The translations under genes and the position numbers were made by a program. The notes below the pieces were generated by a model. That model did not search any database and had not been told where the DNA came from. It was given only the letters and a program-made list of their open reading frames with translations. Positions 1 to 64,000 of a DNA stretch of 64,000 nt are shown here, piece after piece (positions within the stretch are counted from its first letter, which is position 1; the number at the start of each line of letters is the position of its first letter). The stretch is from an uncultured Candidatus Bathyarchaeia archaeon (lineage in GTDB: Archaea > Thermoproteota > Bathyarchaeia > 40CM-2-53-6 > DTDX01): NCBI GenBank assembly GCA_964608455.1, contig CAZSNM010000005.1:4069-68068 (forward strand), written 5' to 3'.

Positions 1-232
1 TAACTCTAGATAAATGATTTAAATCGGTTTTGCTTTCTCTTGCTTGAGTGCAAAAACCACAGTTAGCAATGCATTTTCCTTCATAAAAAGTCATTAAATA
101 AATTGTTTTTGGAGAAACATTTATAAAGCCTTTTTTTAACCCAATTAATATTGCTGAACCTATTGAAACTCTAATTTTGCTTGGTAGAATTAAGTTTGAT
201 TCTTTAAATTTAATAGCAGTTTCCATTTTTAC

Positions 233-1477
233 TCAATAACCAAACTTTTCTGAAATACCCATATAGTTTGTTAAAATGGCCATTATATCCATTCCTTTTA
301 TTCTGCATAAATTTCCTTGAGAAGCTGTTTTTTCACAAAATTTCTTGATTTCACTATGAAAGGTTTCCGGTCCATGAATTAAAATTGGAGTGGGGTCGCC
401 TGAATGATCTTTAAAGTTTATTGGAGTGCAATGATCAGCTGTGATGGCAACGTATGTTTCATTTAAATCTAATTGATCAATTAATCTACCAATCATTTTA
501 TCTATATTTTCTATTGCTTCAACTTTAGCTTTAAAGTTTCCATCATGCCCTGCCACATCTGTAGCTTTTACATGAAGAAGAACAAAATCATAATGTTTTA
601 TAGCTTTAGCTGATTCATCAGCTTTACCATTAAAATTAGTGTTTAATCCTCCAGTAGCTCCTTTAACATCTATTATTTCCATTCCAGCTATACGGCAAAC
701 CCCTTTAACTAAAGCTACAGCTGCTATAGCAGCTGTTTTAATCCCATATTTTTCCTGAAAAGTTTTAAGTTTAAAATATGAGCCTGCACCTCTAGCTAAA
801 ATTATGTTTGCAGGTTTTTCACCTATTTTAACTCTATTTAAATTTATTTGATGGTTTTTAAGAACATGAAAAGATTTTTCCGTAAATTCATTTAAAGCTT
901 TAGCCATTCTTTCAGCTTCAATACTATCATCTAAAGGTTTAGATTTCAATGGTTTAACACCAATTTCATGCGGATCTGTATCGCTTACATTTTTAGAAAG
1001 TTTTTCTCCACGAAAAATTAAAACACCTCTATGCTCAATTGTTGGATAAAACTCTACTGAAACACCATTAACACTTTCAATTTTTATTTGATTTATTGCT
1101 TCGGCTAACTCCTTAATTCCAGTTTTTATTCTTCCAGCCCTTCTATCAACAATTGTTAAATCTTCATTTACAGTAGCAAAATTTGCTCTAAAAGCTATAT
1201 CACCAGGTTTAAGCTGGATTCCAGCTCCAGCAGCTTCTAAACTTCCTCTACCAGCATAACATTCATAGGGATTATAACCTAAAATAGCTAAATGAGCTAC
1301 ATCGCTTCCAGGTCTAATACCTGGACTTATAGGATCCATTAATCCAACTAACCCTTCTTTAGCTAACTTATTTAGGTTTGGAGTATTAGCTGCCTCAAGA
1401 GGTGTTTTATAATCATATTCTTTTGCAGGTCTATCGCCCATTCCATCGCAAATTATTAAAATAGCTTTTTTACTCAT
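233..1477 (-). CDS. apgM: 2,3-bisphosphoglycerate-independent phosphoglycerate mutase, archaeal type (ApgM)
   Basis: 414 aa ORF. The N-terminus KAILIICDGMGDRP is typical of archaeal cofactor-independent PGM, and the C-terminal metal-binding His/Asp-rich region (ITADHCTP) is present. Confidence 0.8.
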   Translation of the reverse strand: MSKKAILIICDGMGDRPAKEYDYKTPLEAANTPNLNKLAKEGLVGLMDPISPGIRPGSDVAHLAILGYNPYECYAGRGSLEAAGAGIQLKPGDIAFRANFATVNEDLTIVDRRAGRIKTGIKELAEAINQIKIESVNGVSVEFYPTIEHRGVLIFRGEKLSKNVSDTDPHEIGVKPLKSKPLDDSIEAERMAKALNEFTEKSFHVLKNHQINLNRVKIGEKPANIILARGAGSYFKLKTFQEKYGIKTAAIAAVALVKGVCRIAGMEIIDVKGATGGLNTNFNGKADESAKAIKHYDFVLLHVKATDVAGHDGNFKAKVEAIENIDKMIGRLIDQLDLNETYVAITADHCTPINFKDHSGDPTPILIHGPETFHSEIKKFCEKTASQGNLCRIKGMDIMAILTNYMGISEKFGY

Positions 1478-1560
1478 TTAACATCCTTCTCCTTAAAACA
1501 GTTAGAAAAATTATTAAGAATGTTAAAGATAAATATTTCAAGTTTTTAGAGGTTATAAAA

Positions 1561-2172
1561 TTGTATGCAGAATCATTAAGAAAACTTACCTCTCTATTAA
1601 TTTTAATTAACCTATCAACTTATGGTTTTTTAGCCTTTTTAAGCAAAAACCCATTAATTATAGATTATAATTTGCTTGCGATTTACGGTCAATATAATTT
1701 ATTTGTTTATGAAGGTTGGTATTGGCAACTTTTCACTTCATTATTTATTCATGCTAATTTGCTTCATGTTTTAGGTAATTCTTTATTCTTAGCTTTTTTC
1801 GGTTTTAAAGCTGAGGAATTATTTACAAAAAAAGTTTACTTATTTACATATTTTGCTTCAGGTTTAACAGGAAACTTGCTAACTTTGTTGATGGGAGCAA
1901 ATATTGTTTCAGTTGGAGCTTCGGGAGCAATTTTTGGTCTTTTCGGTGCCTCAACAATATATATGAGGAAAACAATGAATCAATCTATTTTAAGCGCTTT
2001 AATATATGCTATGTACTTATTTTTAATGAATATTGGAGCAAACATAAATTTAGTCTCTCATCTCGGAGGATTGGCAACTGGATTAATGATTGGTTATATT
2101 TTAGCTAAAAAACCAAGAAGCTACTATACTTTGCATTATAGTATACGCTATGTAAATGTAACTATTCCTTGA
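1561..2172 (+). CDS. rhomboid family intramembrane serine protease
   Basis: Polytopic membrane protein with GxSG motif (GASGAIFGLFGA) and a downstream His in a TM helix (HLGGLATG). Confidence 0.75.
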   Translation: MYAESLRKLTSLLILINLSTYGFLAFLSKNPLIIDYNLLAIYGQYNLFVYEGWYWQLFTSLFIHANLLHVLGNSLFLAFFGFKAEELFTKKVYLFTYFASGLTGNLLTLLMGANIVSVGASGAIFGLFGASTIYMRKTMNQSILSALIYAMYLFLMNIGANINLVSHLGGLATGLMIGYILAKKPRSYYTLHYSIRYVNVTIP

Positions 2173-2367
2173 TTAAAGTTAATTTTCCAGCTTCTAAAGA
2201 TAACTTTATTTATTAGTTTGAGTATTCATTACCTCTCTTCTATATTTTTCTTTTTCATTAAAGCATAAGTTATACCACCTGTTTCACTTTTGTCAACATA
2301 AGCTAATATGAAAAATGTTTTTCTAGTCTATTTTATAAAAAGATAAAGAATTTTTAGCTTCAATATT

Positions 2368-3033
2368 TCAAGTTGAGGCTTTAATTGCTAAATTGGATTC
2401 TGCAAAAAGAACTTCAGGCAATTCATAAAGAAAACTTTTAAACCTTAATATTGGCACTATTAATGAACCATTAAGGCTTTTATATGGTACATCAGCTAAA
2501 GTAATTATTAAAGGTAAAATCATAAAGCTTTTGTTTTTCTCAATTTTTAATTTTAAAATTAAATTAGGCAGCGATTTGCTAAATGATTTAACTCTTTTAA
2601 AATGTTTTTCTGCAGCTAAAGCAACCTTGCTTTTATACCAACCAAAACGCCATCCTTTGCAATCTAAGCATAGAATTACCGGTTCCTTAATGCCTATAAC
2701 ATCAATTTCCCATTTTTTATTTTTTATATCCTTAAATATGAATCTTTTAAAGGTTAAGTAATTGTTATACTCAAGAATTACAGAGCTGAATTCCTCAAAT
2801 TCTTTCCAATCTAGTAATCGAGAAATTTTTTCGAAATCAACTCCAAGATTTACAGCTTCAACAGCAATCATTAAACGATTAAAAGAATCAACATATATTT
2901 TTTCACCATCAAATTTTAATAAACCTTTATTAAAAGCCTCATTTATTTCAGTTAAATTAAACTTATTAAAAGTTAAAACTTTATTTTTTTTAGTTTGATT
3001 TAAAATGGAAAGAAGAAAATTTTTTGTAAACAT
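2368..3033 (-). CDS. hypothetical protein, possible PD-(D/E)xK nuclease fold
   Basis: 221 aa. The motif WEIDVIGIKEPVILCLDCKG resembles D...(D/E)xK restriction-endonuclease-like cores. No confident family assignment. Confidence 0.35.
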   Translation of the reverse strand: MFTKNFLLSILNQTKKNKVLTFNKFNLTEINEAFNKGLLKFDGEKIYVDSFNRLMIAVEAVNLGVDFEKISRLLDWKEFEEFSSVILEYNNYLTFKRFIFKDIKNKKWEIDVIGIKEPVILCLDCKGWRFGWYKSKVALAAEKHFKRVKSFSKSLPNLILKLKIEKNKSFMILPLIITLADVPYKSLNGSLIVPILRFKSFLYELPEVLFAESNLAIKAST

Positions 3034-3034
3034 T

Positions 3035-3394
3035 TTAAATCTTAATTGGTTTAATAATCCCCGCTAAAGTTAAATTAACAATACTGTTAATGCTTGCTTC
3101 TCCACTCACTTTACCATATTCATTTTTTATTTTAGTCCAAGCTAATTTGGTTCTTCCGCTTTTAGAAATATAAGTTATTTTTAAAATTTCTTTTGCCTTA
3201 ACAAATTTTACATTTTTAATCATCCCAAGCAACTCTTTATATTTAGCTTCAATAATAATTATTGATCCTTCACCAATTTTTTCAGGAAAAACCTCTTTAT
3301 TAAACATCCATTCTTTAGGAATAAAGCTTTGACAAACATTTAATATTAAGAATTTTCTAAAAGCTTCAAGTTTGCATAAAGCATTTATTTCCAT
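3035..3394 (-). CDS. hypothetical protein
   Basis: 119 aa ORF, separated by 1 nt from the upstream gene on the same strand. Confidence 0.4.
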   Translation of the reverse strand: MEINALCKLEAFRKFLILNVCQSFIPKEWMFNKEVFPEKIGEGSIIIIEAKYKELLGMIKNVKFVKAKEILKITYISKSGRTKLAWTKIKNEYGKVSGEASINSIVNLTLAGIIKPIKI

Positions 3395-3414
3395 ATTTTA
3401 TTAATTTTGAAGTT

Positions 3415-3735
3415 TTAGGAAACCTCAATAATTAATTGATATTCAGGAACATTTAATAATGTTAATTCTAATCTCCAAAATTCATCTTCAGCAGGAGAAG
3501 GTATTGAAAGCAAGCATTTTTTATAGCAATGATATTCTACATTTAAACCTGATACATTTATAATTGTTCTTTCAGTAATCTTCATATCCTTTTCGGTATA
3601 AACTTTATTTAATGCTTGAATTTTTACTTCAATTGAGCCCAAACCCAACCAAAAACATTCAATGCAAATTTGATTTGCTCCTTTCCTAACTTTAAAATTA
3701 AATGTTGCAGGAACCAAATAAGCTTCTTGAAGCAA
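3415..3735 (-). CDS. hypothetical protein
   Basis: 106 aa ORF, third member of a three-gene minus-strand cluster. Confidence 0.4.
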   Translation of the reverse strand: MLQEAYLVPATFNFKVRKGANQICIECFWLGLGSIEVKIQALNKVYTEKDMKITERTIINVSGLNVEYHCYKKCLLSIPSPAEDEFWRLELTLLNVPEYQLIIEVS

Positions 3736-3896
3736 ATTTTCACCTCCAATAAGTTTTTAAGTTAAATTATAAAAATAAACTTTCTTAAGCTTATTGAAAA
3801 TTGAATAAAATTATGAAGATTTTTACAAAAACAATTAAAAAATATTATTAAAAGCGGGTAAATTAAAAAAATAAAAAATATTTTTGGTGAATATGT

Positions 3897-4094
3897 TTGC
3901 CTCAAGAAACTGTTTGTTCAGGTTGCGGTACTATTCTATATAAGGGTTTAGAGCCTGAACCTCCAATTGAAACAGTTAAAAGATATAATGGTGTTTGCCC
4001 CAATTGCGGAAGAAAACTTAATATAGACCCTGAAGAAATTGAAATTCAAGCTTCAAGAAAAATTAAGCAAGTTATAAAGTTAACTAGCTTTTAA
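3897..4094 (+). CDS. small zinc-ribbon protein
   Basis: 65 aa with two CxxC pairs (CSGCG ... CPNCG). Confidence 0.45.
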   Translation: MPQETVCSGCGTILYKGLEPEPPIETVKRYNGVCPNCGRKLNIDPEEIEIQASRKIKQVIKLTSF

Positions 4095-4136
4095 ATAAGA
4101 AAAACTTTTAAAGCTTATTTTATTTACCGCTTATCT

Positions 4137-4403
4137 TTATTTCTTTTTTTCCTCAACTTTTTCAGCTATTTCCTTAGCAATTTCCTCTATGCTTTTTCCT
4201 CTAGTGTCTATCCCTAATTTTTCAGCTGTTTCTAAAATAGCTTCTTTTCCGCTTTTTTCAGATTCAGTTCCTTCAACAGCTTTTTTATATTGTCTTATTG
4301 AATCTCCAATGGATCTAGCAAGTTCAGGAAGTTTTTTTCCTCCAAATAAAATTAAAACTATAGCTAAAACCAATGCTATTTCCCATGGACCAATAAAGGC
4401 CAA
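4137..4403 (-). CDS. tatA: twin-arginine translocase subunit TatA/E
   Basis: 88 aa with an N-terminal TM helix followed by an amphipathic helix; MAFIGPWEIALVLAIVLILFGGKKLPELARSIG matches the TatA signature. Confidence 0.8.
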   Translation of the reverse strand: MAFIGPWEIALVLAIVLILFGGKKLPELARSIGDSIRQYKKAVEGTESEKSGKEAILETAEKLGIDTRGKSIEEIAKEIAEKVEEKKK

Positions 4404-4492
4404 AACTTTAAACCTCCTTTTCCTTTACATTTAAAATTAAGGTTTCCACTACTACTTAAATCTTTTTCACTTTTAGTAGTAAGTTATAGATT

Positions 4493-4729
4493 TTAAGCTG
4501 AAATTAATGTAGCAGTTTTAACTATTCCAGGAATCTTTCTAATCAATGCTACTGTTTCGCTTAAAATTGAAAAATCATTAAGCTCAATTCTAACTATTAC
4601 ATCATATTCTCCATAAACAACTTTTGCTTCTGTAACGCCTGGAAACTTTTTTGCTTCTTTAACTACTTCTCTTTCTCTTCCAGCTTGAGTATTTATAAGC
4701 ATATAAACAATTGATGATTTTTCCTTCAA
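4493..4729 (-). CDS. stand-alone Lrp/AsnC C-terminal (RAM) domain protein
   Basis: 78 aa; matches the AsnC-type ligand-binding domain (YDVIVRIELNDFS...). One of four such paralogs in the window. Confidence 0.65.
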   Translation of the reverse strand: MKEKSSIVYMLINTQAGREREVVKEAKKFPGVTEAKVVYGEYDVIVRIELNDFSILSETVALIRKIPGIVKTATLISA

Positions 4730-4796
4730 AAATTAATCAACCTCAAAATTTAATTTTACTTTTATATAGCAATTTTATGCTTTAAATATTTTAGAT

Positions 4797-5921
4797 TTAA
4801 AATGGAAAGGCTATAAAGCATAGAATTAACATAACTATGGAAAGTATATAAAGAATTTTTCTAGAGTTGCTTAATGGAGAAACATCATCTAATGGTTCAG
4901 CACCTATTACTCCTCGTCCACTTCCAAACATCCATAACAAAAGAAATAGAGCAAAAAACCAATATCCCGAAAAAATCAATATAATTAACCCAATTAAAGA
5001 AGCGACTTTATGTCCTGAAGCCCCGAATATAGCTCGAGCTACATGACCTCCATCAAGTTGCCATATTGGAAGAATATTTAAAAATGTTAGTAAAGCGCCA
5101 ACCCAGGCAGCAAACTCTATTTGAGTTAAAACAAGCCTAAAACCTTGAGGAATTTGACGAATCAAAGGTAAAAGAATTTCAAATAATAATGGTGATTTTG
5201 GCCAATCCATTCTTTGAACTAGTTTTTGCTGCTCCCAAACGGCTACTTCAGCTTCAGGCACAAGAAAACCTAATTGAAAACTTAATATAGCTATAAGAAT
5301 TGTAGCTATAAACCCTGCAAATGGACCTGCAAATCCTATATCAAAAAGCTCATCCTTATTTGTTGGAGGAGACTTTAATGATACTATTGCTCCAAAAGTT
5401 CCAAATGGTGGAGGACCAGGAATAAAATATGGTAAAGAAAAAGTTAATCCATGAATTTTACAAGCAAGAATATGCCCTGATTCATGTAAACCAATTATAG
5501 CAAAAAGCGATATAGTGAATAAAGCTGCTTGAAGAAAAGCATTTTCACTTTTCATTAAAATTTCTTTTAATATTGGAGTATTAATGAAGCTATAGTATCC
5601 GGCTAAAAATATTGTTCCTAAAGTTGCGCTTAATAATATAAGGTTTAAAAGGTTGCTTTTTCCTTTTCTTTCAAAAGGTTTTAAAAGAATTTTTATAACA
5701 TATCGATTTTCTTCTTTTCTTAAAAAAGGCATTAAATTAAGTTTCATAAATTCTTTAGAAGCTTTCTTAAAGTTTTCCTTGGTTATTTCAGGTGAAATAA
5801 TAAAGTTTGGAATTCCCTTTTCATCTATATATGCATCTAACACATTAAATTTAGAGGAAATTAAAGCTTTTAATTCAGGGAATGAAGGATAATAGGGTGT
5901 TTCTAAATAATTAAAAGCCAT
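4797..5921 (-). CDS. site-2 protease family (M50) membrane metalloprotease
   Basis: HExxH (HESGHILA) inside a TM helix, an LDGG motif (WQLDGGHVARAIFG), and multiple TM segments. Confidence 0.75.
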   Translation of the reverse strand: MAFNYLETPYYPSFPELKALISSKFNVLDAYIDEKGIPNFIISPEITKENFKKASKEFMKLNLMPFLRKEENRYVIKILLKPFERKGKSNLLNLILLSATLGTIFLAGYYSFINTPILKEILMKSENAFLQAALFTISLFAIIGLHESGHILACKIHGLTFSLPYFIPGPPPFGTFGAIVSLKSPPTNKDELFDIGFAGPFAGFIATILIAILSFQLGFLVPEAEVAVWEQQKLVQRMDWPKSPLLFEILLPLIRQIPQGFRLVLTQIEFAAWVGALLTFLNILPIWQLDGGHVARAIFGASGHKVASLIGLIILIFSGYWFFALFLLLWMFGSGRGVIGAEPLDDVSPLSNSRKILYILSIVMLILCFIAFPF

Positions 5922-6043
5922 TCTACTTCATCCTTTTAATTGGGATAATGATGTTTAATCTTATTTATTAATTTTATGAAATAATAATTGAAAATTAAAT
6001 AGAAAAACTTTAATAAAAATGAAGGTTTACGAATTTTCAGGAT

Positions 6044-6520
6044 TTGATAAAAATGTTTGTTATTAGAAGGTTTAATCCAAACGATTTGAATGCTGTAATC
6101 GAAATAAATAGAAGATGTCTTCCTGAAAATTATACAATTAATTTCTTTATGGATATTTATAGAAATTGTCCTGAAGCTTTTTTAGTGGCTGAAGCTGAAG
6201 ATAAAATTGTTGGATATATAATGTGCAGATTAGAATATGGCTTTTCAGATTTTAACAGATTTAAACTTGTTAAAAAGGGGCATATTGTTTCAATAGCTGT
6301 ACTTAATGAATATAGACGAAAAGGAATAGGTTCATCTTTAATTGCTCAAGCCTTAAAAGAGCTTGCTAATGCTCAAGCTAAAGAATGTTATTTAGAGGTT
6401 AGAATTACTAATGAAGCGGGAATAAACCTTTATAAAAAGTTTGGTTTTGTAATTACTCAAAGAATAGCTTATTATTATCATGATGGAGAAGATGCTTACG
6501 TAATGTCTAAAAAGCTTTAA
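6044..6520 (+). CDS. GNAT family N-acetyltransferase (RimI/Ard1-like)
   Basis: 158 aa with the acetyl-CoA binding motif RRKGIGSSLI. Confidence 0.75.
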   Translation: MIKMFVIRRFNPNDLNAVIEINRRCLPENYTINFFMDIYRNCPEAFLVAEAEDKIVGYIMCRLEYGFSDFNRFKLVKKGHIVSIAVLNEYRRKGIGSSLIAQALKELANAQAKECYLEVRITNEAGINLYKKFGFVITQRIAYYYHDGEDAYVMSKKL

Positions 6521-9261
6521 GTTTTAACTTCTGGATAACTCATAGACTTAAATTTTAAAGATTTAAGTTGAAGAGAAATCCTTTTTAATAATTCTTCTTC
6601 AGTGATGTTAAGGGAATGAAGCCAAGCTTCTAATTGTTTTTGAATAGAAACAACATTAATGTTTTTTTCCATTAAAATTTCCCATTCATCTTTAGAGTTT
6701 TCATAATTCCATTTTGGAAGTAAAAACTTGTTTATTTTCATTTTTTTGGCTTTTAAAGCTGCAAGAAATTTTCCTGCACCTCTCCATCCAACACCGCCTA
6801 CTGGACCGACATTCCCTTTAATATCTCCTTTTCCAGTCATAACTACTGTTGGTTCAACTTTTATTTGAGTAAGCTCTGAAATAGCTGCTACGCTAAAAGC
6901 AACTCCTAAGCTTGGACCGCTAACTCCTAAACCTGAAGCCCCCTCCAATGGGCTAACAACTTCAAATATAAAATCGAATTTGGAGATGTCTTCACCAATT
7001 TTTTCTCTAACATATTTTTTAATGTACTCAACTACGTTTGCAGCACTTTCAATTACGCTTGTATCTTCAATAGCTGTTGGACCAACAATTGTTGACTTTG
7101 AAGCGCCTGTTACAATAGTTTTTCCATCACCATTTGGATTTATTACACATTCAACTATAAGTATTATTCCTCTTCTACCAGTTGGATCAGTTCCAAGCCC
7201 ATAAGCCACACCAGTTTCTGGTTCCTCAAAAACAGCACTTTCCTGAACATCCATTAATTCCTTATCTATATCTTGTTCAAGTTGTTGTGCAGCTTTTTCA
7301 AAATGATAAAGTTTAATTTTATAGTTTTCTCCAGTTAAATCGATAGGATTTTTAATTAATTCTTCTTCTTTTAAATTTAATACTTCACAAAGCCTCTTTA
7401 TATCATCATAAAACATTTTTAAAACTTTGCGTTTATGATTTTCATCTCCTTTTTTAAGCTCCCAAGAAGCGATAATCTCTTGGGTTCTTAATCGATTAGC
7501 AGATCTTATTATTTCTGCAACAACCCTTGGAGAAACAATTCTATACTTTTTTATTATTCTTAATACGCCATCAATGGTAACTTCCGGATCTAAATGCTCT
7601 AAATAATGATTTAAATGAATTCTAATTATATCTCGTCTTTCAGCATCATTTCTTGGCAATGGTATTTCTATAATGTTTGGTTCAAAACGATTTAAAACAG
7701 CTTCATCAACAGCTTCAAGTCTATTTGTAGCAGCTATAACAATAACATTTTCGAGAGGTTGCAATCCATCAAGTTCAGTTAATATTTGAGCAGTTATTCT
7801 ATCGCCTACAGGATCTCCTTTACGCTTTCCAGCTATTATATCAAATTCATCAAAAAATATTATACTTGGAGCTGCTTTTCTAGCTATTGCAAATAAATCT
7901 CTTACATTTTTTTCAGGTTCACCAACCCATTTAGCATTAATAAGAAGTTGAGCTGCTGGAGCATAAAAGAATTCAGCACCATTTTCTCTAGCGATAGCTT
8001 TAGAAATATGAGTTTTACCACAGCCAGGTTCACCCCAAAGAATAAACCCCTTAGGAGGTATCCAACCAAGCTTATTTACAAGCTCGGGCTTTAAACTTAA
8101 TGAAATTGTTTTAAAAATTTTTTCCTTTATACCAAATAATCCTCCAACATCATCATAAGTTATTGAAGGTTTTATTTTAAGAACAGAACTTATAACTTCA
8201 ACGCTTTTTTCCTGTTCAACATATCCTCTAAGCTCTCTAGCTACAGCCTCAAAATCTTCTATTGAAACCCTATATTTAATCTCGCTTTTTTGAGTTAATC
8301 TTCTTTCTAGTCTTTCAAAAAGGCTTTTTCTAATTGGCGCTATTTTCTTTTCTCTAACCTTATTGCAAGCATCAATTATATCAAATGGGGTTAATTGTGT
8401 TTGCCTATAAATACTTACTCCTTTTTCTAAAGTTTTCATAACTTCCTCTGGATTTAAATAGTCCCATCCATGACTTTTAAGTTCTGAACTTAAAATAGCT
8501 AAAAGCATTTCCCTAGTTATGTTTTGATCCAAATCTATTGTAAACGCTCTTCTTCTTATATCTTCTCTAATAGATTCATACATGCTTGTAGCAGCTATTA
8601 AAATAGTTCTTGTTGATGTATCTAAAAGTCTTCTTAAATTATTTATGAAAATGCTTTGAACTCGTAAATCTTCCATTTCAGCTACTCTAGCCGCTTTAGC
8701 TGTATCAATTTTTTTACCAAAACTTTCAAATTCATCTATGAAAATTATGCTTGGCGTATTAAAGGCTTTATCAAAAATAGCCATTAAGTTTCTAGCTGAT
8801 TGACCATAGAGAGGATCAAAAACTTCAGGTCCTTTAACAAAAATTGGTTGAACATTTACACCATTTTTTATTCCATGCATAACTCCTTCTCTAATGCATA
8901 CTTCTGCAAGTAAAGATTTTCCGGTTCCGCTTGCACCTTTAAGAATAAAGAATTTTGGTGGTGGAGCATCCTTAAGTAATTCTTTTATATATTTATCTTG
9001 AACAACATGAAAGCTTATGCTGGACATTATAAGCTCATATTCTTTATCTCTTCCAACAAGTTTTTCTCTTTTTGAAGGATAATTTTTATCAAGCTCCTTC
9101 ATCAACTTTTGGAGTTTTCTTGGAGTTAACTTTGCATTTTTCCATCTTCGATACTCCTTAGTTGTAACATATAATGGGAAACTTAATAGCATACCAAGCT
9201 TAGGATAACGAATCCACCAAGGTTTAAATTCTTCATCATTCTTCTTCATCGATAAGCTCAT
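6517..9261 (-). CDS. tandem AAA+ ATPase fused to a Lon-type (S16) protease domain
   Basis: Two Walker A/B modules (GASGTGKS / IIFIDEFESF and GEPGCGKTH / IIFFDEFD). The C-terminal region has the Lon proteolytic signature (GVAYGLG ... GPSLGVAF ... VVMTGKGDIKGNVGPVGGV ... AGKFLAALKAKK) with the Ser-Lys dyad context. No TM helices seen. Confidence 0.7.
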   Translation of the reverse strand: MSLSMKKNDEEFKPWWIRYPKLGMLLSFPLYVTTKEYRRWKNAKLTPRKLQKLMKELDKNYPSKREKLVGRDKEYELIMSSISFHVVQDKYIKELLKDAPPPKFFILKGASGTGKSLLAEVCIREGVMHGIKNGVNVQPIFVKGPEVFDPLYGQSARNLMAIFDKAFNTPSIIFIDEFESFGKKIDTAKAARVAEMEDLRVQSIFINNLRRLLDTSTRTILIAATSMYESIREDIRRRAFTIDLDQNITREMLLAILSSELKSHGWDYLNPEEVMKTLEKGVSIYRQTQLTPFDIIDACNKVREKKIAPIRKSLFERLERRLTQKSEIKYRVSIEDFEAVARELRGYVEQEKSVEVISSVLKIKPSITYDDVGGLFGIKEKIFKTISLSLKPELVNKLGWIPPKGFILWGEPGCGKTHISKAIARENGAEFFYAPAAQLLINAKWVGEPEKNVRDLFAIARKAAPSIIFFDEFDIIAGKRKGDPVGDRITAQILTELDGLQPLENVIVIAATNRLEAVDEAVLNRFEPNIIEIPLPRNDAERRDIIRIHLNHYLEHLDPEVTIDGVLRIIKKYRIVSPRVVAEIIRSANRLRTQEIIASWELKKGDENHKRKVLKMFYDDIKRLCEVLNLKEEELIKNPIDLTGENYKIKLYHFEKAAQQLEQDIDKELMDVQESAVFEEPETGVAYGLGTDPTGRRGIILIVECVINPNGDGKTIVTGASKSTIVGPTAIEDTSVIESAANVVEYIKKYVREKIGEDISKFDFIFEVVSPLEGASGLGVSGPSLGVAFSVAAISELTQIKVEPTVVMTGKGDIKGNVGPVGGVGWRGAGKFLAALKAKKMKINKFLLPKWNYENSKDEWEILMEKNINVVSIQKQLEAWLHSLNITEEELLKRISLQLKSLKFKSMSYPEVKT

Positions 9262-9610
9262 ACCATTCCCTCTTTTTAGCTATTCCATAAACTATTCCAG
9301 TCAAAATAACAGGAAAAATAGGTAGGAGTAAAATGGATTTTGAAATATGGATAAACAGATTTTTTCCAGTTAAAAACTTGAAAGTAAAACTTCCAAAAGT
9401 TAAAATTAAAGCTTCAAGTTCAACAATTCCAAAAGCTATTAAAAAGGCATAAAATAAAACTCTTATAATCATCGCTATAGAATCCTTTTTAACCCATCTA
9501 TCTCTTTTCCTAACTTTCATATCTTTAATATTTAATATTCCAACTGAAATAAATAAAGTTAATATAACAGCATATGAAGCAAATACTATTAGGGGAAAAA
9601 AATTAACCAT
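9236..9610 (-). CDS. small integral membrane protein (3-4 TM)
   Basis: 124 aa hydrophobic ORF that overlaps the start of the AAA-Lon gene by 26 nt, so probably co-transcribed. Confidence 0.5.
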   Translation of the reverse strand: MVNFFPLIVFASYAVILTLFISVGILNIKDMKVRKRDRWVKKDSIAMIIRVLFYAFLIAFGIVELEALILTFGSFTFKFLTGKNLFIHISKSILLLPIFPVILTGIVYGIAKKREWYELIDEEE

Positions 9611-9682
9611 AAAAATGTTCCCTAGTAAATATTGTTTTTCATCCTCAAAAATATTTCGTTTTTCTTTGGTGATTAATTAAAA

Positions 9683-10810
9683 ATGCTTAGGCATAAAGAA
9701 TGTAAACTTTGCAGTAAAAAAAGCGAGTTAATCTCAAGCATTCTTAACCTTTGTATTAACTGCATTAAAGAAAAACCTGATGAAACTAAACAATTAATAT
9801 TAGAGGCTCATGAATCAATAAGAGCCTTTTATAATCTACCTCCAGTACCTCCTAAATCATTAGGAGGAATTCAATGCAATTTATGCGCTAATGAATGTAT
9901 AATTGGTGTTGGAGAAAAAGGATATTGCGGTTTAAGAAAAAACTTAAATGGAAAATTAATTTCTTTATCCAGCACTGATAAAGCAGTTTTACATTGGTAT
10001 CCTGACCCTCATGTTACAAATTGTTGTAGCGCTTGGTTTTGTCCAGCTGGGACAGGATCAGGGTACCCAAAATTTGCTTATACTAATGGGCCGGAGATAG
10101 GATATAAAAATTTAGCTATATTCTTTTATGGATGTAATTTTGATTGTTTATTTTGTCAAAATGCTTCCCATAAAGATATAGATGAGGCTTCAACAATTTC
10201 CTTAAATGAATTAACTAAGGTAATTAAAAATGATAAAAAATATTCTTGCATATGTTTTTTCGGCGGCTCACCTGAACCCCAACTCCCATTCGCTATATCA
10301 TTTTCAAAAAAGGTGCTTGAAGAAAATCCAAATAGAATAATTAGAATTTGTTTTGAATGGAATGGATGCGGAAACAAGCTTTTAGTTAAAGAAGCTGCAG
10401 AAATTGCTTTTAAAAGCGGTGGAAACATTAAATTTGATTTAAAATGTTTTAATGAAAATTTAAGTTTGGCTTTAAGCGGAGTTTCAAATAAAAAAGCTTA
10501 TGAAAATTTTGAGTTTATAGCTAATGAATTTTATAATGAAAGAAAAGATTTACCAGTTTTAACAGCTACAACGCTTTTAGTTTCAGGATATGTTGATGAG
10601 GAAGAAGTTAAGAAAATTTCAGAGTTTATTGCAAGTTTAAACCCTGAAATTCCATATTCACTTTTAGTTTTTCATCCAGACTTCATGATGAATGATCTTC
10701 CCATAACCCCAAAAAATCAAGCATTAAACTGTTATAAAATTGCTAAAAGATTTTTAAGAAATGTTTATTTAGGAAATATTCATTTGCTTAGCAATTTAAG
10801 AATTTATTAA
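9683..10810 (+). CDS. radical SAM enzyme, PflA/AmrS-like, with an N-terminal Cys4 extension
   Basis: CNFDCLFC (CxxxCxxC) radical SAM motif. Preceded by IQCNLCANECIIGVGEKGYCGLRKNLNGKL, which is typical of AmmeMemoRadiSam/PFL-activase-like enzymes. There is an extra N-terminal CKLC...CINC segment. Confidence 0.7.
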   Translation: MLRHKECKLCSKKSELISSILNLCINCIKEKPDETKQLILEAHESIRAFYNLPPVPPKSLGGIQCNLCANECIIGVGEKGYCGLRKNLNGKLISLSSTDKAVLHWYPDPHVTNCCSAWFCPAGTGSGYPKFAYTNGPEIGYKNLAIFFYGCNFDCLFCQNASHKDIDEASTISLNELTKVIKNDKKYSCICFFGGSPEPQLPFAISFSKKVLEENPNRIIRICFEWNGCGNKLLVKEAAEIAFKSGGNIKFDLKCFNENLSLALSGVSNKKAYENFEFIANEFYNERKDLPVLTATTLLVSGYVDEEEVKKISEFIASLNPEIPYSLLVFHPDFMMNDLPITPKNQALNCYKIAKRFLRNVYLGNIHLLSNLRIY

Positions 10811-10948
10811 ATTTCTATTGCATAGCTATTTATCATTTATTGTTATCTAGAAGAGAAAGCTTTAAATAGTTTTAAGAATAAAACATAATATTTGATTTTT
10901 CACTGTTAAATTTTAATTAAAATAAAATAGTAATGGAGCGCTTTAATA

Positions 10949-12382
10949 TTGGAGGAAAAAATTCAAACATTCAGGTTAATCTCAAATAATTTTTTCACAA
11001 GAAGCTTGTTAAAAAGTATTTCAAACTATTGCGAAAAAGATGGAAAAAATAGACTGGAAATAGGCTTAGAGCTTTATTCAGGAGTTAGAAAAGAAGCATG
11101 TTTAAAATGCAGGGTTACCGAAAAATTTTTAAATTTAATTTTAAAAATCGGTAGAAAAACATTTAACGTTTCAGAGGAGGAAATGAAAAAAACTTTTGCT
11201 GATGCTTATTGGAGAAGAGGGTTAAGCAGTGTAGTTAAAGGATTAGGTCTTTTCGGTGTTACAAAACCATTTACTCCAGGAGCACCATTTCAAGTTGTTT
11301 GGGAAATAACTAAAGCTTGTAATTTAAGATGTAAACATTGCTCAGCTAATGCTGGAGTTGGACTAGATGAATTAAATACAGAAGAAGCTTTAAAAGCAAT
11401 AGATAAACTTGATAAATTTGGTATAACGATTTTAGCCTTCTCCGGTGGAGAACCATTAATTCGAAAAGATTTTCCTAAACTTGCTAAATATGCAGCTGAT
11501 AAAGGAATATACGTAGCTGTAGCTACAAATGGTACATTAATAACTAAGGAAAAAGCGAAAGAAATGAAGGAAGCTGGAATAGAGTATGTGCAAATCAGCC
11601 TTGATGGAGCAGTTCCAGAAACCCATGATCACTTTAGGGGAGTACAAGGTGCATTTAATAAAACTATTGAAGGAATTAAAAATGTTGTAGCTGAAGATTT
11701 CTTTGTTAACGTTTCAACCACTGTAACTAAATTAAATTATAGGGAAATTCCAAAAATACTAGATTTATGCGAAAAGCTTGGTGTAGATTGGTTTATGGCA
11801 TATAATTTTATTCCAACTGGAAGGGGCATCGATATAGCAGAGTTAGATTTGACGCCGGAAGAAAGAGAAAATCTTTTAAAAATGCTTTATGAAAGAATGC
11901 AAAATTCAAATATAGCTATGCTTTCTACAGCTCCTCAACTTGCTAGAGTTTCTTTAGAAGCTTCCTGCCAAAGCGAAGCATTAGTTTTAAGCCACTTTTA
12001 CTCAGCTAAATCAAGGGAAAAAATTAAGAGTTTAGCTGAATTTATAGGTGGATGCGGTGCAGGAAGATTTTATATAGCTATAAAGCCTAATGGTGATATT
12101 CAACCATGCGTTTTTCTACCATTAAAACTTGGAAACATTAAAAGCGATAATCTGGAAGAATTATGGGTAACATCTAAAGTTTTAAAAGATCTTAGAAATA
12201 AAGATGCTTTAAAAGGACATTGTGGAATATGCGAATATAGATATTATTGTGGTGGATGTAGGGCAAGAGCTTATGGATACTTTAAAGACTATTTAGCACC
12301 TGACCCAGGTTGCATAAATAATAACGAGTATTATGCTATGTTGAAAAAAGAAGTTGAGTTAACTCCTGTTATTCAACGTTAA
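10949..12382 (+). CDS. radical SAM/SPASM domain protein
   Basis: CNLRCKHC radical SAM motif and a C-terminal Cys-rich SPASM-like region (GGCGAGRFYIAIKPNGDIQPCVF ... CGICEYRYYCGGC), plus a ~110-aa N-terminal extension. Confidence 0.7.
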   Translation: MEEKIQTFRLISNNFFTRSLLKSISNYCEKDGKNRLEIGLELYSGVRKEACLKCRVTEKFLNLILKIGRKTFNVSEEEMKKTFADAYWRRGLSSVVKGLGLFGVTKPFTPGAPFQVVWEITKACNLRCKHCSANAGVGLDELNTEEALKAIDKLDKFGITILAFSGGEPLIRKDFPKLAKYAADKGIYVAVATNGTLITKEKAKEMKEAGIEYVQISLDGAVPETHDHFRGVQGAFNKTIEGIKNVVAEDFFVNVSTTVTKLNYREIPKILDLCEKLGVDWFMAYNFIPTGRGIDIAELDLTPEERENLLKMLYERMQNSNIAMLSTAPQLARVSLEASCQSEALVLSHFYSAKSREKIKSLAEFIGGCGAGRFYIAIKPNGDIQPCVFLPLKLGNIKSDNLEELWVTSKVLKDLRNKDALKGHCGICEYRYYCGGCRARAYGYFKDYLAPDPGCINNNEYYAMLKKEVELTPVIQR

Positions 12383-12410
12383 GTTTTTTATTTATTTTTA
12401 AAAGATTTTT

Positions 12411-13982
12411 GTGGAGGGAAAATTATTGGTTGAGATCATACTTACTGCTGATAGAACGTTAATGAGTAATTATCATGGAAAAGAATTTCTTGGTTTTGCT
12501 ACTAGTGCTCCACCAAACATTTTGCCAACCTGGCTTTATAAATTTATGTTTTTCCCTCCAATAAAAAATAAAAATGGTATACCGATTGAGGCTCCTTATG
12601 CGCTTAGAAAAATTGAAGCAAAGCTTCTAGATGAAGGGTTTAACGTGCTTACAGTTGATCCGGATCATTTAAAAAAGTATATTAAAAACGCTAAAGTTCT
12701 ATGTGTTCATGTTATGGATCCCTTTGGTTTAGGACCTTCATCAACAACCTTTGCTAGAATTCTTCGTACAGGTGAGCCTTATCTATCAAAATATTTTAAA
12801 GAATTGCTTACAAAGAATGAGGTTAAAGAAGCTAAGAAGCGAGGTTTAAAGATAATTGTGGGTGGTCCTGGAGTTTGGCAATTTAAATATAGAGTTGAAG
12901 AACAAAAAGCTTATGGAATAGATTGTATAGTTTATGGAGAAGCAGAACGTATTATTAGTAATCTTATAAGAAAAGCTTTAAATGGGGAAGAGTTACCAAG
13001 CTATTTTGAAGTTAACCTTTATGAATTACCAAGTTTAAACGAGATTTCAGAAATTAAAAACCCTTCAATTAATGGTTTAATTGAAGTTGGTCGTGGATGC
13101 CCTAGAGGATGCGATTTTTGCAGCGTAACCCTAAAGCCTTTAAGATGGTACCCGCTTGATAAAATAGAAAAGGAACTTCAAGTAAATGTTAAAGGTGGGT
13201 TAACTTCAGGCATTCTTCATGCTGAAGATGTGCTTCTTTATGGTTCTAAATCTGTTATTCCTGATAGAGAAAAAGTTCTTGAATTACATAAATTAACTAA
13301 AAAATATTTAAAGAATTTTTGTTGGAGCCATGTTAGCATAGCAGCTATAGCAGCTGATCCAAAATTGTTTAAAGAAGTTTCAGAAATAATTATTGATGAA
13401 AATCAAAAATGGTGGGGTGCTCAAATAGGTATAGAAACAGGTTCACCTAGATTAGTTAAATTAACTATGCCAGCTAAAGCTAAGCCTTTTAAACCTGAAG
13501 AGTGGCCTTCTGTTGTAAAGGAAGCGGCAGGTTTAATGAATGATTATGGATTGATACCTGCTTGCACATTGATTACAGGTTTACCTGAAGAAACTGATGA
13601 AGATGTAATTAAAACCATAGAATTAATTGAAGATTTGGATTGGTTTAAAAGTATGATCGTTCCGTTATTTTTTGTTCCCATGGGTAAATTAAAGAATAAA
13701 GATTGGTTTAAATATGAAGATTTAACAGAGTTACAAAAAGAATTGATGGTTAAATGTCTCAGTCATGATATTAAATATGCAAGGGAAATTATGGATTGGT
13801 ATATTAAGGAGAAATGGTATAGCCCTATATTAAGAAGGCTTTATGATTTGTTTATTTGGTTAATAGAGCGTAAAGGGAAAAAAAGCAAAATTTTTGAATA
13901 TCAAAAAGTTTCAGTTTTTCATAAGGAAAGGGAGGAAATTAAAGAGGTTGAAGCTGTTAAAAGAGGCTACTACTATTGCTGA
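12411..13982 (+). CDS. radical SAM enzyme with an N-terminal B12-binding-like domain
   Basis: GCPRGCDFC CxxxCxxC motif preceded by a ~200-aa Rossmann-like N-terminal domain; 523 aa. Confidence 0.65.
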   Translation: MEGKLLVEIILTADRTLMSNYHGKEFLGFATSAPPNILPTWLYKFMFFPPIKNKNGIPIEAPYALRKIEAKLLDEGFNVLTVDPDHLKKYIKNAKVLCVHVMDPFGLGPSSTTFARILRTGEPYLSKYFKELLTKNEVKEAKKRGLKIIVGGPGVWQFKYRVEEQKAYGIDCIVYGEAERIISNLIRKALNGEELPSYFEVNLYELPSLNEISEIKNPSINGLIEVGRGCPRGCDFCSVTLKPLRWYPLDKIEKELQVNVKGGLTSGILHAEDVLLYGSKSVIPDREKVLELHKLTKKYLKNFCWSHVSIAAIAADPKLFKEVSEIIIDENQKWWGAQIGIETGSPRLVKLTMPAKAKPFKPEEWPSVVKEAAGLMNDYGLIPACTLITGLPEETDEDVIKTIELIEDLDWFKSMIVPLFFVPMGKLKNKDWFKYEDLTELQKELMVKCLSHDIKYAREIMDWYIKEKWYSPILRRLYDLFIWLIERKGKKSKIFEYQKVSVFHKEREEIKEVEAVKRGYYYC

Positions 13983-15184
13983 TTAATGATTTCTAAAATT
14001 AAATTTATAGTTGATTCTATTGCATTAAATGAATTTAAAATTTTAAAAAACTCATTTAATTTTTTTTCATTCTTAAAGTTAAGTAAGTTTTCTATTGCAT
14101 TTAATAATGTTTCCTTAGTAAGATTTTCCTGCACAATCATTTTCCCAATTTTTAAATGTTCAATTCGCTCAGCATTTCCATATTGTTCAGCTTGACCAGG
14201 AATTGGAATAGTTATAATTGGTTTTTTATAGGCTAAAGCCTTCATTATTATACCATGACCTGCACGTCCAATAATAACATCAGATGCTTTAAAAAGCTTA
14301 AATTGAGTTTCTTCATCAATCCATTCATATACTTTAACTTTTCCAATTTTCTTTAAGCAAAAATTTCCTTTAGGATTACCTTTAGAAATGATTATTTCAT
14401 ATTTTTCAGGGAAATCCTGAAAAATATCCATAAGCCTTTTTATTAAAAAGATTCTTTCTTTTTTTGGACCGCTAATCGCTGCATAAACAATTATTTTAGA
14501 GTCATTAAGGTTTAACTCTTTTTTAATAACTTTTTCTTCAGGAAGATCATTATATTTAATTGGAATTATAGGACCAATAAATTTTACTTTTTTCTTAAAA
14601 ATTTTTGGAATTATTAAGTTTTTAAATGAAATAGTGTATGGATAAGGTAAATCAGGGATTAAAATTTGATTACTTAAACCCCAAATTCCCTCTATAACAC
14701 TATTTGAAATACTCCATAAAAAATTCATAAAATTAAAAGATATTTTCTCGATTAAGGAATTTTTAAGGTTAGGATTTGCAATATTTATTTTGAATTGATT
14801 TAACATTAAAATGCTTGGTATCTTTAAGGCTTTAGCTATTAAAATTGGTGCCAATCTAGAATCTGAAAAAACTAAATTTGGATGATAACTTTTTATTCTT
14901 TTGAATTCAAAAATTAATTCTTTAAGGGAAAGTTTTATAGTTCGAAAAAAACCTGGATAATGTGCTAAAGATGCTTTATAATCAACCACTCCACTTTCGT
15001 TTGTAACATAGCTCATCTGTATCGTTTTAAAAACTTTATACCCCATTTTTATTAAGTACTCAACAGCTTCAAAACAAGTTGAAAAAACAACATTTACACC
15101 ATGATTTTTTAAGGCTCTAGCTATGGGTTCGCATCTAGTTACATGCCCTAACCCTATTCCGCAAGAGGCTATATAAACCTTCAA
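13973..15184 (-). CDS. GT1-family (MGT/UDP-glycosyltransferase-like) glycosyltransferase
   Basis: N-terminal GIGLGHVTRC and C-terminal GHGIIMKALAYKKPIITIPIPGQAEQYGNAERIE donor-binding motifs. Convergent with the radical SAM gene at 12411 and overlapping it by 10 nt. Confidence 0.7.
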   Translation of the reverse strand: MKVYIASCGIGLGHVTRCEPIARALKNHGVNVVFSTCFEAVEYLIKMGYKVFKTIQMSYVTNESGVVDYKASLAHYPGFFRTIKLSLKELIFEFKRIKSYHPNLVFSDSRLAPILIAKALKIPSILMLNQFKINIANPNLKNSLIEKISFNFMNFLWSISNSVIEGIWGLSNQILIPDLPYPYTISFKNLIIPKIFKKKVKFIGPIIPIKYNDLPEEKVIKKELNLNDSKIIVYAAISGPKKERIFLIKRLMDIFQDFPEKYEIIISKGNPKGNFCLKKIGKVKVYEWIDEETQFKLFKASDVIIGRAGHGIIMKALAYKKPIITIPIPGQAEQYGNAERIEHLKIGKMIVQENLTKETLLNAIENLLNFKNEKKLNEFFKILNSFNAIESTINLILEIINQQ

Positions 15185-15463
15185 AAAAAGTACCCCTCTT
15201 TTAAATTTGCAAATTTAAAATATATTCAACCTTTTCTTTTTTTAGAAAATAAAAAAGCTAAAAATAAAGCTAGTGTTGGAAAATAAAAAATGCAAATTTC
15301 AAATTCTAAAGCAAATATTTGAATGAAGAAAAGTTTTGAGATAAGTGAAATGAATGAAATAACAACCATAATTAAAAAAGAGAAGAAAATATTATTATTT
15401 TTCATAAAAATTCATGAGAAATCAAGTTAAAAAAAGAAAAACCTAAATAGGTTTTAATTTGAG

Positions 15464-15748
15464 TTAATCCTCTTCAGATTCTAAAAGAAGTTTCAAAGGA
15501 ATGTTCTGGCTTGTTCCATCTGGAAGCTGACGTCTAATGCTTATGGGTAAAATGCCTTCTTTCAATTCTAAAAGAGCTATTTCAATTGGAGATTTAACAC
15601 TTGGAGGTACATCTATTAATACAGGTGCTCCCATAGCTATTTGCATTGCTCGAGCCCCGACAATCCTAGTTTTTTCAAAGCGGGTAAGCTTTTTAGGACC
15701 GATCAGCGTAGTCTCTATAGAGTTAAGTTTCTCCGAGTTCTTCACCAC
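15464..15748 (-). CDS. rpoK: DNA-directed RNA polymerase subunit K (RpoK/Rpb6)
   Basis: [25 protein letters not shown] matches the RpoK/omega signature; 94 aa. Confidence 0.8.
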
Positions 15749-17402
15749 TCTCTTCTGGCCCCTTTGATGGCCCTTTTTCTTCTTTAGTTTTAGAAGCTGC
15801 TATTACATCATCTATTCTTAATATCATTGTTGCAGCTTCGCTTGCAGATTTAATAACTTGCATTTTAACAGCTAATGGTTCATAAACATCAAGTTTACTC
15901 ATATCAGCAACTTTACCCGAGAATACATCTACTCCAGCCCATTTTTCTCCTTTATCATGTTTAGCTCTTAACTCTGTAATTATATCTATTGGATCTAAAC
16001 CAGCATTTTCAGCTAAGGTCATTGGTATGCTCTCTAAAGCTTCAGCAAAAGCTAAAACAGCTAACTGTTCTTTTCCAGCTAGCTTCTCAGCATATTGCCT
16101 TAACCTTCTAGCGACTTCAGCTTCAGGTGCTCCACCGCCAGCTACTACTCTTGGGTCTCTAACAACATCTCTAACAACGCATAAGGCGTCATGAATGGCT
16201 CTTTCAGCTTCATTAACTATTCTTTCTGCACCTCCACGAACTAAAATAGTAACAGACTTAGGGTTTTTGCATCCTTCCACAAAAGTCATTTTATCATCTG
16301 CAACTTTTCTTTCTTCAACAAGTTTAGCAAAACCTAGATCATTTGGAGTTAAATCATCAAGGTTTGTTATTATCTTTCCTCCTGTAGCTTTAGCCAGTTT
16401 TTCCATATCAGATTCTTTAGCTCTTCTGACGGCTAAAATTCCTTTTTTAGCTAGGAAGTGTTGAGCCATATCATCGATTCCTTTTTGGCAAATAACAACG
16501 TCAGCTCCAGCTTTAGCAATTTTTTCAACCATTTCTTGAAGCATTCTTTCTTCTTCTTTAAGAAAAGCATCCATTTGCTCAGGTGTTTCTATGTTTATTT
16601 TAGCGTCCATTTCTGTTTTTTCTATTTCTAAAGGACAATTAAGCAAAGCTATTTTAGCGTTTTCTATTCTTTTAGGCATGCCTGGATGAACAACTTCCTT
16701 ATCAAGTACAACTCCTTTAACTAGCTTTGTATCCATTAGGGATTCTCCAGCTTTTTTTTCAACTTTCACATCGTCAATATCAACTTTATAACCTTCCAGA
16801 GTTTTTTCAGCCACCTGAAGAATAGCATCAACAGTTAAATCCGCTATATAATCTTTATATTCTGAAAGCAGTTTACTAGCTACAGCTACTTTAGCAACTT
16901 TCTTTAAAAATTCTTTATCACTTGGTTCCACTTTAATAGCTATTTCTTCAAGAGCTTTAAGAGCTTCTTCAGAAGCGGCTCTATAACCATCAACGATTAC
17001 AGTTGGATGAACATCTTTATCAATAAGCTCCTCAGCTTTAGTAAGGAGTTCTCCAGCTAATACTACGGCGGTTGTTGTTCCATCTCCTACTTCATCATCT
17101 TGTGTTTTAGCTACTTCAACCATCATTTTAGCTGCTGGATGTTGAACATCAATCTCATCAAGAATAGTAGCCCCATCATTAGTAATAGTAACATCACCAA
17201 AGCTGTCAACAAGCATTTTATCCATTCCCTTTGGTCCTAGGGAGCTTTTTACAGTTTCAGCGATAATTCTAGCAGCAGTAATATTTGCATGTTGAGCTTC
17301 TCTTCCTCTAGATCGGGTAGTACCTTCTTTTAATATCAAAATCGGAGTTCCAGCAAGTTCTGGAGTGGATTCGACTGCCATACCATAAAACCCCCTTTTC
17401 AA
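15723..17402 (-). CDS. ths: thermosome subunit (group II chaperonin)
   Basis: 559 aa with GPKGMDKML, the [12 protein letters not shown]-binding motif and a GDGTTT loop. Confidence 0.95.
16641..17228. repeat. 588-bp tract, identical apart from a single mismatch, to 61282-61869 in inverted orientation
   Basis: Direct nucleotide comparison of the reverse complement with the second thermosome gene: identical including synonymous sites, flanked by diverged sequence. Confidence 0.85.
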
Positions 17403-17799
17403 AATTTTATAGCATAAATTAAAATTCCGTAGACATATTAATGCAAAATATAAATGATAATATAAATTTTTCTCTTTACAACATCACTATAAAGCTTTAG
17501 TTTATTAATTTATTTGCTTTAAAGTGGGATTTTAAAATTCCTACAACTTTATTATGTTAAGTACTTATAAAAGCAATGGGATGCTTTCATAAATTGGATG
17601 TGGCCCAGGACTGGGCTTAACAGTCTATTTTAAGGCTTTAAATGCTGATAAAATTAGCCTAAGTATTAAGCTCACAATTCATAAAACTCAATAATATTTG
17701 ATTGTTAATTAAATATTGAAAGCTTTCTTTTTAATTGAAAAAAGAAATTTAGGCACTAGAATTTCTAGTGCCTAAGATATTTGTTTATTTTTGAAGTAA

Positions 17800-18021
17800 T
17801 TAAGATGTAGATTTGGCAAATTTAGTTATTTTAGAACCACATACTGGACATGTAGCTCTAAGCAAAATTCTTCCTTTGCTTGTTGTTTCTTTTTGTACAG
17901 CATTATCATCTACAGATACCTTTTTCCTGCATTTAACACAAAACATTTCCATTTTTCTATTCAACCTCCTTTTATCATAGAAAACTAACACATTATTTTT
18001 ATTAGCAGATAATAGTTCCAT
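17800..18021 (-). CDS. small zinc-ribbon protein
   Basis: 73 aa with CVKC ... CPVCG. Confidence 0.4.
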   Translation of the reverse strand: MELLSANKNNVLVFYDKRRLNRKMEMFCVKCRKKVSVDDNAVQKETTSKGRILLRATCPVCGSKITKFAKSTS

Positions 18022-18215
18022 ATTATAAGCTTTATAAATATTTAAAATTGACTTTTTCTTGTTAAAAAACAGCTTTACTTCATAAATTTTTTATTTGTAT
18101 TTATTCATACGTTTATAAATAGTTAAAAGTATTAGTATAACGTTACGTATATTATTTACTTTAATAGAAAAGTTTAAATACTTTAACGTTTAAAATAAAA
18201 ATATGTGAGTGGAGC

Positions 18216-18674
18216 TTGAAAATAAGAATAACCCTTCATAGAAGTTATGGAGATATAGAAATTGAAGGTGAAACCTTCGAGGAGGTAATAGAAAATCTTA
18301 AAGGTTTCCCAGAATGGCTTGAAGTTATCGATAGCATGATAGCTGCAAGCTCCAGCGTAAGTGAAAAAGAAATTCTTAAAGGGATAATTCAAAATACGCC
18401 TGATGGTCCCTTAATAACTGTTTCTAGAGAAAAATTAACTGATAGAGAAGCTGTAGGGTTGCTTCTTTATGCTATGGAACCTAATGGATTAAAACCTAAA
18501 GAATTAAGTCGATTATTAAATTTAAGCGGTTTTCTTTCAGTAGGTTTTGCCAGCAGACTCAGCGAATTAAAGCGAGAAGGTCTAGCCTATAAAGAAGGTG
18601 AAGTATATAGATTAACTGTTTCTGGAAAAAAATGGATAGAAAAGTTAATTTCCTCATTTAAACCAGGAGGTTAA
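18216..18674 (+). CDS. wHTH protein, paralog 1 of 3 (unknown family)
   Basis: 152 aa with a C-terminal winged helix (SRLSELKREGLAYKEGEVYRLTVSG). Shares architecture with the two ORFs that follow. Confidence 0.55.
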   Translation: MKIRITLHRSYGDIEIEGETFEEVIENLKGFPEWLEVIDSMIAASSSVSEKEILKGIIQNTPDGPLITVSREKLTDREAVGLLLYAMEPNGLKPKELSRLLNLSGFLSVGFASRLSELKREGLAYKEGEVYRLTVSGKKWIEKLISSFKPGG

Positions 18675-18677
18675 TCT

Positions 18678-19175
18678 TTGAGCGAAGAAAAAAAGATAGA
18701 GGTTTATTTAAAGCATAAAGATTTCGAAAAGAAAATTGTAGGAGAAGTTGATGAAGTTTTAAGAGAGCTTATCTCATTTTTAACAGAAATTTATCCTAAA
18801 ATGGAGTTGGCTTCAAAACTCTCATTAACAGTTGATGCTAATGATTTAATAAATGCATGTCAAGGAATAATTGCTGTGACGCCAGAAGGAGTTGTAACAT
18901 TAGTTGATGTTGAAACATTACCAGATAAAGAATTAATTTTATTTCATTTAGTAAAAGCAAAAATCAGCAGGTTGCTTAATAAATCTGAAAAGGAAAGCCT
19001 GCTTATTAGCGATATCCTTTCCTCAACAAAACATAGTGTTGGAAGCGTTGCAGGTAGATTAAGCGAATTATGTTCTGAAGGTTTCGTGGAACGAGTAGGA
19101 AAGGGCGAGTATAGAATAACAACTTATGGTTTAGATTATTTTTTAAAAAATGTCGTTCCAAAATTGAAGGGGTGA
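18678..19175 (+). CDS. wHTH protein, paralog 2 of 3
   Basis: 165 aa with GRLSELCSEGFVERVGKGEYRITTYG. Its start lies 4 nt after the paralog-1 stop. Confidence 0.55.
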   Translation: MSEEKKIEVYLKHKDFEKKIVGEVDEVLRELISFLTEIYPKMELASKLSLTVDANDLINACQGIIAVTPEGVVTLVDVETLPDKELILFHLVKAKISRLLNKSEKESLLISDILSSTKHSVGSVAGRLSELCSEGFVERVGKGEYRITTYGLDYFLKNVVPKLKG

Positions 19176-19181
19176 AAAAAT

Positions 19182-19700
19182 ATGAGTGCTAATGAAGAAA
19201 AAAAAGTTAGAGTTCAAATAGAATATAATGGATTAAAACATAGTGTAGAGGGTTCAGTTGAAGAAGCAATAAAAGAAGTGGTAAATTTTCTTTCTAAGGT
19301 ATGTCCCACATACGATGTAGCTTCAAAAATTATTTATGCGCCAAATTATATAGAAATTTTAAATGATCTTTCAGAAATAGTTAATTTAACTCCAAATGGG
19401 GAACTAATACTTTTAAAGCAAATACCTTCAACAGATGAAGCTATAGGAGTGCTTCTTTTAGCTGTTGAAGTGGCTTATAAACTTGGAAAAAGAAAAACAA
19501 ACGCTTTAAGCGCCGAAGAGTTAACAAAAATTCTTGGCAAAGCTGAAAAAACCATTAGAAACACTATAGCTGAAATGATTAAAGCAGGGTTAATTGAAAG
19601 AATTGAAAAAGGAACATATCATATTACAATCGTTGGTGTAAAAGAAGTAAGTGAATTTATAAAAATGCTTAAAGAAACTTCGGAAGATAAACAAAAATGA
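19182..19700 (+). CDS. wHTH protein, paralog 3 of 3
   Basis: 172 aa with NTIAEMIKAGLIERIEKGTYHITIVG. Its stop overlaps the next start (ATGA). Confidence 0.55.
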   Translation: MSANEEKKVRVQIEYNGLKHSVEGSVEEAIKEVVNFLSKVCPTYDVASKIIYAPNYIEILNDLSEIVNLTPNGELILLKQIPSTDEAIGVLLLAVEVAYKLGKRKTNALSAEELTKILGKAEKTIRNTIAEMIKAGLIERIEKGTYHITIVGVKEVSEFIKMLKETSEDKQK

Positions 19701-20818
19701 CATTTAATTTAAAGGAGGGAAAAAGAATTAAAACAAACGATATATACGCGTCGTTTAGAAATTCAATAATAAATGAAGTTTTTTTAAATGAAAAAACTCA
19801 ACTGTTAAAAGAAGAGTTAATTCCAAATTTCCTAATTAAATTAAGCGATTTTTCAATGAAAACAATGAGAGATTCCAGTTCCAATTTTATTCAAGCTTCT
19901 CCAGAATTGGAATTTGATGATGAACCTCAATTATGTTTAAATATTAAAGAGGAGTTAAGCGAACCAATTCCCATTTATCCAAATTATAAGGATTCAACAA
20001 TAATTGCTATTGATGTCTCAAGTATAAAAATTGGAGAGACAAATGATGGTGTTATATGTGCCATTAGAGGAGCTGTTGTTTGGAGAAAACAAGGAGAAGT
20101 AAACTTTTTCAGATGCGGACCATTAATTTTTCATATAACCGATTTTATTATTGAACAATTATATGGTAATGTAGGAGTTAAAGCTTTAGAGTTTCCTATA
20201 GGGATAGTTTCAAGACTTAGGAATTTACTTGAAAGATTTATTCAAGGAAATGTATGCACCCACTTTAAAGATTCAATAATTCTTTTTGATGGAAGTTTAA
20301 CAGCTGGCACTCCTGATAATCCAACTAACAGTTTAACTCAAATCCTTTCTAAAGCTAAAGAAAATGGAAATATTGTTTTAGCAATTTCAAAAACTACTAA
20401 AATAGGTTTATCAGGAGTTAAATTGTCAGAGCTTCTAAAAAACTTTAAGGGACCGTGTCTTTTAGATATAGATGAAAGTATAAGATCGCTTTTTCCAAAT
20501 CATCCAGTTCAACTTCTTGGGAAAGTTTATGCAACTAAACTTTCAGCTAAAGGTTTATCTTTTAGACTTGATGTAGATAGAAAAGTAGATCTTAAAGAAA
20601 CAATAGATTCTTTAGGAAAATTAATAGTAAATGATATTATAGATTACGGGTATCCAGATACTTTAAGGCTTGCTCATATATTTTCATCCTTTACAGCAAG
20701 TGATGTTATAGGTATACAAAGATTCCTTTCAAAGAAATTTAAGATACAAATAGTTCCAAAAATTAATTTAAGAAGAATTCTCTTCGGTCCATTTGGAAAT
20801 CCAATGGAGGTTTCCTAA
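19697..20818 (+). CDS. NurA-like nuclease domain protein
   Basis: 373 aa with an N-terminal IIAIDVSS motif resembling the NurA DGS catalytic motif. Translationally coupled on both sides. Confidence 0.45.
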   Translation: MTFNLKEGKRIKTNDIYASFRNSIINEVFLNEKTQLLKEELIPNFLIKLSDFSMKTMRDSSSNFIQASPELEFDDEPQLCLNIKEELSEPIPIYPNYKDSTIIAIDVSSIKIGETNDGVICAIRGAVVWRKQGEVNFFRCGPLIFHITDFIIEQLYGNVGVKALEFPIGIVSRLRNLLERFIQGNVCTHFKDSIILFDGSLTAGTPDNPTNSLTQILSKAKENGNIVLAISKTTKIGLSGVKLSELLKNFKGPCLLDIDESIRSLFPNHPVQLLGKVYATKLSAKGLSFRLDVDRKVDLKETIDSLGKLIVNDIIDYGYPDTLRLAHIFSSFTASDVIGIQRFLSKKFKIQIVPKINLRRILFGPFGNPMEVS

Positions 20819-22257
20819 TGAAAATTTATAAAAAGGAAGGTGATGTAATTCAAATAATAAGTTTTCCAAATGAAATTGTGGAGAAAGGAGATTATCTTTT
20901 AATTGAAGACCCAATTGTAGATAAAGGTCTTTTAGTTCAAGTTATAGATATTCAATTCGCAAATGTTCCAGGAGTATTTGAAGATATTTTAAGAGATGCC
21001 GTGTTAGAGGAAGGAATTGAAGGAGAAAATTATGATCCAATGGAGGTTTCCTCTCAAATATCAATATTAAAAGATACAAAACTTTTAGTATGTAGAATAA
21101 GAGGGGTTTTAAGTAATGGAGAAATAGTTTTTGGAATGAATTATTTACCTTCAAGAACTTTATCTAGAATAATTCCATATAAAATTGAGAATTTTATTAA
21201 TTCAACAAGTAGAAGCAGACCTTTTCAAGTTGGAAAAATTAGGGGAGAAGCAGAATTAATTTTAGATGTTAAAGCTTTAGATGGAAAATTAAATATTGTA
21301 ACAGGAAGGAAGGGTACAGGAAAATCTCATTTAGCTAAGCTATTAATTTTAAACTTAGTTAAATATGGTGCTCCATGCATAATCTTCGATATAAACGGTG
21401 AATACATAAATTTAAATAAGAAAAAAACGGGGGAAACTTTAAAATTTGGTAAGTTTATAACGTTAACCCCAAAAATTAATATGAAATTTACTTTATCTCA
21501 AGCTAAGCTTACTCCAGTATTAAATATGATGATTTATTCATTAGATTTGCCAAGCACTTCAGCTAGAGTTTTTATCAAGATTTGGAGAGAATTAGAAAGG
21601 AGAGGAGAATTAAATTTAACTTCTTTAGGTGAAGCCATATTAAAATGGGATTGCCATGAAAGCGTTAGAGATGCATTATATGCTAGATATAATATGATTA
21701 TTGAATCTGGGTTATTTACAGATAATATTAATGAATCTTTAGATTTTGAATTTTTAATGAAAAGCATATCAAATGGTGGAGTTGTTGTAATTAATTTAAA
21801 GAATCAACCAGCTATGATTAGAAAAATGATTGTTGAATTAACGCTTAATAAGCTTACGGAGCTTTTATCAAACTGGAAGCTTCAAGCAATATTTTTATTT
21901 GCTGAGGAAGCTCATCTTTATTTAAGAGAAACCTATTGGGATGATATAGTAACTAGAATGAGACATCTTGGAATATTTACAACTTTTATAACTAATCAAC
22001 CTGATACAATTCAAGAGACAATTTATCGACAAGCCGATAACATTTTCCTATTTAACTTTTCAAATGAGCATGATTTAGAGGTTGTTTCTAAAGCAGCTAA
22101 AATAGATTCTGAAACAATTAAAAAAATAGTTAAGGAGCTCCCACCACATTATTGTTTAATAATAGGAGATGTAGTAAATAATTTTCCAGTGGTAGTGAAA
22201 GTTGAACCGCTTGAATTTGAAACGATGGGGGAAACAAGATTCTTCTTTAAAAACTGA
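20818..22257 (+). CDS. HerA-like (DUF87) HAS-barrel P-loop ATPase
   Basis: N-terminal HAS-barrel-like beta region, Walker A GRKGTGKSHLAK immediately followed by IIFDINGEY (HerA/VirB4-type), and Walker B IFLFAEEAHLYL. Confidence 0.65.
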   Translation: MKIYKKEGDVIQIISFPNEIVEKGDYLLIEDPIVDKGLLVQVIDIQFANVPGVFEDILRDAVLEEGIEGENYDPMEVSSQISILKDTKLLVCRIRGVLSNGEIVFGMNYLPSRTLSRIIPYKIENFINSTSRSRPFQVGKIRGEAELILDVKALDGKLNIVTGRKGTGKSHLAKLLILNLVKYGAPCIIFDINGEYINLNKKKTGETLKFGKFITLTPKINMKFTLSQAKLTPVLNMMIYSLDLPSTSARVFIKIWRELERRGELNLTSLGEAILKWDCHESVRDALYARYNMIIESGLFTDNINESLDFEFLMKSISNGGVVVINLKNQPAMIRKMIVELTLNKLTELLSNWKLQAIFLFAEEAHLYLRETYWDDIVTRMRHLGIFTTFITNQPDTIQETIYRQADNIFLFNFSNEHDLEVVSKAAKIDSETIKKIVKELPPHYCLIIGDVVNNFPVVVKVEPLEFETMGETRFFFKN

Positions 22258-23083
22258 TTTTTTAAAAAACTGTGAACCCAGAATAGTTGAAATAAAAAAG
22301 GTTAAAAAAGAAACTCCTACAGTTAAAACCTTAAGTTTCTATGATGAAAAATGCGCTTTAGCTAAACCAGGTCAATTTATAATGGTTTGGATCCCAAATA
22401 TAGATGAAATACCTATGAGTATAGCTTTAACAAACAAAAAAGGTTTAGTTACAATTGCTGTAAAAAAGGTTGGAGAAGCAACTGAGGCATTGCATAATTT
22501 AACTTTTAAAGATAAAATTGGTGTAAGAGGACCATTTGGAACATTTTTTTCGAATTATTTAAGTGATAAAGAAGTTATTATTGCAGCAGGTGGAACAGGA
22601 ATAGCGCCATTAATGGGCGTAATTAAAGATTTAGCAAAATATAAAAAAAGAGCAAAAATAATTTTTGGTGCTGAGAATAGGCAGGAACTCCTTTTTTTAA
22701 AGGAAATTAAAAAAATAATTTTTAATAAGCCATTTTTAAAATTTATTCCAGTAACGCTAAATGGAAGCTATGGATTTAAAGGTGATGTAGTTTCTATTGT
22801 TGAAAATGAAATTAAAAAGTTTAATGGTCAAATTTTAACTTGCGGCCCAGAACCAATGATTTATAAAATTTTCAAGCTTTGCATTAAAAAAAAGATATTA
22901 CTTCAAGCAAGCTTAGAAAGAATAATGAAATGCGGAATAGGCATATGCGGAAGCTGCGATTTAGCAGGATTTAGAGTATGCAAAGATGGCCCAGTATTTA
23001 ATCTTAATGCATTAAAAATGATGAGAGAGGAACTAGGATTTTATAAAAGGGATTCCTCAGGAAAACTTATAAAACTAGTTTAA
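22202..23083 (+). CDS. PyrK-like FAD/NAD-binding oxidoreductase with a C-terminal 2Fe-2S motif
   Basis: Ferredoxin-reductase-like fold (GGTGIAPLMG) and C-terminal CGIGICGSC. Start uncertain: TTG inside the 3' end of the HerA-like gene; there is no ATG before MVWIP. Confidence 0.55.
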   Translation: MNRLNLKRWGKQDSSLKTDFLKNCEPRIVEIKKVKKETPTVKTLSFYDEKCALAKPGQFIMVWIPNIDEIPMSIALTNKKGLVTIAVKKVGEATEALHNLTFKDKIGVRGPFGTFFSNYLSDKEVIIAAGGTGIAPLMGVIKDLAKYKKRAKIIFGAENRQELLFLKEIKKIIFNKPFLKFIPVTLNGSYGFKGDVVSIVENEIKKFNGQILTCGPEPMIYKIFKLCIKKKILLQASLERIMKCGIGICGSCDLAGFRVCKDGPVFNLNALKMMREELGFYKRDSSGKLIKLV

Positions 23084-23091
23084 GAAAAAAG

Positions 23092-24087
23092 TTACAACTT
23101 AGGCAATAAACCTTTTTCCATATCTATTATATATGGAAGCCATGAATGAAGATGGCGGCGCCTCACCATTTTAAACACCCTGATATAATTTTCAGTTTTA
23201 TCTTCTATTTCTTCAATTTTCATTTCTATAACACCATCAGCTATTTCCTCGCAAGCAGCCAAGATAGCTGGATGAAAAGCTTTTCTATTTAAAGTAACGA
23301 AACATAAAGTTTTAGATTCCTTAATTTTACCTGCCAAGCTTCTTAAAAACTCTAAAGAACTTCTAACTCCTCCTTTTTGAATTAATGTGCTTAATGAATC
23401 AAATATAACAATAGGTGAATTAAACTCCTTTAAAATTTTAGAAATAATTATGCTTAAATTTGGAAAGTTTAATGGATCCTCACTATATTTTTCTTTGCTT
23501 TTTATTCCAGCTTGAGAAGAATAACAATCAATAAAAACTAGTTTATTTTCTTTTTCGAATGGTAATGGATTAAAACCAAATTCAAGCATAAACTCTCTTA
23601 TTTCATCAGGAAATTTATCTAAAGTTACAAATAACCCTTTTCTACCAGTTGAAACTTTCTCGCATAAAATTTGAAGAACTAAAATATCTTTACCAGCAGC
23701 TGGATCAGCTAAAATTAAAATTAAACCTGAGGAGGGAAAACCATCTGGAAGAAGCTTATCTAAAATTTCAACATTTATTTTTTCAATATCTTTGGTTAAC
23801 TCAAATGTTACATTTTCCTCTTTAGTTAAATCCTCTAAAACAAGTTTTTGAAGTTCTTTATCTACTTCAGAATTAAATGAATAATATTTAATTTCATTAA
23901 GTAAACCTAATTTAACAAAATCTTCAATAGCTTTTTTCACTTCTTCAATAGGCTTATTAATTTTTGAAGCTAATTCATTAAGGCTTCCGAAAAAAGAGGG
24001 GTTCTTGTGAAAAAAAATTAAAAGCTCAGCTTTAATATCTGAACCTAAAAGTTTATCAAATATAATTTTGCGTTTCTCAATTGACAT
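23092..24087 (-). CDS. KaiC/RadA-like RecA-superfamily ATPase with N-terminal wHTH
   Basis: P-loop LILADPAAGKD in a KaiC-like domain (GLFVTLDKFPDEI) and an N-terminal HTH-like region. Confidence 0.55.
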   Translation of the reverse strand: MSIEKRKIIFDKLLGSDIKAELLIFFHKNPSFFGSLNELASKINKPIEEVKKAIEDFVKLGLLNEIKYYSFNSEVDKELQKLVLEDLTKEENVTFELTKDIEKINVEILDKLLPDGFPSSGLILILADPAAGKDILVLQILCEKVSTGRKGLFVTLDKFPDEIREFMLEFGFNPLPFEKENKLVFIDCYSSQAGIKSKEKYSEDPLNFPNLSIIISKILKEFNSPIVIFDSLSTLIQKGGVRSSLEFLRSLAGKIKESKTLCFVTLNRKAFHPAILAACEEIADGVIEMKIEEIEDKTENYIRVFKMVRRRHLHSWLPYIIDMEKGLLPKL

Positions 24088-24248
24088 AAATTTTTCTCCT
24101 ATTAGAATAGAAGAAAGCTTTATTATAAACTTTGTGAAATCAAATTGATAAAAGCAAAAAATAAATGCTAAATTTAAAAAAATCTTTTGTTTTTAAAGGA
24201 TAAAATTTAAAAGCATGAATTGAACTTGGATTTATTGAGGTGAAATCT

Positions 24249-24425
24249 ATGCCTACTCATGGTTCAATAACTAAAGCTGGAAAAGTTAGATCTCAAACTC
24301 CTAAAATTCAAGGAAGAGAGAGGAGAGCGCCAATACCAAGAGTAAGAGTAAGAAGCAACGCTTATAAAAGATTAGTTTTAGGAAGAAAGCCAGGACAAAA
24401 CTGGATGTTTGTTAGTAACAAATAA
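24249..24425 (+). CDS. rps30e: 30S ribosomal protein S30e
   Basis: MPTHGSITKAGKVRSQTPKI ... is the eS30 signature. GAGGTGA Shine-Dalgarno 8 nt upstream. The ORF track begins at an upstream GTG. Confidence 0.8.
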   Translation: MPTHGSITKAGKVRSQTPKIQGRERRAPIPRVRVRSNAYKRLVLGRKPGQNWMFVSNK

Positions 24426-24447
24426 AATATTAAAAATAGGGAAAGCT

Positions 24448-25851
24448 TTAAGCTTTAACCCATTTTTCCTGTAGAAATTTAGAGATTCCAGAGGAATCCA
24501 TAGGTCCAACAAGAACTTTCCATCCTGTAAGCTCTTCTATTTCTCCACTAAGTCTAGAAGCTCTTCCAGGAATAATTATAGTTTTATGCTTAACTTTATT
24601 TTCAATTCCACTTCCCTTAATGCTTTCAGCAACTTTTTCAGCTGTAAGCTTTCTTCCAGCAACAGCACTTTCAACAGAAAGCCCTTCAGTGTCGACCACA
24701 AGCAAATAACAATCGATTTTGCTAGCTTCAATATCTGAAGCGACTGTATAATATGTTAAAGCAAAATTTGTTGTTAAAAGAATTGGAGATTCTTCAGTTG
24801 GGTTTCCGAAAACTTTAATGCCAGTTTCTACAGCTACAGGTTTTCTAGGATCAGTATATAGATTTTGCCTAAGGATTGTTAATGGAAGTAAAACCCAACC
24901 ATCAAGGCTATGCATTATTAAAACATCAGCATATCTAGTTATTAGCATTGATGCAAGGCAAGCTTCTTTCCATGCTGTTACCTCTGGAAATTCACTAGGT
25001 TCTATCCAAACTATTGCTGGAACACCAATTAATGGAAAACCCAAAAGTTCATCTTCTTCTTTGCATGCAGCTCTTCTTAACATCGTGAAATTATTTAATG
25101 TATCTGCAAGTCCGTTCCAAAATGTTCCAGGATCTAAAACTAGATCTTCAACTCCATAGGCTAATAATGTTTTTGTTAAAGATTTTAAAGTTCTTAAATC
25201 ATTTGGTGAAAAAACAGTTAATGGACATTTATACATTAATGAAAGTTCAGCCATTTCTTTCCAATTCTCTTTTGTAGCACCATAAATCAATGGTTTTTTA
25301 CTGGAAACCTCTATTAATCCGGCCTCCATAACATTTGGATCTAAAGAACATAAAATTAATGGAAGATTTGTAATTGAAGAAACCTTTTTAACAGTTGCCT
25401 TAAATGTATCTGGATCATTTAAAACAGATCTAATAGCAATTAAATCAAGCTTCAAATTTTGTCCAATATATGTATATGAAAAACTTTCAGCTTCCTTCAC
25501 TCTTTTAACTATTTCTTCTTCAGGCATATCATCTGAAACATCTATGGCAATAGCTGTTGGATTATGATATGTTAATTCATGCCTATACATAACTAGTTTA
25601 CCACCAATTTTAACAATGTTGCTTCCAGAACCTATAGTAACTTCCTTTACTGGAGGCTTAAGCATTTCCCATAAAGCTTTATATTCGTTTTTATATTTTT
25701 CAGTTAAAATAGGTGGGCATTTATCTAATGTAACTTCTCTATTAACAAGTTTAGCAGCAAAAGCCATGCAGTTTTCTTCTCCACATTCCTTACAATTAGT
25801 TTTAGGCAAATATTTATAAACTTCTGTTGGGCTTAAAGTTTTTTTAGGCAT
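24448..25851 (-). CDS. cdhE: ACDS gamma subunit (corrinoid Fe-S protein large subunit, CdhE/AcsC)
   Basis: N-terminal 4Fe-4S motif CKECGEENCMAF...DKCP; 467 aa; last gene of the cdh operon. Confidence 0.8.
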   Translation of the reverse strand: MPKKTLSPTEVYKYLPKTNCKECGEENCMAFAAKLVNREVTLDKCPPILTEKYKNEYKALWEMLKPPVKEVTIGSGSNIVKIGGKLVMYRHELTYHNPTAIAIDVSDDMPEEEIVKRVKEAESFSYTYIGQNLKLDLIAIRSVLNDPDTFKATVKKVSSITNLPLILCSLDPNVMEAGLIEVSSKKPLIYGATKENWKEMAELSLMYKCPLTVFSPNDLRTLKSLTKTLLAYGVEDLVLDPGTFWNGLADTLNNFTMLRRAACKEEDELLGFPLIGVPAIVWIEPSEFPEVTAWKEACLASMLITRYADVLIMHSLDGWVLLPLTILRQNLYTDPRKPVAVETGIKVFGNPTEESPILLTTNFALTYYTVASDIEASKIDCYLLVVDTEGLSVESAVAGRKLTAEKVAESIKGSGIENKVKHKTIIIPGRASRLSGEIEELTGWKVLVGPMDSSGISKFLQEKWVKA

Positions 25852-25858
25852 TTTATTA

Positions 25859-27064
25859 TCACCTTTTTAAGCTTGTAATCCAATTATAAATTTTTTCAGT
25901 CTCTTCTTTAACAGTTAATTTTTTAATTACTTCCTTAACGGTTTTAACAGCAGCAGGATGCATCATCATAAAATAGTCTACCCCAGCCAAAAGCAAAGTT
26001 AAGGCTGAAACAGTTTCCCAAATTGGTCCCCTAAGCTCCTTGGGACCCCATTTTGACTCCATAGTCATCCAAGCTTCTCTAGCAGCCCAAGCATTTGTTG
26101 TTCCTGAAGAAATTGGATGTTGAAGTTCAGCATCACCCATTAATGCGGCTAATCTAGTTCTTTCCATAACTGTAAAAGCATAATCTAAACCATAACCTAA
26201 AGCAGCTGTTGTTGTATCAATTACAATCTTATTTTTAGGTAAAAATTCATATAATTTACGATTTAATTCCCTAGCATCATCCATATTCATAGCTGTAAAA
26301 GCTATAACACAATGATTGTGTTTTTTAATGGCTTCCGCAACTTTTTTGATATCCATGTTTAAAGTTACTGAATTAAATAAAATGTTTTCTCCTTCAGCAA
26401 CTTCAGCAACTTTCTCGAAAACTTTTAAATCTTTTTCCGGATCACCACAACCACCAACAGTTAAAGGAACATCAACTGCTTGAAGAACGTCCTCAACTGT
26501 TTTAGCTGCTTCTGAAGGTTTAGTATCCTTAAGAAGGGGATCTATGCTTACTAAATGAAGGTTTATTACTTCAGCACCCCACTTTTCCACAGCTTTTTTA
26601 GCCCATGCTACAGGATCCTCAAGAACATCTTCCACATGCATTTTTACAGCTTTAGCTAAAGGAATCTTCATATCAAAAACATCTATGGAGATTACTGGAG
26701 GGTTTGGCGGTGGCGATTCAAAAAGATAAAATGCTGGTGCTTTTTCACCTCCTATAGTTACTGTTTTACCTCTTGAGCCTCCCTCGCTTTTAGTTGCACC
26801 AATTTTAACCTCAACTATTTCTCCAGGATATTTCATTATTGGTGGATGAAACTCCTCCTCTAAAATCTCTTTTGGTTTAACTTTTGGAGGAGCCTCAATT
26901 TTAGGTAATGGAATCCGGCTTATAAAAGGTTGAAGTAAAAACTCTAATTCTTTAACTTTTATCTCAACATTTTCAAGCTCTATTTCTTGAAATTCACTTA
27001 AAAGCTTAATTATGTCAAATCCAAAATCACTAAAATCTTCTTTTTCCTTATTCTTTTTGCTCAT
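25859..27064 (-). CDS. cdhD: ACDS delta subunit (corrinoid Fe-S protein small subunit, CdhD/AcsD)
   Basis: 401 aa TIM-barrel-like ORF between cdhC and cdhE; stop/start overlap with cdhC. Confidence 0.7.
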   Translation of the reverse strand: MSKKNKEKEDFSDFGFDIIKLLSEFQEIELENVEIKVKELEFLLQPFISRIPLPKIEAPPKVKPKEILEEEFHPPIMKYPGEIVEVKIGATKSEGGSRGKTVTIGGEKAPAFYLFESPPPNPPVISIDVFDMKIPLAKAVKMHVEDVLEDPVAWAKKAVEKWGAEVINLHLVSIDPLLKDTKPSEAAKTVEDVLQAVDVPLTVGGCGDPEKDLKVFEKVAEVAEGENILFNSVTLNMDIKKVAEAIKKHNHCVIAFTAMNMDDARELNRKLYEFLPKNKIVIDTTTAALGYGLDYAFTVMERTRLAALMGDAELQHPISSGTTNAWAAREAWMTMESKWGPKELRGPIWETVSALTLLLAGVDYFMMMHPAAVKTVKEVIKKLTVKEETEKIYNWITSLKR

Positions 27065-28461
27065 TTAGTTTTTCCCTCCCTTCTAATTATAGCTTTTTTA
27101 GCCGTTATTGTTGCGTCTTTTAAAATAATTTTGAATCCTCCTCCAGTTGTTAAGGGAAGAGTTGAAGCTTCCATTACAATAGGTGGCGCTTCTTCAATTT
27201 TTGGTGCAGCAACCTCTTCTTTTTTCTCTTTTTCTTCGATCTCCTTCCATCTTTGAATCACAGGATGATTTTTACTTTTAAGAAAGTTTTTTAATTCTTC
27301 TATTGTTTTAACATCGTTTTCAGTAGCTATTTTATCCACTATATCTTTTGGAATAAAATCTTTAACTCTTTCTTTAATACTGGATGGCATCCATACAATT
27401 CTATTCCATCCACCATCAGCTTGAAGAAATTTTGAAGAACGCATATATTCTATTGAGATTCCATGAAAACCATCAACTTGTCTACCTCCAGCTGTTGAAT
27501 CGGCCATAGTTGAAAACGGCAAACCGTTTACAGCTACACCTTTAAAATCTCTATGAATTATTCCAAGCCCATCAACCTCAGGTATATAAAAGGCTATTGC
27601 TTCAAAGCATCCACAAGAAGTATGAGGATAGTTAAAAGCTGTGTAAAGCCATACTCTTTCAATTTCTCCAAGTGATTTTTTCTTAACAGCCTCATTTACA
27701 CCACTCCATTCTCCTTTAAACGAATCTAAAACTTTTCCAACTTCTATTTTAAATATTGGACCTTTAGGATCTACTCTTGCAGCTGCTCTTCCATCAAACC
27801 AGCTTATGGCTCCGCAATTAGCATATCTTTGTGGGGTTATTACACATACATGGGTTGGAGCAAAAGATTGACAAAGTGTACAACCATAAAAACAATCCAC
27901 TTCTTCATCTTTTAATCCTCTAGCTCTAGCATCTCTTTTTTCATAAATTTCTCTAGCTATTTTTTCCATTTCTTTAACTTTTTCTTGATCAGTAATAAAT
28001 GTTATTTGAATTTTTTCTATTATTGGAAGCTCGCTTTTAAAAAGTCTTTGAAGGACTTTCCCTATTAAAATAAAGGAGTTTAAACCTTTTTTAAATGATT
28101 TTTTGCTTAACCTTAACCAGATATCATATCTTTGATTTAAATGCATAAAGCCTTCAATATAATTACAATATTCATGTATTCTTCTTTCTATAACGCCTTC
28201 AAGATCTTCTTCAATTTCTTTTCCAGCTACTTCAACAAGAATTCCTAGAGGATAACTTTTTCCTTCTTCTAAATCCTTAATATCTGGGCCTATAATTTGA
28301 ATTTTTCCATCTTCTATTTCATCCATTTTTCTAGCTTTTACAAGTTCAAATTTATTTTCTACTTTTGGTCCTCCAAACTCAACATGCATATCTGGCTTTC
28401 TAATTCTTTCACCTTCATAAATAACTCCAACATCAACTGGAATATCACTAAACATTGACAT
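27061..28461 (-). CDS. cdhC: ACDS beta subunit (acetyl-CoA synthase, CdhC)
   Basis: A-cluster motifs CFYGCTLCQSFAPTHVCVITP and HTSCGCFEAIAFYIPE; 466 aa. Confidence 0.9.
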   Translation of the reverse strand: MSMFSDIPVDVGVIYEGERIRKPDMHVEFGGPKVENKFELVKARKMDEIEDGKIQIIGPDIKDLEEGKSYPLGILVEVAGKEIEEDLEGVIERRIHEYCNYIEGFMHLNQRYDIWLRLSKKSFKKGLNSFILIGKVLQRLFKSELPIIEKIQITFITDQEKVKEMEKIAREIYEKRDARARGLKDEEVDCFYGCTLCQSFAPTHVCVITPQRYANCGAISWFDGRAAARVDPKGPIFKIEVGKVLDSFKGEWSGVNEAVKKKSLGEIERVWLYTAFNYPHTSCGCFEAIAFYIPEVDGLGIIHRDFKGVAVNGLPFSTMADSTAGGRQVDGFHGISIEYMRSSKFLQADGGWNRIVWMPSSIKERVKDFIPKDIVDKIATENDVKTIEELKNFLKSKNHPVIQRWKEIEEKEKKEEVAAPKIEEAPPIVMEASTLPLTTGGGFKIILKDATITAKKAIIRREGKTK

Positions 28462-28465
28462 AATT

Positions 28466-28996
28466 TTAACCTCCTTCTAAAGCCTTAATTAAAATATTTA
28501 AGCTTTTAATCCAATCGTTTATGGTTAAATTTGGAAAAGACCATGAAGCATGAGGTTGATAAAATCTATCAAGAGAAATCGTTATAATGTTTGAAAAATG
28601 TTTTATTCCGGAAAGTACAAGCCACTCTACATAATATGGAATAGCTATAAATAATGCTAGATCATGTGAACCTAAACCATCAACTCCACTCCAGTTTGGA
28701 TCTATAAGTTTGCTTCCAACTTCCACTATAGACATAAGGGAAACTGGAATAAACTTTTTAATTTCAGCGAAAGATTTTCCAGATGCCACCACAGGTATTT
28801 TTCCTGCTTTAGCAATTTTAACAATATATTCTATGAGTTTAATTTCATTGTTTGTTTCTTCAACAGCTTCATGACCAACTATAAGCACAGGATGTTTAGC
28901 TCTTTTTATTAATGTAGCTGCAACCTCAGGTTTTTGAATTATAAAACTTTTTGTTGGACCTGGAATTTCAGCTTTTTGCCATGGTTCAGCAGCCAT
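28466..28996 (-). CDS. cdhB: ACDS epsilon subunit (CdhB)
   Basis: 176 aa ORF immediately downstream of cdhA, in the conserved operon position. Confidence 0.7.
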   Translation of the reverse strand: MAAEPWQKAEIPGPTKSFIIQKPEVAATLIKRAKHPVLIVGHEAVEETNNEIKLIEYIVKIAKAGKIPVVASGKSFAEIKKFIPVSLMSIVEVGSKLIDPNWSGVDGLGSHDLALFIAIPYYVEWLVLSGIKHFSNIITISLDRFYQPHASWSFPNLTINDWIKSLNILIKALEGG

Positions 28997-28998
28997 TT

Positions 28999-31344
28999 TT
29001 ATTCCCTTCTTTTTCTAATTAATCTCGGTAAAAGTGTTGGATCAGGAATAATATTTTCTTTCCATCCCTTCTCCTTTAAAAATTCTAAAACTTCATCTTT
29101 CATAGTTATCGGTATGTCGGCAACTGTTCTAACGAATAGATGAAGATCATTAGGTAATGTTCCATATATTTTTTTATGCAAATCTATATAATGGGTAAGC
29201 TTTATTGCTCGCCCCTTTGTTGTATCATTTGGTCTCATGCAAAGCTTTGGAATCATAACTATCGCTTCTTCTTTACTTTCAGCTGAATAAAACAAATGTT
29301 CTGGAACTGGTCCAACATAAACTTTTTCTCCAGTTCTAGCATCATAAACATACCAATCTTCTTGATTTTCTTTTTTTCCTAAAAGCATTCTTCTATATTT
29401 AAATCCATGAGGGCCGACTATAACTGGTATTCCCAGCCTCCAAAATCCGCTGGCTATTGAAGCAGCTTTTTGAGACATTGCTCCCCAACCTACTCCAACA
29501 GCTCCAACTCTATTTAAAATATAATCAGCTATTTCCTCATAGTTTCCACGAAGTCTTCGTTTAGCAAATATGCTTGCTATTTTTATAGCTGCTCCAGCTA
29601 TATGAGAATTTGAAACACATGAACCAACATTGCTTACACCTCCAGCATCGAAAACTCCAGGATACATTTCATAAATTGTTTTTCCTTCACCATTTTTGTG
29701 CATAGCCATAGACATTGCTGCGCAGCCTGAAGCAACAATTATATAGTTTCTTTTAGCAAATTCCTCAGCCATTTCAGCAACCTCTTTACCGCTTTTAGGG
29801 TAGTTAGCGCATCCAACAAATGCTATAACGCCTGGAATTTCACCTAAAACTATTGGGCTTCCAACCTGACGAATTTCAACATCTTGAATAGCTCCTCTTC
29901 CAACTCTAATTTTAAATTTTTCCTCTTTAAGATTTTTCTCTGCAGCAACCTCCATAAAAGAATGAATGGGAAGGTCAATTGGGCAAGCGCTTTCGCATCT
30001 ACCGCAACCTATGCATAAATCCAGTAAATCAGCTAAATTTTTTAAATTTCCTTTTGAAGCTTCTGTTAATGCTTCAGGAATGGGCAAATTGTTTGGGCAA
30101 GCTCTGGAACATTCAAAACATTTTCTGCATTTTTTAGCTCCTTCAATAACACCTTGAATATCTGGAATGGCTTTAAATTTAGCTCTTTTAGGTGCAACTA
30201 ACAAAGCTGTTTTAACAGCAATTTCCCCCACTTTTTCTGGATCAAGTATTAAAGCACCCGGTATCACACCATTAACTAATTCATTAATTACATTGGTAGG
30301 CTGCTCAAAGGTTTTATCAATTAGACCTAAACAATTTTTCTCGCTTGTAGCAATTAATGGAGCTTTAATTTTTTGAGCTTCACTTAAGGCATCAGCCCTA
30401 ATGCATTGTTCATCCACAACAATTACATCTGGAATTCCAGATCTAATAAATCTTAACTGCCAAGATATTGGTCCGACAATTTTAGCTTTAGGATCATATC
30501 TTGAGAGGTCATGCGCTGTACAGCATATTCCACAAACTTCAACTTCATTTTTAAGTCCATTATCCTCTAAATAATCAACGATGCTTATAGCTGATGGAAC
30601 ATTATGACCTATAACAAGAATTACTGGTTTAGAGTTATCAACAACTCCAAAACCTATTTCAGTTAATGGGGCGTCAGGATCAGCTTTAGGAAAGCCATAA
30701 GCAGAAATCTGAGCTATATCAGCTACCTCCATAGCTGTATGATCAAGCATTCCTGCATGGAAAACCTTTGATTCAAAATCTATGAAACTCCCTTCTTGTC
30801 CAGTATGAGTGGCTGAAAGCAACTTTACTATTTCCCTTTCTACATAATTTAAAACTTCTTCCAAATCTCCTAATGTTTTAGGTCTTATTCCACAAACCAA
30901 TCTAATAATTGGAGCTTCAACTTCAACGCTTACACCTCCAACGTCTATTGGCCATTTTCTACCATATTTCTCTATTAAGTGCTCTACTAAATGTCTAGCA
31001 TGAGCTGTATGCGTAGCAGCACCAATACAGCATGCTAATAAAACTATTCTTGATTGTTGAGCAGGCATTGTTAAACCGCAAGCACCTTTTTTATCCTTTG
31101 TTAAATCGCATTTACCCATTGTGCATAAGCAGCAAACATCGCAAAAAGGCATATAAAAAGGTTTGTATCTTTCAAGAAGCTTTAAATCCCAATTTCTTAA
31201 ATCTGAAATAGATGGGAAAGGTGTAGGACCAGTTTCTTCCTCCCAAGCTTCCTCAAGAATTTTCCCAATAGAAATTTCAAAATCTTTTATTTCACCTAAA
31301 CTTGTTTTTAATTCCCCTATTTTTAGCTTTAAGGTTTTACTCAT
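28999..31344 (-). CDS. cdhA: ACDS alpha subunit (CO dehydrogenase catalytic subunit, CdhA)
   Basis: 781 aa with multiple Cys clusters (CDVCCLC, CRKCFECSRACP, CIGCGRCESACP ferredoxin-like inserts) and CODH C-cluster-region Cys/His. Confidence 0.9.
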   Translation of the reverse strand: MSKTLKLKIGELKTSLGEIKDFEISIGKILEEAWEEETGPTPFPSISDLRNWDLKLLERYKPFYMPFCDVCCLCTMGKCDLTKDKKGACGLTMPAQQSRIVLLACCIGAATHTAHARHLVEHLIEKYGRKWPIDVGGVSVEVEAPIIRLVCGIRPKTLGDLEEVLNYVEREIVKLLSATHTGQEGSFIDFESKVFHAGMLDHTAMEVADIAQISAYGFPKADPDAPLTEIGFGVVDNSKPVILVIGHNVPSAISIVDYLEDNGLKNEVEVCGICCTAHDLSRYDPKAKIVGPISWQLRFIRSGIPDVIVVDEQCIRADALSEAQKIKAPLIATSEKNCLGLIDKTFEQPTNVINELVNGVIPGALILDPEKVGEIAVKTALLVAPKRAKFKAIPDIQGVIEGAKKCRKCFECSRACPNNLPIPEALTEASKGNLKNLADLLDLCIGCGRCESACPIDLPIHSFMEVAAEKNLKEEKFKIRVGRGAIQDVEIRQVGSPIVLGEIPGVIAFVGCANYPKSGKEVAEMAEEFAKRNYIIVASGCAAMSMAMHKNGEGKTIYEMYPGVFDAGGVSNVGSCVSNSHIAGAAIKIASIFAKRRLRGNYEEIADYILNRVGAVGVGWGAMSQKAASIASGFWRLGIPVIVGPHGFKYRRMLLGKKENQEDWYVYDARTGEKVYVGPVPEHLFYSAESKEEAIVMIPKLCMRPNDTTKGRAIKLTHYIDLHKKIYGTLPNDLHLFVRTVADIPITMKDEVLEFLKEKGWKENIIPDPTLLPRLIRKRRE

Positions 31345-31449
31345 TTTAAATCACTTTTTTTACTTAAATTTAAAAAAAGACAAAAATAAACCTCTTAATT
31401 TAATTCTTTGAGTTAATAGAGTTATTCTTAATGGTATTTTAAAGATGTT

Positions 31450-33363
31450 TTAGCTTTTTAAACTTTTTTCTAAAACTGGATGATTAACTTTTTTTAGGAA
31501 AATTTTTAATTCCTCAATGTTTTTAGCTTCTTCCTCAGTAGCTATTTTACCATAAAGTTCACTTGGAATAGCATCTTTCACTTTTTCTTTCAGAGCTTTA
31601 GGCATCCATACAATTCTATTCCATCCACCATCAGCTTTCAAAAATTTGCGAGATTTAATATATTCTATTCCTATGCCCAAAAAACCTTCAACTTGTTTTC
31701 CTCCACCACAGAATCCAGCCATAGCTGGAAAATTCATTCCATTAACAGTTGGTTCTCTAAAACTTCTGTCTACAATTCCTATTCCATCAATTTCAGGAAT
31801 ATAAAAGGCTATTGCTTGAAAACATCCGCAAGAAGTATGAGGATGACCAAATATACTATGAAGATAAACTTTAGCTATAGAATTATGAGATTTAACTTTA
31901 ACAGCCTCATTTACACCACTCCATTCCCCTTTAACAGGATCTATACATTCCCCTTTATTTATTGGAAAGTTTGGTCCTGATGGATCTACACGATAAGATA
32001 TGCTTGCATCAAGCCAGCTTGTAGCACCGCATAAAGATATTCTTTCAGGAGTTATTACACATACATGGGTTGGAGCAAAAGATTGACAAAGTGTACAACC
32101 ATAAAAACAATCCACATTTTCCTCGGTTAACTCTTTTATTTTTAAATCTCTCTCCTTATATATTTTTTTGGCTTCATTAATTTTTTCTTCAACAATAGCT
32201 GGGTTAGTTAAAATTGTTACTTGAACTTTTTCTACTAAACGAGGAAAAGTTGAATGGAACATAAAGTATAGGATTTCCCCTAAATGTTTAATCTTTAAAT
32301 TTTTTTGAGTAGCCTCCTTGCTTATTCTAATCCATATTTCATCCCTAGAACCTAAATGCATTATTCCTTTAGCTTGATTTAAAAATTTATGAATACGTCT
32401 TTCAAAAACAGGTTCTAAAGTTTTCTCAAGTTTTGAACCTGCTAATTCAACTATTATTCCAAGCGGATAACTTTCCCCTTCCTTCATTTCATTAATTTCT
32501 AAACCCTCGACTTTTATTAAACCATCATTAACTTCATTCATAGATTTAATTTTAACAAGTTCAAAAGCTAAAGTTTTTCCTCCTCCAAATTCTACAAACA
32601 TTTCAGGTTTTCTTATTTTTTCACCTTCATAAATTGCCCCATACTCTATTGGTAAGGGGGGTTTAACAAATTTTTTTAACTTAATTTTTTTAGCATCGCA
32701 TCCAGCTTCAATAATTTTTTCATAGCTTGCTTGATAAATAAATAATGGGAAATCTTTTAGTTCAGGTTGATCAACAATTACAGGTATTCCTAAGCTTGAG
32801 AGCCCCACACCTATAGCCAAACCTTTATTATCAAGTTTTCCAAGCATTATAGCGAAGGTTGGAACCCTATTCTTAATATAACTTTTAATAGCTTCTTTAT
32901 CTCCAGGTTTAACTCCCCCAAACATTAATGGTGCTCTAATAATCAAATTTGCAGCATGAACAATTGATGAAAATTCTAATCCTAAAGGAATAATTTTTTC
33001 CTCTAAACCAAATTTAATGCCTATTTTCTCTATTTGATTTAAAACTAAACCTGAAACTAAACATAAAAGGTTTGTTTCTTGAATATCTTTGAGTAATTCT
33101 TCAGCAAGCGATTCTGCTTTAGCTAAACCATAAATTAAAATTACTCCTGGAATTGTTCCATTAGCTAACTCTAAACTAACTTCTCTAAAAGTTGCATCAG
33201 AAATAAAGCGTTTCAATTCTTTATTAAAAGCGTAATTAATAGCTTCAATAATTTCAAGCCCCATGAGTGAAGCTAAACCAATATTTAAAAGTTTTTCTTC
33301 ATTTTTACCTTCTTTGCTAATTAAAGATTTACATAAAATTATTGCTCCATTTAAATCTTTCAA
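31450..33363 (-). CDS. acetyl-CoA synthase (CdhC/AcsB) paralog with an N-terminal extension
   Basis: The C-terminal 400 aa are roughly 70-80% identical to CdhC (CFYGCTLCQSFAPTHVCVITP, HTSCGCFQAIAFYIPE). It carries an extra ~220-aa N-terminal domain; 637 aa in total. Confidence 0.8.
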   Translation of the reverse strand: MKDLNGAIILCKSLISKEGKNEEKLLNIGLASLMGLEIIEAINYAFNKELKRFISDATFREVSLELANGTIPGVILIYGLAKAESLAEELLKDIQETNLLCLVSGLVLNQIEKIGIKFGLEEKIIPLGLEFSSIVHAANLIIRAPLMFGGVKPGDKEAIKSYIKNRVPTFAIMLGKLDNKGLAIGVGLSSLGIPVIVDQPELKDFPLFIYQASYEKIIEAGCDAKKIKLKKFVKPPLPIEYGAIYEGEKIRKPEMFVEFGGGKTLAFELVKIKSMNEVNDGLIKVEGLEINEMKEGESYPLGIIVELAGSKLEKTLEPVFERRIHKFLNQAKGIMHLGSRDEIWIRISKEATQKNLKIKHLGEILYFMFHSTFPRLVEKVQVTILTNPAIVEEKINEAKKIYKERDLKIKELTEENVDCFYGCTLCQSFAPTHVCVITPERISLCGATSWLDASISYRVDPSGPNFPINKGECIDPVKGEWSGVNEAVKVKSHNSIAKVYLHSIFGHPHTSCGCFQAIAFYIPEIDGIGIVDRSFREPTVNGMNFPAMAGFCGGGKQVEGFLGIGIEYIKSRKFLKADGGWNRIVWMPKALKEKVKDAIPSELYGKIATEEEAKNIEELKIFLKKVNHPVLEKSLKS

Positions 33364-33645
33364 AGTTTCAATTTTTTTCCCGAGTAATCCATAAATTAAT
33401 GGTAAAGAGTATATGGTTTCTGGAAAAGTTATTGGAGTGTCTTCCCTTAGTTTTTCTAAGGCTTTTTTTAAATATTCCTCAGATAACTCTATAATTTCTT
33501 TAGCTCCAGAAAAAGCTAAGGAAAAGTTATTTAAACTCAGAATTTTTAGCCCCCTTTTTTCAAAACATTTTTATATAATACTTTGTTATATTTAATTTGA
33601 ATAGCAACATTTTTAAATTTTTCTATCTTTATAAGGTGTAGAAAA

Positions 33646-33825
33646 ATGTGTGAATTTAAAGTAATTTTAAATGGAAAAGTTATTTTTGAAGATGTTATAT
33701 ATGCTAAAACTGAGGGAGAAAAAATTATTCTTAAAAATATTTTAGGCGCCTTAAAAGAGGTTGAAAAATGTAAAATTGTTGAGGTAGATGTTAATTCTGA
33801 GCGTTTAACATTATCCTCAATTTAG
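33646..33825 (+). CDS. cooT: CooT-like nickel-binding CODH accessory protein (not in the ORF track)
   Basis: 59-aa ORF MCEFKVILNGKVIFEDVIYAKTEGEKIILKNILGALKEVEKCKIVEVDVNSERLTLSSI. It has the MC N-terminus and size of CooT, lies directly upstream of cooC, and has GGTG 10 nt upstream. Confidence 0.5.
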   Translation: MCEFKVILNGKVIFEDVIYAKTEGEKIILKNILGALKEVEKCKIVEVDVNSERLTLSSI

Positions 33826-33837
33826 AGTGATGTAATA

Positions 33838-34614
33838 TTGAAAATAGCTGTTTCTGGTAAGGGTGGTGTTGGAAAAACCTTTATAACAAGTGTTTTAGCA
33901 AGATATTTTCTTAAAAAAGGTTTTAAAGTTTTAGCTATAGATGCTGATCCATCTCCTAATCTAGGTGTAAATTTAGGTTTAACTTTTAATGAAGTGAAAA
34001 ATATAACACCTATATCGGAAAATTTTGATTTGATAAAAAGCAAAACCGACTCTGGAGTCCCAGGTGTATACAAGTTAACTTTTGAAGTTGAAGATGTAAT
34101 TAAAAATTACTCAATAGTTACTCCAAGTGGAGTAAACCTGATTATTATGGGAATTGTTAAATCAGCTGAATCGGGATGCACTTGCCCAGCAAATGCCTTT
34201 ATTAAATCATTGCTTAAACATTTGCTTAGCAAAAAAGATGAAATAGTAATTATGGATATGGAAGCGGGAACAGAACATCTTGGAAGGGGAACAGCCAAAT
34301 ATGTGGATTTAATGCTTATAGTTTCTGATTCAAGTTTAAAATCATTAGAGATAGCATTTAAAATTTATGAATTAGCAGTTAACATGGGTTTAAAACGAAT
34401 ATTTCTTGTTGGAAATAAGATCTTAAATAAAAGGGATGAAGAAACCATATTAAGCTTTTCCTTTAAAAATGGATTAAACGTTATTGGGTTTATTCCATAT
34501 GATTATAAAATAGTTGAAGCTGATTTACATGGAGAATATTCATATGTATTTCAATCAAAAAGCATTTATGCTATAGAGGATATTGGAGAAAAAATATTAA
34601 ATATGAAAAATTAA
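33838..34614 (+). CDS. cooC: CODH nickel-insertion accessory ATPase CooC
   Basis: MinD/ParA-type deviant Walker A KIAVSGKGGVGKTF; the CxC motif (SGCTCP) is typical of CooC; 258 aa. Confidence 0.85.
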   Translation: MKIAVSGKGGVGKTFITSVLARYFLKKGFKVLAIDADPSPNLGVNLGLTFNEVKNITPISENFDLIKSKTDSGVPGVYKLTFEVEDVIKNYSIVTPSGVNLIIMGIVKSAESGCTCPANAFIKSLLKHLLSKKDEIVIMDMEAGTEHLGRGTAKYVDLMLIVSDSSLKSLEIAFKIYELAVNMGLKRIFLVGNKILNKRDEETILSFSFKNGLNVIGFIPYDYKIVEADLHGEYSYVFQSKSIYAIEDIGEKILNMKN

Positions 34615-34635
34615 ATTGAAAAAAATTAAAAATTT

Positions 34636-35535
34636 TTATTTTTTAGCTTGAGAAATAACATAATCAGCTATTTCGCTTGCTATATCAATTTTAGTTGTTG
34701 TTTGTAATCCTCTCCATCCAGGTTGAGAATTAACCTCATTAATAAATAGGCCTTTATCGCTTTCAAGTAAATCTACCCCAGCTATTTCGCAACCTAAAAC
34801 TTTAGCTGATTTTACAGCTAATTCTTCAGCTTCCTTAGAAATTTTTGTTTTCACTGGTTTAGCACCTAAACTTACATTTGTTTTCCAAGTTGAAGCGACC
34901 CTATGCATAGCAGCAACAACTCTTCCATCAATAACAAATGCCCTTAAATCTTTCAATCCATGAGGTATATATTCTTGAACATAAATAACATGCTTAAAAA
35001 ATCTTAATGTTCTAAAGCTTCTTTCAGCTATATCAAAGTTAGATATTCTAGCGATTCCAATACCTCTTGAGCCAAAAACTGGTTTTACAACGATATCTTT
35101 AAATTTCTTAAAGCTTAATAAAGCTTCTTTAATATTTTCTGTAACGATTGTTTTTGGTATTGGTATTCCAGCATCTTCAAGCAAAGCTAAAGTATAATAT
35201 TTATCAACAGCCTTTTCTATGGCTGAAGGCTTATTTATAACATTTAAACCTTTTGAATAAAGTCTATGAAGCGTGTTAACTTGAAAAATTATTTCTTCAA
35301 GTGATCCTCTACCCATAGGTCTAACAAGCAATGCTGAAAGCTCTTTAATCGGATTTATTCCTTTAACTATGAAAGGGGGTTGAAAACCAACTTGAGCCTT
35401 TAATTGGTTAAAGTTAAAAAAGAAGGGGGATACCCCTTTCTTTTTAAAGGCTTTTCCTAACCTAGCTGAGCACCAAGCTTTTTCATTTCTAGTTAAAATC
35501 CCTATTTTCACTCTTGTTTCACTTGAAAACCACAT
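34636..35535 (-). CDS. RimK-family ATP-grasp ligase (MptN/CofF-like alpha-L-glutamate ligase)
   Basis: 299 aa with ATP-grasp motifs (VVKPVFGSRGIGI, FINEVNSQPGWRG). Confidence 0.65.
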   Translation of the reverse strand: MWFSSETRVKIGILTRNEKAWCSARLGKAFKKKGVSPFFFNFNQLKAQVGFQPPFIVKGINPIKELSALLVRPMGRGSLEEIIFQVNTLHRLYSKGLNVINKPSAIEKAVDKYYTLALLEDAGIPIPKTIVTENIKEALLSFKKFKDIVVKPVFGSRGIGIARISNFDIAERSFRTLRFFKHVIYVQEYIPHGLKDLRAFVIDGRVVAAMHRVASTWKTNVSLGAKPVKTKISKEAEELAVKSAKVLGCEIAGVDLLESDKGLFINEVNSQPGWRGLQTTTKIDIASEIADYVISQAKK

Positions 35536-35882
35536 CTAGGGCAAAACTTTGCTTTAGAAGGAATTTTAGATTTGCAATTGGGGCATTCAATTGTTAAAGG
35601 TGGGGGAGGAGGAGTTGGAATTGGACGTAAGGATGGTGTTGAAGGTTTTTGAAGTTCAATTTCCTTATTTAATAATACAACATCTCCAATAGATTTGATG
35701 CTTGACCATTCAATTTTAGATTCGCTACCATCCCTCATTGAAACAAGAAGAGAAACAATCCCTTCAGGAATAGAAATAATTAATTCTTTAACATTTCCAA
35801 CTAGGGTTCCATTTACATCTATAACTTGTTTTCCCTCAAACTCTCTGGAGGAAATGCTTGTTTTTTCATTTTTTTTACTCAT
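35508..35882 (-). CDS. PRC-barrel domain protein with a C-terminal zinc ribbon
   Basis: PRC-barrel-like GKQVIDVNGTLVGNVKELI plus CPNCK...CPRCG; a proline-rich linker. Overlaps the RimK start by 28 nt. Confidence 0.5.
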   Translation of the reverse strand: MSKKNEKTSISSREFEGKQVIDVNGTLVGNVKELIISIPEGIVSLLVSMRDGSESKIEWSSIKSIGDVVLLNKEIELQKPSTPSLRPIPTPPPPPLTIECPNCKSKIPSKAKFCPRCGFQVKQE

Positions 35883-36057
35883 TAGAGTTTACCTCTAAAA
35901 GCTTTCATTAAAATATAATTTCTATGGTTTAAAGATAAAAACTTTTAAACTCGACTTATTTTTAATTAAAGTTTTAACCATAAATCCATAAATAAGTTTT
36001 TTCGATTTTATAAGGAAGAAGGAAATAAAATGTTTAAGAAAGAAGGGGATTAAAATT

Positions 36058-36624
36058 ATGCGTGCTAAACCAACATTTTTAGGTTTGGCAATTCTTCTTT
36101 TGGGTATTTTACTTATTTCCTTAAGCTATAGAACTTATATGGTTGAAGTTAAAAAAATTAAAAAGGAACCTTTAATTGAAAAATCTAAATTTATAGTTGG
36201 AGACTTTAAAGTTTTGCAAAAATATTTAACAAGCGGCTATTCAATAGTTTGCTATGGTAAAGTTTACATCCCTGAAACTGGAAATTTAAGCGATATAAAT
36301 TTTTATATTATGGATGAAGAAAATTATGGTAAATGGTTTAAGGGGAAAAATGCTGAAGCGCTTTTAGAAAAAAAGAAAGTAACAATTTTAAATGTTTCAA
36401 TACCAATAACAAGCAATGGCACATATTATTTTATTTTTGATAATACATATGCTGAACTTTATAAAAAAGAGGTAGAATTTGAAGCTTATAAACAATATGA
36501 AGTAATTGAAACTGAACCTACTCAAATGAAAACATTAATTAATTTAGGTTTACCATTAACTTTCATAGGGCTTATAATAATGATTTATGGAATATTAAAA
36601 AAACCTGAAATAACTTGGATGTAA
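36058..36624 (+). CDS. membrane-anchored hypothetical protein
   Basis: 188 aa with N- and C-terminal TM helices. Confidence 0.4.
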   Translation: MRAKPTFLGLAILLLGILLISLSYRTYMVEVKKIKKEPLIEKSKFIVGDFKVLQKYLTSGYSIVCYGKVYIPETGNLSDINFYIMDEENYGKWFKGKNAEALLEKKKVTILNVSIPITSNGTYYFIFDNTYAELYKKEVEFEAYKQYEVIETEPTQMKTLINLGLPLTFIGLIIMIYGILKKPEITWM

Positions 36625-36633
36625 AAAATGGTT

Positions 36634-37602
36634 TTAACGATAGTTTTGCAAAGCTCTTAAACGCTTTACAATATTTGGATGGGTTGAAAAAAGCTCGATT
36701 ATTCTATCTGCTAAGGTTATTTTTCTTTGCAATAATTGCTGAACTAAATCTTTTTCTCTTCCAAAGTATTTATACAAAGTTTTAGCTTCTTCTTCAGCTT
36801 TTTCAGGATCAGCTATAAGCAATGCTTTAAAACTATTTAAACGATTTGCATAAAACTTATAGTAACGCCCTATTCGCATTTGACTTGTTGAAAAAACTAT
36901 TTTAGCTAAGGCTCTTGACAATTTTTCAGCTCCATTCGGAATTGCTGTAGCACTTAATTGATCAGCATAGTATTCTCTTAACCTACTTAAACCAAGAACT
37001 AAAAGCGTAAGAATCCAATAAGCAGCTATTGAAATTAAACCTATTAAAGGCGCTAAAGAGTTCCCCCCTTCCCTACTATCCCTTCTGTAACTTGAAAACA
37101 TTAAGCTATAACCTATATAATAGAATAATGCTGGTAAAAGCGAAGCAATCATCATTATTTGTACATCCCTATGCTTTAAATGACCAAGTTCATGTCCAAT
37201 AACAGCTTCAACTTCATCTTCATCAAGTTGATTTAATAATCCTGAGGTTACAGCAATCCTTGAACCGGCTATTGGAGAGCCATAAGCAAAAGCATTTGGA
37301 ATAGGAATTTCAGCAAGCATTAATTGAGGGGTTTTAAGGTTGATTTTTCGGCATAATGCTTCTACAGCAGCATGCAATCTTGGATTTTCCTGTTTAGAAA
37401 GTTTTCTAACCCTATAAATGGTGTCAATCAAATAAGGTGCAAAAAGCCATTGAACCAAATTAAAAAGCACAACTAAGCTTGCTAAAAGGATTACATTAAA
37501 AACTCCAAGTAAGGTTAGTATTATGGTCAATATTAAAGTTGATACTCCAATGATTAAAGCTAAAGTACCTATCATGGAAAGCCTTAGCTTCAATAAGCTC
37601 AT
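36634..37602 (-). CDS. htpX: zinc metalloprotease HtpX (M48)
   Basis: HELGHLKHRD zinc motif within a four-TM topology; 322 aa. Confidence 0.8.
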   Translation of the reverse strand: MSLLKLRLSMIGTLALIIGVSTLILTIILTLLGVFNVILLASLVVLFNLVQWLFAPYLIDTIYRVRKLSKQENPRLHAAVEALCRKINLKTPQLMLAEIPIPNAFAYGSPIAGSRIAVTSGLLNQLDEDEVEAVIGHELGHLKHRDVQIMMIASLLPALFYYIGYSLMFSSYRRDSREGGNSLAPLIGLISIAAYWILTLLVLGLSRLREYYADQLSATAIPNGAEKLSRALAKIVFSTSQMRIGRYYKFYANRLNSFKALLIADPEKAEEEAKTLYKYFGREKDLVQQLLQRKITLADRIIELFSTHPNIVKRLRALQNYR

Positions 37603-37761
37603 TTCAAGTCACCCAATAAAAAATCTACTAATGCCTAAATAAAAATCTTATCTCTTTTAAATAAAAGCGTTAAATAAGGTTTATTAATTTAAAAAGCGAA
37701 AGTTTTAAAGCTTTTAGTGAAATATAAAATGGAGTATACAGGAAAAGTATAAGGGATTAAA

Positions 37762-38007
37762 ATGAGCAATATTAGCAAAAAAACAATAATTGTAGATGAA
37801 AACTTATCAAAAATTATTGGTGTAGATGCTGGAACATTGATTAGTTATAGTGAATTAGCAAAAGGAATACATGAATATATAAAAACTCATAATCTAAAAA
37901 AGAAGTCTGAAAAAACAGAAAAAAGAAAGTTTAAGTTTTGCTTTAAGTGTGGAGCTCAAATACCTGAAAAAGCAATATATTGCGATCAATGCGGAGCAAA
38001 ACAATAG
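37762..38007 (+). CDS. small zinc-ribbon protein
   Basis: 81 aa; C-terminal CFKCGAQ...CDQCGA. Confidence 0.45.
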   Translation: MSNISKKTIIVDENLSKIIGVDAGTLISYSELAKGIHEYIKTHNLKKKSEKTEKRKFKFCFKCGAQIPEKAIYCDQCGAKQ

Positions 38008-38052
38008 AGAAATAAATATTAAAAATGGAATAAGAGAAATGGAGGTTACTTA

Positions 38053-39582
38053 ATGAGTGTTGGAATAGTTGGTTATGGGGTTTATGTACCTAGACAAAGA
38101 ATTGCTACAGAAGAAATAGTTAAGGTAAGAGAAAGTAAAAGAAAAGATTTAAATGAACTTATTGAAAAAATAAGATATGGATTGCTTTTAAAAAATAAAG
38201 CAATTGCTGATTTTTCTGAAGATACTATAACAATGGCTACTGAAGCTGCTGAAAATGCTGTTTTAATGGCAGGTATAGATCCATCCATGATTGGTTCAGT
38301 AACAGTTGGGACAGAATCTAAACCATATGCTGTTGGATCCACAGCCAGACATGCAGCTTCATTTATAGGAGTAAAATCAAATGCTTATGTTGCAGATTTA
38401 GAGGGAGCTTGTAATGCTGGAATGCAAGGATTAGAAATAATTAAGGATCAAATTTTAAGCGGAGAAATAGAGTATGGTTTAGCTATTGGATCAGATGTAG
38501 CTCAAGCCCCAGAAGGTGATCCATTAGAGTATGCTTGCGGAGCTGGAGCTGCAGCGTTTATACTTGGGAAAAAGAATGTTTTAGCTACAATTAAGGATAC
38601 AGCTCCATATTCAAGCTTAACCATGGATTTTTGGAGAAGAGAAGGTTCACCTGTTCCAAAACACTTTGGAAAAACAACCGTTGAAGCATATATTATGCAT
38701 GTTGTTGGTGCGATAATTAATTTACTAAAGAAAAATCGTGATTTAACTCTTTCTAGTTTTGATCATATAACTTTTCATCAACCCTCAGGTTATATGCCAT
38801 TAAAAACATGCAAAACTCTTTTAAATCCTGCTTTACTGATTCAAGATAAAGAATTAGCTGAAAGAATTAAGTTAACTCAAGAGGATATTGAAAAAAAAGT
38901 TATGCCATGGCTTAAAGTTTTAGAAATTGGAAATACATATGCTGCTTCAACCTTAATAGGCTTAGCTTCAATATTGGATAAATCAAATCCTGGAGACAAC
39001 ATTTTAGCTGTATCATATGGGTCTGGAGCATATTCTATAGCTGCATGGATTAAAGTTGAAGAAAAAATAAAGGAAAAGGTTGGAATTGTACCAACAGTTG
39101 ATGAATATATAAATAGAAGAAAAGAAATAAACTTTCAAAAATATAAGGAAAATATTAAGGAAAGGTTGGCTCGCATTAAAAGAAGATTAAGTTACCCAAC
39201 AAGAATAATTGGAGAAATTGAACCTTTAGGAAAAGAAGTTATTGAAGCAACCCTTTGTGATGGATGTAAAAGGATTTATTATCCACCTAGGGAAAAATGT
39301 TTAGAATTTGAATGTAAAGGACCAATAATGAATAAGGTTTTCCCAAGAAGAGCCTTGCTAAAATCTTTTAGAAAGTTAACTCCTAAAGAAAAATTTACCT
39401 TAAACTATAGTATAATTAGAGATGGAAAAATCATTTTAGTGGATTGTGATTTAGAGGAATTAAAAGAAAACATGGAGTTAGAGTTAGTAATTAGAAGATT
39501 AGATTATGAAGGGGGGGATGGTTTAATAATTTATGGACCAACCTATAGACCGGCTTTTAGACGATTAACTTATCCATATTAA
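38053..39582 (+). CDS. hydroxymethylglutaryl-CoA synthase fused to a C-terminal DUF35 (Zn-ribbon + OB-fold) domain
   Basis: Residues 1-350 are archaeal HMGCS-like (GIVGYGVYVPRQRI, catalytic-Cys region EGACNAG). Residues ~390-509 contain a CDGC...C...C ribbon and an OB-like fold, typical of DUF35 scaffold proteins. Confidence 0.7.
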   Translation: MSVGIVGYGVYVPRQRIATEEIVKVRESKRKDLNELIEKIRYGLLLKNKAIADFSEDTITMATEAAENAVLMAGIDPSMIGSVTVGTESKPYAVGSTARHAASFIGVKSNAYVADLEGACNAGMQGLEIIKDQILSGEIEYGLAIGSDVAQAPEGDPLEYACGAGAAAFILGKKNVLATIKDTAPYSSLTMDFWRREGSPVPKHFGKTTVEAYIMHVVGAIINLLKKNRDLTLSSFDHITFHQPSGYMPLKTCKTLLNPALLIQDKELAERIKLTQEDIEKKVMPWLKVLEIGNTYAASTLIGLASILDKSNPGDNILAVSYGSGAYSIAAWIKVEEKIKEKVGIVPTVDEYINRRKEINFQKYKENIKERLARIKRRLSYPTRIIGEIEPLGKEVIEATLCDGCKRIYYPPREKCLEFECKGPIMNKVFPRRALLKSFRKLTPKEKFTLNYSIIRDGKIILVDCDLEELKENMELELVIRRLDYEGGDGLIIYGPTYRPAFRRLTYPY

Positions 39583-39620
39583 TTCTCTAATAAACGTTAA
39601 GATTAAATAATAAATAAACT

Positions 39621-40580
39621 TTATAATAAAGGTTTTTTAATTGTTAATTCATTAACGCATTCTCCAAAAGCTAAAATTTGATATTCATTTTCTTTTATTG
39701 GGAAACCAAAAAAATATTGCAAATTAAGCTTCATTAAATCTTTTATTTTTTCTTTAACTTCTTTATGCTCTCCATAAATTGTTAAATCTGCTACAGCATT
39801 AACTAAAAAAGTGCCAAGCTTGCTTGATAAAAGTTTTGGAGATAAAGGCTTTTTTTCTTGAACAATCTCTTTTAACATCGTAAGGCTTGGTTCATATCCT
39901 AAAGCTTTAAGCTCTTTTTGAACCCATCTTCTTCTAAGAATGTAACCCGCTAACCTAACTAAAATGTCATGAAGCAACCTTGGATAATTTTTTGAAATTA
40001 AATATGGAGCATAAAGTGCAGTTTTAATGGTTTTATCAACATCTTTTATATACTCTAAGTTGCTTTTGAACTCTCTATCTAAAATAAGCATTGGTATTAA
40101 TTCGTATTCTGCAGCTAATTGAGCGGCAGTTTTAATTAAACCTTCAGCTCCAATAAAAACTAGTATTTTAGGATAGTTTTTCTTAATAAATTTGATAGTT
40201 TCAATTAAAGCTTTTGATAGATTACGATTAATTTCACTAGAAGTTAAGTAAACTTTGTTTCCAGCCACAATATTTACTCCAATGATTTTATTTAAGTTTT
40301 CTGCAACTGCTAAAGTTTGATGTAAAATTTTAAGGATATTTCTATGCCTAGCTGTAAAGGTTAATATAGTTAAAACTTTAGAGTAAGAAAGAAGTTTTTC
40401 AACTTCATAACTCATTAAATAATACCATTTCCATTCTGAATCAATTAAATGAGTTGAAAGCCCTGCTTTATTACAAAGCTCAGCTACATTTAGACATCTT
40501 AAAAGCCTTTCTCCAGAGGAGGGACCAAAACGTGAAAGCTTGGTTGCTTTACCGAAAAAATAATTCAAAACATTTTTCAC
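39621..40580 (-). CDS. hypothetical protein
   Basis: 319 aa ORF; no confident motif. Confidence 0.4.
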   Translation of the reverse strand: MKNVLNYFFGKATKLSRFGPSSGERLLRCLNVAELCNKAGLSTHLIDSEWKWYYLMSYEVEKLLSYSKVLTILTFTARHRNILKILHQTLAVAENLNKIIGVNIVAGNKVYLTSSEINRNLSKALIETIKFIKKNYPKILVFIGAEGLIKTAAQLAAEYELIPMLILDREFKSNLEYIKDVDKTIKTALYAPYLISKNYPRLLHDILVRLAGYILRRRWVQKELKALGYEPSLTMLKEIVQEKKPLSPKLLSSKLGTFLVNAVADLTIYGEHKEVKEKIKDLMKLNLQYFFGFPIKENEYQILAFGECVNELTIKKPLL

Positions 40581-40852
40581 CTAGCAACTTTTTTTAAAAA
40601 AATTAATTAAAAACATTTTTAAGGAATACCAATCTTTTTTAATTAAACGTAATGTTATATAACTGTAAAATAATATAAAAGGCTTGAGGGATAAAAATGA
40701 GCTTTGAATTAGAAAAATTTTCTGAAAAAGAAATTGAGGAACTTTTTTATCCTCCTAAAAAAACATTATTAACAAAAGTTTTGGAAAGAATAGAAAGTGT
40801 TATTCAAGCTTATCCAGTTCATACATTAGGTTTAGCTTTTGCAATAGGAGTT

Positions 40853-41995
40853 TTAATTGGAGCAACGATGGCAAACTTTAATTCTAAAGAAAAGAGCTAG
40901 CCTTATTTTTATGCTTAACTTTTTCTTGCTTATAACTCTTTTTAACCTTTTCGATATACTGTTGAAAGTTAAAGTTAAATCCCATCCTGATTCCTTAAAA
41001 GAAATTAATTTTCTGCTTGTATTTATATTTACGTCAACTTCATACAATCCTTTCTTTAATGTTTTAATGTTAGCTTTAGCCTCTATTAAATCTGGGTAAA
41101 CTTTAGCTATATTGCTGACACTTTTAGTAAACTTAATTTTAATTAATTCGCTGCTTAAAAAATCATTTGGTAAACCAATTATATAAACTGGAAAATTCAT
41201 GGTGTTTTCGCTGCTTTCATAAAATAACTTCATATAATCCCTAAAGGTTACAATGCCTTGAGGTTCACTCCATAAAGTTATTAATGCATAATCTAATTTT
41301 TGAGTAAACATTTTTTCTAAAGTTAAATGAGCATCTTCATTAAATTCTACAGTAAATGCTTCTTCCATCAAGCTTTCAATTGGGATGCTAGATCGTTTTA
41401 AGGTTTCTTTCATCAATTCTCCTCTTTTAGAAGCTTCCATTAAAAATAAATGAAAAACTATTTGAGTGGATCTTATTATACCAGCTAATTTATTTGAGTC
41501 TAAGATAGGTAAATGATCAATATCATTTTTCACCATTAAATTTTTAGCTTTCATTATTGAGGCATTTCTTTGAATAAAAGTAAGGTTTAAATTAGCTAAT
41601 TTGTTTATAGGTAAACTCCATGCTTTCTTTAAGCTTGCTTCAAGAATAGAGGAAGCTTTCACAACTTTAGTTAATTTATTACCGTCAAAAATTGGTAAAG
41701 CTTTAATGCGGTATTCATCCATAAGCCTAACAGCTTCATTTACTTTAATTTCTGAGGAAACTTTAGGGATGGAAGAAGCTATAGAAGAAACTTTGCTATT
41801 TACATTAGTTGATTTTAAAATTTCTCGAATAGAAACAACATTAACTTTATTTTCCTTTAATATAAATGCTTCATAAGCATTTTCTTCTTTTAAAATTCCA
41901 ATAACCTTTAGAATGGGTAAATTTGAGGATATTATTAAGGGTGGTTCTCCAAACGCTTCAACTTTCATTTGTTTAATTTCATTTAATGTTTCCAT
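40853..41995 (-). CDS. CBS-domain repeat protein
   Basis: 380 aa with several CBS-like repeats (V..I.E..A..L....I..LPI.D). Confidence 0.55.
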   Translation of the reverse strand: METLNEIKQMKVEAFGEPPLIISSNLPILKVIGILKEENAYEAFILKENKVNVVSIREILKSTNVNSKVSSIASSIPKVSSEIKVNEAVRLMDEYRIKALPIFDGNKLTKVVKASSILEASLKKAWSLPINKLANLNLTFIQRNASIMKAKNLMVKNDIDHLPILDSNKLAGIIRSTQIVFHLFLMEASKRGELMKETLKRSSIPIESLMEEAFTVEFNEDAHLTLEKMFTQKLDYALITLWSEPQGIVTFRDYMKLFYESSENTMNFPVYIIGLPNDFLSSELIKIKFTKSVSNIAKVYPDLIEAKANIKTLKKGLYEVDVNINTSRKLISFKESGWDLTLTFNSISKRLKRVISKKKLSIKIRLALFFRIKVCHRCSN

Positions 41996-42083
41996 AGAAT
42001 TCTTCCTTGAAATTAATATTTAATTTTTAAAAGTTAATAAGCTTTAAGCTTTGTTAAGCTTTTGAAAAAAGAGGAGGAAAAAA

Positions 42084-42629
42084 TTGAGGGAAGAAGTTGT
42101 TTCTTCAAAAGTAATTTATGAGGGAAAAATATTGAAGATTAAGCTTGATGAAGTAAAACTACCAAATGGTTATGTTACAGTTAGAGAGATTGTTGAGCAT
42201 CCAAATGCAGTAGCTTTAATTCCTATAGATAATGATGGAAAAATTATTATGATAAATCAATATAGGCATTCTGCTCAAGAAGTTTTATTGGAAATTCCAG
42301 CAGGAACAATGGAAAAAAATGAAGCGCCTGAAGAATGCGCTAAAAGAGAACTTCTTGAAGAAACTGGTTATGAAGCGAAAAAATTAAAAAAAATATTTAG
42401 TTGTTATTTGGCACCAGGTTATAGTACAGAATTTCTTCATGTTTTTTTAGCTACAGACCTTGTATATAAAGGGCAAAAAACAGAGGCTGATGAACAAATA
42501 AAAGTTGTTAAATTAAGCTTAAGGGAAGTGTTTGAAAAAATCAAGAAAAATGAAGTTAAAGATGCTAAAACTATATGCAGCATTCTTTTCTTTATTTATT
42601 TTCATAATAAAAATAAAATAAACCTTTAG
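42084..42629 (+). CDS. Nudix hydrolase (ADP-ribose pyrophosphatase-like)
   Basis: Nudix box GTMEKNEAPEECAKRELLEETGY. Confidence 0.8.
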   Translation: MREEVVSSKVIYEGKILKIKLDEVKLPNGYVTVREIVEHPNAVALIPIDNDGKIIMINQYRHSAQEVLLEIPAGTMEKNEAPEECAKRELLEETGYEAKKLKKIFSCYLAPGYSTEFLHVFLATDLVYKGQKTEADEQIKVVKLSLREVFEKIKKNEVKDAKTICSILFFIYFHNKNKINL

Positions 42630-42676
42630 GCTTATAAAGCTTTAAAAACATATTTCTTTTAGAGGTATGATTAAAA

Positions 42677-42913
42677 ATGGTTTTAGCGTATGTATTAATT
42701 AATTCTGAAATAGGCAAGGAAAACGAACTTCTTAAAGCATTAAAAAATATTGATGGAGTTAAAGAAGTTTTCAGTGTTTATGGCGTTTATGATATAATAG
42801 CTAAGGTTGAAGGAAAAACAGTAAATGAATTAAAAGAAGTTGTTATTGCAAAAATTAGACAGTTAAATTATGTAAGGAGTACCTTAACAATGATAGTTAT
42901 GGAGAATATGTAG
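42677..42913 (+). CDS. stand-alone Lrp/AsnC RAM domain protein
   Basis: 78 aa; VYGVYDIIAKVEGKT. Paralog of 4493-4729, 53198-53449 and 57780-58040. Confidence 0.65.
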   Translation: MVLAYVLINSEIGKENELLKALKNIDGVKEVFSVYGVYDIIAKVEGKTVNELKEVVIAKIRQLNYVRSTLTMIVMENM

Positions 42914-42917
42914 GCAA

Positions 42918-43328
42918 ATGAAAGTTAAAATTAAAGAGATTAAAGTAGAAACAAATGAAAGAATTCAATTAATTGATGTTACAAATCAAGTAGAGGAATT
43001 CATAAAAGAAAGCGAAATAAAAAATGGGTTATGCTTAATTTCTTCTCTTCATTCAACGACAGCCATAATTATAAATGAAAATGAGAGCGGATTAATTCAA
43101 GATATACTTTATGAAGTTCAAAAAGTTTTTCCTAAAGATGAAAAATGGCTTCATAACAGAATAGATGATAATGCAGATTCTCATTTAGCTTCAGCTTTTA
43201 TTGGTTCATCAAAAACTTTCCCTATAAAAGATGGAAAAATAATTAGAGGGACTTGGCAAAACATTTTTCTTTTAGAATTAGATGGACCGCGCATAAGAAG
43301 AATTATTCTTGAAGCTTTAGGAGAATAA
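42918..43328 (+). CDS. YjbQ/UPF0047 family protein
   Basis: 136 aa; GLCLISSLHSTTAIIINENE matches the YjbQ family. Confidence 0.7.
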   Translation: MKVKIKEIKVETNERIQLIDVTNQVEEFIKESEIKNGLCLISSLHSTTAIIINENESGLIQDILYEVQKVFPKDEKWLHNRIDDNADSHLASAFIGSSKTFPIKDGKIIRGTWQNIFLLELDGPRIRRIILEALGE

Positions 43329-43342
43329 ACCTAGGATAAATA

Positions 43343-44386
43343 ATGAAACTTAAATTAAAAGTGGAAAATTACAATATAGATTTAACCTTTAAACCTTCAT
43401 TTCTTTCTAGTCTTTATTTAACGAGGAAACCTAAGGAATGGAATAAAATAGCAGGTCATTTAGCTTTTAAACTCAACTTTAAACAAGTGAATAATGCTTT
43501 AATTGTTGAAAGTGAAGGTGGATTAACACTAGAAGCATTGCATAGAAGAGTTTTGCTTGAAACTGGTCTTTATAAAGAGCCTTATGAATATTTAATTCAA
43601 GATTTACCAAGCAAAGTTAAACCCCAAGTTGAAGCTTTAGCTAAAACATATAAAGGTGTAAGATTGCCTTATGCACCCTTAGATTTTAAATATATTTTGG
43701 TTGCTGCAACCCTTTCTAAAAGAGTTAATTATGAAAGAGTGATAAATTGGTGTAGAAGCATATGGGAAAAAACAAATGGAAGATTAGATTTAACAATTAA
43801 GTTAACTAAAAATGAATTAAAAGAAATTGGAGAAAGCTATCAAATTTTTCAGCTTCAAAAAACAATTAAAGATTTTTTAACTTTATCCAATCATTTGCAT
43901 GAAAAAGTTAAATATTTAATAGGTGAACCTTATGTTCCACCTGAAGAATATATTCTTTGGTTACCTCCTGAATTAGCTAGATTAACGCTAATAAAAGGTT
44001 GCTGGGGGATAGGCCCTAAAACAGCAGATTCAATTATATTAACAACATTTAAATCCACAAATATTATTCCATGTGATACACATATGAAGACTGTGGCTAT
44101 TAGGCTTAATTTAGTGGATAAAGCAGTTATGCCTGAAAAACATTTTTGTTCAAGATTTGTATGCGATCATAAAGCTTCTTCAACATTTCAAATTCCATTA
44201 TGCCCTCAAGCTGAAAAAAACTTATGCTTAAAAGCTAAATTAAGCTATTTTAAAGATTTAGGAGGATGGATTCAAACTTTAATTTATCTTCATGGAAAAA
44301 ACTTTTGTAAGCTTAATAAACCTTTATGTTGGATTTGTCCAATTAAAAAAGAATGTAATTGGGAAGAAAAAATAATAAAAAAATGA
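43343..44386 (+). CDS. HhH-GPD DNA glycosylase (endonuclease III family) with a 4Fe-4S cluster loop
   Basis: HhH GIGPKTADSIIL followed by catalytic PCDTHMKTVAIRLNL; a C-terminal C-x6-C-x2-C-x5-C (CKLNKPLCWICPIKKEC). Confidence 0.7.
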   Translation: MKLKLKVENYNIDLTFKPSFLSSLYLTRKPKEWNKIAGHLAFKLNFKQVNNALIVESEGGLTLEALHRRVLLETGLYKEPYEYLIQDLPSKVKPQVEALAKTYKGVRLPYAPLDFKYILVAATLSKRVNYERVINWCRSIWEKTNGRLDLTIKLTKNELKEIGESYQIFQLQKTIKDFLTLSNHLHEKVKYLIGEPYVPPEEYILWLPPELARLTLIKGCWGIGPKTADSIILTTFKSTNIIPCDTHMKTVAIRLNLVDKAVMPEKHFCSRFVCDHKASSTFQIPLCPQAEKNLCLKAKLSYFKDLGGWIQTLIYLHGKNFCKLNKPLCWICPIKKECNWEEKIIKK

Positions 44387-44388
44387 GT

Positions 44389-46341
44389 TTAAATATAGGT
44401 TGTTTCAATTATTTTTCTTAATTCTTCAACAGATTCAGGATTCATTAATGTGGTGATGTCTCCTACAGGCTCTTTTGTAATCAACTTCTTTATTATTCGC
44501 CTCATTATTTTTCCGCTTCGAGTCTTAGGCAGATCTGAAACATAAATAATTTTTTTAGGTCTAGCTGTTGGACCTATAATATGCTCTACTTGCTTTATCA
44601 ATTGATTAGTTAACTCTTCTGAAGGTGTATATCCCTTCTCTAAAACAACAAAGGCTATAGGTACTTCACCTTTAATTGGATCTGGAGCAGCCACTACAGC
44701 GCTTTCTATAACAGCTTCATGCCTATTTAAAGCATCCTCTACCTCTGCATTAGCTAATCTATGTCCAGCCACTTTCATAACATCATCTACTCTACCAGTT
44801 ATTCTAGTGTTTCCCATTTCATCTATGATTTTAGCTCCATCACCAGTTGTATAGTAGTTTTCTCCAAATCTACTCCAATATTGTTCCTTATATCTTTTAG
44901 GATCCTTAAATATTCCTCTAAGCATTCCAGGTGGAAATGGATTGCATATAACTAGGTTTCCTTCTTTGCTAGGTTTACCTTCATCATCAAGAATTTCTCT
45001 TTTAACACCTGGGAAAGGTCTTCCAGCAACCGTAGGTATAAATGGGCCTATACCCGGTAAAGCATTTATTAATGTTCCTCCAGTTTCAGTTTGCCACCAA
45101 GTATCAATTATTGGGCATCTTCCACCACCAATATTATTGAAATACCACATCCAAGCGTCTCTATCAATTGGCTCACCAACAGTACCTAATATTCTTAAAC
45201 TTGATAAATCATGTTTTTTAACCCATTCTTCACCAAACATCATAAACATTCTAATTGCTGTTGGAGCTGTATAAAATATTGTTACACCATATTTTTCTAT
45301 TATTTGCCAGAATCTATCTGGTGCTGGATAATCTGGAGCTCCCTCATAAGTCACCATTGTTGCTCCACATAGCAATGGACCATAGCAAGCATATGTATGC
45401 CCTGTTATCCATCCAATATCAGCTGTACACCATAGAATGTCTTCATCATGCAAATCAAAATCCCATTTAGTTGTCCAATAAGCTTGAGTAGCATATCCTC
45501 CCGTATGGTGAACTACACCCTTAGGTTTACCTGTTGTTCCACTAGTATATAGAATAAATGATGGATCCTCACTGTCCATAACTTCAGGTTCACAGTATGA
45601 ATCTGCTTTTTCCATTAATTCATGCCACCAAAAGTCTCTTCCAGCTTTCATTTCAACATTTAATCCAGCTCTTTTAACAACAATAACTTTCTCTACAGCT
45701 GTTTCTTTGATTCCTTCATCAGCATTAGCTTTAAGGTTTATAATTTTTCCTCTGCGGTAGTATCCATCAGCTGTAATTAAAACTTTTGCTTCAGCATCTA
45801 TTAATCTGCTTTTTAAAGATTCTGGACTAAAAGCAGAGAAAACTACACTGTGAACAGCTCCTATTCGAGTACAAGCTAACATAGCTATTTGAACTTCAGG
45901 AACTATAGGCATATAAATTCCAACTCTATCACCTTTTTTCACACCAAGATTCTTAAGTACATTAGCAAATTTGTTAACTTCCCTGTAAAGATCATTATAT
46001 GTTAAAACTCTGTTTCTTTCCTCAGGCGGTTCAGGTTCCCAAATTATAGCAGCTTTATTTTTTCTCCAAGTTTTAACATGTCTATCTACAGCATTATAAC
46101 AAATATTTAGTTTACCGCCAATAAACCATTTAAAGTATGGTGGATTCCATTCATAGATTTTATCCCATTCTTTAAACCATTCTAAACCTTCACGAGCTCT
46201 TTCAGCCCAAAAAGCTAATGGATCTTTATTGGCTTTTTCATAAATTGATTCATCAGATAGCCAAGCTATTTTTTTAAGTTCAGGTGATGGCCAAAATATT
46301 TCTCCTTCTCCCTTAACAACCCAGTTTTTTCCTTTTTGCAA
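44389..46341 (-). CDS. acs: acetyl-CoA synthetase (AMP-forming)
   Basis: 650 aa; [14 protein letters not shown]-binding motif and a C-terminal lysine region (SGKIMRR). Confidence 0.9.
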
Positions 46342-46451
46342 TATTATTCACATCTCCTTCATTTTTTAAAAAGAATTAAAAACTTAATTCAGCTTTGAAA
46401 AGAGAACTTTTAAATCTTTCTTTTTTCATCTCATTAAAGATGATGAAGTCT

Positions 46452-47009
46452 TTAAATTTTAATTATTTCCTTAACAGTTTCTTCATAAACTTTTAGGTCT
46501 TCTTCCTTAAATAAAACTATTCTAACTTCCTTTAAATGTGAGGATTCCTTTTCTAAGAAATCTTTTATGGCTTTAAGCGCTACTTTACTAGCTTTTTCTA
46601 TTGGATAACCATAGGCACCCGTGCTTATAGAGGGGAAAGCTATTGTTTTTAAACCTTTTTCAACAGCTAATTTTAAAGAGTTTTTATAAGCTTCAGCTAA
46701 AAGTTCAGGTTCCCCTTCATTTCCACCTCTCCATATTGGTCCAACCGTATGAATTACATACTTAGCTTTTAAGTTTCCTCCAGAAGTTATTACAGCTTTA
46801 CCTGTTGGTAACCCATTTGGATATAAAGTAGCTCTAATTTTTTTGCATTCCTCCAAAATTTTTGGACCGCCCTTTCTATGAATTGCACCATCAACACCTC
46901 CACCACCCATTAAACTTGGATTTGCAGCATTAACTATCGCATCAACTTCCTGCTCTGTTAAATCTCCCTGGATAATTCTTAAGGTTGTATTCCCAATTTT
47001 TAATTCCAT
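46452..47009 (-). CDS. macro domain protein (O-acetyl-ADP-ribose deacetylase-like)
   Basis: IVNAANPSLMGGGGVDGAIHRKGG macro-domain signature. Confidence 0.8.
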   Translation of the reverse strand: MELKIGNTTLRIIQGDLTEQEVDAIVNAANPSLMGGGGVDGAIHRKGGPKILEECKKIRATLYPNGLPTGKAVITSGGNLKAKYVIHTVGPIWRGGNEGEPELLAEAYKNSLKLAVEKGLKTIAFPSISTGAYGYPIEKASKVALKAIKDFLEKESSHLKEVRIVLFKEEDLKVYEETVKEIIKI

Positions 47010-47144
47010 CTTTTTTCATCTCATAATAACTTTAACGTGAGAAATCCTTTATTAATACTTTATGGTATTATATGAGTTTTTATCCATATATGGGTTTAAA
47101 CTTATATATAACTACTTAAAATTTTTTCCTGAGGTGAAAGAAAA

Positions 47145-47675
47145 ATGAGGAAAAACTTAACCATTTATCTAAGTTTATCAACGGTTTTCGCAGGTTTGGT
47201 AGCAGTTTCAACAATGATTATTAGGATTCCAGTTGCAGCTACTGGAGGCTATATAAACATTGGGGATGCCATGATATTTATTTGCGCTTTAACTTTTGGT
47301 TCAATTATTGGTGGATTAGCTGGAGGAATTGGATCAGCAATAGCAGATATGATCGGCTATCCTGCTTACGCACCTTTTACGCTTATTATAAAAGGGTTAG
47401 AAGGTTTTTCAGCAGGTTTTATTAAAGATGGAAAAAATATTAAAAGGGATTTACTTGCATGGGGAACAGGTTCTTCAATAATGGTTATAGGCTATTTTAT
47501 TGTTGAAAGCTATATTATGAAGCTTGGTGTAGCAGCTGCTTTAGTAGAAGTGCCAGGAAATCTGTTTCAGGTATTTTTTGGAGGGTTAGTTGGCATACCA
47601 GTAACTAAAATTTTGAGGAAAAGATTAGCAAATATTTCTACTTTAAAACCCTTTCTTGAAAGGTTTTCTTCTTAA
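47145..47675 (+). CDS. ECF-transporter S-component-like membrane protein
   Basis: 176 aa with 5-6 TM helices and Gly-rich helices, as in ThiW/QueT-like substrate-capture proteins. Confidence 0.45.
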   Translation: MRKNLTIYLSLSTVFAGLVAVSTMIIRIPVAATGGYINIGDAMIFICALTFGSIIGGLAGGIGSAIADMIGYPAYAPFTLIIKGLEGFSAGFIKDGKNIKRDLLAWGTGSSIMVIGYFIVESYIMKLGVAAALVEVPGNLFQVFFGGLVGIPVTKILRKRLANISTLKPFLERFSS

Positions 47676-48671
47676 AGCTTTCCATAACTCATCTGTTTTG
47701 GGCATAAATATTTTCTTAATTCTTCCATTCTTAGTTATAATATATTTTTCTTTAGGATTAGGAAGTGTTTCACCAATTATTGAAGCATTTATACCAACAT
47801 CTTTAAGTTTAGTTACAATGCCTTCAGCTTTGGTTGGTTCAGCAACTATAAGCAACGATCCTGAACTAATTAATTGAAGAGGATCAATTTTAAATAAATT
47901 GCATATAACAATTGTTTCTTTATTAACAGGTATTTTATCTTCATAAATTTTAACACCTAAATTTGCAGCTGCAATTAATTCATATAAACCTCCTAAAATC
48001 CCCCCTTCAGTTGGATCATGCATTGCTTGCACACCTCCAAAGCTAAAGGCTGTTAAAGCTTCCTTTACTACACTAACTAAATTTATATAATTTTTTGCTT
48101 TTTCCACAGTTTTTCTTCCAAGAATTTTAGTAAGCTCTTTTTCTTTTTCAATAGCTAAAATCGCTGTTCCTTCTATTCCAGCTCCTTTAGTTAAAATTAT
48201 TTTTCCTCCAGGTTTTGCTTTACTACATGTAACATATTTTCCTTCTTCAACTTTTCCAGCACAAAACCCGACAACAATTGGACGGTTTAAGCCTGGGGAA
48301 ACTTCAGTATGTCCACCTATAATAGCTATTTCAAGTTTTTTAGAGGCTAAATCCATTTGTTTGCATATTGTTTTTAAAACATTTAATTTAGAATTTTTAG
48401 GAAGTAAAATGCATGAAAGAAACCAACTGGGTTTGACTCCTCGAGTAGCTACATCATTCGCTGAAATATTAACAGCTAACCAACCAACATTTTTTATTGA
48501 ACCGCTTATTGGATCGCAAGAAGCGGCAATTAATTCTTCTCCAATTTTTATTAAAGCGGCGTCCTCGCCTTTAGAAGGTCCCAAAATTACATCAGATCTT
48601 TTAAAGCCAAGATGCTTAAATACTATTTTTTCTAAAAGTTTTGGATGAAGCTTGCCATATGGAAAACTCAA
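47643..48671 (-). CDS. PurM-superfamily (AIR synthase-related) protein, possibly thiamine-monophosphate kinase
   Basis: N-terminal GEDAALIKIG...ASCDPI and PurM-like N and C domains; 342 aa; no HypE C-terminal Cys. Confidence 0.5.
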   Translation of the reverse strand: MSFPYGKLHPKLLEKIVFKHLGFKRSDVILGPSKGEDAALIKIGEELIAASCDPISGSIKNVGWLAVNISANDVATRGVKPSWFLSCILLPKNSKLNVLKTICKQMDLASKKLEIAIIGGHTEVSPGLNRPIVVGFCAGKVEEGKYVTCSKAKPGGKIILTKGAGIEGTAILAIEKEKELTKILGRKTVEKAKNYINLVSVVKEALTAFSFGGVQAMHDPTEGGILGGLYELIAAANLGVKIYEDKIPVNKETIVICNLFKIDPLQLISSGSLLIVAEPTKAEGIVTKLKDVGINASIIGETLPNPKEKYIITKNGRIKKIFMPKTDELWKALRRKPFKKGF

Positions 48672-49205
48672 TTAAAACTCACCATTGCAAAATTTTTATA
48701 AAGAATGAAGCTTATTAGGTTTATTAACAATAAATAAAATAACGATAAAAATTAATATTTGATTTGATAGGTCGCATAATTCATGTCTAAAAAAGGAATA
48801 TAAACCTAAATAAAAAATATGTTAATGAAATGTTTAAAAAGTTTTATTCATTGTATAAAACTCTCTTTTTAGTAAGAGAGGTGAAAATTAAAAATTTGTT
48901 TGGAATAAATATGCTTAAAGAATCATTATTAAAATTTGTGAAGGCAAAGGTTTTTAGTTTAGCGCTTTATTTAATAGTAACATTTATCTCTTTATTGCTG
49001 ATTTTTTCATTAATATGGAATGAAGTAAAATTTGAAGTTAACACTGCAGAAATGAATGTTCTTCTTTTTATTTATAACCCGCTTATAATCAGTTTTATAA
49101 TTTTGTTAAGTTTAAAAATAAGCGAGATATAAGATTTTTTCATTAAATAAAATTTGAGAATATATTAAAATTTGCCATTATCCTTGCTTACATTTACTTA
49201 TACTG

Positions 49206-50000
49206 CTAAAATATTTTAAGAAACATTTTAATCAATAAAGCTAACACGTCTCCAAAACTAAGATTAACTATAAAACTTAAAGCAATAAATACGATCATTG
49301 GTAATCCTGGTGTAACCCAAATCATTTTTGAAATATTATCTTTAGCAAAAGCATTTTTCAAGTTTTCAATAAGCTTTTCTCTATTTGATTCAACATCAAA
49401 AACTATTCTTAATTTTCTTAAAGCTTTATTATTAATCCATATGATTTCTTCCATAGGATATAGATGAATTGAATTTTCAACCTTAGAAAAATCCTCTTTA
49501 TAACCTAAAATTAAAACTAAAAGTTTTTTCCATTTAGGTTCATGAGTTAAACCATTAAATATTTTTTTATTTGATTTAAAATAAAGCAGGTTTCTTGCTA
49601 AAATATAAATTGGATAGCTACAAGAAAGTAGAAAAGCATTATAAAGTGTTGATAAAGGAAAAAATGGATGAAAAAATATTAAAATTGATTTTTTAGGATG
49701 TAAAGGCATAGCTAAAGATAAACAAACCATTGCTTTAAAATCTGCTCCACCAAAAAAACCTGCTTCAAATAAAAGAAAAGAAATAAAACTTGTTAAAAAT
49801 ATTGAAGTTATTGAAAGCCAAAAACCGTTTGGATAAAAAATAAACCTGAGTAAAAACAAAGTTAAGCTTGCTAAACCATAAAAAAGCCAAATAACATCTG
49901 AAACTTCTCTACGCTTTAAATCGCTTATGGAAGCTAAGCTTAAAGCAATGATAGAAGCTAAAATAGATAATAAACTTAAAATATTTAGAGGTAAACTCAA
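49206..50000 (-). CDS. A24-family prepilin/preflagellin peptidase
   Basis: Polytopic protein with two Asp regions (SISDLKRREVSD and GGADFKAM), the catalytic pair of type IV prepilin peptidases. Confidence 0.65.
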   Translation of the reverse strand: MSLPLNILSLLSILASIIALSLASISDLKRREVSDVIWLFYGLASLTLFLLRFIFYPNGFWLSITSIFLTSFISFLLFEAGFFGGADFKAMVCLSLAMPLHPKKSILIFFHPFFPLSTLYNAFLLSCSYPIYILARNLLYFKSNKKIFNGLTHEPKWKKLLVLILGYKEDFSKVENSIHLYPMEEIIWINNKALRKLRIVFDVESNREKLIENLKNAFAKDNISKMIWVTPGLPMIVFIALSFIVNLSFGDVLALLIKMFLKIF

Positions 50001-50110
50001 ATAAAACCCCCAGAATAATTTAATAATTTACTGTTAAACTTTTGCTTTCATTATTTTTAATATTTATAATTTATAAATGCCTTAAAATCTTAATAGATAG
50101 GGTGAATGCG

Positions 50111-53100
50111 ATGGAAAGGGGACGGTTAATAATCCTTTTAGTTTTTTTATTAACCGTCTCCTTTATGATTAAAGTAAATGAATATAAAGCCTTAGAGTTT
50201 TCTCCATCCAAAGGTTGGGGCATGTTTTTTAATACTACTGGAAATATTAAAATAAATATAACGGAACCTGGGGTAGCAGTTAAAATTGAGGTCCCAAGAG
50301 AGTTTCTTGAGGGTAAACTTGAAAATGACACTTCTTTTCTTTATTCAGACATAACTAGAGACTATTATTATTATATTGTTATTGATCAATCACGTCATTA
50401 TCCTTATGATGAAAATGCACCCTATATAATTGAGGTTTTAAATCCTCCAGTTTATATTCAACCTAATTGCATTAAAACTTTCTTTAATTTTACACCTCCA
50501 AAATATATTTTAATGAAAAATTTAAAAGCTCCAAGAATAGCTGGATTATATAACTTTTCAATTTATATAGCTAAAAAAGTTGATGTTAACGGTTTACCCA
50601 TTTATCCAGCTAAACCATCAAATATTGTAACGGTTCCGGTAAGTATGAGGGAGGATCCAAGCAGCATTAGCGGTTATATAGTAGATGAAATAACAGGAGT
50701 TCGAATTAAAGCTAAAGGTGTGGTTTATGCTATTGAAGTAAATACAGGAGTTATGGCAAGAGCTTATGTTAATGCTTCAACCGGATTTTTTAATTTAACA
50801 GGATTATATAAAGGAACTTATAGAATTGAAGCTTCCGCAGGTTACTTTCAAGAAACAGGTTATGCATATGCTTTAACAGAAGCGTCAGAACCAGTTATTA
50901 TTAATAATGTAGCTCAAAAAATAAATATTGGAAATTTAAGTTTGAAAAGAGGGAATATAATTTCGGGGGAAATCATTTATTTAGACACATTTAACTTAAT
51001 TGATGAAATTCAACCTCTTGAAAGCCCATATTTAAAAGCTTTAGGGTTTAAGGGTTTAAACTATACAGTCGAGGTTTACGATGAGCAAAATAGAATTGTT
51101 GCTTCAAACATTTATGAATCAAAAAATCTATCTCATGAACCATTTCGTTTAATAACTAGAAATGGAACAAAACATGTTGGTTATTCGTCTGTTGGAACAG
51201 AATATGCAGGTTTTGGTCCAGGGGTATACACTTTAAAAGTTTGGGTTTTCGGTTTTCTTCAACGTAACACTCTTTCAATCACTATTACAGGATATGGTAT
51301 AGAATTTTCAAACGTTAAAATTCAACTTATTTATGGTGGATTAATAAATGGAACGATAAGGCTTTTTAATAATCAAACAAGAAATTTGGAAAGTCCTAGA
51401 AAAGCTGAACAATTAACTTTTGGAACTTCTACAGGTACATATTATGGAGGAAACATTGTTATTAAAGCTTATAATGAAGTAGGAGAATTAAAAGGATTAA
51501 CTTTAATTAATGCAACTTATTCAAATGGAACGATAGCTTACGCCGATGAAGCAACAATTAAGTTTTATATTTTAGGTTTTAGCGAATTTTACAATAAGAC
51601 TTATTCTGGTACATGGAGAATAGGTTCTTACCCTGGACCAAGCCCATGGGATTCTGGATTACCTGAAGGCCGATATGAAGTTAAAGTTTGGATTAGAGGG
51701 TATATTCAATCAAATAAAGCTATAGTAAGCTTATCTACTGGAGGAAGAAGTAGTGTAACAGTTGATATGGTTCGTGGTGGAGCTTTTCAAGTAACAGTTA
51801 TTTCGATGCACAGCAGACCTGGAACAAGATATCCTCGAGCAGAAGCCCATTGGAGATTCTTAAATTTATGTCCACAACCTTACTTAAGAGTTTATTTTTA
51901 TAGGCTTGGGGTTGAGGAGGGATTTGGAGAGACCCAACTTAAATTAGGTTTTCCAGGAGTAACTGAAACAAGAGCTAAAATAAATTTTTCAGGAGATAAT
52001 CCATCTATAAAATCAATTATTTATAATGGAGTTATTCCTTCAGCTTTACGCGAAGGAGAATACCTTATAAAAGTATATACATATGGTTATATTCAAGCTA
52101 ATGATGTAATAGTTTACTTGTATTCAAGCCAGCTTCAATCAGCTACGGTAATTTTATTGATGGGTTCTGGAATAAATGGAACAGTAACCTTGATTGCTAA
52201 TGAAGTTTTTAGTGAATTAACAGAAAATGCATTCATAGAAGTTGATGCTTTGCTTAATGAAAATTTAAAAGGAGTAGATGTAGTTAATGTTTCTAAAGGA
52301 TCAAGTGTATTTACTTTTTCCATTTATGGTTTTTATGGAAAAGGACATTTCTTTTATGTGGCTCCTGATGGAACTAAATGGCCGGATTATGGTTTAGATG
52401 TTGGGAATTACACTGTTTATGTTCCTGAATTTGGGTTTGAATGGAAATATATGCAGAAGAAACTTGTTTATGCTAATATTCAAGATTTAGGCGTTACTGT
52501 TGGAATTCATTTTTCCCTATATAGACTTGGGAAAATTTATGGTATAATTAAAGGAGAAGCAAAAACACCATTCATTAACTATATTCCGCTTGTTTGGGCT
52601 TTAATAACAGCTGATAATATAGAAGCATATTCTTTTGATGGAGATTATGTTATTCATCTTCCGGAAGGAGAATATAATGTTGAATATTCATATCCAGGTT
52701 ATGAAGCTCAAACAATTCATATTTCTATTGGAGGAAGCTTTGCTATCAGCCAAGATATTATTTTAAGGCAAGCTACGCCTACACCTTCTTTCCCAACAGC
52801 TTCATTAACAATTTCCCTTAAAGATAATTCAAGTGGATTCTATATTCTTTCAGCAAATTTATTAAATGAAAGCTCTCTTGAAAATAATGCGGTTTTTCTA
52901 TGGTTTTCAAATTCAGGAAAATTTAATTCAACTATTGGAAAAACTGTTTTATGGATTCCCACAGATTATAGGGAAGAGCATGAAATTAAAGTTATAGCTA
53001 TTGTTGATGGTAAAGCCTTATCTTCAACTAGCATTAAATTATTAAATATAGAGACTCCAGAATTTCCAAATAATTCCTTAAATTTAATTTTTACACTAAT

Positions 53101-53155
53101 TATTTTAACTATTGCTTTTAAATTAGCATTAGGAAAAAAGAGTTTGGAAAAATAA
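50111..53155 (+). CDS. large secreted cell-surface protein with repeated beta-sandwich modules and a PEF-CTERM-like anchor
   Basis: Start placed at the ATG giving MERGRLIILLVFLLTVSFMI (signal peptide/TM). Recurring G.Y.VKVW..GYIQ modules. C-terminal PEFPNN + TM helix + GKK. Confidence 0.6.
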   Translation: MERGRLIILLVFLLTVSFMIKVNEYKALEFSPSKGWGMFFNTTGNIKINITEPGVAVKIEVPREFLEGKLENDTSFLYSDITRDYYYYIVIDQSRHYPYDENAPYIIEVLNPPVYIQPNCIKTFFNFTPPKYILMKNLKAPRIAGLYNFSIYIAKKVDVNGLPIYPAKPSNIVTVPVSMREDPSSISGYIVDEITGVRIKAKGVVYAIEVNTGVMARAYVNASTGFFNLTGLYKGTYRIEASAGYFQETGYAYALTEASEPVIINNVAQKINIGNLSLKRGNIISGEIIYLDTFNLIDEIQPLESPYLKALGFKGLNYTVEVYDEQNRIVASNIYESKNLSHEPFRLITRNGTKHVGYSSVGTEYAGFGPGVYTLKVWVFGFLQRNTLSITITGYGIEFSNVKIQLIYGGLINGTIRLFNNQTRNLESPRKAEQLTFGTSTGTYYGGNIVIKAYNEVGELKGLTLINATYSNGTIAYADEATIKFYILGFSEFYNKTYSGTWRIGSYPGPSPWDSGLPEGRYEVKVWIRGYIQSNKAIVSLSTGGRSSVTVDMVRGGAFQVTVISMHSRPGTRYPRAEAHWRFLNLCPQPYLRVYFYRLGVEEGFGETQLKLGFPGVTETRAKINFSGDNPSIKSIIYNGVIPSALREGEYLIKVYTYGYIQANDVIVYLYSSQLQSATVILLMGSGINGTVTLIANEVFSELTENAFIEVDALLNENLKGVDVVNVSKGSSVFTFSIYGFYGKGHFFYVAPDGTKWPDYGLDVGNYTVYVPEFGFEWKYMQKKLVYANIQDLGVTVGIHFSLYRLGKIYGIIKGEAKTPFINYIPLVWALITADNIEAYSFDGDYVIHLPEGEYNVEYSYPGYEAQTIHISIGGSFAISQDIILRQATPTPSFPTASLTISLKDNSSGFYILSANLLNESSLENNAVFLWFSNSGKFNSTIGKTVLWIPTDYREEHEIKVIAIVDGKALSSTSIKLLNIETPEFPNNSLNLIFTLIILTIAFKLALGKKSLEK

Positions 53156-53197
53156 TACTTCAAAAGTTTTTTATTTCTTAATTTTTATATTTTTATA

Positions 53198-53449
53198 ATG
53201 CTGAGGAGGATGAAGTTGGCGTTAGCGTTTGTTTTAATAAATGCTGAAATAGGTTCTGAAAGTGAACTTGTAGAGGAGCTTAGAAAAATGCCATATGTTA
53301 AAGAAGCTTATTTGGTCTATGGTGTTTATGATATAATAGCTAGAATTGAAGCTGAAAGTATGGATAAACTAAAAGAAATAGTTACATGGAAAATTAGAAA
53401 ACTAAATAAGGTTCGTTCAACTTTAACAATGATTGTTATGGAAAGTTAA
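53198..53449 (+). CDS. stand-alone Lrp/AsnC RAM domain protein
   Basis: 83 aa; VYGVYDIIARIEAES. Confidence 0.65.
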   Translation: MLRRMKLALAFVLINAEIGSESELVEELRKMPYVKEAYLVYGVYDIIARIEAESMDKLKEIVTWKIRKLNKVRSTLTMIVMES

Positions 53450-53515
53450 TAAACCTCCCTTTTTATTTTTTAACTTTTTTATCTTAAGCAACTTTATTTT
53501 TTAAGGTTGAATTTA

Positions 53516-54853
53516 ATGGAGCATACTTGTCATATTGGAATAGATGATACTGATTCCCCAAGAATGGGTTGTACAACTTATATAGCTGCTTTACTAGTTG
53601 AAAAACTTGAGAAAATTGGGTGTAAATTTATCGATTATCCTAATTTAATTAGGTTAAATCCTAATGTACCATGGAAAACAAGAGGTAATGGCGCTGTAGC
53701 TTTAAGATTTAAATTTTTAAACAATCAACTTGAATTTGAAGATATTAAATCCATAGTTTTAAGTGTTGTTAAGGAAAACTCCGATTTAAATTATCCTAAA
53801 ACAGATCCTGCCATAGCTTTTTTAAAAGGTGAAGTCCCGGAAAAACTTTTTTTATTTGCTAAAAAAGCTATTCAAAATGTTGTTTCAATTAAAGAAGCTG
53901 AGAAAATAGCTGAATTATACAATGTTGAAGTAAATTTAATTAAAGGAAAAAGAGGAATTGTTGGAGCTTTAGCTGCTTTAGGAGAAACACTTCAAAATGA
54001 TTACACATATGAATTAATAGCTTATCGAACCATTGAAAATAGAGGAACAAAAAGGAAAGTAAATGAGGAATCTGTAAAAAAAATGGATGAATTAACTAAA
54101 CCTTTAACCTTTAACAATTATGATTATGAAAAGGAAAGAGTGTTAATTACACCTAGAGGAAAAGATCCAATTTTATTTGGCATTAGAGGAGAGAATCCTT
54201 TTATTCTTCTTAAAGCTTTTAAAATAGTTGAAGTTTATGAAGAAATTGAAAGGTGGGTAATTTTTAGGACTAATCAAGGAACAGATGCGCATTTAAGAAA
54301 AGTAAATTTTATTAATGAAATTTCACCTTATCAACCTGTTGTTGTGGTTGGTGAAGTGGCATCTCAACCGAAAACCATTCCTGGAGGACATGTAATTTTT
54401 AAAATAAAGGATGAAAGTGGAGAAATTGAATGTGCTGCCTATGAACCAACAGGAAAATTTAGAAATATAATTAGAAAATTAATTCCTGGAGATTTAATTG
54501 AGGTTGCTGGTGGAGTTAGAGCTCCAACAAAAAAACATGGAAAAACAATTAATATAGAAAAAATAAAAATTCTAAAGCTAGCTGAAGAATACATTTATTT
54601 AAATCCTTTATGCGAAAAATGCGGGAAAAGAATGAAGTCTCTAGGTAAAAACCAAGGTTTTAAATGCGAAAAATGCGGATTTAAAACTTTTAAAAAAGAA
54701 AAAGTTAAGATTAAAGTTGAAAGAGAATTAAAGGAGGGTTTATATTTACCTCCGCTTAGAGCACAAAGACATTTAACTAAACCTGAAATAAGATATGGTC
54801 AAGAAAAACATGGAAAAAACTTTGAATTTATAGAGAAATGGCATAATCCATAA
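53516..54853 (+). CDS. tiaS: tRNA(Ile2) 2-agmatinylcytidine synthetase TiaS
   Basis: N-terminal HIGIDDTDSPRMGCTTY kinase-like motif and a C-terminal CEKCG...CEKCG zinc ribbon. Start moved to the ATG (MEHTCH); the track uses an upstream TTG. Confidence 0.8.
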   Translation: MEHTCHIGIDDTDSPRMGCTTYIAALLVEKLEKIGCKFIDYPNLIRLNPNVPWKTRGNGAVALRFKFLNNQLEFEDIKSIVLSVVKENSDLNYPKTDPAIAFLKGEVPEKLFLFAKKAIQNVVSIKEAEKIAELYNVEVNLIKGKRGIVGALAALGETLQNDYTYELIAYRTIENRGTKRKVNEESVKKMDELTKPLTFNNYDYEKERVLITPRGKDPILFGIRGENPFILLKAFKIVEVYEEIERWVIFRTNQGTDAHLRKVNFINEISPYQPVVVVGEVASQPKTIPGGHVIFKIKDESGEIECAAYEPTGKFRNIIRKLIPGDLIEVAGGVRAPTKKHGKTINIEKIKILKLAEEYIYLNPLCEKCGKRMKSLGKNQGFKCEKCGFKTFKKEKVKIKVERELKEGLYLPPLRAQRHLTKPEIRYGQEKHGKNFEFIEKWHNP

Positions 54854-54856
54854 AGC

Positions 54857-55510
54857 TCAAGATTTATGTTTTAAATTTAATGTTTTAATTAAAAATTTAA
54901 AAGCTTCATCTCCGGCTTCTCTATCTAAAACTAAAGATGTGCTAGGTTTAATTATTCCTATTCCGTCTAAATTTTTTAATTTTGCTAATCCAAGAAGAAC
55001 ACCGCTACTTCCAGGAAGCTCAGTAGCTTTTAAAAATTTCCCTCCAAAACCAGCTAATTTTTTAATTAGGCTTTTTGAAGTAGCCACAACATAAATATCT
55101 TTACCATAATTTGATAAAGCCGCAACGCCATCTATTACAATTAATTTTTTAACTTTAAGTTTTAAACCGAAATTTAAAATTTCATCTAATACTGTATAAT
55201 ATGCTTCAGGTTCATCAATAGCAATTCTTGAATTTTCAACAGCAATTATAAGATTTGGATGGCAAATATTACTTTCATAAAATTCCCATTTGGGTAAACT
55301 ACAAATACCATCATTTTGAATTAAAGCTTGATCAAGAAAATAGCAACTATAAAAACTTGAGAAAAGTTTGGCTTGACTCCATTCTATAAGTAATCGAGCT
55401 GAAACTTTACCGACACCACCAACTCCTGAAACTCCAATTATATAAATGGGATTTTTTAATTTAGGTAAATATTCCAAATGAAAAGAACCTGAAGAAAATT
55501 TATTAAACAT
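54857..55510 (-). CDS. PAC2-family (proteasome assembly chaperone-like) protein
   Basis: 217 aa; N-terminal PIYIIGVSGVGGVG and a central TELPGSSG, resembling archaeal PAC2/PbaB. Confidence 0.45.
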   Translation of the reverse strand: MFNKFSSGSFHLEYLPKLKNPIYIIGVSGVGGVGKVSARLLIEWSQAKLFSSFYSCYFLDQALIQNDGICSLPKWEFYESNICHPNLIIAVENSRIAIDEPEAYYTVLDEILNFGLKLKVKKLIVIDGVAALSNYGKDIYVVATSKSLIKKLAGFGGKFLKATELPGSSGVLLGLAKLKNLDGIGIIKPSTSLVLDREAGDEAFKFLIKTLNLKHKS

Positions 55511-55577
55511 TTTTGTTCCTTTTTCAACATAAATAAAGCGTTGCAGATAAATATTTATATTTGAGAAGAAACTTCAA

Positions 55578-55587
55578 GTTTAAAATA
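55578..55587 (+). promoter_or_regulatory. TATA-box-like element upstream of tRNA-iMet
   Basis: GTTTAAAATA ~25 nt upstream of the tRNA 5' end. Confidence 0.3.
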
Positions 55588-55607
55588 GATAAAGACTGCC
55601 TAAGGGA

Positions 55608-55685
55608 AGCGGGGTGGGGTAGCCAGGTTAACCCGCAGGGCTCATAACCCTGAGATCGGACGTTCGAATCGTCCCCCCGCTACCA
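55608..55685 (+). tRNA. initiator tRNA-Met (CAT), CCA encoded
   Basis: Hand-folded cloverleaf: acceptor AGCGGGG/CCCCGCT with an A1:U72 pair; anticodon stem carrying three consecutive G-C pairs (GGG/CCC); loop CTCATAA; T-loop TTCGAAT; discriminator A then CCA. Confidence 0.8.
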
Positions 55686-55811
55686 AATTTTTATAATTTT
55701 ATTAAAAACTGAATTTTCCACCAGTTTAAATTGACATTTTAATGTTAAAGATTACAAAAAATTTATATCAAGGCTTTTTCTTCTTTACTAATTTCAAACG
55801 TTCTCTTTATA

Positions 55812-57776
55812 ATGCAAGCCTTAATATTTGTAAGAAATTTTATGGTGAATTTAATGAATAAAAATAACAGTGAAGAATCTTTAAAGCGGGAAGTTGGTTG
55901 GTTTGGTTCTTTTTGCATGGGTTATGCAGATGTAGGAGCTGACATTTATGTTGCTATAGGATTGGTGGCTTATTATGCTGCTGGAGCAGCTCCTATAGCT
56001 TTTTTAATCGCTTCTATAACATATATTTGTACTGGATTAGCTTATGCTGAATTAGCTTCAATTTATCCTTATGCTGGTGGAGCACACATTTATGCTATGA
56101 AAGCTTTTAATGATCTTGTTGGTTTTATAGCTGGTTGGGCAGTAATGCTTGATTATACAGTTGATGTAACCTTGTTTTCTTTAGCTTCAGCAGGTTATTT
56201 AAGCTTCTTTTTTCCATGGTTAAAGAATTCTAATATTAATTTAAACATTTTTGGGAAATCATTTAATTTAAGCTATCTTAACTTAATAGCTTTAATGTTA
56301 ATTTTAATGCTTTTGCTGCTTAACATAATTGGAATAAGAGAATCTTCAATTTTTAATGAAGCTTTAGTTTCTTTAGATTTAATTGTTGAATCAATTATTT
56401 TAATTTTTGGTTTTGCTTTAGCATTTAATACTTATCTTTTCTTAAAGCAAATATTAATTTTTGGAGCTCCATCATCTTTACCAAATATTTCTTATATTAT
56501 TAAAGGGTTAAATGTTGAATCTCAAAATTTTATTTATGGTGTTACTTTAGCGATGACTTCATATATAGGGATAGAATCTATAGCTCAAGCTGCTGAAGAA
56601 ACTGTGAGACCTTATAAATGGATTCCTAGAGCCAATAAATTATCTATTTTATCCGTAATAATTTTTGCGGTCGGTTTATCAACGCTTAGTGTAGGTGTTA
56701 TGCCTTGGAATGTTTTAGGTGAGGCGAGAGAGGATCCTATGGCTGCTTTAGCTCATGCCATACCGATAATTGGAAAGTTTATATCTCCTATCGTGGCTTT
56801 AACAGGTTTCGCAATATGTCTTGTTTCAACAAATACAGGTGTGATAGGAGTTTCAAGAGTTACATTTTCTATGGGTAGATTTAATCTTATGCCTAAGTCT
56901 CTTTATAGGGTTCATCCAAAATTTAAAACACCATATTTAACAATAATTATTTTTGGATCAATTAGCGGATTAATGCTGTTTTTAGGAGATTTAAGAGTAA
57001 TTGCAGATCTTTATAATTTTGGAGCTTTACTTTCTTATATCATAGTTAATTTATGCTTAATTATTCTTAGAAATACTGAACAGGAAGTTTATAGGCCTTG
57101 GAAAATGCCAGGAGAATTCACTTTAAAAATTGGAAATAAAAAAATATTTATGCCTATACTTGGTTTAATAGGGTTTATATCATGCTTAATTGTTTGGAGT
57201 TTAGTTTTAATTTATCATAAGGAAGGTAGAATTTTAGGAGCAATTTGGCTTTTAATAGGTTTAACCATATTTTATTTTTATAGAAAAGCAATATTGAAAA
57301 TGCCGGTTTTATATAAGGAAACTGGAAAACTTATTAAACCGAGTGGATACATGATTAATGCATTGGTTCTTGTAAGAACACCTGAAGATTATGAGGATGT
57401 AGCTAAAGCTATAAATGAAGCTTTAGATAAAAGATTTAAACTTAATTTATTAACAATTCTTGATCCCGAATCTTTTGGTTTAAGCAAAGAGCATATAAAA
57501 GATTATGAAGAGCTTTTAGAGCTTAGAAGAGATGCTTGGATTGAACTTCAAAATTTAGCTAAAAAACTTTCAAACTTAGGTTTTGAATGCAAAGTTAAAG
57601 TTGAAGTGGGAAGCTTAAAGCCTTTATTAATGGAGGAGGCTGAAAAAAACGATTTAATAGTTTTAATAAAAAGAAAAACTGTTAGAGATGAATTAGAAAA
57701 GGAAAGGGTTGATTCTGCATATGCAATATTATCTAAATATTTTCCAGGAAAATTAATAGTGGTAAGAAGGGTTTAA
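55812..57776 (+). CDS. APC-family amino acid transporter fused to a C-terminal universal stress protein domain
   Basis: ~12 TM permease core plus a C-terminal Usp-like domain (VLVRTPEDYEDV ... LIVVRRV). Exact start uncertain (several in-frame Met). Confidence 0.65.
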   Translation: MQALIFVRNFMVNLMNKNNSEESLKREVGWFGSFCMGYADVGADIYVAIGLVAYYAAGAAPIAFLIASITYICTGLAYAELASIYPYAGGAHIYAMKAFNDLVGFIAGWAVMLDYTVDVTLFSLASAGYLSFFFPWLKNSNINLNIFGKSFNLSYLNLIALMLILMLLLLNIIGIRESSIFNEALVSLDLIVESIILIFGFALAFNTYLFLKQILIFGAPSSLPNISYIIKGLNVESQNFIYGVTLAMTSYIGIESIAQAAEETVRPYKWIPRANKLSILSVIIFAVGLSTLSVGVMPWNVLGEAREDPMAALAHAIPIIGKFISPIVALTGFAICLVSTNTGVIGVSRVTFSMGRFNLMPKSLYRVHPKFKTPYLTIIIFGSISGLMLFLGDLRVIADLYNFGALLSYIIVNLCLIILRNTEQEVYRPWKMPGEFTLKIGNKKIFMPILGLIGFISCLIVWSLVLIYHKEGRILGAIWLLIGLTIFYFYRKAILKMPVLYKETGKLIKPSGYMINALVLVRTPEDYEDVAKAINEALDKRFKLNLLTILDPESFGLSKEHIKDYEELLELRRDAWIELQNLAKKLSNLGFECKVKVEVGSLKPLLMEEAEKNDLIVLIKRKTVRDELEKERVDSAYAILSKYFPGKLIVVRRV

Positions 57777-57779
57777 AAA

Positions 57780-58040
57780 ATGCTTGTAATCTTAAATATA
57801 TTTGTTGAACAGAAAAAGGGCGATAAAGTGGTTAAGGAACTTTCTAAACTTCCAGAAATAAAAGATATTTATGAAGTTGTTGGAGAATGCGATTTAATAG
57901 CTTTAGCTTCAATTGAAAATGCAAATGATTTTAGAGAGTTTTTAAAAAACAAAGCTTTAAACATTAAAGGTGTAAAAAGCGCTGTAACAATGGTTGTTTC
58001 TCATATTTATAAAAAGGATGGGAAACCAACATATGAATAA
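57780..58040 (+). CDS. stand-alone Lrp/AsnC RAM domain protein
   Basis: 86 aa; IYEVVGECDLIALASIEN. Confidence 0.6.
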   Translation: MLVILNIFVEQKKGDKVVKELSKLPEIKDIYEVVGECDLIALASIENANDFREFLKNKALNIKGVKSAVTMVVSHIYKKDGKPTYE

Positions 58041-58482
58041 TAATGAGGAATATCATGAAGCGTCAATATTAATTCCAATATCTACTTTTATAGATAAAGA
58101 AAGATTAATTAAAGCATTACATGTTCTTTCCATATTTCAAAAACTTAAAATAGTTTTATTTCATGTTGTAGAGCTTAAAAGTAGAACATCCCCTGTTGAA
58201 GCTGAATTTTTTAAAAGCCATGTAGATAAAACTAAAAGATTTCTTAATGAGATTAAAGAATGGTTAATAAAACAGGGATATAATGCTTTAGTTAAAGTTG
58301 TTGTTGCAAGAAGCATTTCTGAAGGAATAATTTATGAAGCTAACTCTGGAGATTACAATATTATAATTATGATGAAAAGAAAACCTAGAAAAGGTGTTAA
58401 AAAGCTTTTTCATAAAAGCATAAGTGAGGCTGTAATAAAGCATGCTAGAAAGCTAGTTTTGATTATTCCAACAGATTTTTAA
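58033..58482 (+). CDS. universal stress protein (UspA family)
   Basis: Start placed at ATG 58033 (MNNNEEYH). C-terminal VIKHARKLVLIIP is Usp-like. Confidence 0.55.
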   Translation: MNNNEEYHEASILIPISTFIDKERLIKALHVLSIFQKLKIVLFHVVELKSRTSPVEAEFFKSHVDKTKRFLNEIKEWLIKQGYNALVKVVVARSISEGIIYEANSGDYNIIIMMKRKPRKGVKKLFHKSISEAVIKHARKLVLIIPTDF

Positions 58483-58583
58483 ATTTTTTAAATTAACCTA
58501 AATAACAACTATTTATTTATTTATATTGAAGAATTGCAATGTAAGTTTATAAAAAGGTTAAGGCATTAAGGAGCGCTTAAAAA

Positions 58584-58778
58584 ATGCCAGCAGAAATATT
58601 TAATCTTGAAGAATTTATTAAATTAAGCGAGTCTGCTTTAGAGTGCAGAGTAAAAAGAACAAAGGGAATTGTTAAACTCAAGTTAAGAACTAAAAGAAGG
58701 CTTTATACAATTAAACTAAAAGAGAATGAAGCTGAAGAAGCCTTAAAAAAAATTAAATGTCCAATTGTTGAAATTTAA
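58584..58778 (+). CDS. rpl38e: 50S ribosomal protein L38e
   Basis: 64 aa; MPAEIFNLEEFIKL...RLYTIKLKENEAEEALKKI resembles eL38. Confidence 0.6.
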   Translation: MPAEIFNLEEFIKLSESALECRVKRTKGIVKLKLRTKRRLYTIKLKENEAEEALKKIKCPIVEI

Positions 58779-59062
58779 CCTCCATGCACAATTGGAATAA
58801 TTGTTATTTCGCTTTTATCTTTAACCAACGTATTTAATCCATTTAAAGCTGAAATTTCAATTCCATTAACGAATATTACGCAGCTTCCTGGAGACTCCAA
58901 AACGCTTTTAAATTCTTTTTTATTAATCAACTCTATAAGTTTCTTTAAAACTGTTTTTAACTCAATAATTTTGTTTTCAATATTGATTTCTATAGTTTTT
59001 CTTTCAGCAAACCTTTCCAAGCTTCCATAAAGTTTAACGGTAATAACCATAATTGTTTTCAC
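58775..59062 (-). CDS. MoaD/ThiS-family ubiquitin-like protein with a C-terminal GG
   Basis: 95 aa ending in ...TIIPIVHGG; beta-grasp-like. Confidence 0.6.
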   Translation of the reverse strand: MKTIMVITVKLYGSLERFAERKTIEINIENKIIELKTVLKKLIELINKKEFKSVLESPGSCVIFVNGIEISALNGLNTLVKDKSEITIIPIVHGG

Positions 59063-59913
59063 TTAAAAAGAAATATTTCTTCCTCATAACGTCTTCCTTC
59101 AAAAAGTGATCCAGGAGGAATTCTTTCAATTTCCCTTTTAGATAAAAACTCTGTTAAAAGCTTGTTAGCTTCCTCAAGCGATATTGATTCATCTTTAAGC
59201 CATTTTAATGGCACATTAATTTCCATTGGTCTAGCTGGAATAACATGCCTAGTGACTTTATGGGGAAAAACTAAACCTTTTAAAGCAAAATTTATTACAT
59301 CTTCTTTAGTTACTGGTGGAGTGGCCATAACCATATCTACAGCCTTATTTAAAAGCTTTTTTTCAGCATCAAATTCAGTTTCATAACTTACTTTTTTACC
59401 AGCTTCAACAAGTTTACTTTCAATTAACTTAACAATTTCATAAGCTTTCTTTAAGTTTTCTTGCCATTTAATTGAAAAACATTTTTCTCGAGTTAAAAAA
59501 GAGGTTGAGGCCTCTCTATTAAATAAAGCTTTTTTAGCAGCTTCAAAATTTAACTCAATTAATTCAAGGTTAAGCTGTAAAGCTTTTTTTTGAAGTGTTT
59601 TAATTAAATTTTCTCCATTAAAAGTTCTATACCATACACCAACTTTTATAGATGGATTAGAATAATCAAGCAGGCAAACAAGCATTCTAAGGCAACCTGC
59701 TTTTTTAGCTGCTTCAACTCTATGCATCCCATCTAAAACTACAAGCGAACTTTTATCTACAATAACTGGATTTTTAATTATTTTTTCTTGAATCATAGAA
59801 GATGCTATTTCATCTACAAGATTTGGAATAGTTTCTTCATGTAAAAAAAGTTTATTTATATCCATTAAAGCTATTTCAAATTCAAGATTTTTTGAGAAAA
59901 TTTTAAAACTCAA
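59059..59913 (-). CDS. ParB/sulfiredoxin-like domain protein
   Basis: N-terminal VVLDGMHRVEAAKKAGC matches the ParB/Srx DGxHR motif; 284 aa; stop/start overlaps with both neighbours. Confidence 0.5.
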   Translation of the reverse strand: MSFKIFSKNLEFEIALMDINKLFLHEETIPNLVDEIASSMIQEKIIKNPVIVDKSSLVVLDGMHRVEAAKKAGCLRMLVCLLDYSNPSIKVGVWYRTFNGENLIKTLQKKALQLNLELIELNFEAAKKALFNREASTSFLTREKCFSIKWQENLKKAYEIVKLIESKLVEAGKKVSYETEFDAEKKLLNKAVDMVMATPPVTKEDVINFALKGLVFPHKVTRHVIPARPMEINVPLKWLKDESISLEEANKLLTEFLSKREIERIPPGSLFEGRRYEEEIFLFK

Positions 59914-60323
59914 TTTTTTTCACCTTTAATAAAACTAAATCTTTTTAAAGCTTCTTTAACTATAGCTGAAGAGGCTTCAAGAGTTTTTTCAGCTAAAACA
60001 AGAATTTTATCTTTTCCAGCAGTAAATTGAGGGTCAACCGTTTTTTTAACTAAAATATTTATTTTTTCCATTAACCTAATTAAGGGTTCTTTTTTTAAGC
60101 CTTTAACTAAAGCTTCTTCAAAAATATATTCCATTATATTGGGATCGCCAAAAGCATATTGAATAGCTAATTGAGCTTTTCTCATTGAAATAGCTGAAAG
60201 CTCTTTTATAAGCTCTATAGAATCGCATTCCTTAGCTAAAGAAAGGTCAGCTTCAGCTTCCCTTAAATATCTTAAAGCCCAACTTTTCATAAATTCATCT
60301 AAAATTGAAAATTCAAAAGGCAA
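59910..60323 (-). CDS. HEPN-like helical domain protein (tentative)
   Basis: 137 aa all-alpha; LREAEADLSLA...RKAQLAIQYAF resembles HEPN helices; the Rx4-6H motif is not clear. Confidence 0.3.
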   Translation of the reverse strand: MPFEFSILDEFMKSWALRYLREAEADLSLAKECDSIELIKELSAISMRKAQLAIQYAFGDPNIMEYIFEEALVKGLKKEPLIRLMEKINILVKKTVDPQFTAGKDKILVLAEKTLEASSAIVKEALKRFSFIKGEKN

Positions 60324-60370
60324 CTTACATTTTTCACCCTATCTATTAAACTCTAGAATTTAATATTATT

Positions 60371-60619
60371 TTAATCTGGTGCAGGTGCAGATGTTGAAGC
60401 GATTAAACCAGCTTTTCTTTTTTCCTCAATCTTTTTTAAGTTTGATATATAACCTGCAATTCTATTTCTTAATTTTTTACCATAAACCTCCAAAAGTTGA
60501 TTTACAACTTTTTTATTTTCCTCAAAATTTGTTGTAAACATGTTTGGATAAGCCGCTAATAACTCTTTAGCGGTTTTTTTAATTATACGTGTTCTAACTT
60601 TACCCAATTTTTTAATCAC
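60371..60619 (-). CDS. rps17e: 30S ribosomal protein S17e
   Basis: KVRTRIIKKTAKELLAAYPNMFTTNFEENKKVV...KKLRNRIAGYI is the eS17 signature. Confidence 0.8.
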   Translation of the reverse strand: MIKKLGKVRTRIIKKTAKELLAAYPNMFTTNFEENKKVVNQLLEVYGKKLRNRIAGYISNLKKIEEKRKAGLIASTSAPAPD

Positions 60620-60794
60620 CAGTTAATGCTTTTGAATTGTTTAACTTTGGCATCTTCTCTATTTTAAGTTTTTTCTTTTTTATTTATTTTCTTGTTAATT
60701 TTTCATGTTTTAAATTAAATTTTAGCTTGAAAGGCTTAAAGATAAATTTTTAAGCTTCATTTTATTGTTAAAACTAAAATATTAGGGAGATTTT

Positions 60795-61016
60795 ATGGAG
60801 AAAAAAGAAATTTCAACAGCAGCTATTCATCGATTGCTTTTAAAGGGAGGTGCTGCTAGAGTAGGTGATGATGCAATTGAAGAATTAAGAAAAATTCTTG
60901 AGGATTTAGCGGTTAAAATAGGAAGAGGCGCTTGGGAAGTAGCTGTTTATGGAAAAAGAAAAACAGTTAAAGCTGGAGATGTTAAATTAGCAGCTAAAAG
61001 ATTTATTAAGGAGTAG
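60795..61016 (+). CDS. archaeal histone (HMf family)
   Basis: 73-aa histone fold; AIHRLLLKGGAARVGDDAIEELRKILEDLAVKIGRGAWEVAVYGKRKTVKAGDVKLAAKRF. Confidence 0.8.
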   Translation: MEKKEISTAAIHRLLLKGGAARVGDDAIEELRKILEDLAVKIGRGAWEVAVYGKRKTVKAGDVKLAAKRFIKE

Positions 61017-61134
61017 TAACAATAAATTTTTAAAGGAACCACCTATAAATAAGCTTTAATGAAAATAATAATTTAAGGATAGGTTTAATGCTATTTAAAT
61101 TAAAAAAAGTTAATTTTATAGTTTTTGGAGGTGA

Positions 61135-62778
61135 ATGATGAAGATGGCTTATCTTGCTGGTCAACCGATTTTAATACTTAAGGAAGGGACTAGCAGAAGG
61201 AAAGGTAGAGATGCTCAAAAAGCAAATATTACTGCTGCTAGAATTATCGCTGAAACTGTAAAAACAACGCTTGGCCCTAGAGGAATGGATAAAATGCTTG
61301 TTGACAGCCTTGGTGATGTTACTATTACTAATGATGGGGCTACTATTCTTGATGAGATTGATGTTCAACATCCAGCAGCTAAAATGATGGTTGAAGTAGC
61401 TAAAACACAAGATGATGAAGTAGGAGATGGAACAACAACCGCCGTAGTATTAGCTGGAGAACTCCTTACTAAAGCTGAGGAGCTTATTGATAAAGATGTT
61501 CATCCAACTGTAATCGTTGATGGTTATAGAGCCGCTTCTGAAGAAGCTCTTAAAGCTCTTGAAGAAATAGCTATTAAAGTGGAACCAAGTGATAAAGAAT
61601 TTTTAAAGAAAGTTGCTAAAGTAGCTGTAGCTAGTAAACTGCTTTCAGAATATAAAGATTATATAGCGGATTTAACTGTTGATGCTATTCTTCAGGTGGC
61701 TGAAAAAACTCTGGAAGGTTATAAAGTTGATATTGACGATGTGAAAGTTGAAAAAAAAGCTGGAGAATCCCTAATGGATACAAAGCTAGTTAAAGGAGTT
61801 GTACTTGATAAGGAAGTTGTTCATCCAGGCATGCCTAAAAGAATAGAAAACGCTAAAATAGCTTTGCTTGATGCACCATTAGAAATAGAGAAAACAGAAA
61901 TAAGCGCCGAAATAAGAATTAGAGATCCAGCTCAAATGAAGGCTTTCCTAGATGAAGAAACAAGAATGATGAAGGAAATGGTTGAGAAAATCGCCAAAAC
62001 AGGAGCTAATGTTGCTCTTTGCCAAAAAGGAATCGATGATATGGCTCAGCATTTCCTAGCTAAAAAAGGAATAATGGCTGTTAGAAGAATAAAGAAGTCA
62101 GATATGGAGAAATTAGCTAGAGCAACAGGTGGAAAAATCGTTACAAACCTAGATGACCTTAAACCATCAGATTTGGGAGAATGCAAACTAGCTGAAGAAA
62201 GAAAGATTGGAGATGATAAAATGGTTTTCATCGAGGGATGCAAAGATCCTAAATCTGTAGCAATATTAATTAGAGCGGGATTAGAAAGACTTGTGGATGA
62301 AGCTGAAAGATCATTAACTGATGCCTTATCAGTAATAGCAGATGTTTATGAGAAAAATAGAATTGTTGCTGGAGGAGGAGCTGTTGAGGCTGAATTAGCT
62401 AAAAGACTAAAAGAATATGCTGCTAAGGTTGGTGGTAGAAAACAATTAGCTATAGAAGCATTTGCTAAATCATTGGAAATTATTCCAAAGGCTTTAGCTG
62501 AAAATTCAGGTTTAGACCCTGTAGACATAATGGTTTCGCTTAGAGCAGCTCATGAATCCCCTGATGGAAAATGGATGGGAGTTGATGTTTACACAGGTAA
62601 AATAGAGGATATGATGAAGAAAGGCGTAATAGAACCTGTTAAAGTTAAAGAGCAAGCTATTAAATCTGCTGTTGAAGCAGCCGCTATGATTCTTAGAATC
62701 GATGATGTTATAGCTGCAGCTAAACCACCGCCAACTCCATCCAAGAAAGGTGAAAAAGGAGCATCTGAAGAAGAATAG
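61135..62778 (+). CDS. ths: thermosome subunit (second paralog)
   Basis: 547 aa group II chaperonin; C-terminal Gly/Pro-rich tail. Confidence 0.95.
61282..61869. repeat. 588-bp inverted copy of the 16641-17228 tract (thermosome gene-conversion segment)
   Basis: Identical nucleotides apart from one mismatch, compared by eye. Confidence 0.85.
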
Positions 62779-62786
62779 CAAAAAAC

Positions 62787-62795
62787 CTTTTTAAA
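62787..62795 (+). promoter_or_regulatory. TATA-box-like element upstream of tRNA-Glu
   Basis: CTTTTTAAA ~26-34 nt upstream of the tRNA 5' end. Confidence 0.3.
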
Positions 62796-62820
62796 CCGGC
62801 TTTTTCTATTTTATTTTCGG

Positions 62821-62964
62821 GCTCCGGTAGTATAGCCCGGTTAAGCAAGCCGAAAGTATGGCGGGCTCTCGCTCTAAACAGTTTAGAGGAGAGACCCGTC
62901 GACGCGGGTTCAAAAGCAAGGAAAAAGATTTTTATCCTTGCTGAAAATCCCGCCCGGAGCACCA
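62821..62964 (+). tRNA. tRNA-Glu (CTC) with three putative introns, CCA encoded
   Basis: Acceptor GCTCCGG/CCGGAGC + A + CCA (Glu-like). Proposed exons 62821-62847, 62861-62871, 62894-62913 and 62947-62964 sum to 76 nt. Proposed introns: 13 nt at 26/27 (62848-62860), 22 nt at 37/38 (62872-62893, in a long bulged hairpin) and 33 nt in the T-loop (62914-62946, hairpin AGCAAGG...CCTTGCT). The D-stem pairing is weak. Confidence 0.5.
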
Positions 62965-62995
62965 TTCTTTTAATAAATAAGAAAAGGCGTTTAAA

Positions 62996-63667
62996 ATGCT
63001 TGAAATAAATGAAAAAATAACATCGCTTTTAGATGAAGTTAAATTTAAAACAGGAAAGAAACTTTCTTTAATTCCAAGAAGCAATTTACCGGTTAGGGCG
63101 TCTATAATAGAAGATAATCGAAAGAAAATAGCGATTCAATATTCTCCAGAAAAATGTGAGGCTGGAGATTTAGCTTATGAACTTCTTAGAGCAATACAAT
63201 TAAATAGTCAAGAATGGATTCATGAAACTTCCCTTAATATAAGAGAAGAAAATGAAATTGTAAAATGGATTAAAACATTGGTATATACACCTTGGATTAT
63301 GCTTGAATTAAAACGAAGAGGATTAAATTCTAATGGAATAATTCTTGATAATTTTGAAGTTAACTTAGAATATTTAAGAGAAGAGGATCCGCCTTATTGC
63401 CATATAGAAAATCCAAACCTTAGATTAATTTTCTCTATAGTGAACTATGCATTTTATCTTTTAACTAAAAATGAGATTAATTATGGTGAAAAAGGCATAA
63501 TTTATGAAAAGCTTTATAAAATGAAGGATCCTAAAGCCTTGGAACTTGGAGAGAAAACTGTGGAAATAATAAAGCGCAACAAATGTTTAACACCTAAAGA
63601 AGCTGCAAATGCATTAAAAGATGTTTTCTTTATGCTAAAGCTAGAAATAAAAGACTTAAAAGTTTAG
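62996..63667 (+). CDS. hypothetical protein
   Basis: 223 aa ORF between two tRNA genes; no recognised motif. Confidence 0.4.
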   Translation: MLEINEKITSLLDEVKFKTGKKLSLIPRSNLPVRASIIEDNRKKIAIQYSPEKCEAGDLAYELLRAIQLNSQEWIHETSLNIREENEIVKWIKTLVYTPWIMLELKRRGLNSNGIILDNFEVNLEYLREEDPPYCHIENPNLRLIFSIVNYAFYLLTKNEINYGEKGIIYEKLYKMKDPKALELGEKTVEIIKRNKCLTPKEAANALKDVFFMLKLEIKDLKV

Positions 63668-63692
63668 GGTAAGAATTTAATTTTATAGTTTA

Positions 63693-63796
63693 GCGGGGGT
63701 TGCCAAGCCAGGTCAAAGGCGCAGGGCTTAGGATGAATATATACATAGGAGACCCTGTCCCGTAGGGGTTCGTGGGTTCAAATCCCACCCCCCGCA
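63693..63796 (+). tRNA. tRNA-Leu (TAG) with a 19-nt canonical intron
   Basis: Acceptor GCGGGGG/CCCCCGC, discriminator A, no encoded CCA. 3-bp D-stem GCC/GGC. Anticodon stem CAGGG/CCCTG with loop CTTAGG|intron 63733-63751|A. Long variable arm (CCCGTAGGGG). T-arm GTGGG TTCAAAT CCCAC. Confidence 0.75.
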
Positions 63797-64000
63797 CTAA
63801 TATTCTTTATTAGCATTTTTCATGAAGGTTAAAAAAGATAAAAGGCTTTTAGATATAGGTATTTTATATTGAGCTTTTTTCTTGCCTTAAGTCCAAATTT
63901 ATTTAATTATTTGCTAACATTTTTTATGGCAGAACCACCAGTCGTAGCATTCAAATTCGCCTGCTTTTGCTTTTTCAAGCCTTTCTTTCATTGTTTTCAC

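Follow-up and report, generated by a model that had tools for sequence, protein, structure and literature searches.

Acetyl-CoA synthase (ACS) is among the most ancient enzymes of carbon fixation. Its evolution is debated on one point in particular: its N-terminal domain, A1, may be ancestral or may have been added in bacteria. Bacterial AcsB (of Moorella thermoacetica, Carboxydothermus hydrogenoformans and Clostridium autoethanogenum) has the full-length architecture A1-A2-A3, has no disordered C-terminal tail, and is encoded next to AcsA. Canonical archaeal CdhC (TIGR00316, the ACDS β subunit, exemplified by chain 9c0s_E of Methanosarcina thermophila) consists of the A2-A3 core without A1 and ends in a tail of ~60-75 aa. 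In every characterised system (including that of PMC11474084) A1 binds the CODH and contributes the tunnel, and in solved and modelled ACDS structures (including those of PMC11474084) Rossmann fold 2 of CdhA sits where A1 sits in bacteria.

A 2024 structural paper (PMC11474084) has A1 missing in all archaeal ACS. This has been corrected by a July 2026 preprint (bioRxiv 10.64898/2026.07.07.736967), which describes AcsB from Bathyarchaeota as well as archaeal systems that are AcsB/CdhC hybrids. The Methanococcales forms, which the preprint names hybrid CdhC/AcsB systems, include the "Prismane-CdhC" proteins of Methanocaldococcus infernus and M. sp. 10A (727-737 aa). These combine A1 with a core that nests among CdhC sequences and with a retained C-terminal extension.

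The DNA considered here (the window, a stretch of 64,000 nucleotides from a Bathyarchaeia archaeon) contains a cdhABCDE cluster and, directly upstream of it, a second ACS gene (Table 1). The original prediction was that an extra 637-aa gene precedes cdhA, cdhB, cdhC, cdhD and cdhE, and that its C-terminal ~400 residues resemble CdhC. Such an ORF, with a TTG start, is indeed found at 31450..33363 (-), with cdhA beginning 105 bp downstream, and the A2-A3 core of its product has 55% identity with the cluster's own CdhC. That canonical CdhC is in turn 73-98% identical to many other Bathyarchaeia CdhC proteins. Within the 64-kb window there is no CODH/Prismane paralogue besides cdhA and no second corrinoid protein; the CODH that adjoins the long ACS gene is archaeal CdhA with CdhB rather than a bacterial-type AcsA/CooS partner.

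Table 1. Features of the long ACS locus, in window coordinates. L001-3, L005 and L006 are related loci.
Feature	Position	Strand	Basis or remark
cdhE	24448..25851	-	with cdhD: corrinoid Fe-S protein
cdhD	25859..27064	-	with cdhE: corrinoid Fe-S protein
cdhC, canonical two-domain, 466 aa, 62-aa C-terminal extension	27061..28461	-	TIGR00316, 692 bits
cdhB, epsilon subunit	28466..28996	-	PF02552, E 2.5e-30
cdhA, archaeal-type CODH alpha subunit with Fe-S insert	28999..31344	-	TIGR00314, 1216 bits against a cut-off of 781; Pfam
Intergenic spacer between long ACS gene and cdhA, 105 bp	31345..31449	-	T-runs (TTTATTTTTGTCTTTTTTT), then A/T-rich TATA-like stretch; by eye
AcsB-type acetyl-CoA synthase gene, corrected	31450..33540	-	696 codons plus stop; open frame, full-length alignment with bacterial ACS
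A3 domain with A-cluster, Pfam PF19436 ACS_CODH_B_C	31468..32160	-	E 5.2e-89; protein ends ~5 residues further on
Ni-Ni site ligands C571-G572-C573 (Moorella C595-G596-C597)	31822..31830	-	read from sequence
A-cluster [4Fe-4S] and bridging Cys motif, C482-x2-C485-QSF488-x5-C494-x9-C504	32029..32097	-	read from sequence
A2 central domain, Pfam PF03598 CdhC	32197..32655	-	E 2.2e-59; residues 296-448 of the corrected protein (237-389 of the 637-aa ORF)
A1 domain, residues 1-293, helical bundle and Rossmann fold	32662..33540	-	sequence, profile and fold matches
59 N-terminal codons outside the ATG/GTG/TTG ORF call	33364..33540	-	first helices of the A1 domain
Start codon of long ACS gene, CTG (alternative ATT)	33540-33538 (33543-33541)	-	position matches TTG start of L005 and L006
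GGGGG, Shine-Dalgarno-like motif, putative ribosome-binding site	33550..33554	-	9 nt upstream of CTG; read by eye
cooT, nickel chaperone, 59 aa, divergent	33646..33825	+	PF10133 CooT on the identical gene in L001-3
cooC/acsF-like P-loop ATPase, nickel chaperone, divergent	33838..34614	+	CbiA/ParA family matches

The ORF as first called is too short. Above TTG 33363 the reading frame continues open for 69 extra codons (the nearest in-frame stop is at 33573-33571), and homology to AcsB already begins upstream of this TTG, in the sense that residue 17 of the extended translation corresponds to residue 22 of bacterial ACS chain 8cjb_B. The 59 codons from CTG 33540 to TTG 33363 align with residues ~22-80 of the same chain. 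Their dN/dS is 0.13-0.21 in comparisons with L001, L005 and L006, and 0.21 even inside the CTG-bearing lineage. In the AF2 model the corresponding 59 residues form confident helices at positions 2-30 and 47-53 (pLDDT 78-96).

The relatives L005 and L006 have a TTG start at the codon position that reads CTG in the window and in L001-3. Two 1-bp indels separate the window from 96%-identical relatives in the stretch 5' of the CTG, which is thus taken to be non-coding. The Shine-Dalgarno-like motif reads GGAGG in L001-3, and similar motifs lie 8-11 nt before the TTG start in L005 and L006 (promoter and ribosome-binding-site assignments for this gene are made by eye, in DNA of 30% G+C). As read from the sequence, the true gene is the 696-aa frame of Table 1, starting at CTG or at the adjacent ATT. 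What had been described as a 220-aa N-terminal extension is 293 aa long, the non-canonical start lying 59 codons above TTG 33363. Gene callers restricted to the standard ATG/GTG/TTG starts shorten the protein by 59 residues or run into the promoter. The upstream GTG start that the JGI call assigns to the homologue P0001 (720 aa) is rejected: in the window that stretch has two 1-bp indels and in-frame stops, and it is also without counterpart in L005 or L006 and just 35 bp from the cooT start. Of P0004 and P0005, both listed by NCBI as "partial" and considered as further cases of a non-canonical start, P0004 is merely cut by the end of its contig.

The full-length protein is built like bacterial AcsB. 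It aligns with 8cjb_B at E = 3e-172 (residues 17-701 of the extended translation against chain residues 22-723), scores 818.2 bits with the NCBIfam equivalog NF040764 (CODH_ACS_al_bet) over profile positions 1-701 of 705, a narrow margin above the cut-off of 800, and scores 855.7 against a cut-off of 809 with NF007078. (The NCBI annotation pipeline already gives names to AcsB-type archaeal proteins of this kind.) The AF2 model (pLDDT 89.4) matches 8cja_B with a TM of 0.93 and the closed full-length ACS of C. hydrogenoformans and Moorella with a TMq of 0.93 over 711 columns (rmsd 2.4 Å); chain 9c0s_E covers only the A2-A3 part of the model. The suggestion that the N-terminal part might be the CODH-docking domain of AcsB, with an alignment to bacterial AcsB proposed as the check, is borne out: by sequence, profile and predicted fold this part is A1, matching from residue 22 of 8cjb_B onward. 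The A2-A3 core by itself passes TIGR00316, the canonical CdhC profile (589 bits, cut-off 356). As a whole, the protein departs from the two-domain, ~460-470-aa architecture of canonical CdhC, and it has no residues beyond the core at its C-terminus versus 62 in the window's CdhC and 60-69 in CdhC proteins generally.

Sequence comparison gives the A1 domain two homologues, one being the CODH-docking, CO-tunnel domain that AcsB has in bacteria and the other Rossmann fold 2 of CdhA. Residues 486-643 of CdhA are 27% identical to A1 of the long ACS (E = 1e-6), and CdhA residues 467-643 match the AcsB profile (E = 2.5e-17). A scan of genome contigs with back-translated peptide patterns from A1 (Lys-rich and of low complexity) finds one distant Altiarchaeales locus, at 27% identity.

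It is barely conceivable, with such matches, that the gene is an annotation artefact, either a canonical CdhC with a mis-called start (an internal Met giving the canonical protein) or an unrelated upstream ORF joined to it by a frameshift. Both possibilities had been raised with the original prediction, and neither is what is found: the N-terminal part is homologous to AcsB A1 along its entire length, the long form is conserved in many independent assemblies, and the real start is displaced in the upstream direction, the opposite of what an internal Met would require.

Both Cys motifs of the A-cluster are present, as had been claimed, and all ligands are in place: the cubane has C482, C485, C494 and C504, and the pair of nickels has C485, C571, G572 and C573. 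The Moorella counterparts of C482, C485, F488, C494 and C504 in the first motif are C506, C509, F512, C518 and C528, respectively. In an alignment of 40 sequences the columns of C482, C485, C494, C504, C571, G572 and C573 are invariant, and the F488 column is Phe in at least 90% of sequences.

The CO alcove is defined in Moorella by R142, G145, I146, V149, F229 and F512 (PMC11474084, PMC11321310). R119, F207 and F488 of the long ACS retain Moorella Arg142, Phe229 and Phe512. The other three of the six positions (S122, L123 and A126, for G145, I146 and V149) deviate from the bacterial consensus: where bacterial AcsB has G/(I,V)/V at 145, 146 and 149, the Bathyarchaeia long ACS has S/L/A, a signature common to the Bathyarchaeia clade that leaves the alcove lining largely hydrophobic.

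In sequence, the catalytic core is nearer to archaeal CdhC (54% identity) than to bacterial AcsB (49%), and a neighbour-joining tree places it between the two. A bootstrap value of 71 joins it there to the CdhC super-clade, apart from bacterial AcsB, and it lies outside the CdhC super-clade that holds the Methanococcales forms, a topology that is provisional at bootstrap values of only 56-71. The neighbour-joining tree of A1 alone is without resolution and gives no support for monophyly of Bathyarchaeia and Methanococcales A1. The description of the gene product as a bacterial-like or intermediate ACS coexisting with the canonical form fits well, given an A1 domain, no archaeal tail, and a core that falls between AcsB and CdhC in the neighbour-joining tree.

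With bacterial AcsB the long ACS shares its three domains, its A-cluster ligands and the missing tail; the likeness over the whole protein is merely 40-43% identity, and its gene has as neighbours the genes of an archaeal CODH (CdhA/CdhB) and of a canonical CdhC, whereas the bacterial gene adjoins that of AcsA. From canonical CdhC it differs in having A1, in lacking the tail and in evolving faster. The Methanococcales Prismane-CdhC proteins are 46% identical to it overall. They keep a CdhC C-terminal extension of 53-87 aa, absent from the window protein, and their cores nest inside the CdhC super-clade; moreover the M. infernus long form is not adjacent to cdhA, whereas the window gene lies directly upstream of it. 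What the window cluster has in common with the Prismane-CdhC systems is a pair of ACS genes, with and without A1, together with an archaeal-type CODH. The earlier statement that the N-terminal domain is absent from archaeal CdhC stands for canonical CdhC, but not for archaeal ACS at large, since Methanococcales and several other archaea have A1-containing forms.

The bacterial domain architecture and the NCBIfam equivalog, as well as one close homologue filed under "[Eubacterium] cellulosolvens", might suggest recent horizontal acquisition of a bacterial acsB. This is highly improbable. Every relative with more than 49% identity is either archaeal or an unassigned sequence from a metagenome, while named bacterial AcsB proteins reach only the 40-43% already given; the "[Eubacterium]" contig, on which a complete archaeal cdhABCDE cluster is found, was probably binned wrongly. 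The G+C content of the gene is in line with that of the flanking DNA, and the grouping of the core with the CdhC super-clade also argues against transfer, as does the conservation of gene order across deep divergence.

That gene order, cooC-cooT divergent from long ACS-cdhABCDE, is kept across contigs and MAGs of a subgroup of Bathyarchaeia from 96% down to 52-56% identity, which excludes fusion, artefact and recent bacterial transfer alike as explanations. Relatives with conserved synteny include hot-spring Bathyarchaeia MAGs (PMC8407382). As judged from these comparisons, the long ACS belongs to a Bathyarchaeia-specific clade whose genes lie directly upstream of cdhABCDE across deep divergence. 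The Bathyarchaeota AcsB of the 2026 preprint (10.64898/2026.07.07.736967) is very probably of the same clade, to go by its main text: both are three-domain ACS proteins of Bathyarchaeia without a C-terminal extension. The main text of the preprint does not give the gene neighbourhood, which here is a position directly upstream of cdhABCDE with cooT and cooC divergent. Two more distant members of the clade, P0026 and P0020, have a short CdhD/CdhE-like corrinoid protein as neighbour instead of cdhA, and the loci L008 and L009 have an additional pair of corrinoid proteins, so that partner preference may vary within the clade.

The long ACS gene is intact and under purifying selection. Its omega is 0.19-0.20, as against 0.04-0.08 for cdhA, cdhC and cdhD, and its evolutionary rate is 2.5-4.5 times that of these three genes. 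The higher omega, together with CTG in place of TTG in the window and in L001-3, could be read as the mark of a decaying or silent gene that, following a TTG to CTG start mutation, makes no protein or only a truncated form from TTG 33363. Such decay is very unlikely: three independent assemblies, like the window, have the 696-codon frame unbroken, every catalytic residue is preserved, and a Shine-Dalgarno-like motif is retained 9 nt before the CTG. Omega is 0.2 overall and 0.21 in the first 59 codons within the lineage that carries the CTG, and a product truncated at 33363 would miss helices of the folded A1 domain. The weak CTG/ATT start and the faster evolution give the long ACS the look of an accessory isoform that is called on only under some conditions, and not of the housekeeping ACS.

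The spacer separating the gene from cdhA may hold a candidate terminator and a separate cdhA promoter. Its T-runs, at 31370-31390, are also found in L001, L005 and L006, and not in L008; together with the TATA-like stretch they suggest that the long ACS could be expressed independently of cdhABCDE. (A scan for sigma-70 promoters and intrinsic terminators does no better than on shuffled sequence, with models that are not applicable to archaea.)

The reading preferred here, at a probability of roughly 0.7, is that the gene encodes a functional three-domain ACS of the AcsB type, a second isoform beside the canonical CdhC of the same cluster. It would assemble a Ni-Ni-[4Fe-4S] A-cluster and condense CO, a methyl group delivered by the CdhDE corrinoid protein, and CoA to acetyl-CoA, or catalyze the reverse reaction. 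For canonical CdhC, the CO alcove would be borrowed from CdhA, whose Rossmann fold 2 supplies it, and the tail is proposed to tether the protein in the ACDS supercomplex. In the long ACS, alcove and tunnel segment would be its own, supplied by A1, and it would most likely dock through A1 on CdhA2B2, the sole CODH encoded nearby. The resulting CODH/ACS module would be of bacterial style, with greater stability and a longer channel for CO.

Against such docking stands the arrangement in the ACDS structures, where CdhA Rossmann fold 2 fills the place of A1. An AcsB-type ACS docking by its own A1 on archaeal CdhA2B2 would be an uncharacterised hybrid enzyme, a stable, long-tunnel, bacterial-style CODH/ACS that operates beside the dynamic CdhC-containing ACDS supercomplex, with separate promoters switching between them. 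Lying between bacterial AcsB and CdhC, the clade would also be a survivor of the ancestral three-domain ACS, CdhC having been derived by loss of A1. This larger proposal is tentative, and on balance doubtful.

On the other hand, the long ACS might work detached from any CODH, as a monofunctional enzyme whose A1 gives it a self-contained CO alcove. It would then take up free CO, for instance of geothermal origin, or catalyze acetyl-CoA/CO exchange or acetyl-CoA cleavage, as does the monomeric ACS of C. hydrogenoformans. The hot-spring origin of relatives suits this possibility, as does the presence among the best fold matches of the three-domain monomers 7nyp_A ("monomeric acetyl-CoA synthase in closed conformation") and 1ru3. 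The lack of a C-terminal tail for tethering to the ACDS scaffold and the location of the gene away from any CODH gene in P0026, P0020 and M. infernus point the same way. Nevertheless it is unlikely, because adjacency to cdhA has been kept from 96% down to 52% identity and A1 binds CODH and forms the tunnel wherever it has been characterised.

Three-domain ACS in archaea is already reported in the 2026 preprint (10.64898/2026.07.07.736967), and the window gene is not the first case. What the locus provides is a clean natural example in which the genes of both forms of ACS, the predicted AcsB-type isoform and canonical CdhC, occur together in one cluster that has just one archaeal CODH and one corrinoid protein. 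The locus is therefore well suited to testing what A1 contributes to CO affinity, to the direction of the reaction and to the stability of the complex.

The gene directly upstream of cdhA encodes an intact, constrained three-domain acetyl-CoA synthase (ACS), whose A-cluster site is complete and whose A2-A3 catalytic core is preceded by an A1 domain (the N-terminal CODH-docking and CO-tunnel domain of the bacterial enzyme, AcsB). The original prediction of an extra 637-aa open reading frame preceding cdhABCDE is correct as a basic observation, the neighbors being identified by Pfam and NCBIfam. The C-terminal 400 aa do resemble CdhC as proposed, matching Pfam CdhC and ACS_CODH_B_C with 55% identity to the co-resident canonical CdhC. 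Both predicted Cys motifs are there: the A-cluster ligands C482, C485, C494, C504, C571, G572 and C573 are all present, each in an invariant alignment column.

The predicted start and the 220-aa length of the N-terminal extension do not stand. Upstream of the TTG at which the gene was first called, the reading frame is open for 69 more codons, a stretch containing no ATG, GTG or TTG. The extended translation matches bacterial AcsB end to end (query residues 17-701 with residues 22-723 of the 731-residue C. hydrogenoformans chain 8cjb_B, E 3e-172), and scores 818 bits (cut-off 800), from profile position 1, against NF040764, the NCBIfam equivalog of three-domain ACS. The codon at 33540-33538 is CTG. 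Its exact counterpart is a TTG start in two related loci (L005, a JGI contig, and L006, from NCBI MAG GCA_038843845.1) and again CTG in L001-L003 (contigs 96% identical). ATT directly precedes the CTG, and all lineages have a purine-rich Shine-Dalgarno-like motif 8-11 nt 5' of the CTG/TTG codon. The 59 codons from CTG to TTG have dN/dS of 0.13-0.21, similar to the remainder of the gene, and are modeled by AlphaFold2 as confident helices (residues 2-30 and 47-53). On the combined evidence of open frame, AcsB alignment, homologous TTG starts, dN/dS and modeled helices, the gene is 696 codons long, initiates at CTG or the adjacent ATT, and specifies an N-terminal domain of 293 aa. (The start error thus lies in the direction opposite to the one that had been envisaged as refuting the prediction, a mis-called start with an internal Met.) The GTG start of a JGI gene call (P0001, 720 aa) is rejected because the DNA 5' of the CTG, through which it runs, has two 1-bp indels between the window and L001-L003 and in-frame stops in the window, and is non-coding. 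What this means operationally is that gene callers confined to ATG, GTG and TTG either cut 59 codons (the window's ORF list) or add 24 codons of promoter (P0001).

Features of the long ACS locus, its surroundings and related loci
Feature	Position	Strand	Remarks
Long ACS, revised	31450..33540	-	696 aa
Long ACS, as first called	31450..33363	-	637 aa, TTG start; ORF list
Start codon: CTG, or adjacent ATT	33538-33543	-	
Spacer, long ACS to cdhA	31345-31449		105 bp
cdhA	28999..31344	-	downstream of long ACS; Pfam, NCBIfam
cdhB	28466..28996	-	Pfam, NCBIfam
cdhC, canonical	27061..28461	-	466 aa; Pfam, NCBIfam
cdhD	25859..27064	-	Pfam, NCBIfam
cdhE	24448..25851	-	Pfam, NCBIfam
cooT-like nickel chaperone	33646..33825	+	59 aa; upstream of long ACS, divergent
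cooC/AcsF-like P-loop ATPase	33838..34614	+	upstream of long ACS, divergent
HMG-CoA synthase/thiolase-like protein	38053-39582	+	509 aa; extra C-terminal part
AMP-forming acetate-CoA ligase	44389-46341	-	TIGR02188, 904 bits; 11 kb from cdh cluster
Thermosome paralogue	15723-17402	-	
Thermosome paralogue	61135-62778	+	
Two adjoining radical-SAM proteins	10949-13982	+	477 and 523 aa
Shorter CdhD/CdhE-like pair, locus L008	19073-21446		near long ACS
Shorter CdhD/CdhE-like pair, locus L009	17589-19929		near long ACS
Shorter CdhD/CdhE-like pair, locus L011	11128-13340		near long ACS
Shorter CdhD/CdhE-like pair, locus L012	12520-14069		near long ACS

The AlphaFold2 model of the window protein (mean pLDDT 89.4) superimposes on full-length, closed-conformation ACS structures (8cja_B: TMq 0.93, rmsd 2.4 A, 711 columns; Moorella 1mjg, 1oao and 2z8y: TMq 0.91-0.93). 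The archaeal CdhC structure 9c0s_E matches only the A2-A3 half. The protein ends 5 residues past A3, without the 60-70-aa disordered C-terminal tail of the window's CdhC and other CdhC. The CO alcove of the Moorella enzyme is lined by R142, G145, I146, V149, F229 and F512 (PMC11474084, PMC11321310); R119, F207 and F488 of the window protein are conserved with it, and the remaining three positions are occupied by S122, L123 and A126, a signature common to the Bathyarchaeia clade. Rossmann fold 2 in the CdhA of this locus is a recognizable homologue of A1 (27% identity, E 1e-6; profile E 2.5e-17), in agreement with published structural homology (PMC11474084).

Work on other systems has established that A1 of the bacterial enzyme docks on CODH, lengthens the CO tunnel and forms the alcove over the proximal nickel, and that in the archaeal CODH/ACS supercomplex (ACDS) Rossmann fold 2 of CdhA does this for CdhC, which has no A1; the supercomplex is proposed to be tethered by the disordered tails of CdhA, CdhC and CdhD. 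The long ACS would supply its own alcove and would lack a tether. It is encoded with nickel chaperones, an archaeal CODH and a corrinoid protein, and the 64-kb window contains no second CODH or corrinoid-protein paralogue. The long form probably combines with CdhAB in a more bacterial-like, stable module, the reading preferred here; its main rival is that the long form functions detached from CODH.

The 105-bp spacer ahead of cdhA, read by eye, contains two runs of T and then an A/T-rich TATA-like stretch ~25-30 nt 5' of the cdhA ATG. The T-runs recur in L001, L005 and L006 and are absent from the G+C-richer L008. The spacer may comprise a terminator and an internal promoter, which suggests that long ACS and cdhA are separate transcription units. 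The cooT and cooC-like pair, retained in L001-L003 and L005-L007, could act in the maturation of one or other ACS, or of CODH. The G+C content of the long ACS gene is that of its flanks. The genes around the cdh cluster are archaeal housekeeping genes (thermosome, TiaS, Lon, AMP-forming acetate-CoA ligase), and the gene content of the window is ordinary for a Bathyarchaeia-like archaeon. Two adjoining radical-SAM proteins, the first with a SPASM domain, are encoded beside a glycosyltransferase.

Relatives in JGI contigs and NCBI 'Candidatus Bathyarchaeia' MAGs are 96%, 83%, 81%, 72% and 56% identical to the window protein, further metagenome proteins 48-54%, Methanococcales long forms 46% and named bacterial AcsB 40-43%. 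Two of the MAGs, JAGTQY and JAGTRC, are part of the 2021 collection of hot-spring Bathyarchaeia by Qi et al. (PMC8407382). Down to 52-56% identity, every lineage examined keeps the order long ACS-cdhA-cdhB-cdhC-cdhD-cdhE, and divergent cooT and cooC usually accompany it. One 10.2-kb contig filed under '[Eubacterium] cellulosolvens' (GCA_975971125.1, CDLUMS010000160.1; protein WP_455364919.1) has the entire archaeal cdhA-E cluster along with MTHFR and the long ACS; it is probably a mis-binned, archaeal (Bathyarchaeia-like) contaminant of a bacterial assembly. In some Bathyarchaeia an additional, shorter CdhD/CdhE-like pair of corrinoid Fe-S proteins is encoded close to the long ACS (four loci, see table); the window has none. 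In the more distant members P0026 and P0020 this pair directly follows the long ACS in place of cdhA, which hints at a dedicated AcsB-plus-corrinoid-protein module.

Other homologues depart in architecture. The Bathyarchaeia protein P0005 (MBS7655050.1) has an exact 17-residue tandem duplication inside A2 (RSSFPRLIEKTQVIILT twice), which may be genuine and in frame, or an artefact of assembly. Among the 50%-identity cluster representatives, the ACS core is C-terminal to extensions of 440-965 aa in P0260 (1375 aa), P0279 (1141), P0273 (1024), P0274 (991) and P0271 (854); in P0067, P0266 and P0276 (about 1200 aa) it is followed by ~480-500 residues, with a CdhD (PF03599) domain in P0067. Among metagenomes, fused ACS architectures appear common.

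The long ACS is clearly constrained, 2.5-4.5 times less than the core complex: its dN/dS (omega) is 0.19-0.20 in comparisons with L001 and L006, and 0.04-0.08 for cdhA, cdhC and cdhD at equal dS. The weaker constraint fits an accessory isoform.

With the A2-A3 core as query against 50%-identity cluster representatives, searched exhaustively, the Bathyarchaeia long-form representative ranks first (66%), followed by a short CdhC representative (58%); long, AcsB-length representatives lie lower, mostly at 41-50%. On average the core shares 54% identity with classical CdhC and 49% with bacterial AcsB. In a neighbor-joining tree (96 cores, 100 bootstraps) the Bathyarchaeia long forms constitute a clade (bootstrap 93) that joins the CdhC super-clade to the exclusion of bacterial AcsB (71) and lies outside that super-clade (56). 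Methanococcales long forms, monophyletic at 100, nest within the CdhC super-clade and, unlike the window protein, retain the C-terminal tail. An A1-only tree gave no resolution. The suggestion of a bacterial-like or intermediate ACS coexisting with canonical CdhC is supported by A1 and the missing tail; an 'intermediate' position in sequence trees is provisional, because the trees are distance-based and only modestly supported.

The central idea of an AcsB-type ACS in archaea is already published: the available text of a 2026 preprint (10.64898/2026.07.07.736967) describes AcsB in Bathyarchaeota and in several further groups of archaea, a 'prismane-CdhC' clade whose clusters have two ACS genes and archaeal CODH, and hybrid CdhC/AcsB systems in Methanococcales. 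The window protein fits archaeal AcsB (A1 present, no tail, Bathyarchaeia) and its gene neighborhood fits prismane-CdhC. (In the NCBI pipeline the MAG homologues are already called 'acetyl-CoA decarbonylase/synthase complex subunit alpha/beta'.) Absent from the available main text are placement of the Bathyarchaeia AcsB type immediately 5' of a full cdhABCDE with canonical CdhC, retention of that order over deep divergence, faster evolution of the long ACS than of the core complex, the S/L/A alcove signature, and the non-canonical start codon of the window's sub-lineage. The locus is a good experimental handle on the function of the A1 domain.

Follow-up and report, generated by a model that had tools for sequence, protein, structure and literature searches.

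Three short introns in a tRNA-Glu(CUC) gene of Bathyarchaeia

Introduction

Up to three introns per tRNA gene are established in archaea, and such genes are most frequent in the Thermoproteales (PMC4033280, PMC8450103). The tRNA-Pro(UGG) of Pyrobaculum islandicum, for example, is interrupted at positions 25/26, 37/38 and 56/57 (PMC4090602, PMC4033280, PMC8450103), and positions 20/21 and 59/60 are among the listed non-canonical intron positions of archaeal tRNAs (PMC4090602). In ARMAN-2, pre-tRNA-Cys(GCA) carries a 13-nt intron at 59/60 within a relaxed hBH motif of the bulge-helix-loop (BHL) form, pre-tRNA-Pro(GGG) carries T-loop introns at 53/54 and 59/60 within strict hBHBh' motifs, and a 59/60 intron has been cleaved in vitro (PMC3239211). 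Relaxed hBH motifs are cut by the (alpha-beta)2 and epsilon2 types of EndA (PMC8450103, PMC4090602, PMC3239211), and one recent survey reports EndA and RtcB in all near-complete archaeal genomes examined, Bathyarchaeia included (PMC12918454).

Here we describe a tRNA-Glu(CUC) gene in a 64,000-nt stretch of Bathyarchaeia DNA, referred to as the window. Like the three-intron tRNAs of Thermoproteales, it combines one canonical with two non-canonical short introns, all bounded by BHB-type motifs, with sites in the D-arm and T-arm, and it shares their tendency to be missed by older or default finders; it differs from them in its Bathyarchaeia host, its isotype and its intron positions (~20b/21, 37/38 and 59/60). 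With ARMAN-2 it has in common the T-loop site 59/60 and a short (11 nt) BHL-type intron resembling that of the ARMAN-2 tRNA-Cys. However, the 59/60 motif of the ARMAN-2 tRNA-Cys is relaxed, whereas the 59/60 motif of the window gene is strict hBHBh' and its relaxed motif lies in the D-loop. The cutting of BHL motifs by a broad-specificity EndA is proven experimentally in ARMAN-2. The split tRNA-Glu of Nanoarchaeum equitans is of the same isotype, is also disrupted and is joined via a BHB (PMC4090602), but it is trans-spliced, unlike the contiguous, cis-spliced gene of the window. Non-canonical introns of the same class also occur within the same superphylum, in Thaumarchaeota/Nitrososphaeria and Crenarchaeota (tRNAscan-SE 2.0 BHB models; PMC8450103). 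The three-intron architecture and the insertion positions are already published, and the window gene adds a Bathyarchaeia example; a literature search of partial coverage, pairing Bathyarchaeota with tRNA or non-canonical introns, returned no report of such genes.

Results

The tRNA-Glu gene spans 144 nt (window 62821-62964, + strand) inside a 217-nt spacer. It shows the acceptor halves GCTCCGG...CCGGAGC-A-CCA, a GCGGG/CCCGC T-stem and CUC within CU-CUC-G, bearing out an earlier note that had quoted this sequence and read its acceptor and T-arm as Glu-like. We resolved the locus into the following features.

61135-62778: thermosome gene, 5' neighbour of the tRNA-Glu gene
62788-62795 (+): probable TATA box (TTTTTAAA), centred ~29 nt 5' of the mature tRNA end
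62821-62843 (+): exon 1, 23 nt; acceptor 5' strand GCUCCGG, U8 A9, D-stem 5' strand GUAU, D-loop AGCCCGGUUA
62844-62854 (+): intron 1, 11 nt (AGCAAGCCGAA); D-loop, ~20b/21; relaxed hBH/BHL
62855-62871 (+): exon 2, 17 nt; A21, D-stem 3' strand GUAU, G26, anticodon stem 5' strand GCGGG, C32 U33, CUC (62868-62870), G37
62872-62893 (+): intron 2, 22 nt; canonical 37/38; strict hBHBh'
62894-62914 (+): exon 3, 21 nt; A38, anticodon stem 3' strand CCCGU, variable loop CGAC, T-stem 5' strand GCGGG, T-loop UUCAAA (54-59)
62915-62947 (+): intron 3, 33 nt; T-loop, 59/60; strict hBHBh'
62948-62964 (+): exon 4, 17 nt; U60, T-stem 3' strand CCCGC, acceptor 3' strand CCGGAGC, A73 discriminator, genome-encoded CCA (62962-62964)
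62965-62971 (+): T-rich tract TTCTTTT, immediately 3' of the CCA
62996-63667 (+): conserved 223-aa ORF directly 3' of the tRNA-Glu gene, without a Pfam match

The window has a GC content of ~30% and contains only three strong GC islands, all of them tRNAs and the tRNA-Glu locus among them; the same scan revealed no additional hidden structured RNA in the window. The best relatives of the thermosome are from Candidatus Bathyarchaeia/Bathyarchaeota MAGs. The window also holds a CO dehydrogenase/acetyl-CoA synthase cluster (24448-31344, - strand) with two CdhD-family ORFs, large neighbouring ORFs and the CdhB epsilon subunit (28466-28996), as well as TiaS, the agmatidine synthase that modifies tRNA-Ile2 in archaea (53507-54853, + strand), a gene content that fits a Wood-Ljungdahl Bathyarchaeia genome. 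An 81-aa antisense ORF (62720-62965, - strand) covers the entire tRNA-Glu gene together with the 3' end of the thermosome gene; it is almost certainly spurious, and ORF finders could mis-call it as a gene.

Joining the four exons in silico (23+17+21+17) yields a 78-nt product, GCUCCGGUAGUAUAGCCCGGUUAAGUAUGGCGGGCUCUCGACCCGUCGACGCGGGUUCAAAUCCCGCCCGGAGCACCA, with the junctions GGUUA^AGUAU, CUCUCG^ACCC and UUCAAA^UCCC. ARAGORN calls this 78-mer tRNA-Glu(ctc) and draws a full cloverleaf in which the acceptor is 7 bp long, the D, anticodon and T arms are present and CUC occupies 34-36. The conserved bases U8, A14, G18G19, A21, U33, R37, G53, U54U55C56, A58 and C61 are all in place, and the D-stem of the mature tRNA contains two G-U pairs. 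If intron 2 is left in place and the other two are taken out, ARAGORN -i identifies tRNA-Glu with intron 2 as its canonical intron. The four exons are contiguous and collinear inside 144 nt, so a split or trans-spliced arrangement does not apply.

The intact locus escapes these detectors, as the earlier note had anticipated for default tRNA scans. ARAGORN run on the whole window reported only tRNA-Met (55608-55685), and its default, intron and relaxed settings gave no tRNA-Glu call on the unspliced locus. At very low stringency it proposed a tRNA-Gly with a 106-nt 'intron' there, which we rejected as spurious. Rfam at its gathering threshold matched tRNA-Met and an intron-bearing tRNA at 63693-63796, with the tRNA-Glu locus absent; at E<=10 the locus still had no match to the tRNA family (RF00005), and matches to other families stayed at chance level (E >=0.8). 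Rfam likewise misses the three-intron tRNA-Glu genes of loci L059 and L128, while RF00005 scores an intronless relative (L016) at 61.8 bits and the Bathyarchaeia MAG orthologue L053, which consists of the window exons bar 1 nt plus a canonical intron, at 49.4 bits (gathering 29). tRNAscan-SE 2.0 may well detect the window gene. As for the other two tRNA genes, tRNA-Met(CAU) (55608-55685, + strand) is intronless, encodes its CCA and was found by both ARAGORN and Rfam (64 bits), and its A1-U72 pair fits an archaeal initiator. The tRNA-Leu(UAG) gene (63693-63796, + strand) has a long variable arm, a canonical 19-nt intron (63733-63751) and no encoded CCA, and scored 45.2 bits with Rfam; the default ARAGORN run missed it.

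To place the splice sites we used a BHB rule calibrated on this neighbouring tRNA-Leu, whose intron motif reads CUUA [GG^A] ... UAGG [AG^A]: a 3-nt bulge (square brackets) lies 3' of a 4-bp helix on each strand, and the cut (^) falls after bulge nucleotide 2. The three introns of the tRNA-Glu gene parse as follows.

Intron 1: CGGU [UA^A] GCAA GCCG [AA^A] GUAU
Intron 2: GCGGG CUCU [CG^C] UCUAAA cag UUUAGA GGAG [AG^A] CCCGU
Intron 3: GCGGG UUCA [AA^A] GCAAGGA...UCCUUGC UGAA [AA^U] CCCGC

A scripted parse found the central helix H complete (4/4 bp) at all three sites. Intron 2 has bulges CGC/AGA, an h' of 6 bp and an h of at least 5 bp; intron 3 has bulges AAA/AAU, an h' of at least 7 bp and the 5-bp T-stem as h. 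Intron 1 has a 3-nt 3' bulge (AAA), a 5' site within a 7-nt hairpin loop and no h', and the D-stem, the would-be h, sits 4 nt off H on the 5' strand; a bulge-helix-loop of this form is classed as relaxed hBH/BHL (PMC3239211). In the earlier note, the second insert (22 nt behind position 37; 62872-62893) and the third (33 nt in the T-loop; 62915-62947) had been placed correctly, but the second had been taken for a relaxed motif, whereas its geometry is strict 3-4-3 hBHBh'. Cutting each bulge behind its second nucleotide at all three sites restores exactly the sequence that is uninterrupted in L053 and in intronless homologues. Because junction bases are repeated, the exact cut sites are set by BHB geometry and not by the sequence of the product. 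Of the 41 distinct homologues with introns among the matches listed, nearly all share this geometry.

For the unspliced 144-mer, the folding energy is -69.2 kcal/mol (z = -6.6), a value that none of 200 dinucleotide shuffles equalled. In the minimum free energy fold of the precursor, the intron-2 helix adopts a register slipped by 2 nt, with 1-nt instead of 3-nt bulges; in orthologues with the 3' bulge AAA this slipped register is impossible and the BHB register is kept.

The thermosome protein of the window had no exact match among database records. We reached close relatives through thermosome homologues, and gene order is shared by contigs whose thermosomes are 82-87% identical (tblastn) to that of the window. 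Synteny of the 223-aa ORF is kept in L001-L009 at 73-96% identity. The elements of L001-L003 differ from that of the window only by one base in the intron-2 loop and one extra T in the intron-3 loop, and the exons of L004-L009 are identical to the window exons at 78/78 or 77/78 positions. Exon 1 is identical in all orthologues and exon 2 is invariant; exon 3 changes are a variable-loop G-to-A in L007/L008 and a T-stem G-to-U in L053. Intron lengths vary: in the window, L004, L007 and L009, respectively, intron 1 measures 11, 12, 12 and 13 nt, intron 2 measures 22, 17, 17 and 17 nt, and intron 3 measures 33, 25, 38 and 26 nt. In intron 1, orthologues vary only in the loop flanked by CGGTTAA and GCCGAAAGTAT, and intron 2 shows compensatory changes (UCU/AGA to UUUU/AAAA) with its helices kept. 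The exon difference of L053 from the window is the single one noted above, and its sole intron is the 13-nt canonical one; junctions 1 and 3 therefore occur uninterrupted in nature. Upstream, TTTTTAA (62788-62794) is invariant in six syntenic orthologues while adjacent spacer positions vary, and this conservation, together with its position, makes TTTTTAAA the probable promoter of the tRNA-Glu gene. Downstream, TTCTTTT is a candidate oligo-T archaeal terminator, a possible role suggested by its sequence.

A wider scan with the 5' 20-mer, covering one genome per GTDB species, recovered at least 120 archaeal tRNA-Glu loci that have the first 20 nt of exon 1 in common. Amongst the 36 distinct CUC genes in the matches listed, introns at all three sites of the window gene were the commonest architecture (13 genes), followed by D-loop plus T-loop introns (12) and no intron (7); anticodon plus T-loop introns occurred in 2 genes, an anticodon intron alone in 1 and a D-loop intron alone in 1. 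The 12 further distinct three-intron Glu(CUC) sequences often lie 3' of a thermosome gene, and all three-intron genes among the matches listed are on contigs that are labelled Bathyarchaeia or bear an archaeal thermosome. The T-loop intron ranges from 19 to 38 nt across the 27 distinct genes that carry it among these matches. To assess covariation, 15 distinct T-loop intron junctions were aligned, length-normalised and trimmed; 99.5% of cells in this alignment were paired as against 30-51% in slid controls. Within h', all four pairs showed double-sided compensatory changes, and the covariation score was reached by 0 of 500 shuffles. Judged from these comparisons, the exons are evidently under purifying selection and the intron helices under structural selection.

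The scan also returned related intron sites in other tRNA-Glu genes. Three Sulfolobales tRNA-Glu genes, from Ca. Aramenus (L013), a Sulfolobales MAG (L030) and Ca. Acidianus copahuensis (L094), have a D-loop intron of 16-27 nt with a real h' helix, at the site of window intron 1 and with the same CGGU/rCCG helix; the insertion point thus extends well beyond Bathyarchaeia. Two Bathyarchaeia MAGs (L090, L116) carry a tRNA-Glu(CUC) with the canonical intron and a T-arm intron of ~30 nt that lies near 53/54-54/55 rather than at 59/60 (GCGGG TGACC...GCGAA TTCGAATCCCGC). In two Aigarchaeota MAGs (L087 100-195, L032 2437-2533), tRNA-Glu(UUC) has an intron of ~21 nt that seems to interrupt the anticodon stem on its 5' strand (...AGTATACAGGC[...]GGCCTTTCG...), for which the parser gave no placement.

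Discussion

We are highly confident that the locus is a functional Bathyarchaeia tRNA-Glu(CUC) gene of four exons and three short, protein-spliced introns. The earlier note's central claim of three BHB-type introns in a tRNA-Glu(CUC) gene is upheld by the ARAGORN call on the spliced form, by the 49.4-bit Rfam tRNA score of L053, by invariant exons alongside variable introns and by covariation in the intron helix. What the sequences show directly is how the gene is organised, its BHB geometry, the pattern of conservation and the covariation. By analogy with described systems, we would expect the gene to be transcribed, cleaved and ligated. Its own TATA-box promoter probably drives a pre-tRNA of ~144 nt, in which each pair of exon-intron boundaries would fold as a BHB, a 4-bp helix between 3-nt bulges. 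EndA would then cut at six bulge positions, after the second nucleotide of each, and an RtcB-type ligase would join the exons into a standard cloverleaf tRNA-Glu; since CCA is encoded, CCA addition is unnecessary. The strict motifs of introns 2 and 3 should be cleavable by any EndA type, whereas the relaxed hBH/BHL motif of intron 1 leads us to predict a broad-specificity EndA in this organism, (alpha-beta)2 or epsilon2 (PMC3239211, PMC4033280). A Korarchaeum-like alpha2 with the specific loop also counts among the endonucleases able to cut relaxed motifs. None of 40 window ORFs scanned (100-509 aa) matched the EndA or RtcB Pfam families.

The position of the first intron is where our account departs from the earlier note, which had partitioned the locus with a 13-nt intron 1 at 26/27 (AAGCCGAAAGTAT), a D-arm GUAU/AAGC and a 76-nt tRNA. 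ARAGORN accepts that 76-nt product, too, as tRNA-Glu(ctc). It nevertheless has an A-A mismatch in its D-stem, and in a manual check we could draw no central helix of 4 bp with 3-nt bulges at its cut sites. Orthologue variation, moreover, lies solely in the intron-1 loop defined above, and the 26/27 junction is found in no homologue: L053 and all 32 distinct intronless tRNA-Glu sequences among the matches listed (76 loci) read GGyyAAGTATG, the intronless ones as CCCGGyyAAGTAT across junction 1. The sequences of L053 and the intronless homologues thereby place junction 1 at GGUUA^AGUAU and junction 3 at UUCAAA^UCCC and refute both the 26/27 intron and the 76-nt product, the gene having instead an 11-nt intron (62844-62854) in the D-loop at ~20b/21 and a product of 78 nt including CCA; we consider the 26/27 partition extremely unlikely. 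A 9-nt intron 1 (GGUU/AGCC helix, 13-nt D-loop) is also accepted by ARAGORN, and we rejected it since its junction occurs in no homologue among the matches listed.

The failure of standard detectors would also be expected of a decaying tRNA pseudogene with three insertions and no processing to a functional tRNA. Against such decay, the exons are invariant in orthologues despite diverged spacer and introns, the inserts hold to exact BHB geometry and show compensatory changes, conservation extends to the putative TATA box, and the three-intron form is the commonest amongst the CUC genes of the matches listed (13/36). Taken together, these features argue for purifying selection on the spliced product and make a pseudogene very improbable. 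To the suggestion that the locus is a different structured ncRNA or a regulatory hairpin cluster, tRNA-like at its ends only, we give almost no credence: the unspliced sequence does lack an Rfam tRNA match even at E<=10, but no other Rfam family covers or claims the locus beyond chance-level overlaps, and its four conserved blocks join into a perfect tRNA-Glu one base away from the Rfam-detected tRNA of L053. The earlier note had also presented such genes as a trait of Thermoproteales, Korarchaeota and other TACK lineages; the host does belong to a TACK lineage, but it is a member of the Bathyarchaeia and of neither named group.

The three-intron state is common to syntenic Bathyarchaeia orthologues whose thermosomes are only ~70% identical, which looks like long vertical retention, unlike the recent transposition proposed for Thermoproteales. 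A broader proposal holds that the D- and T-loop introns of tRNA-Glu(CUC) are ancient, vertically inherited and selectively kept at a conserved thermosome-linked locus over much of the class Bathyarchaeia, and that in at least one complete Bathyarchaeota chromosome (L044) the gene was split exactly at the intron-1 site; we regard this as rather unlikely. Under it, retention of introns at a conserved locus would imply selection for the interrupted state, and interruption might shield the gene from integrating elements or order its modification steps. At the syntenic spot 3' of the thermosome, L044 (2437-2456, - strand; CP070759.1, the Bathyarchaeota bin28 chromosome, within 672001-680000) has just the first 23 nt of tRNA-Glu (GCTCCGGTAGTATAGCCCGGTTA). 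The match ends precisely at the 5' splice site of intron 1, and the unrelated sequence beyond it contains a GGAGATATCTCC palindrome, a T7 run and an ORF that encodes protein. CCGGAGCA is absent throughout the 8-kb L044 locus. From its sequence, the fragment may be a truncated remnant or the candidate 5' part of a split tRNA; if it is split, a separate 3' piece carrying ...GCCGARAGTATGGCGGGCTCTCG...CCGGAGCA, with a leader complementary to the L044 trailer, would be expected, and a split tRNA would occur in a lineage for which we found none described. In L085 (2294-2313, - strand; Nitrososphaeria MAG S_237_B8), also 3' of the thermosome, the 5' part of tRNA-Glu stops after ...AGTATACCG, with the break at ~29/30 and unrelated sequence beyond; the gene may be split or disrupted here, or the break may be a scar of integration.

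The known workings of such introns are unchanged by the window gene, and its main value lies in annotation. Because neither ARAGORN nor the Rfam tRNA model sees a required isoacceptor, Bathyarchaeia MAGs seem to be without tRNA-Glu(CUC), which skews completeness and codon-usage inferences for the MAGs of an abundant sediment lineage. Orthologues with 0, 1, 2 and 3 introns at one syntenic locus also provide a natural series for the gain and loss of non-canonical introns. Bathyarchaeia-type tRNA-Glu genes were also found on three contigs in foreign bins, DATIYC010000203.1 ('Candidatus Acidiferrales bacterium', L128), DASPTR010000111.1 ('Candidatus Acidoferrum sp.', L083) and JAPDJO010000014.1 ('Thermoplasmatota', L081); the first also carries an archaeal thermosome, and all three are probably mis-binned.
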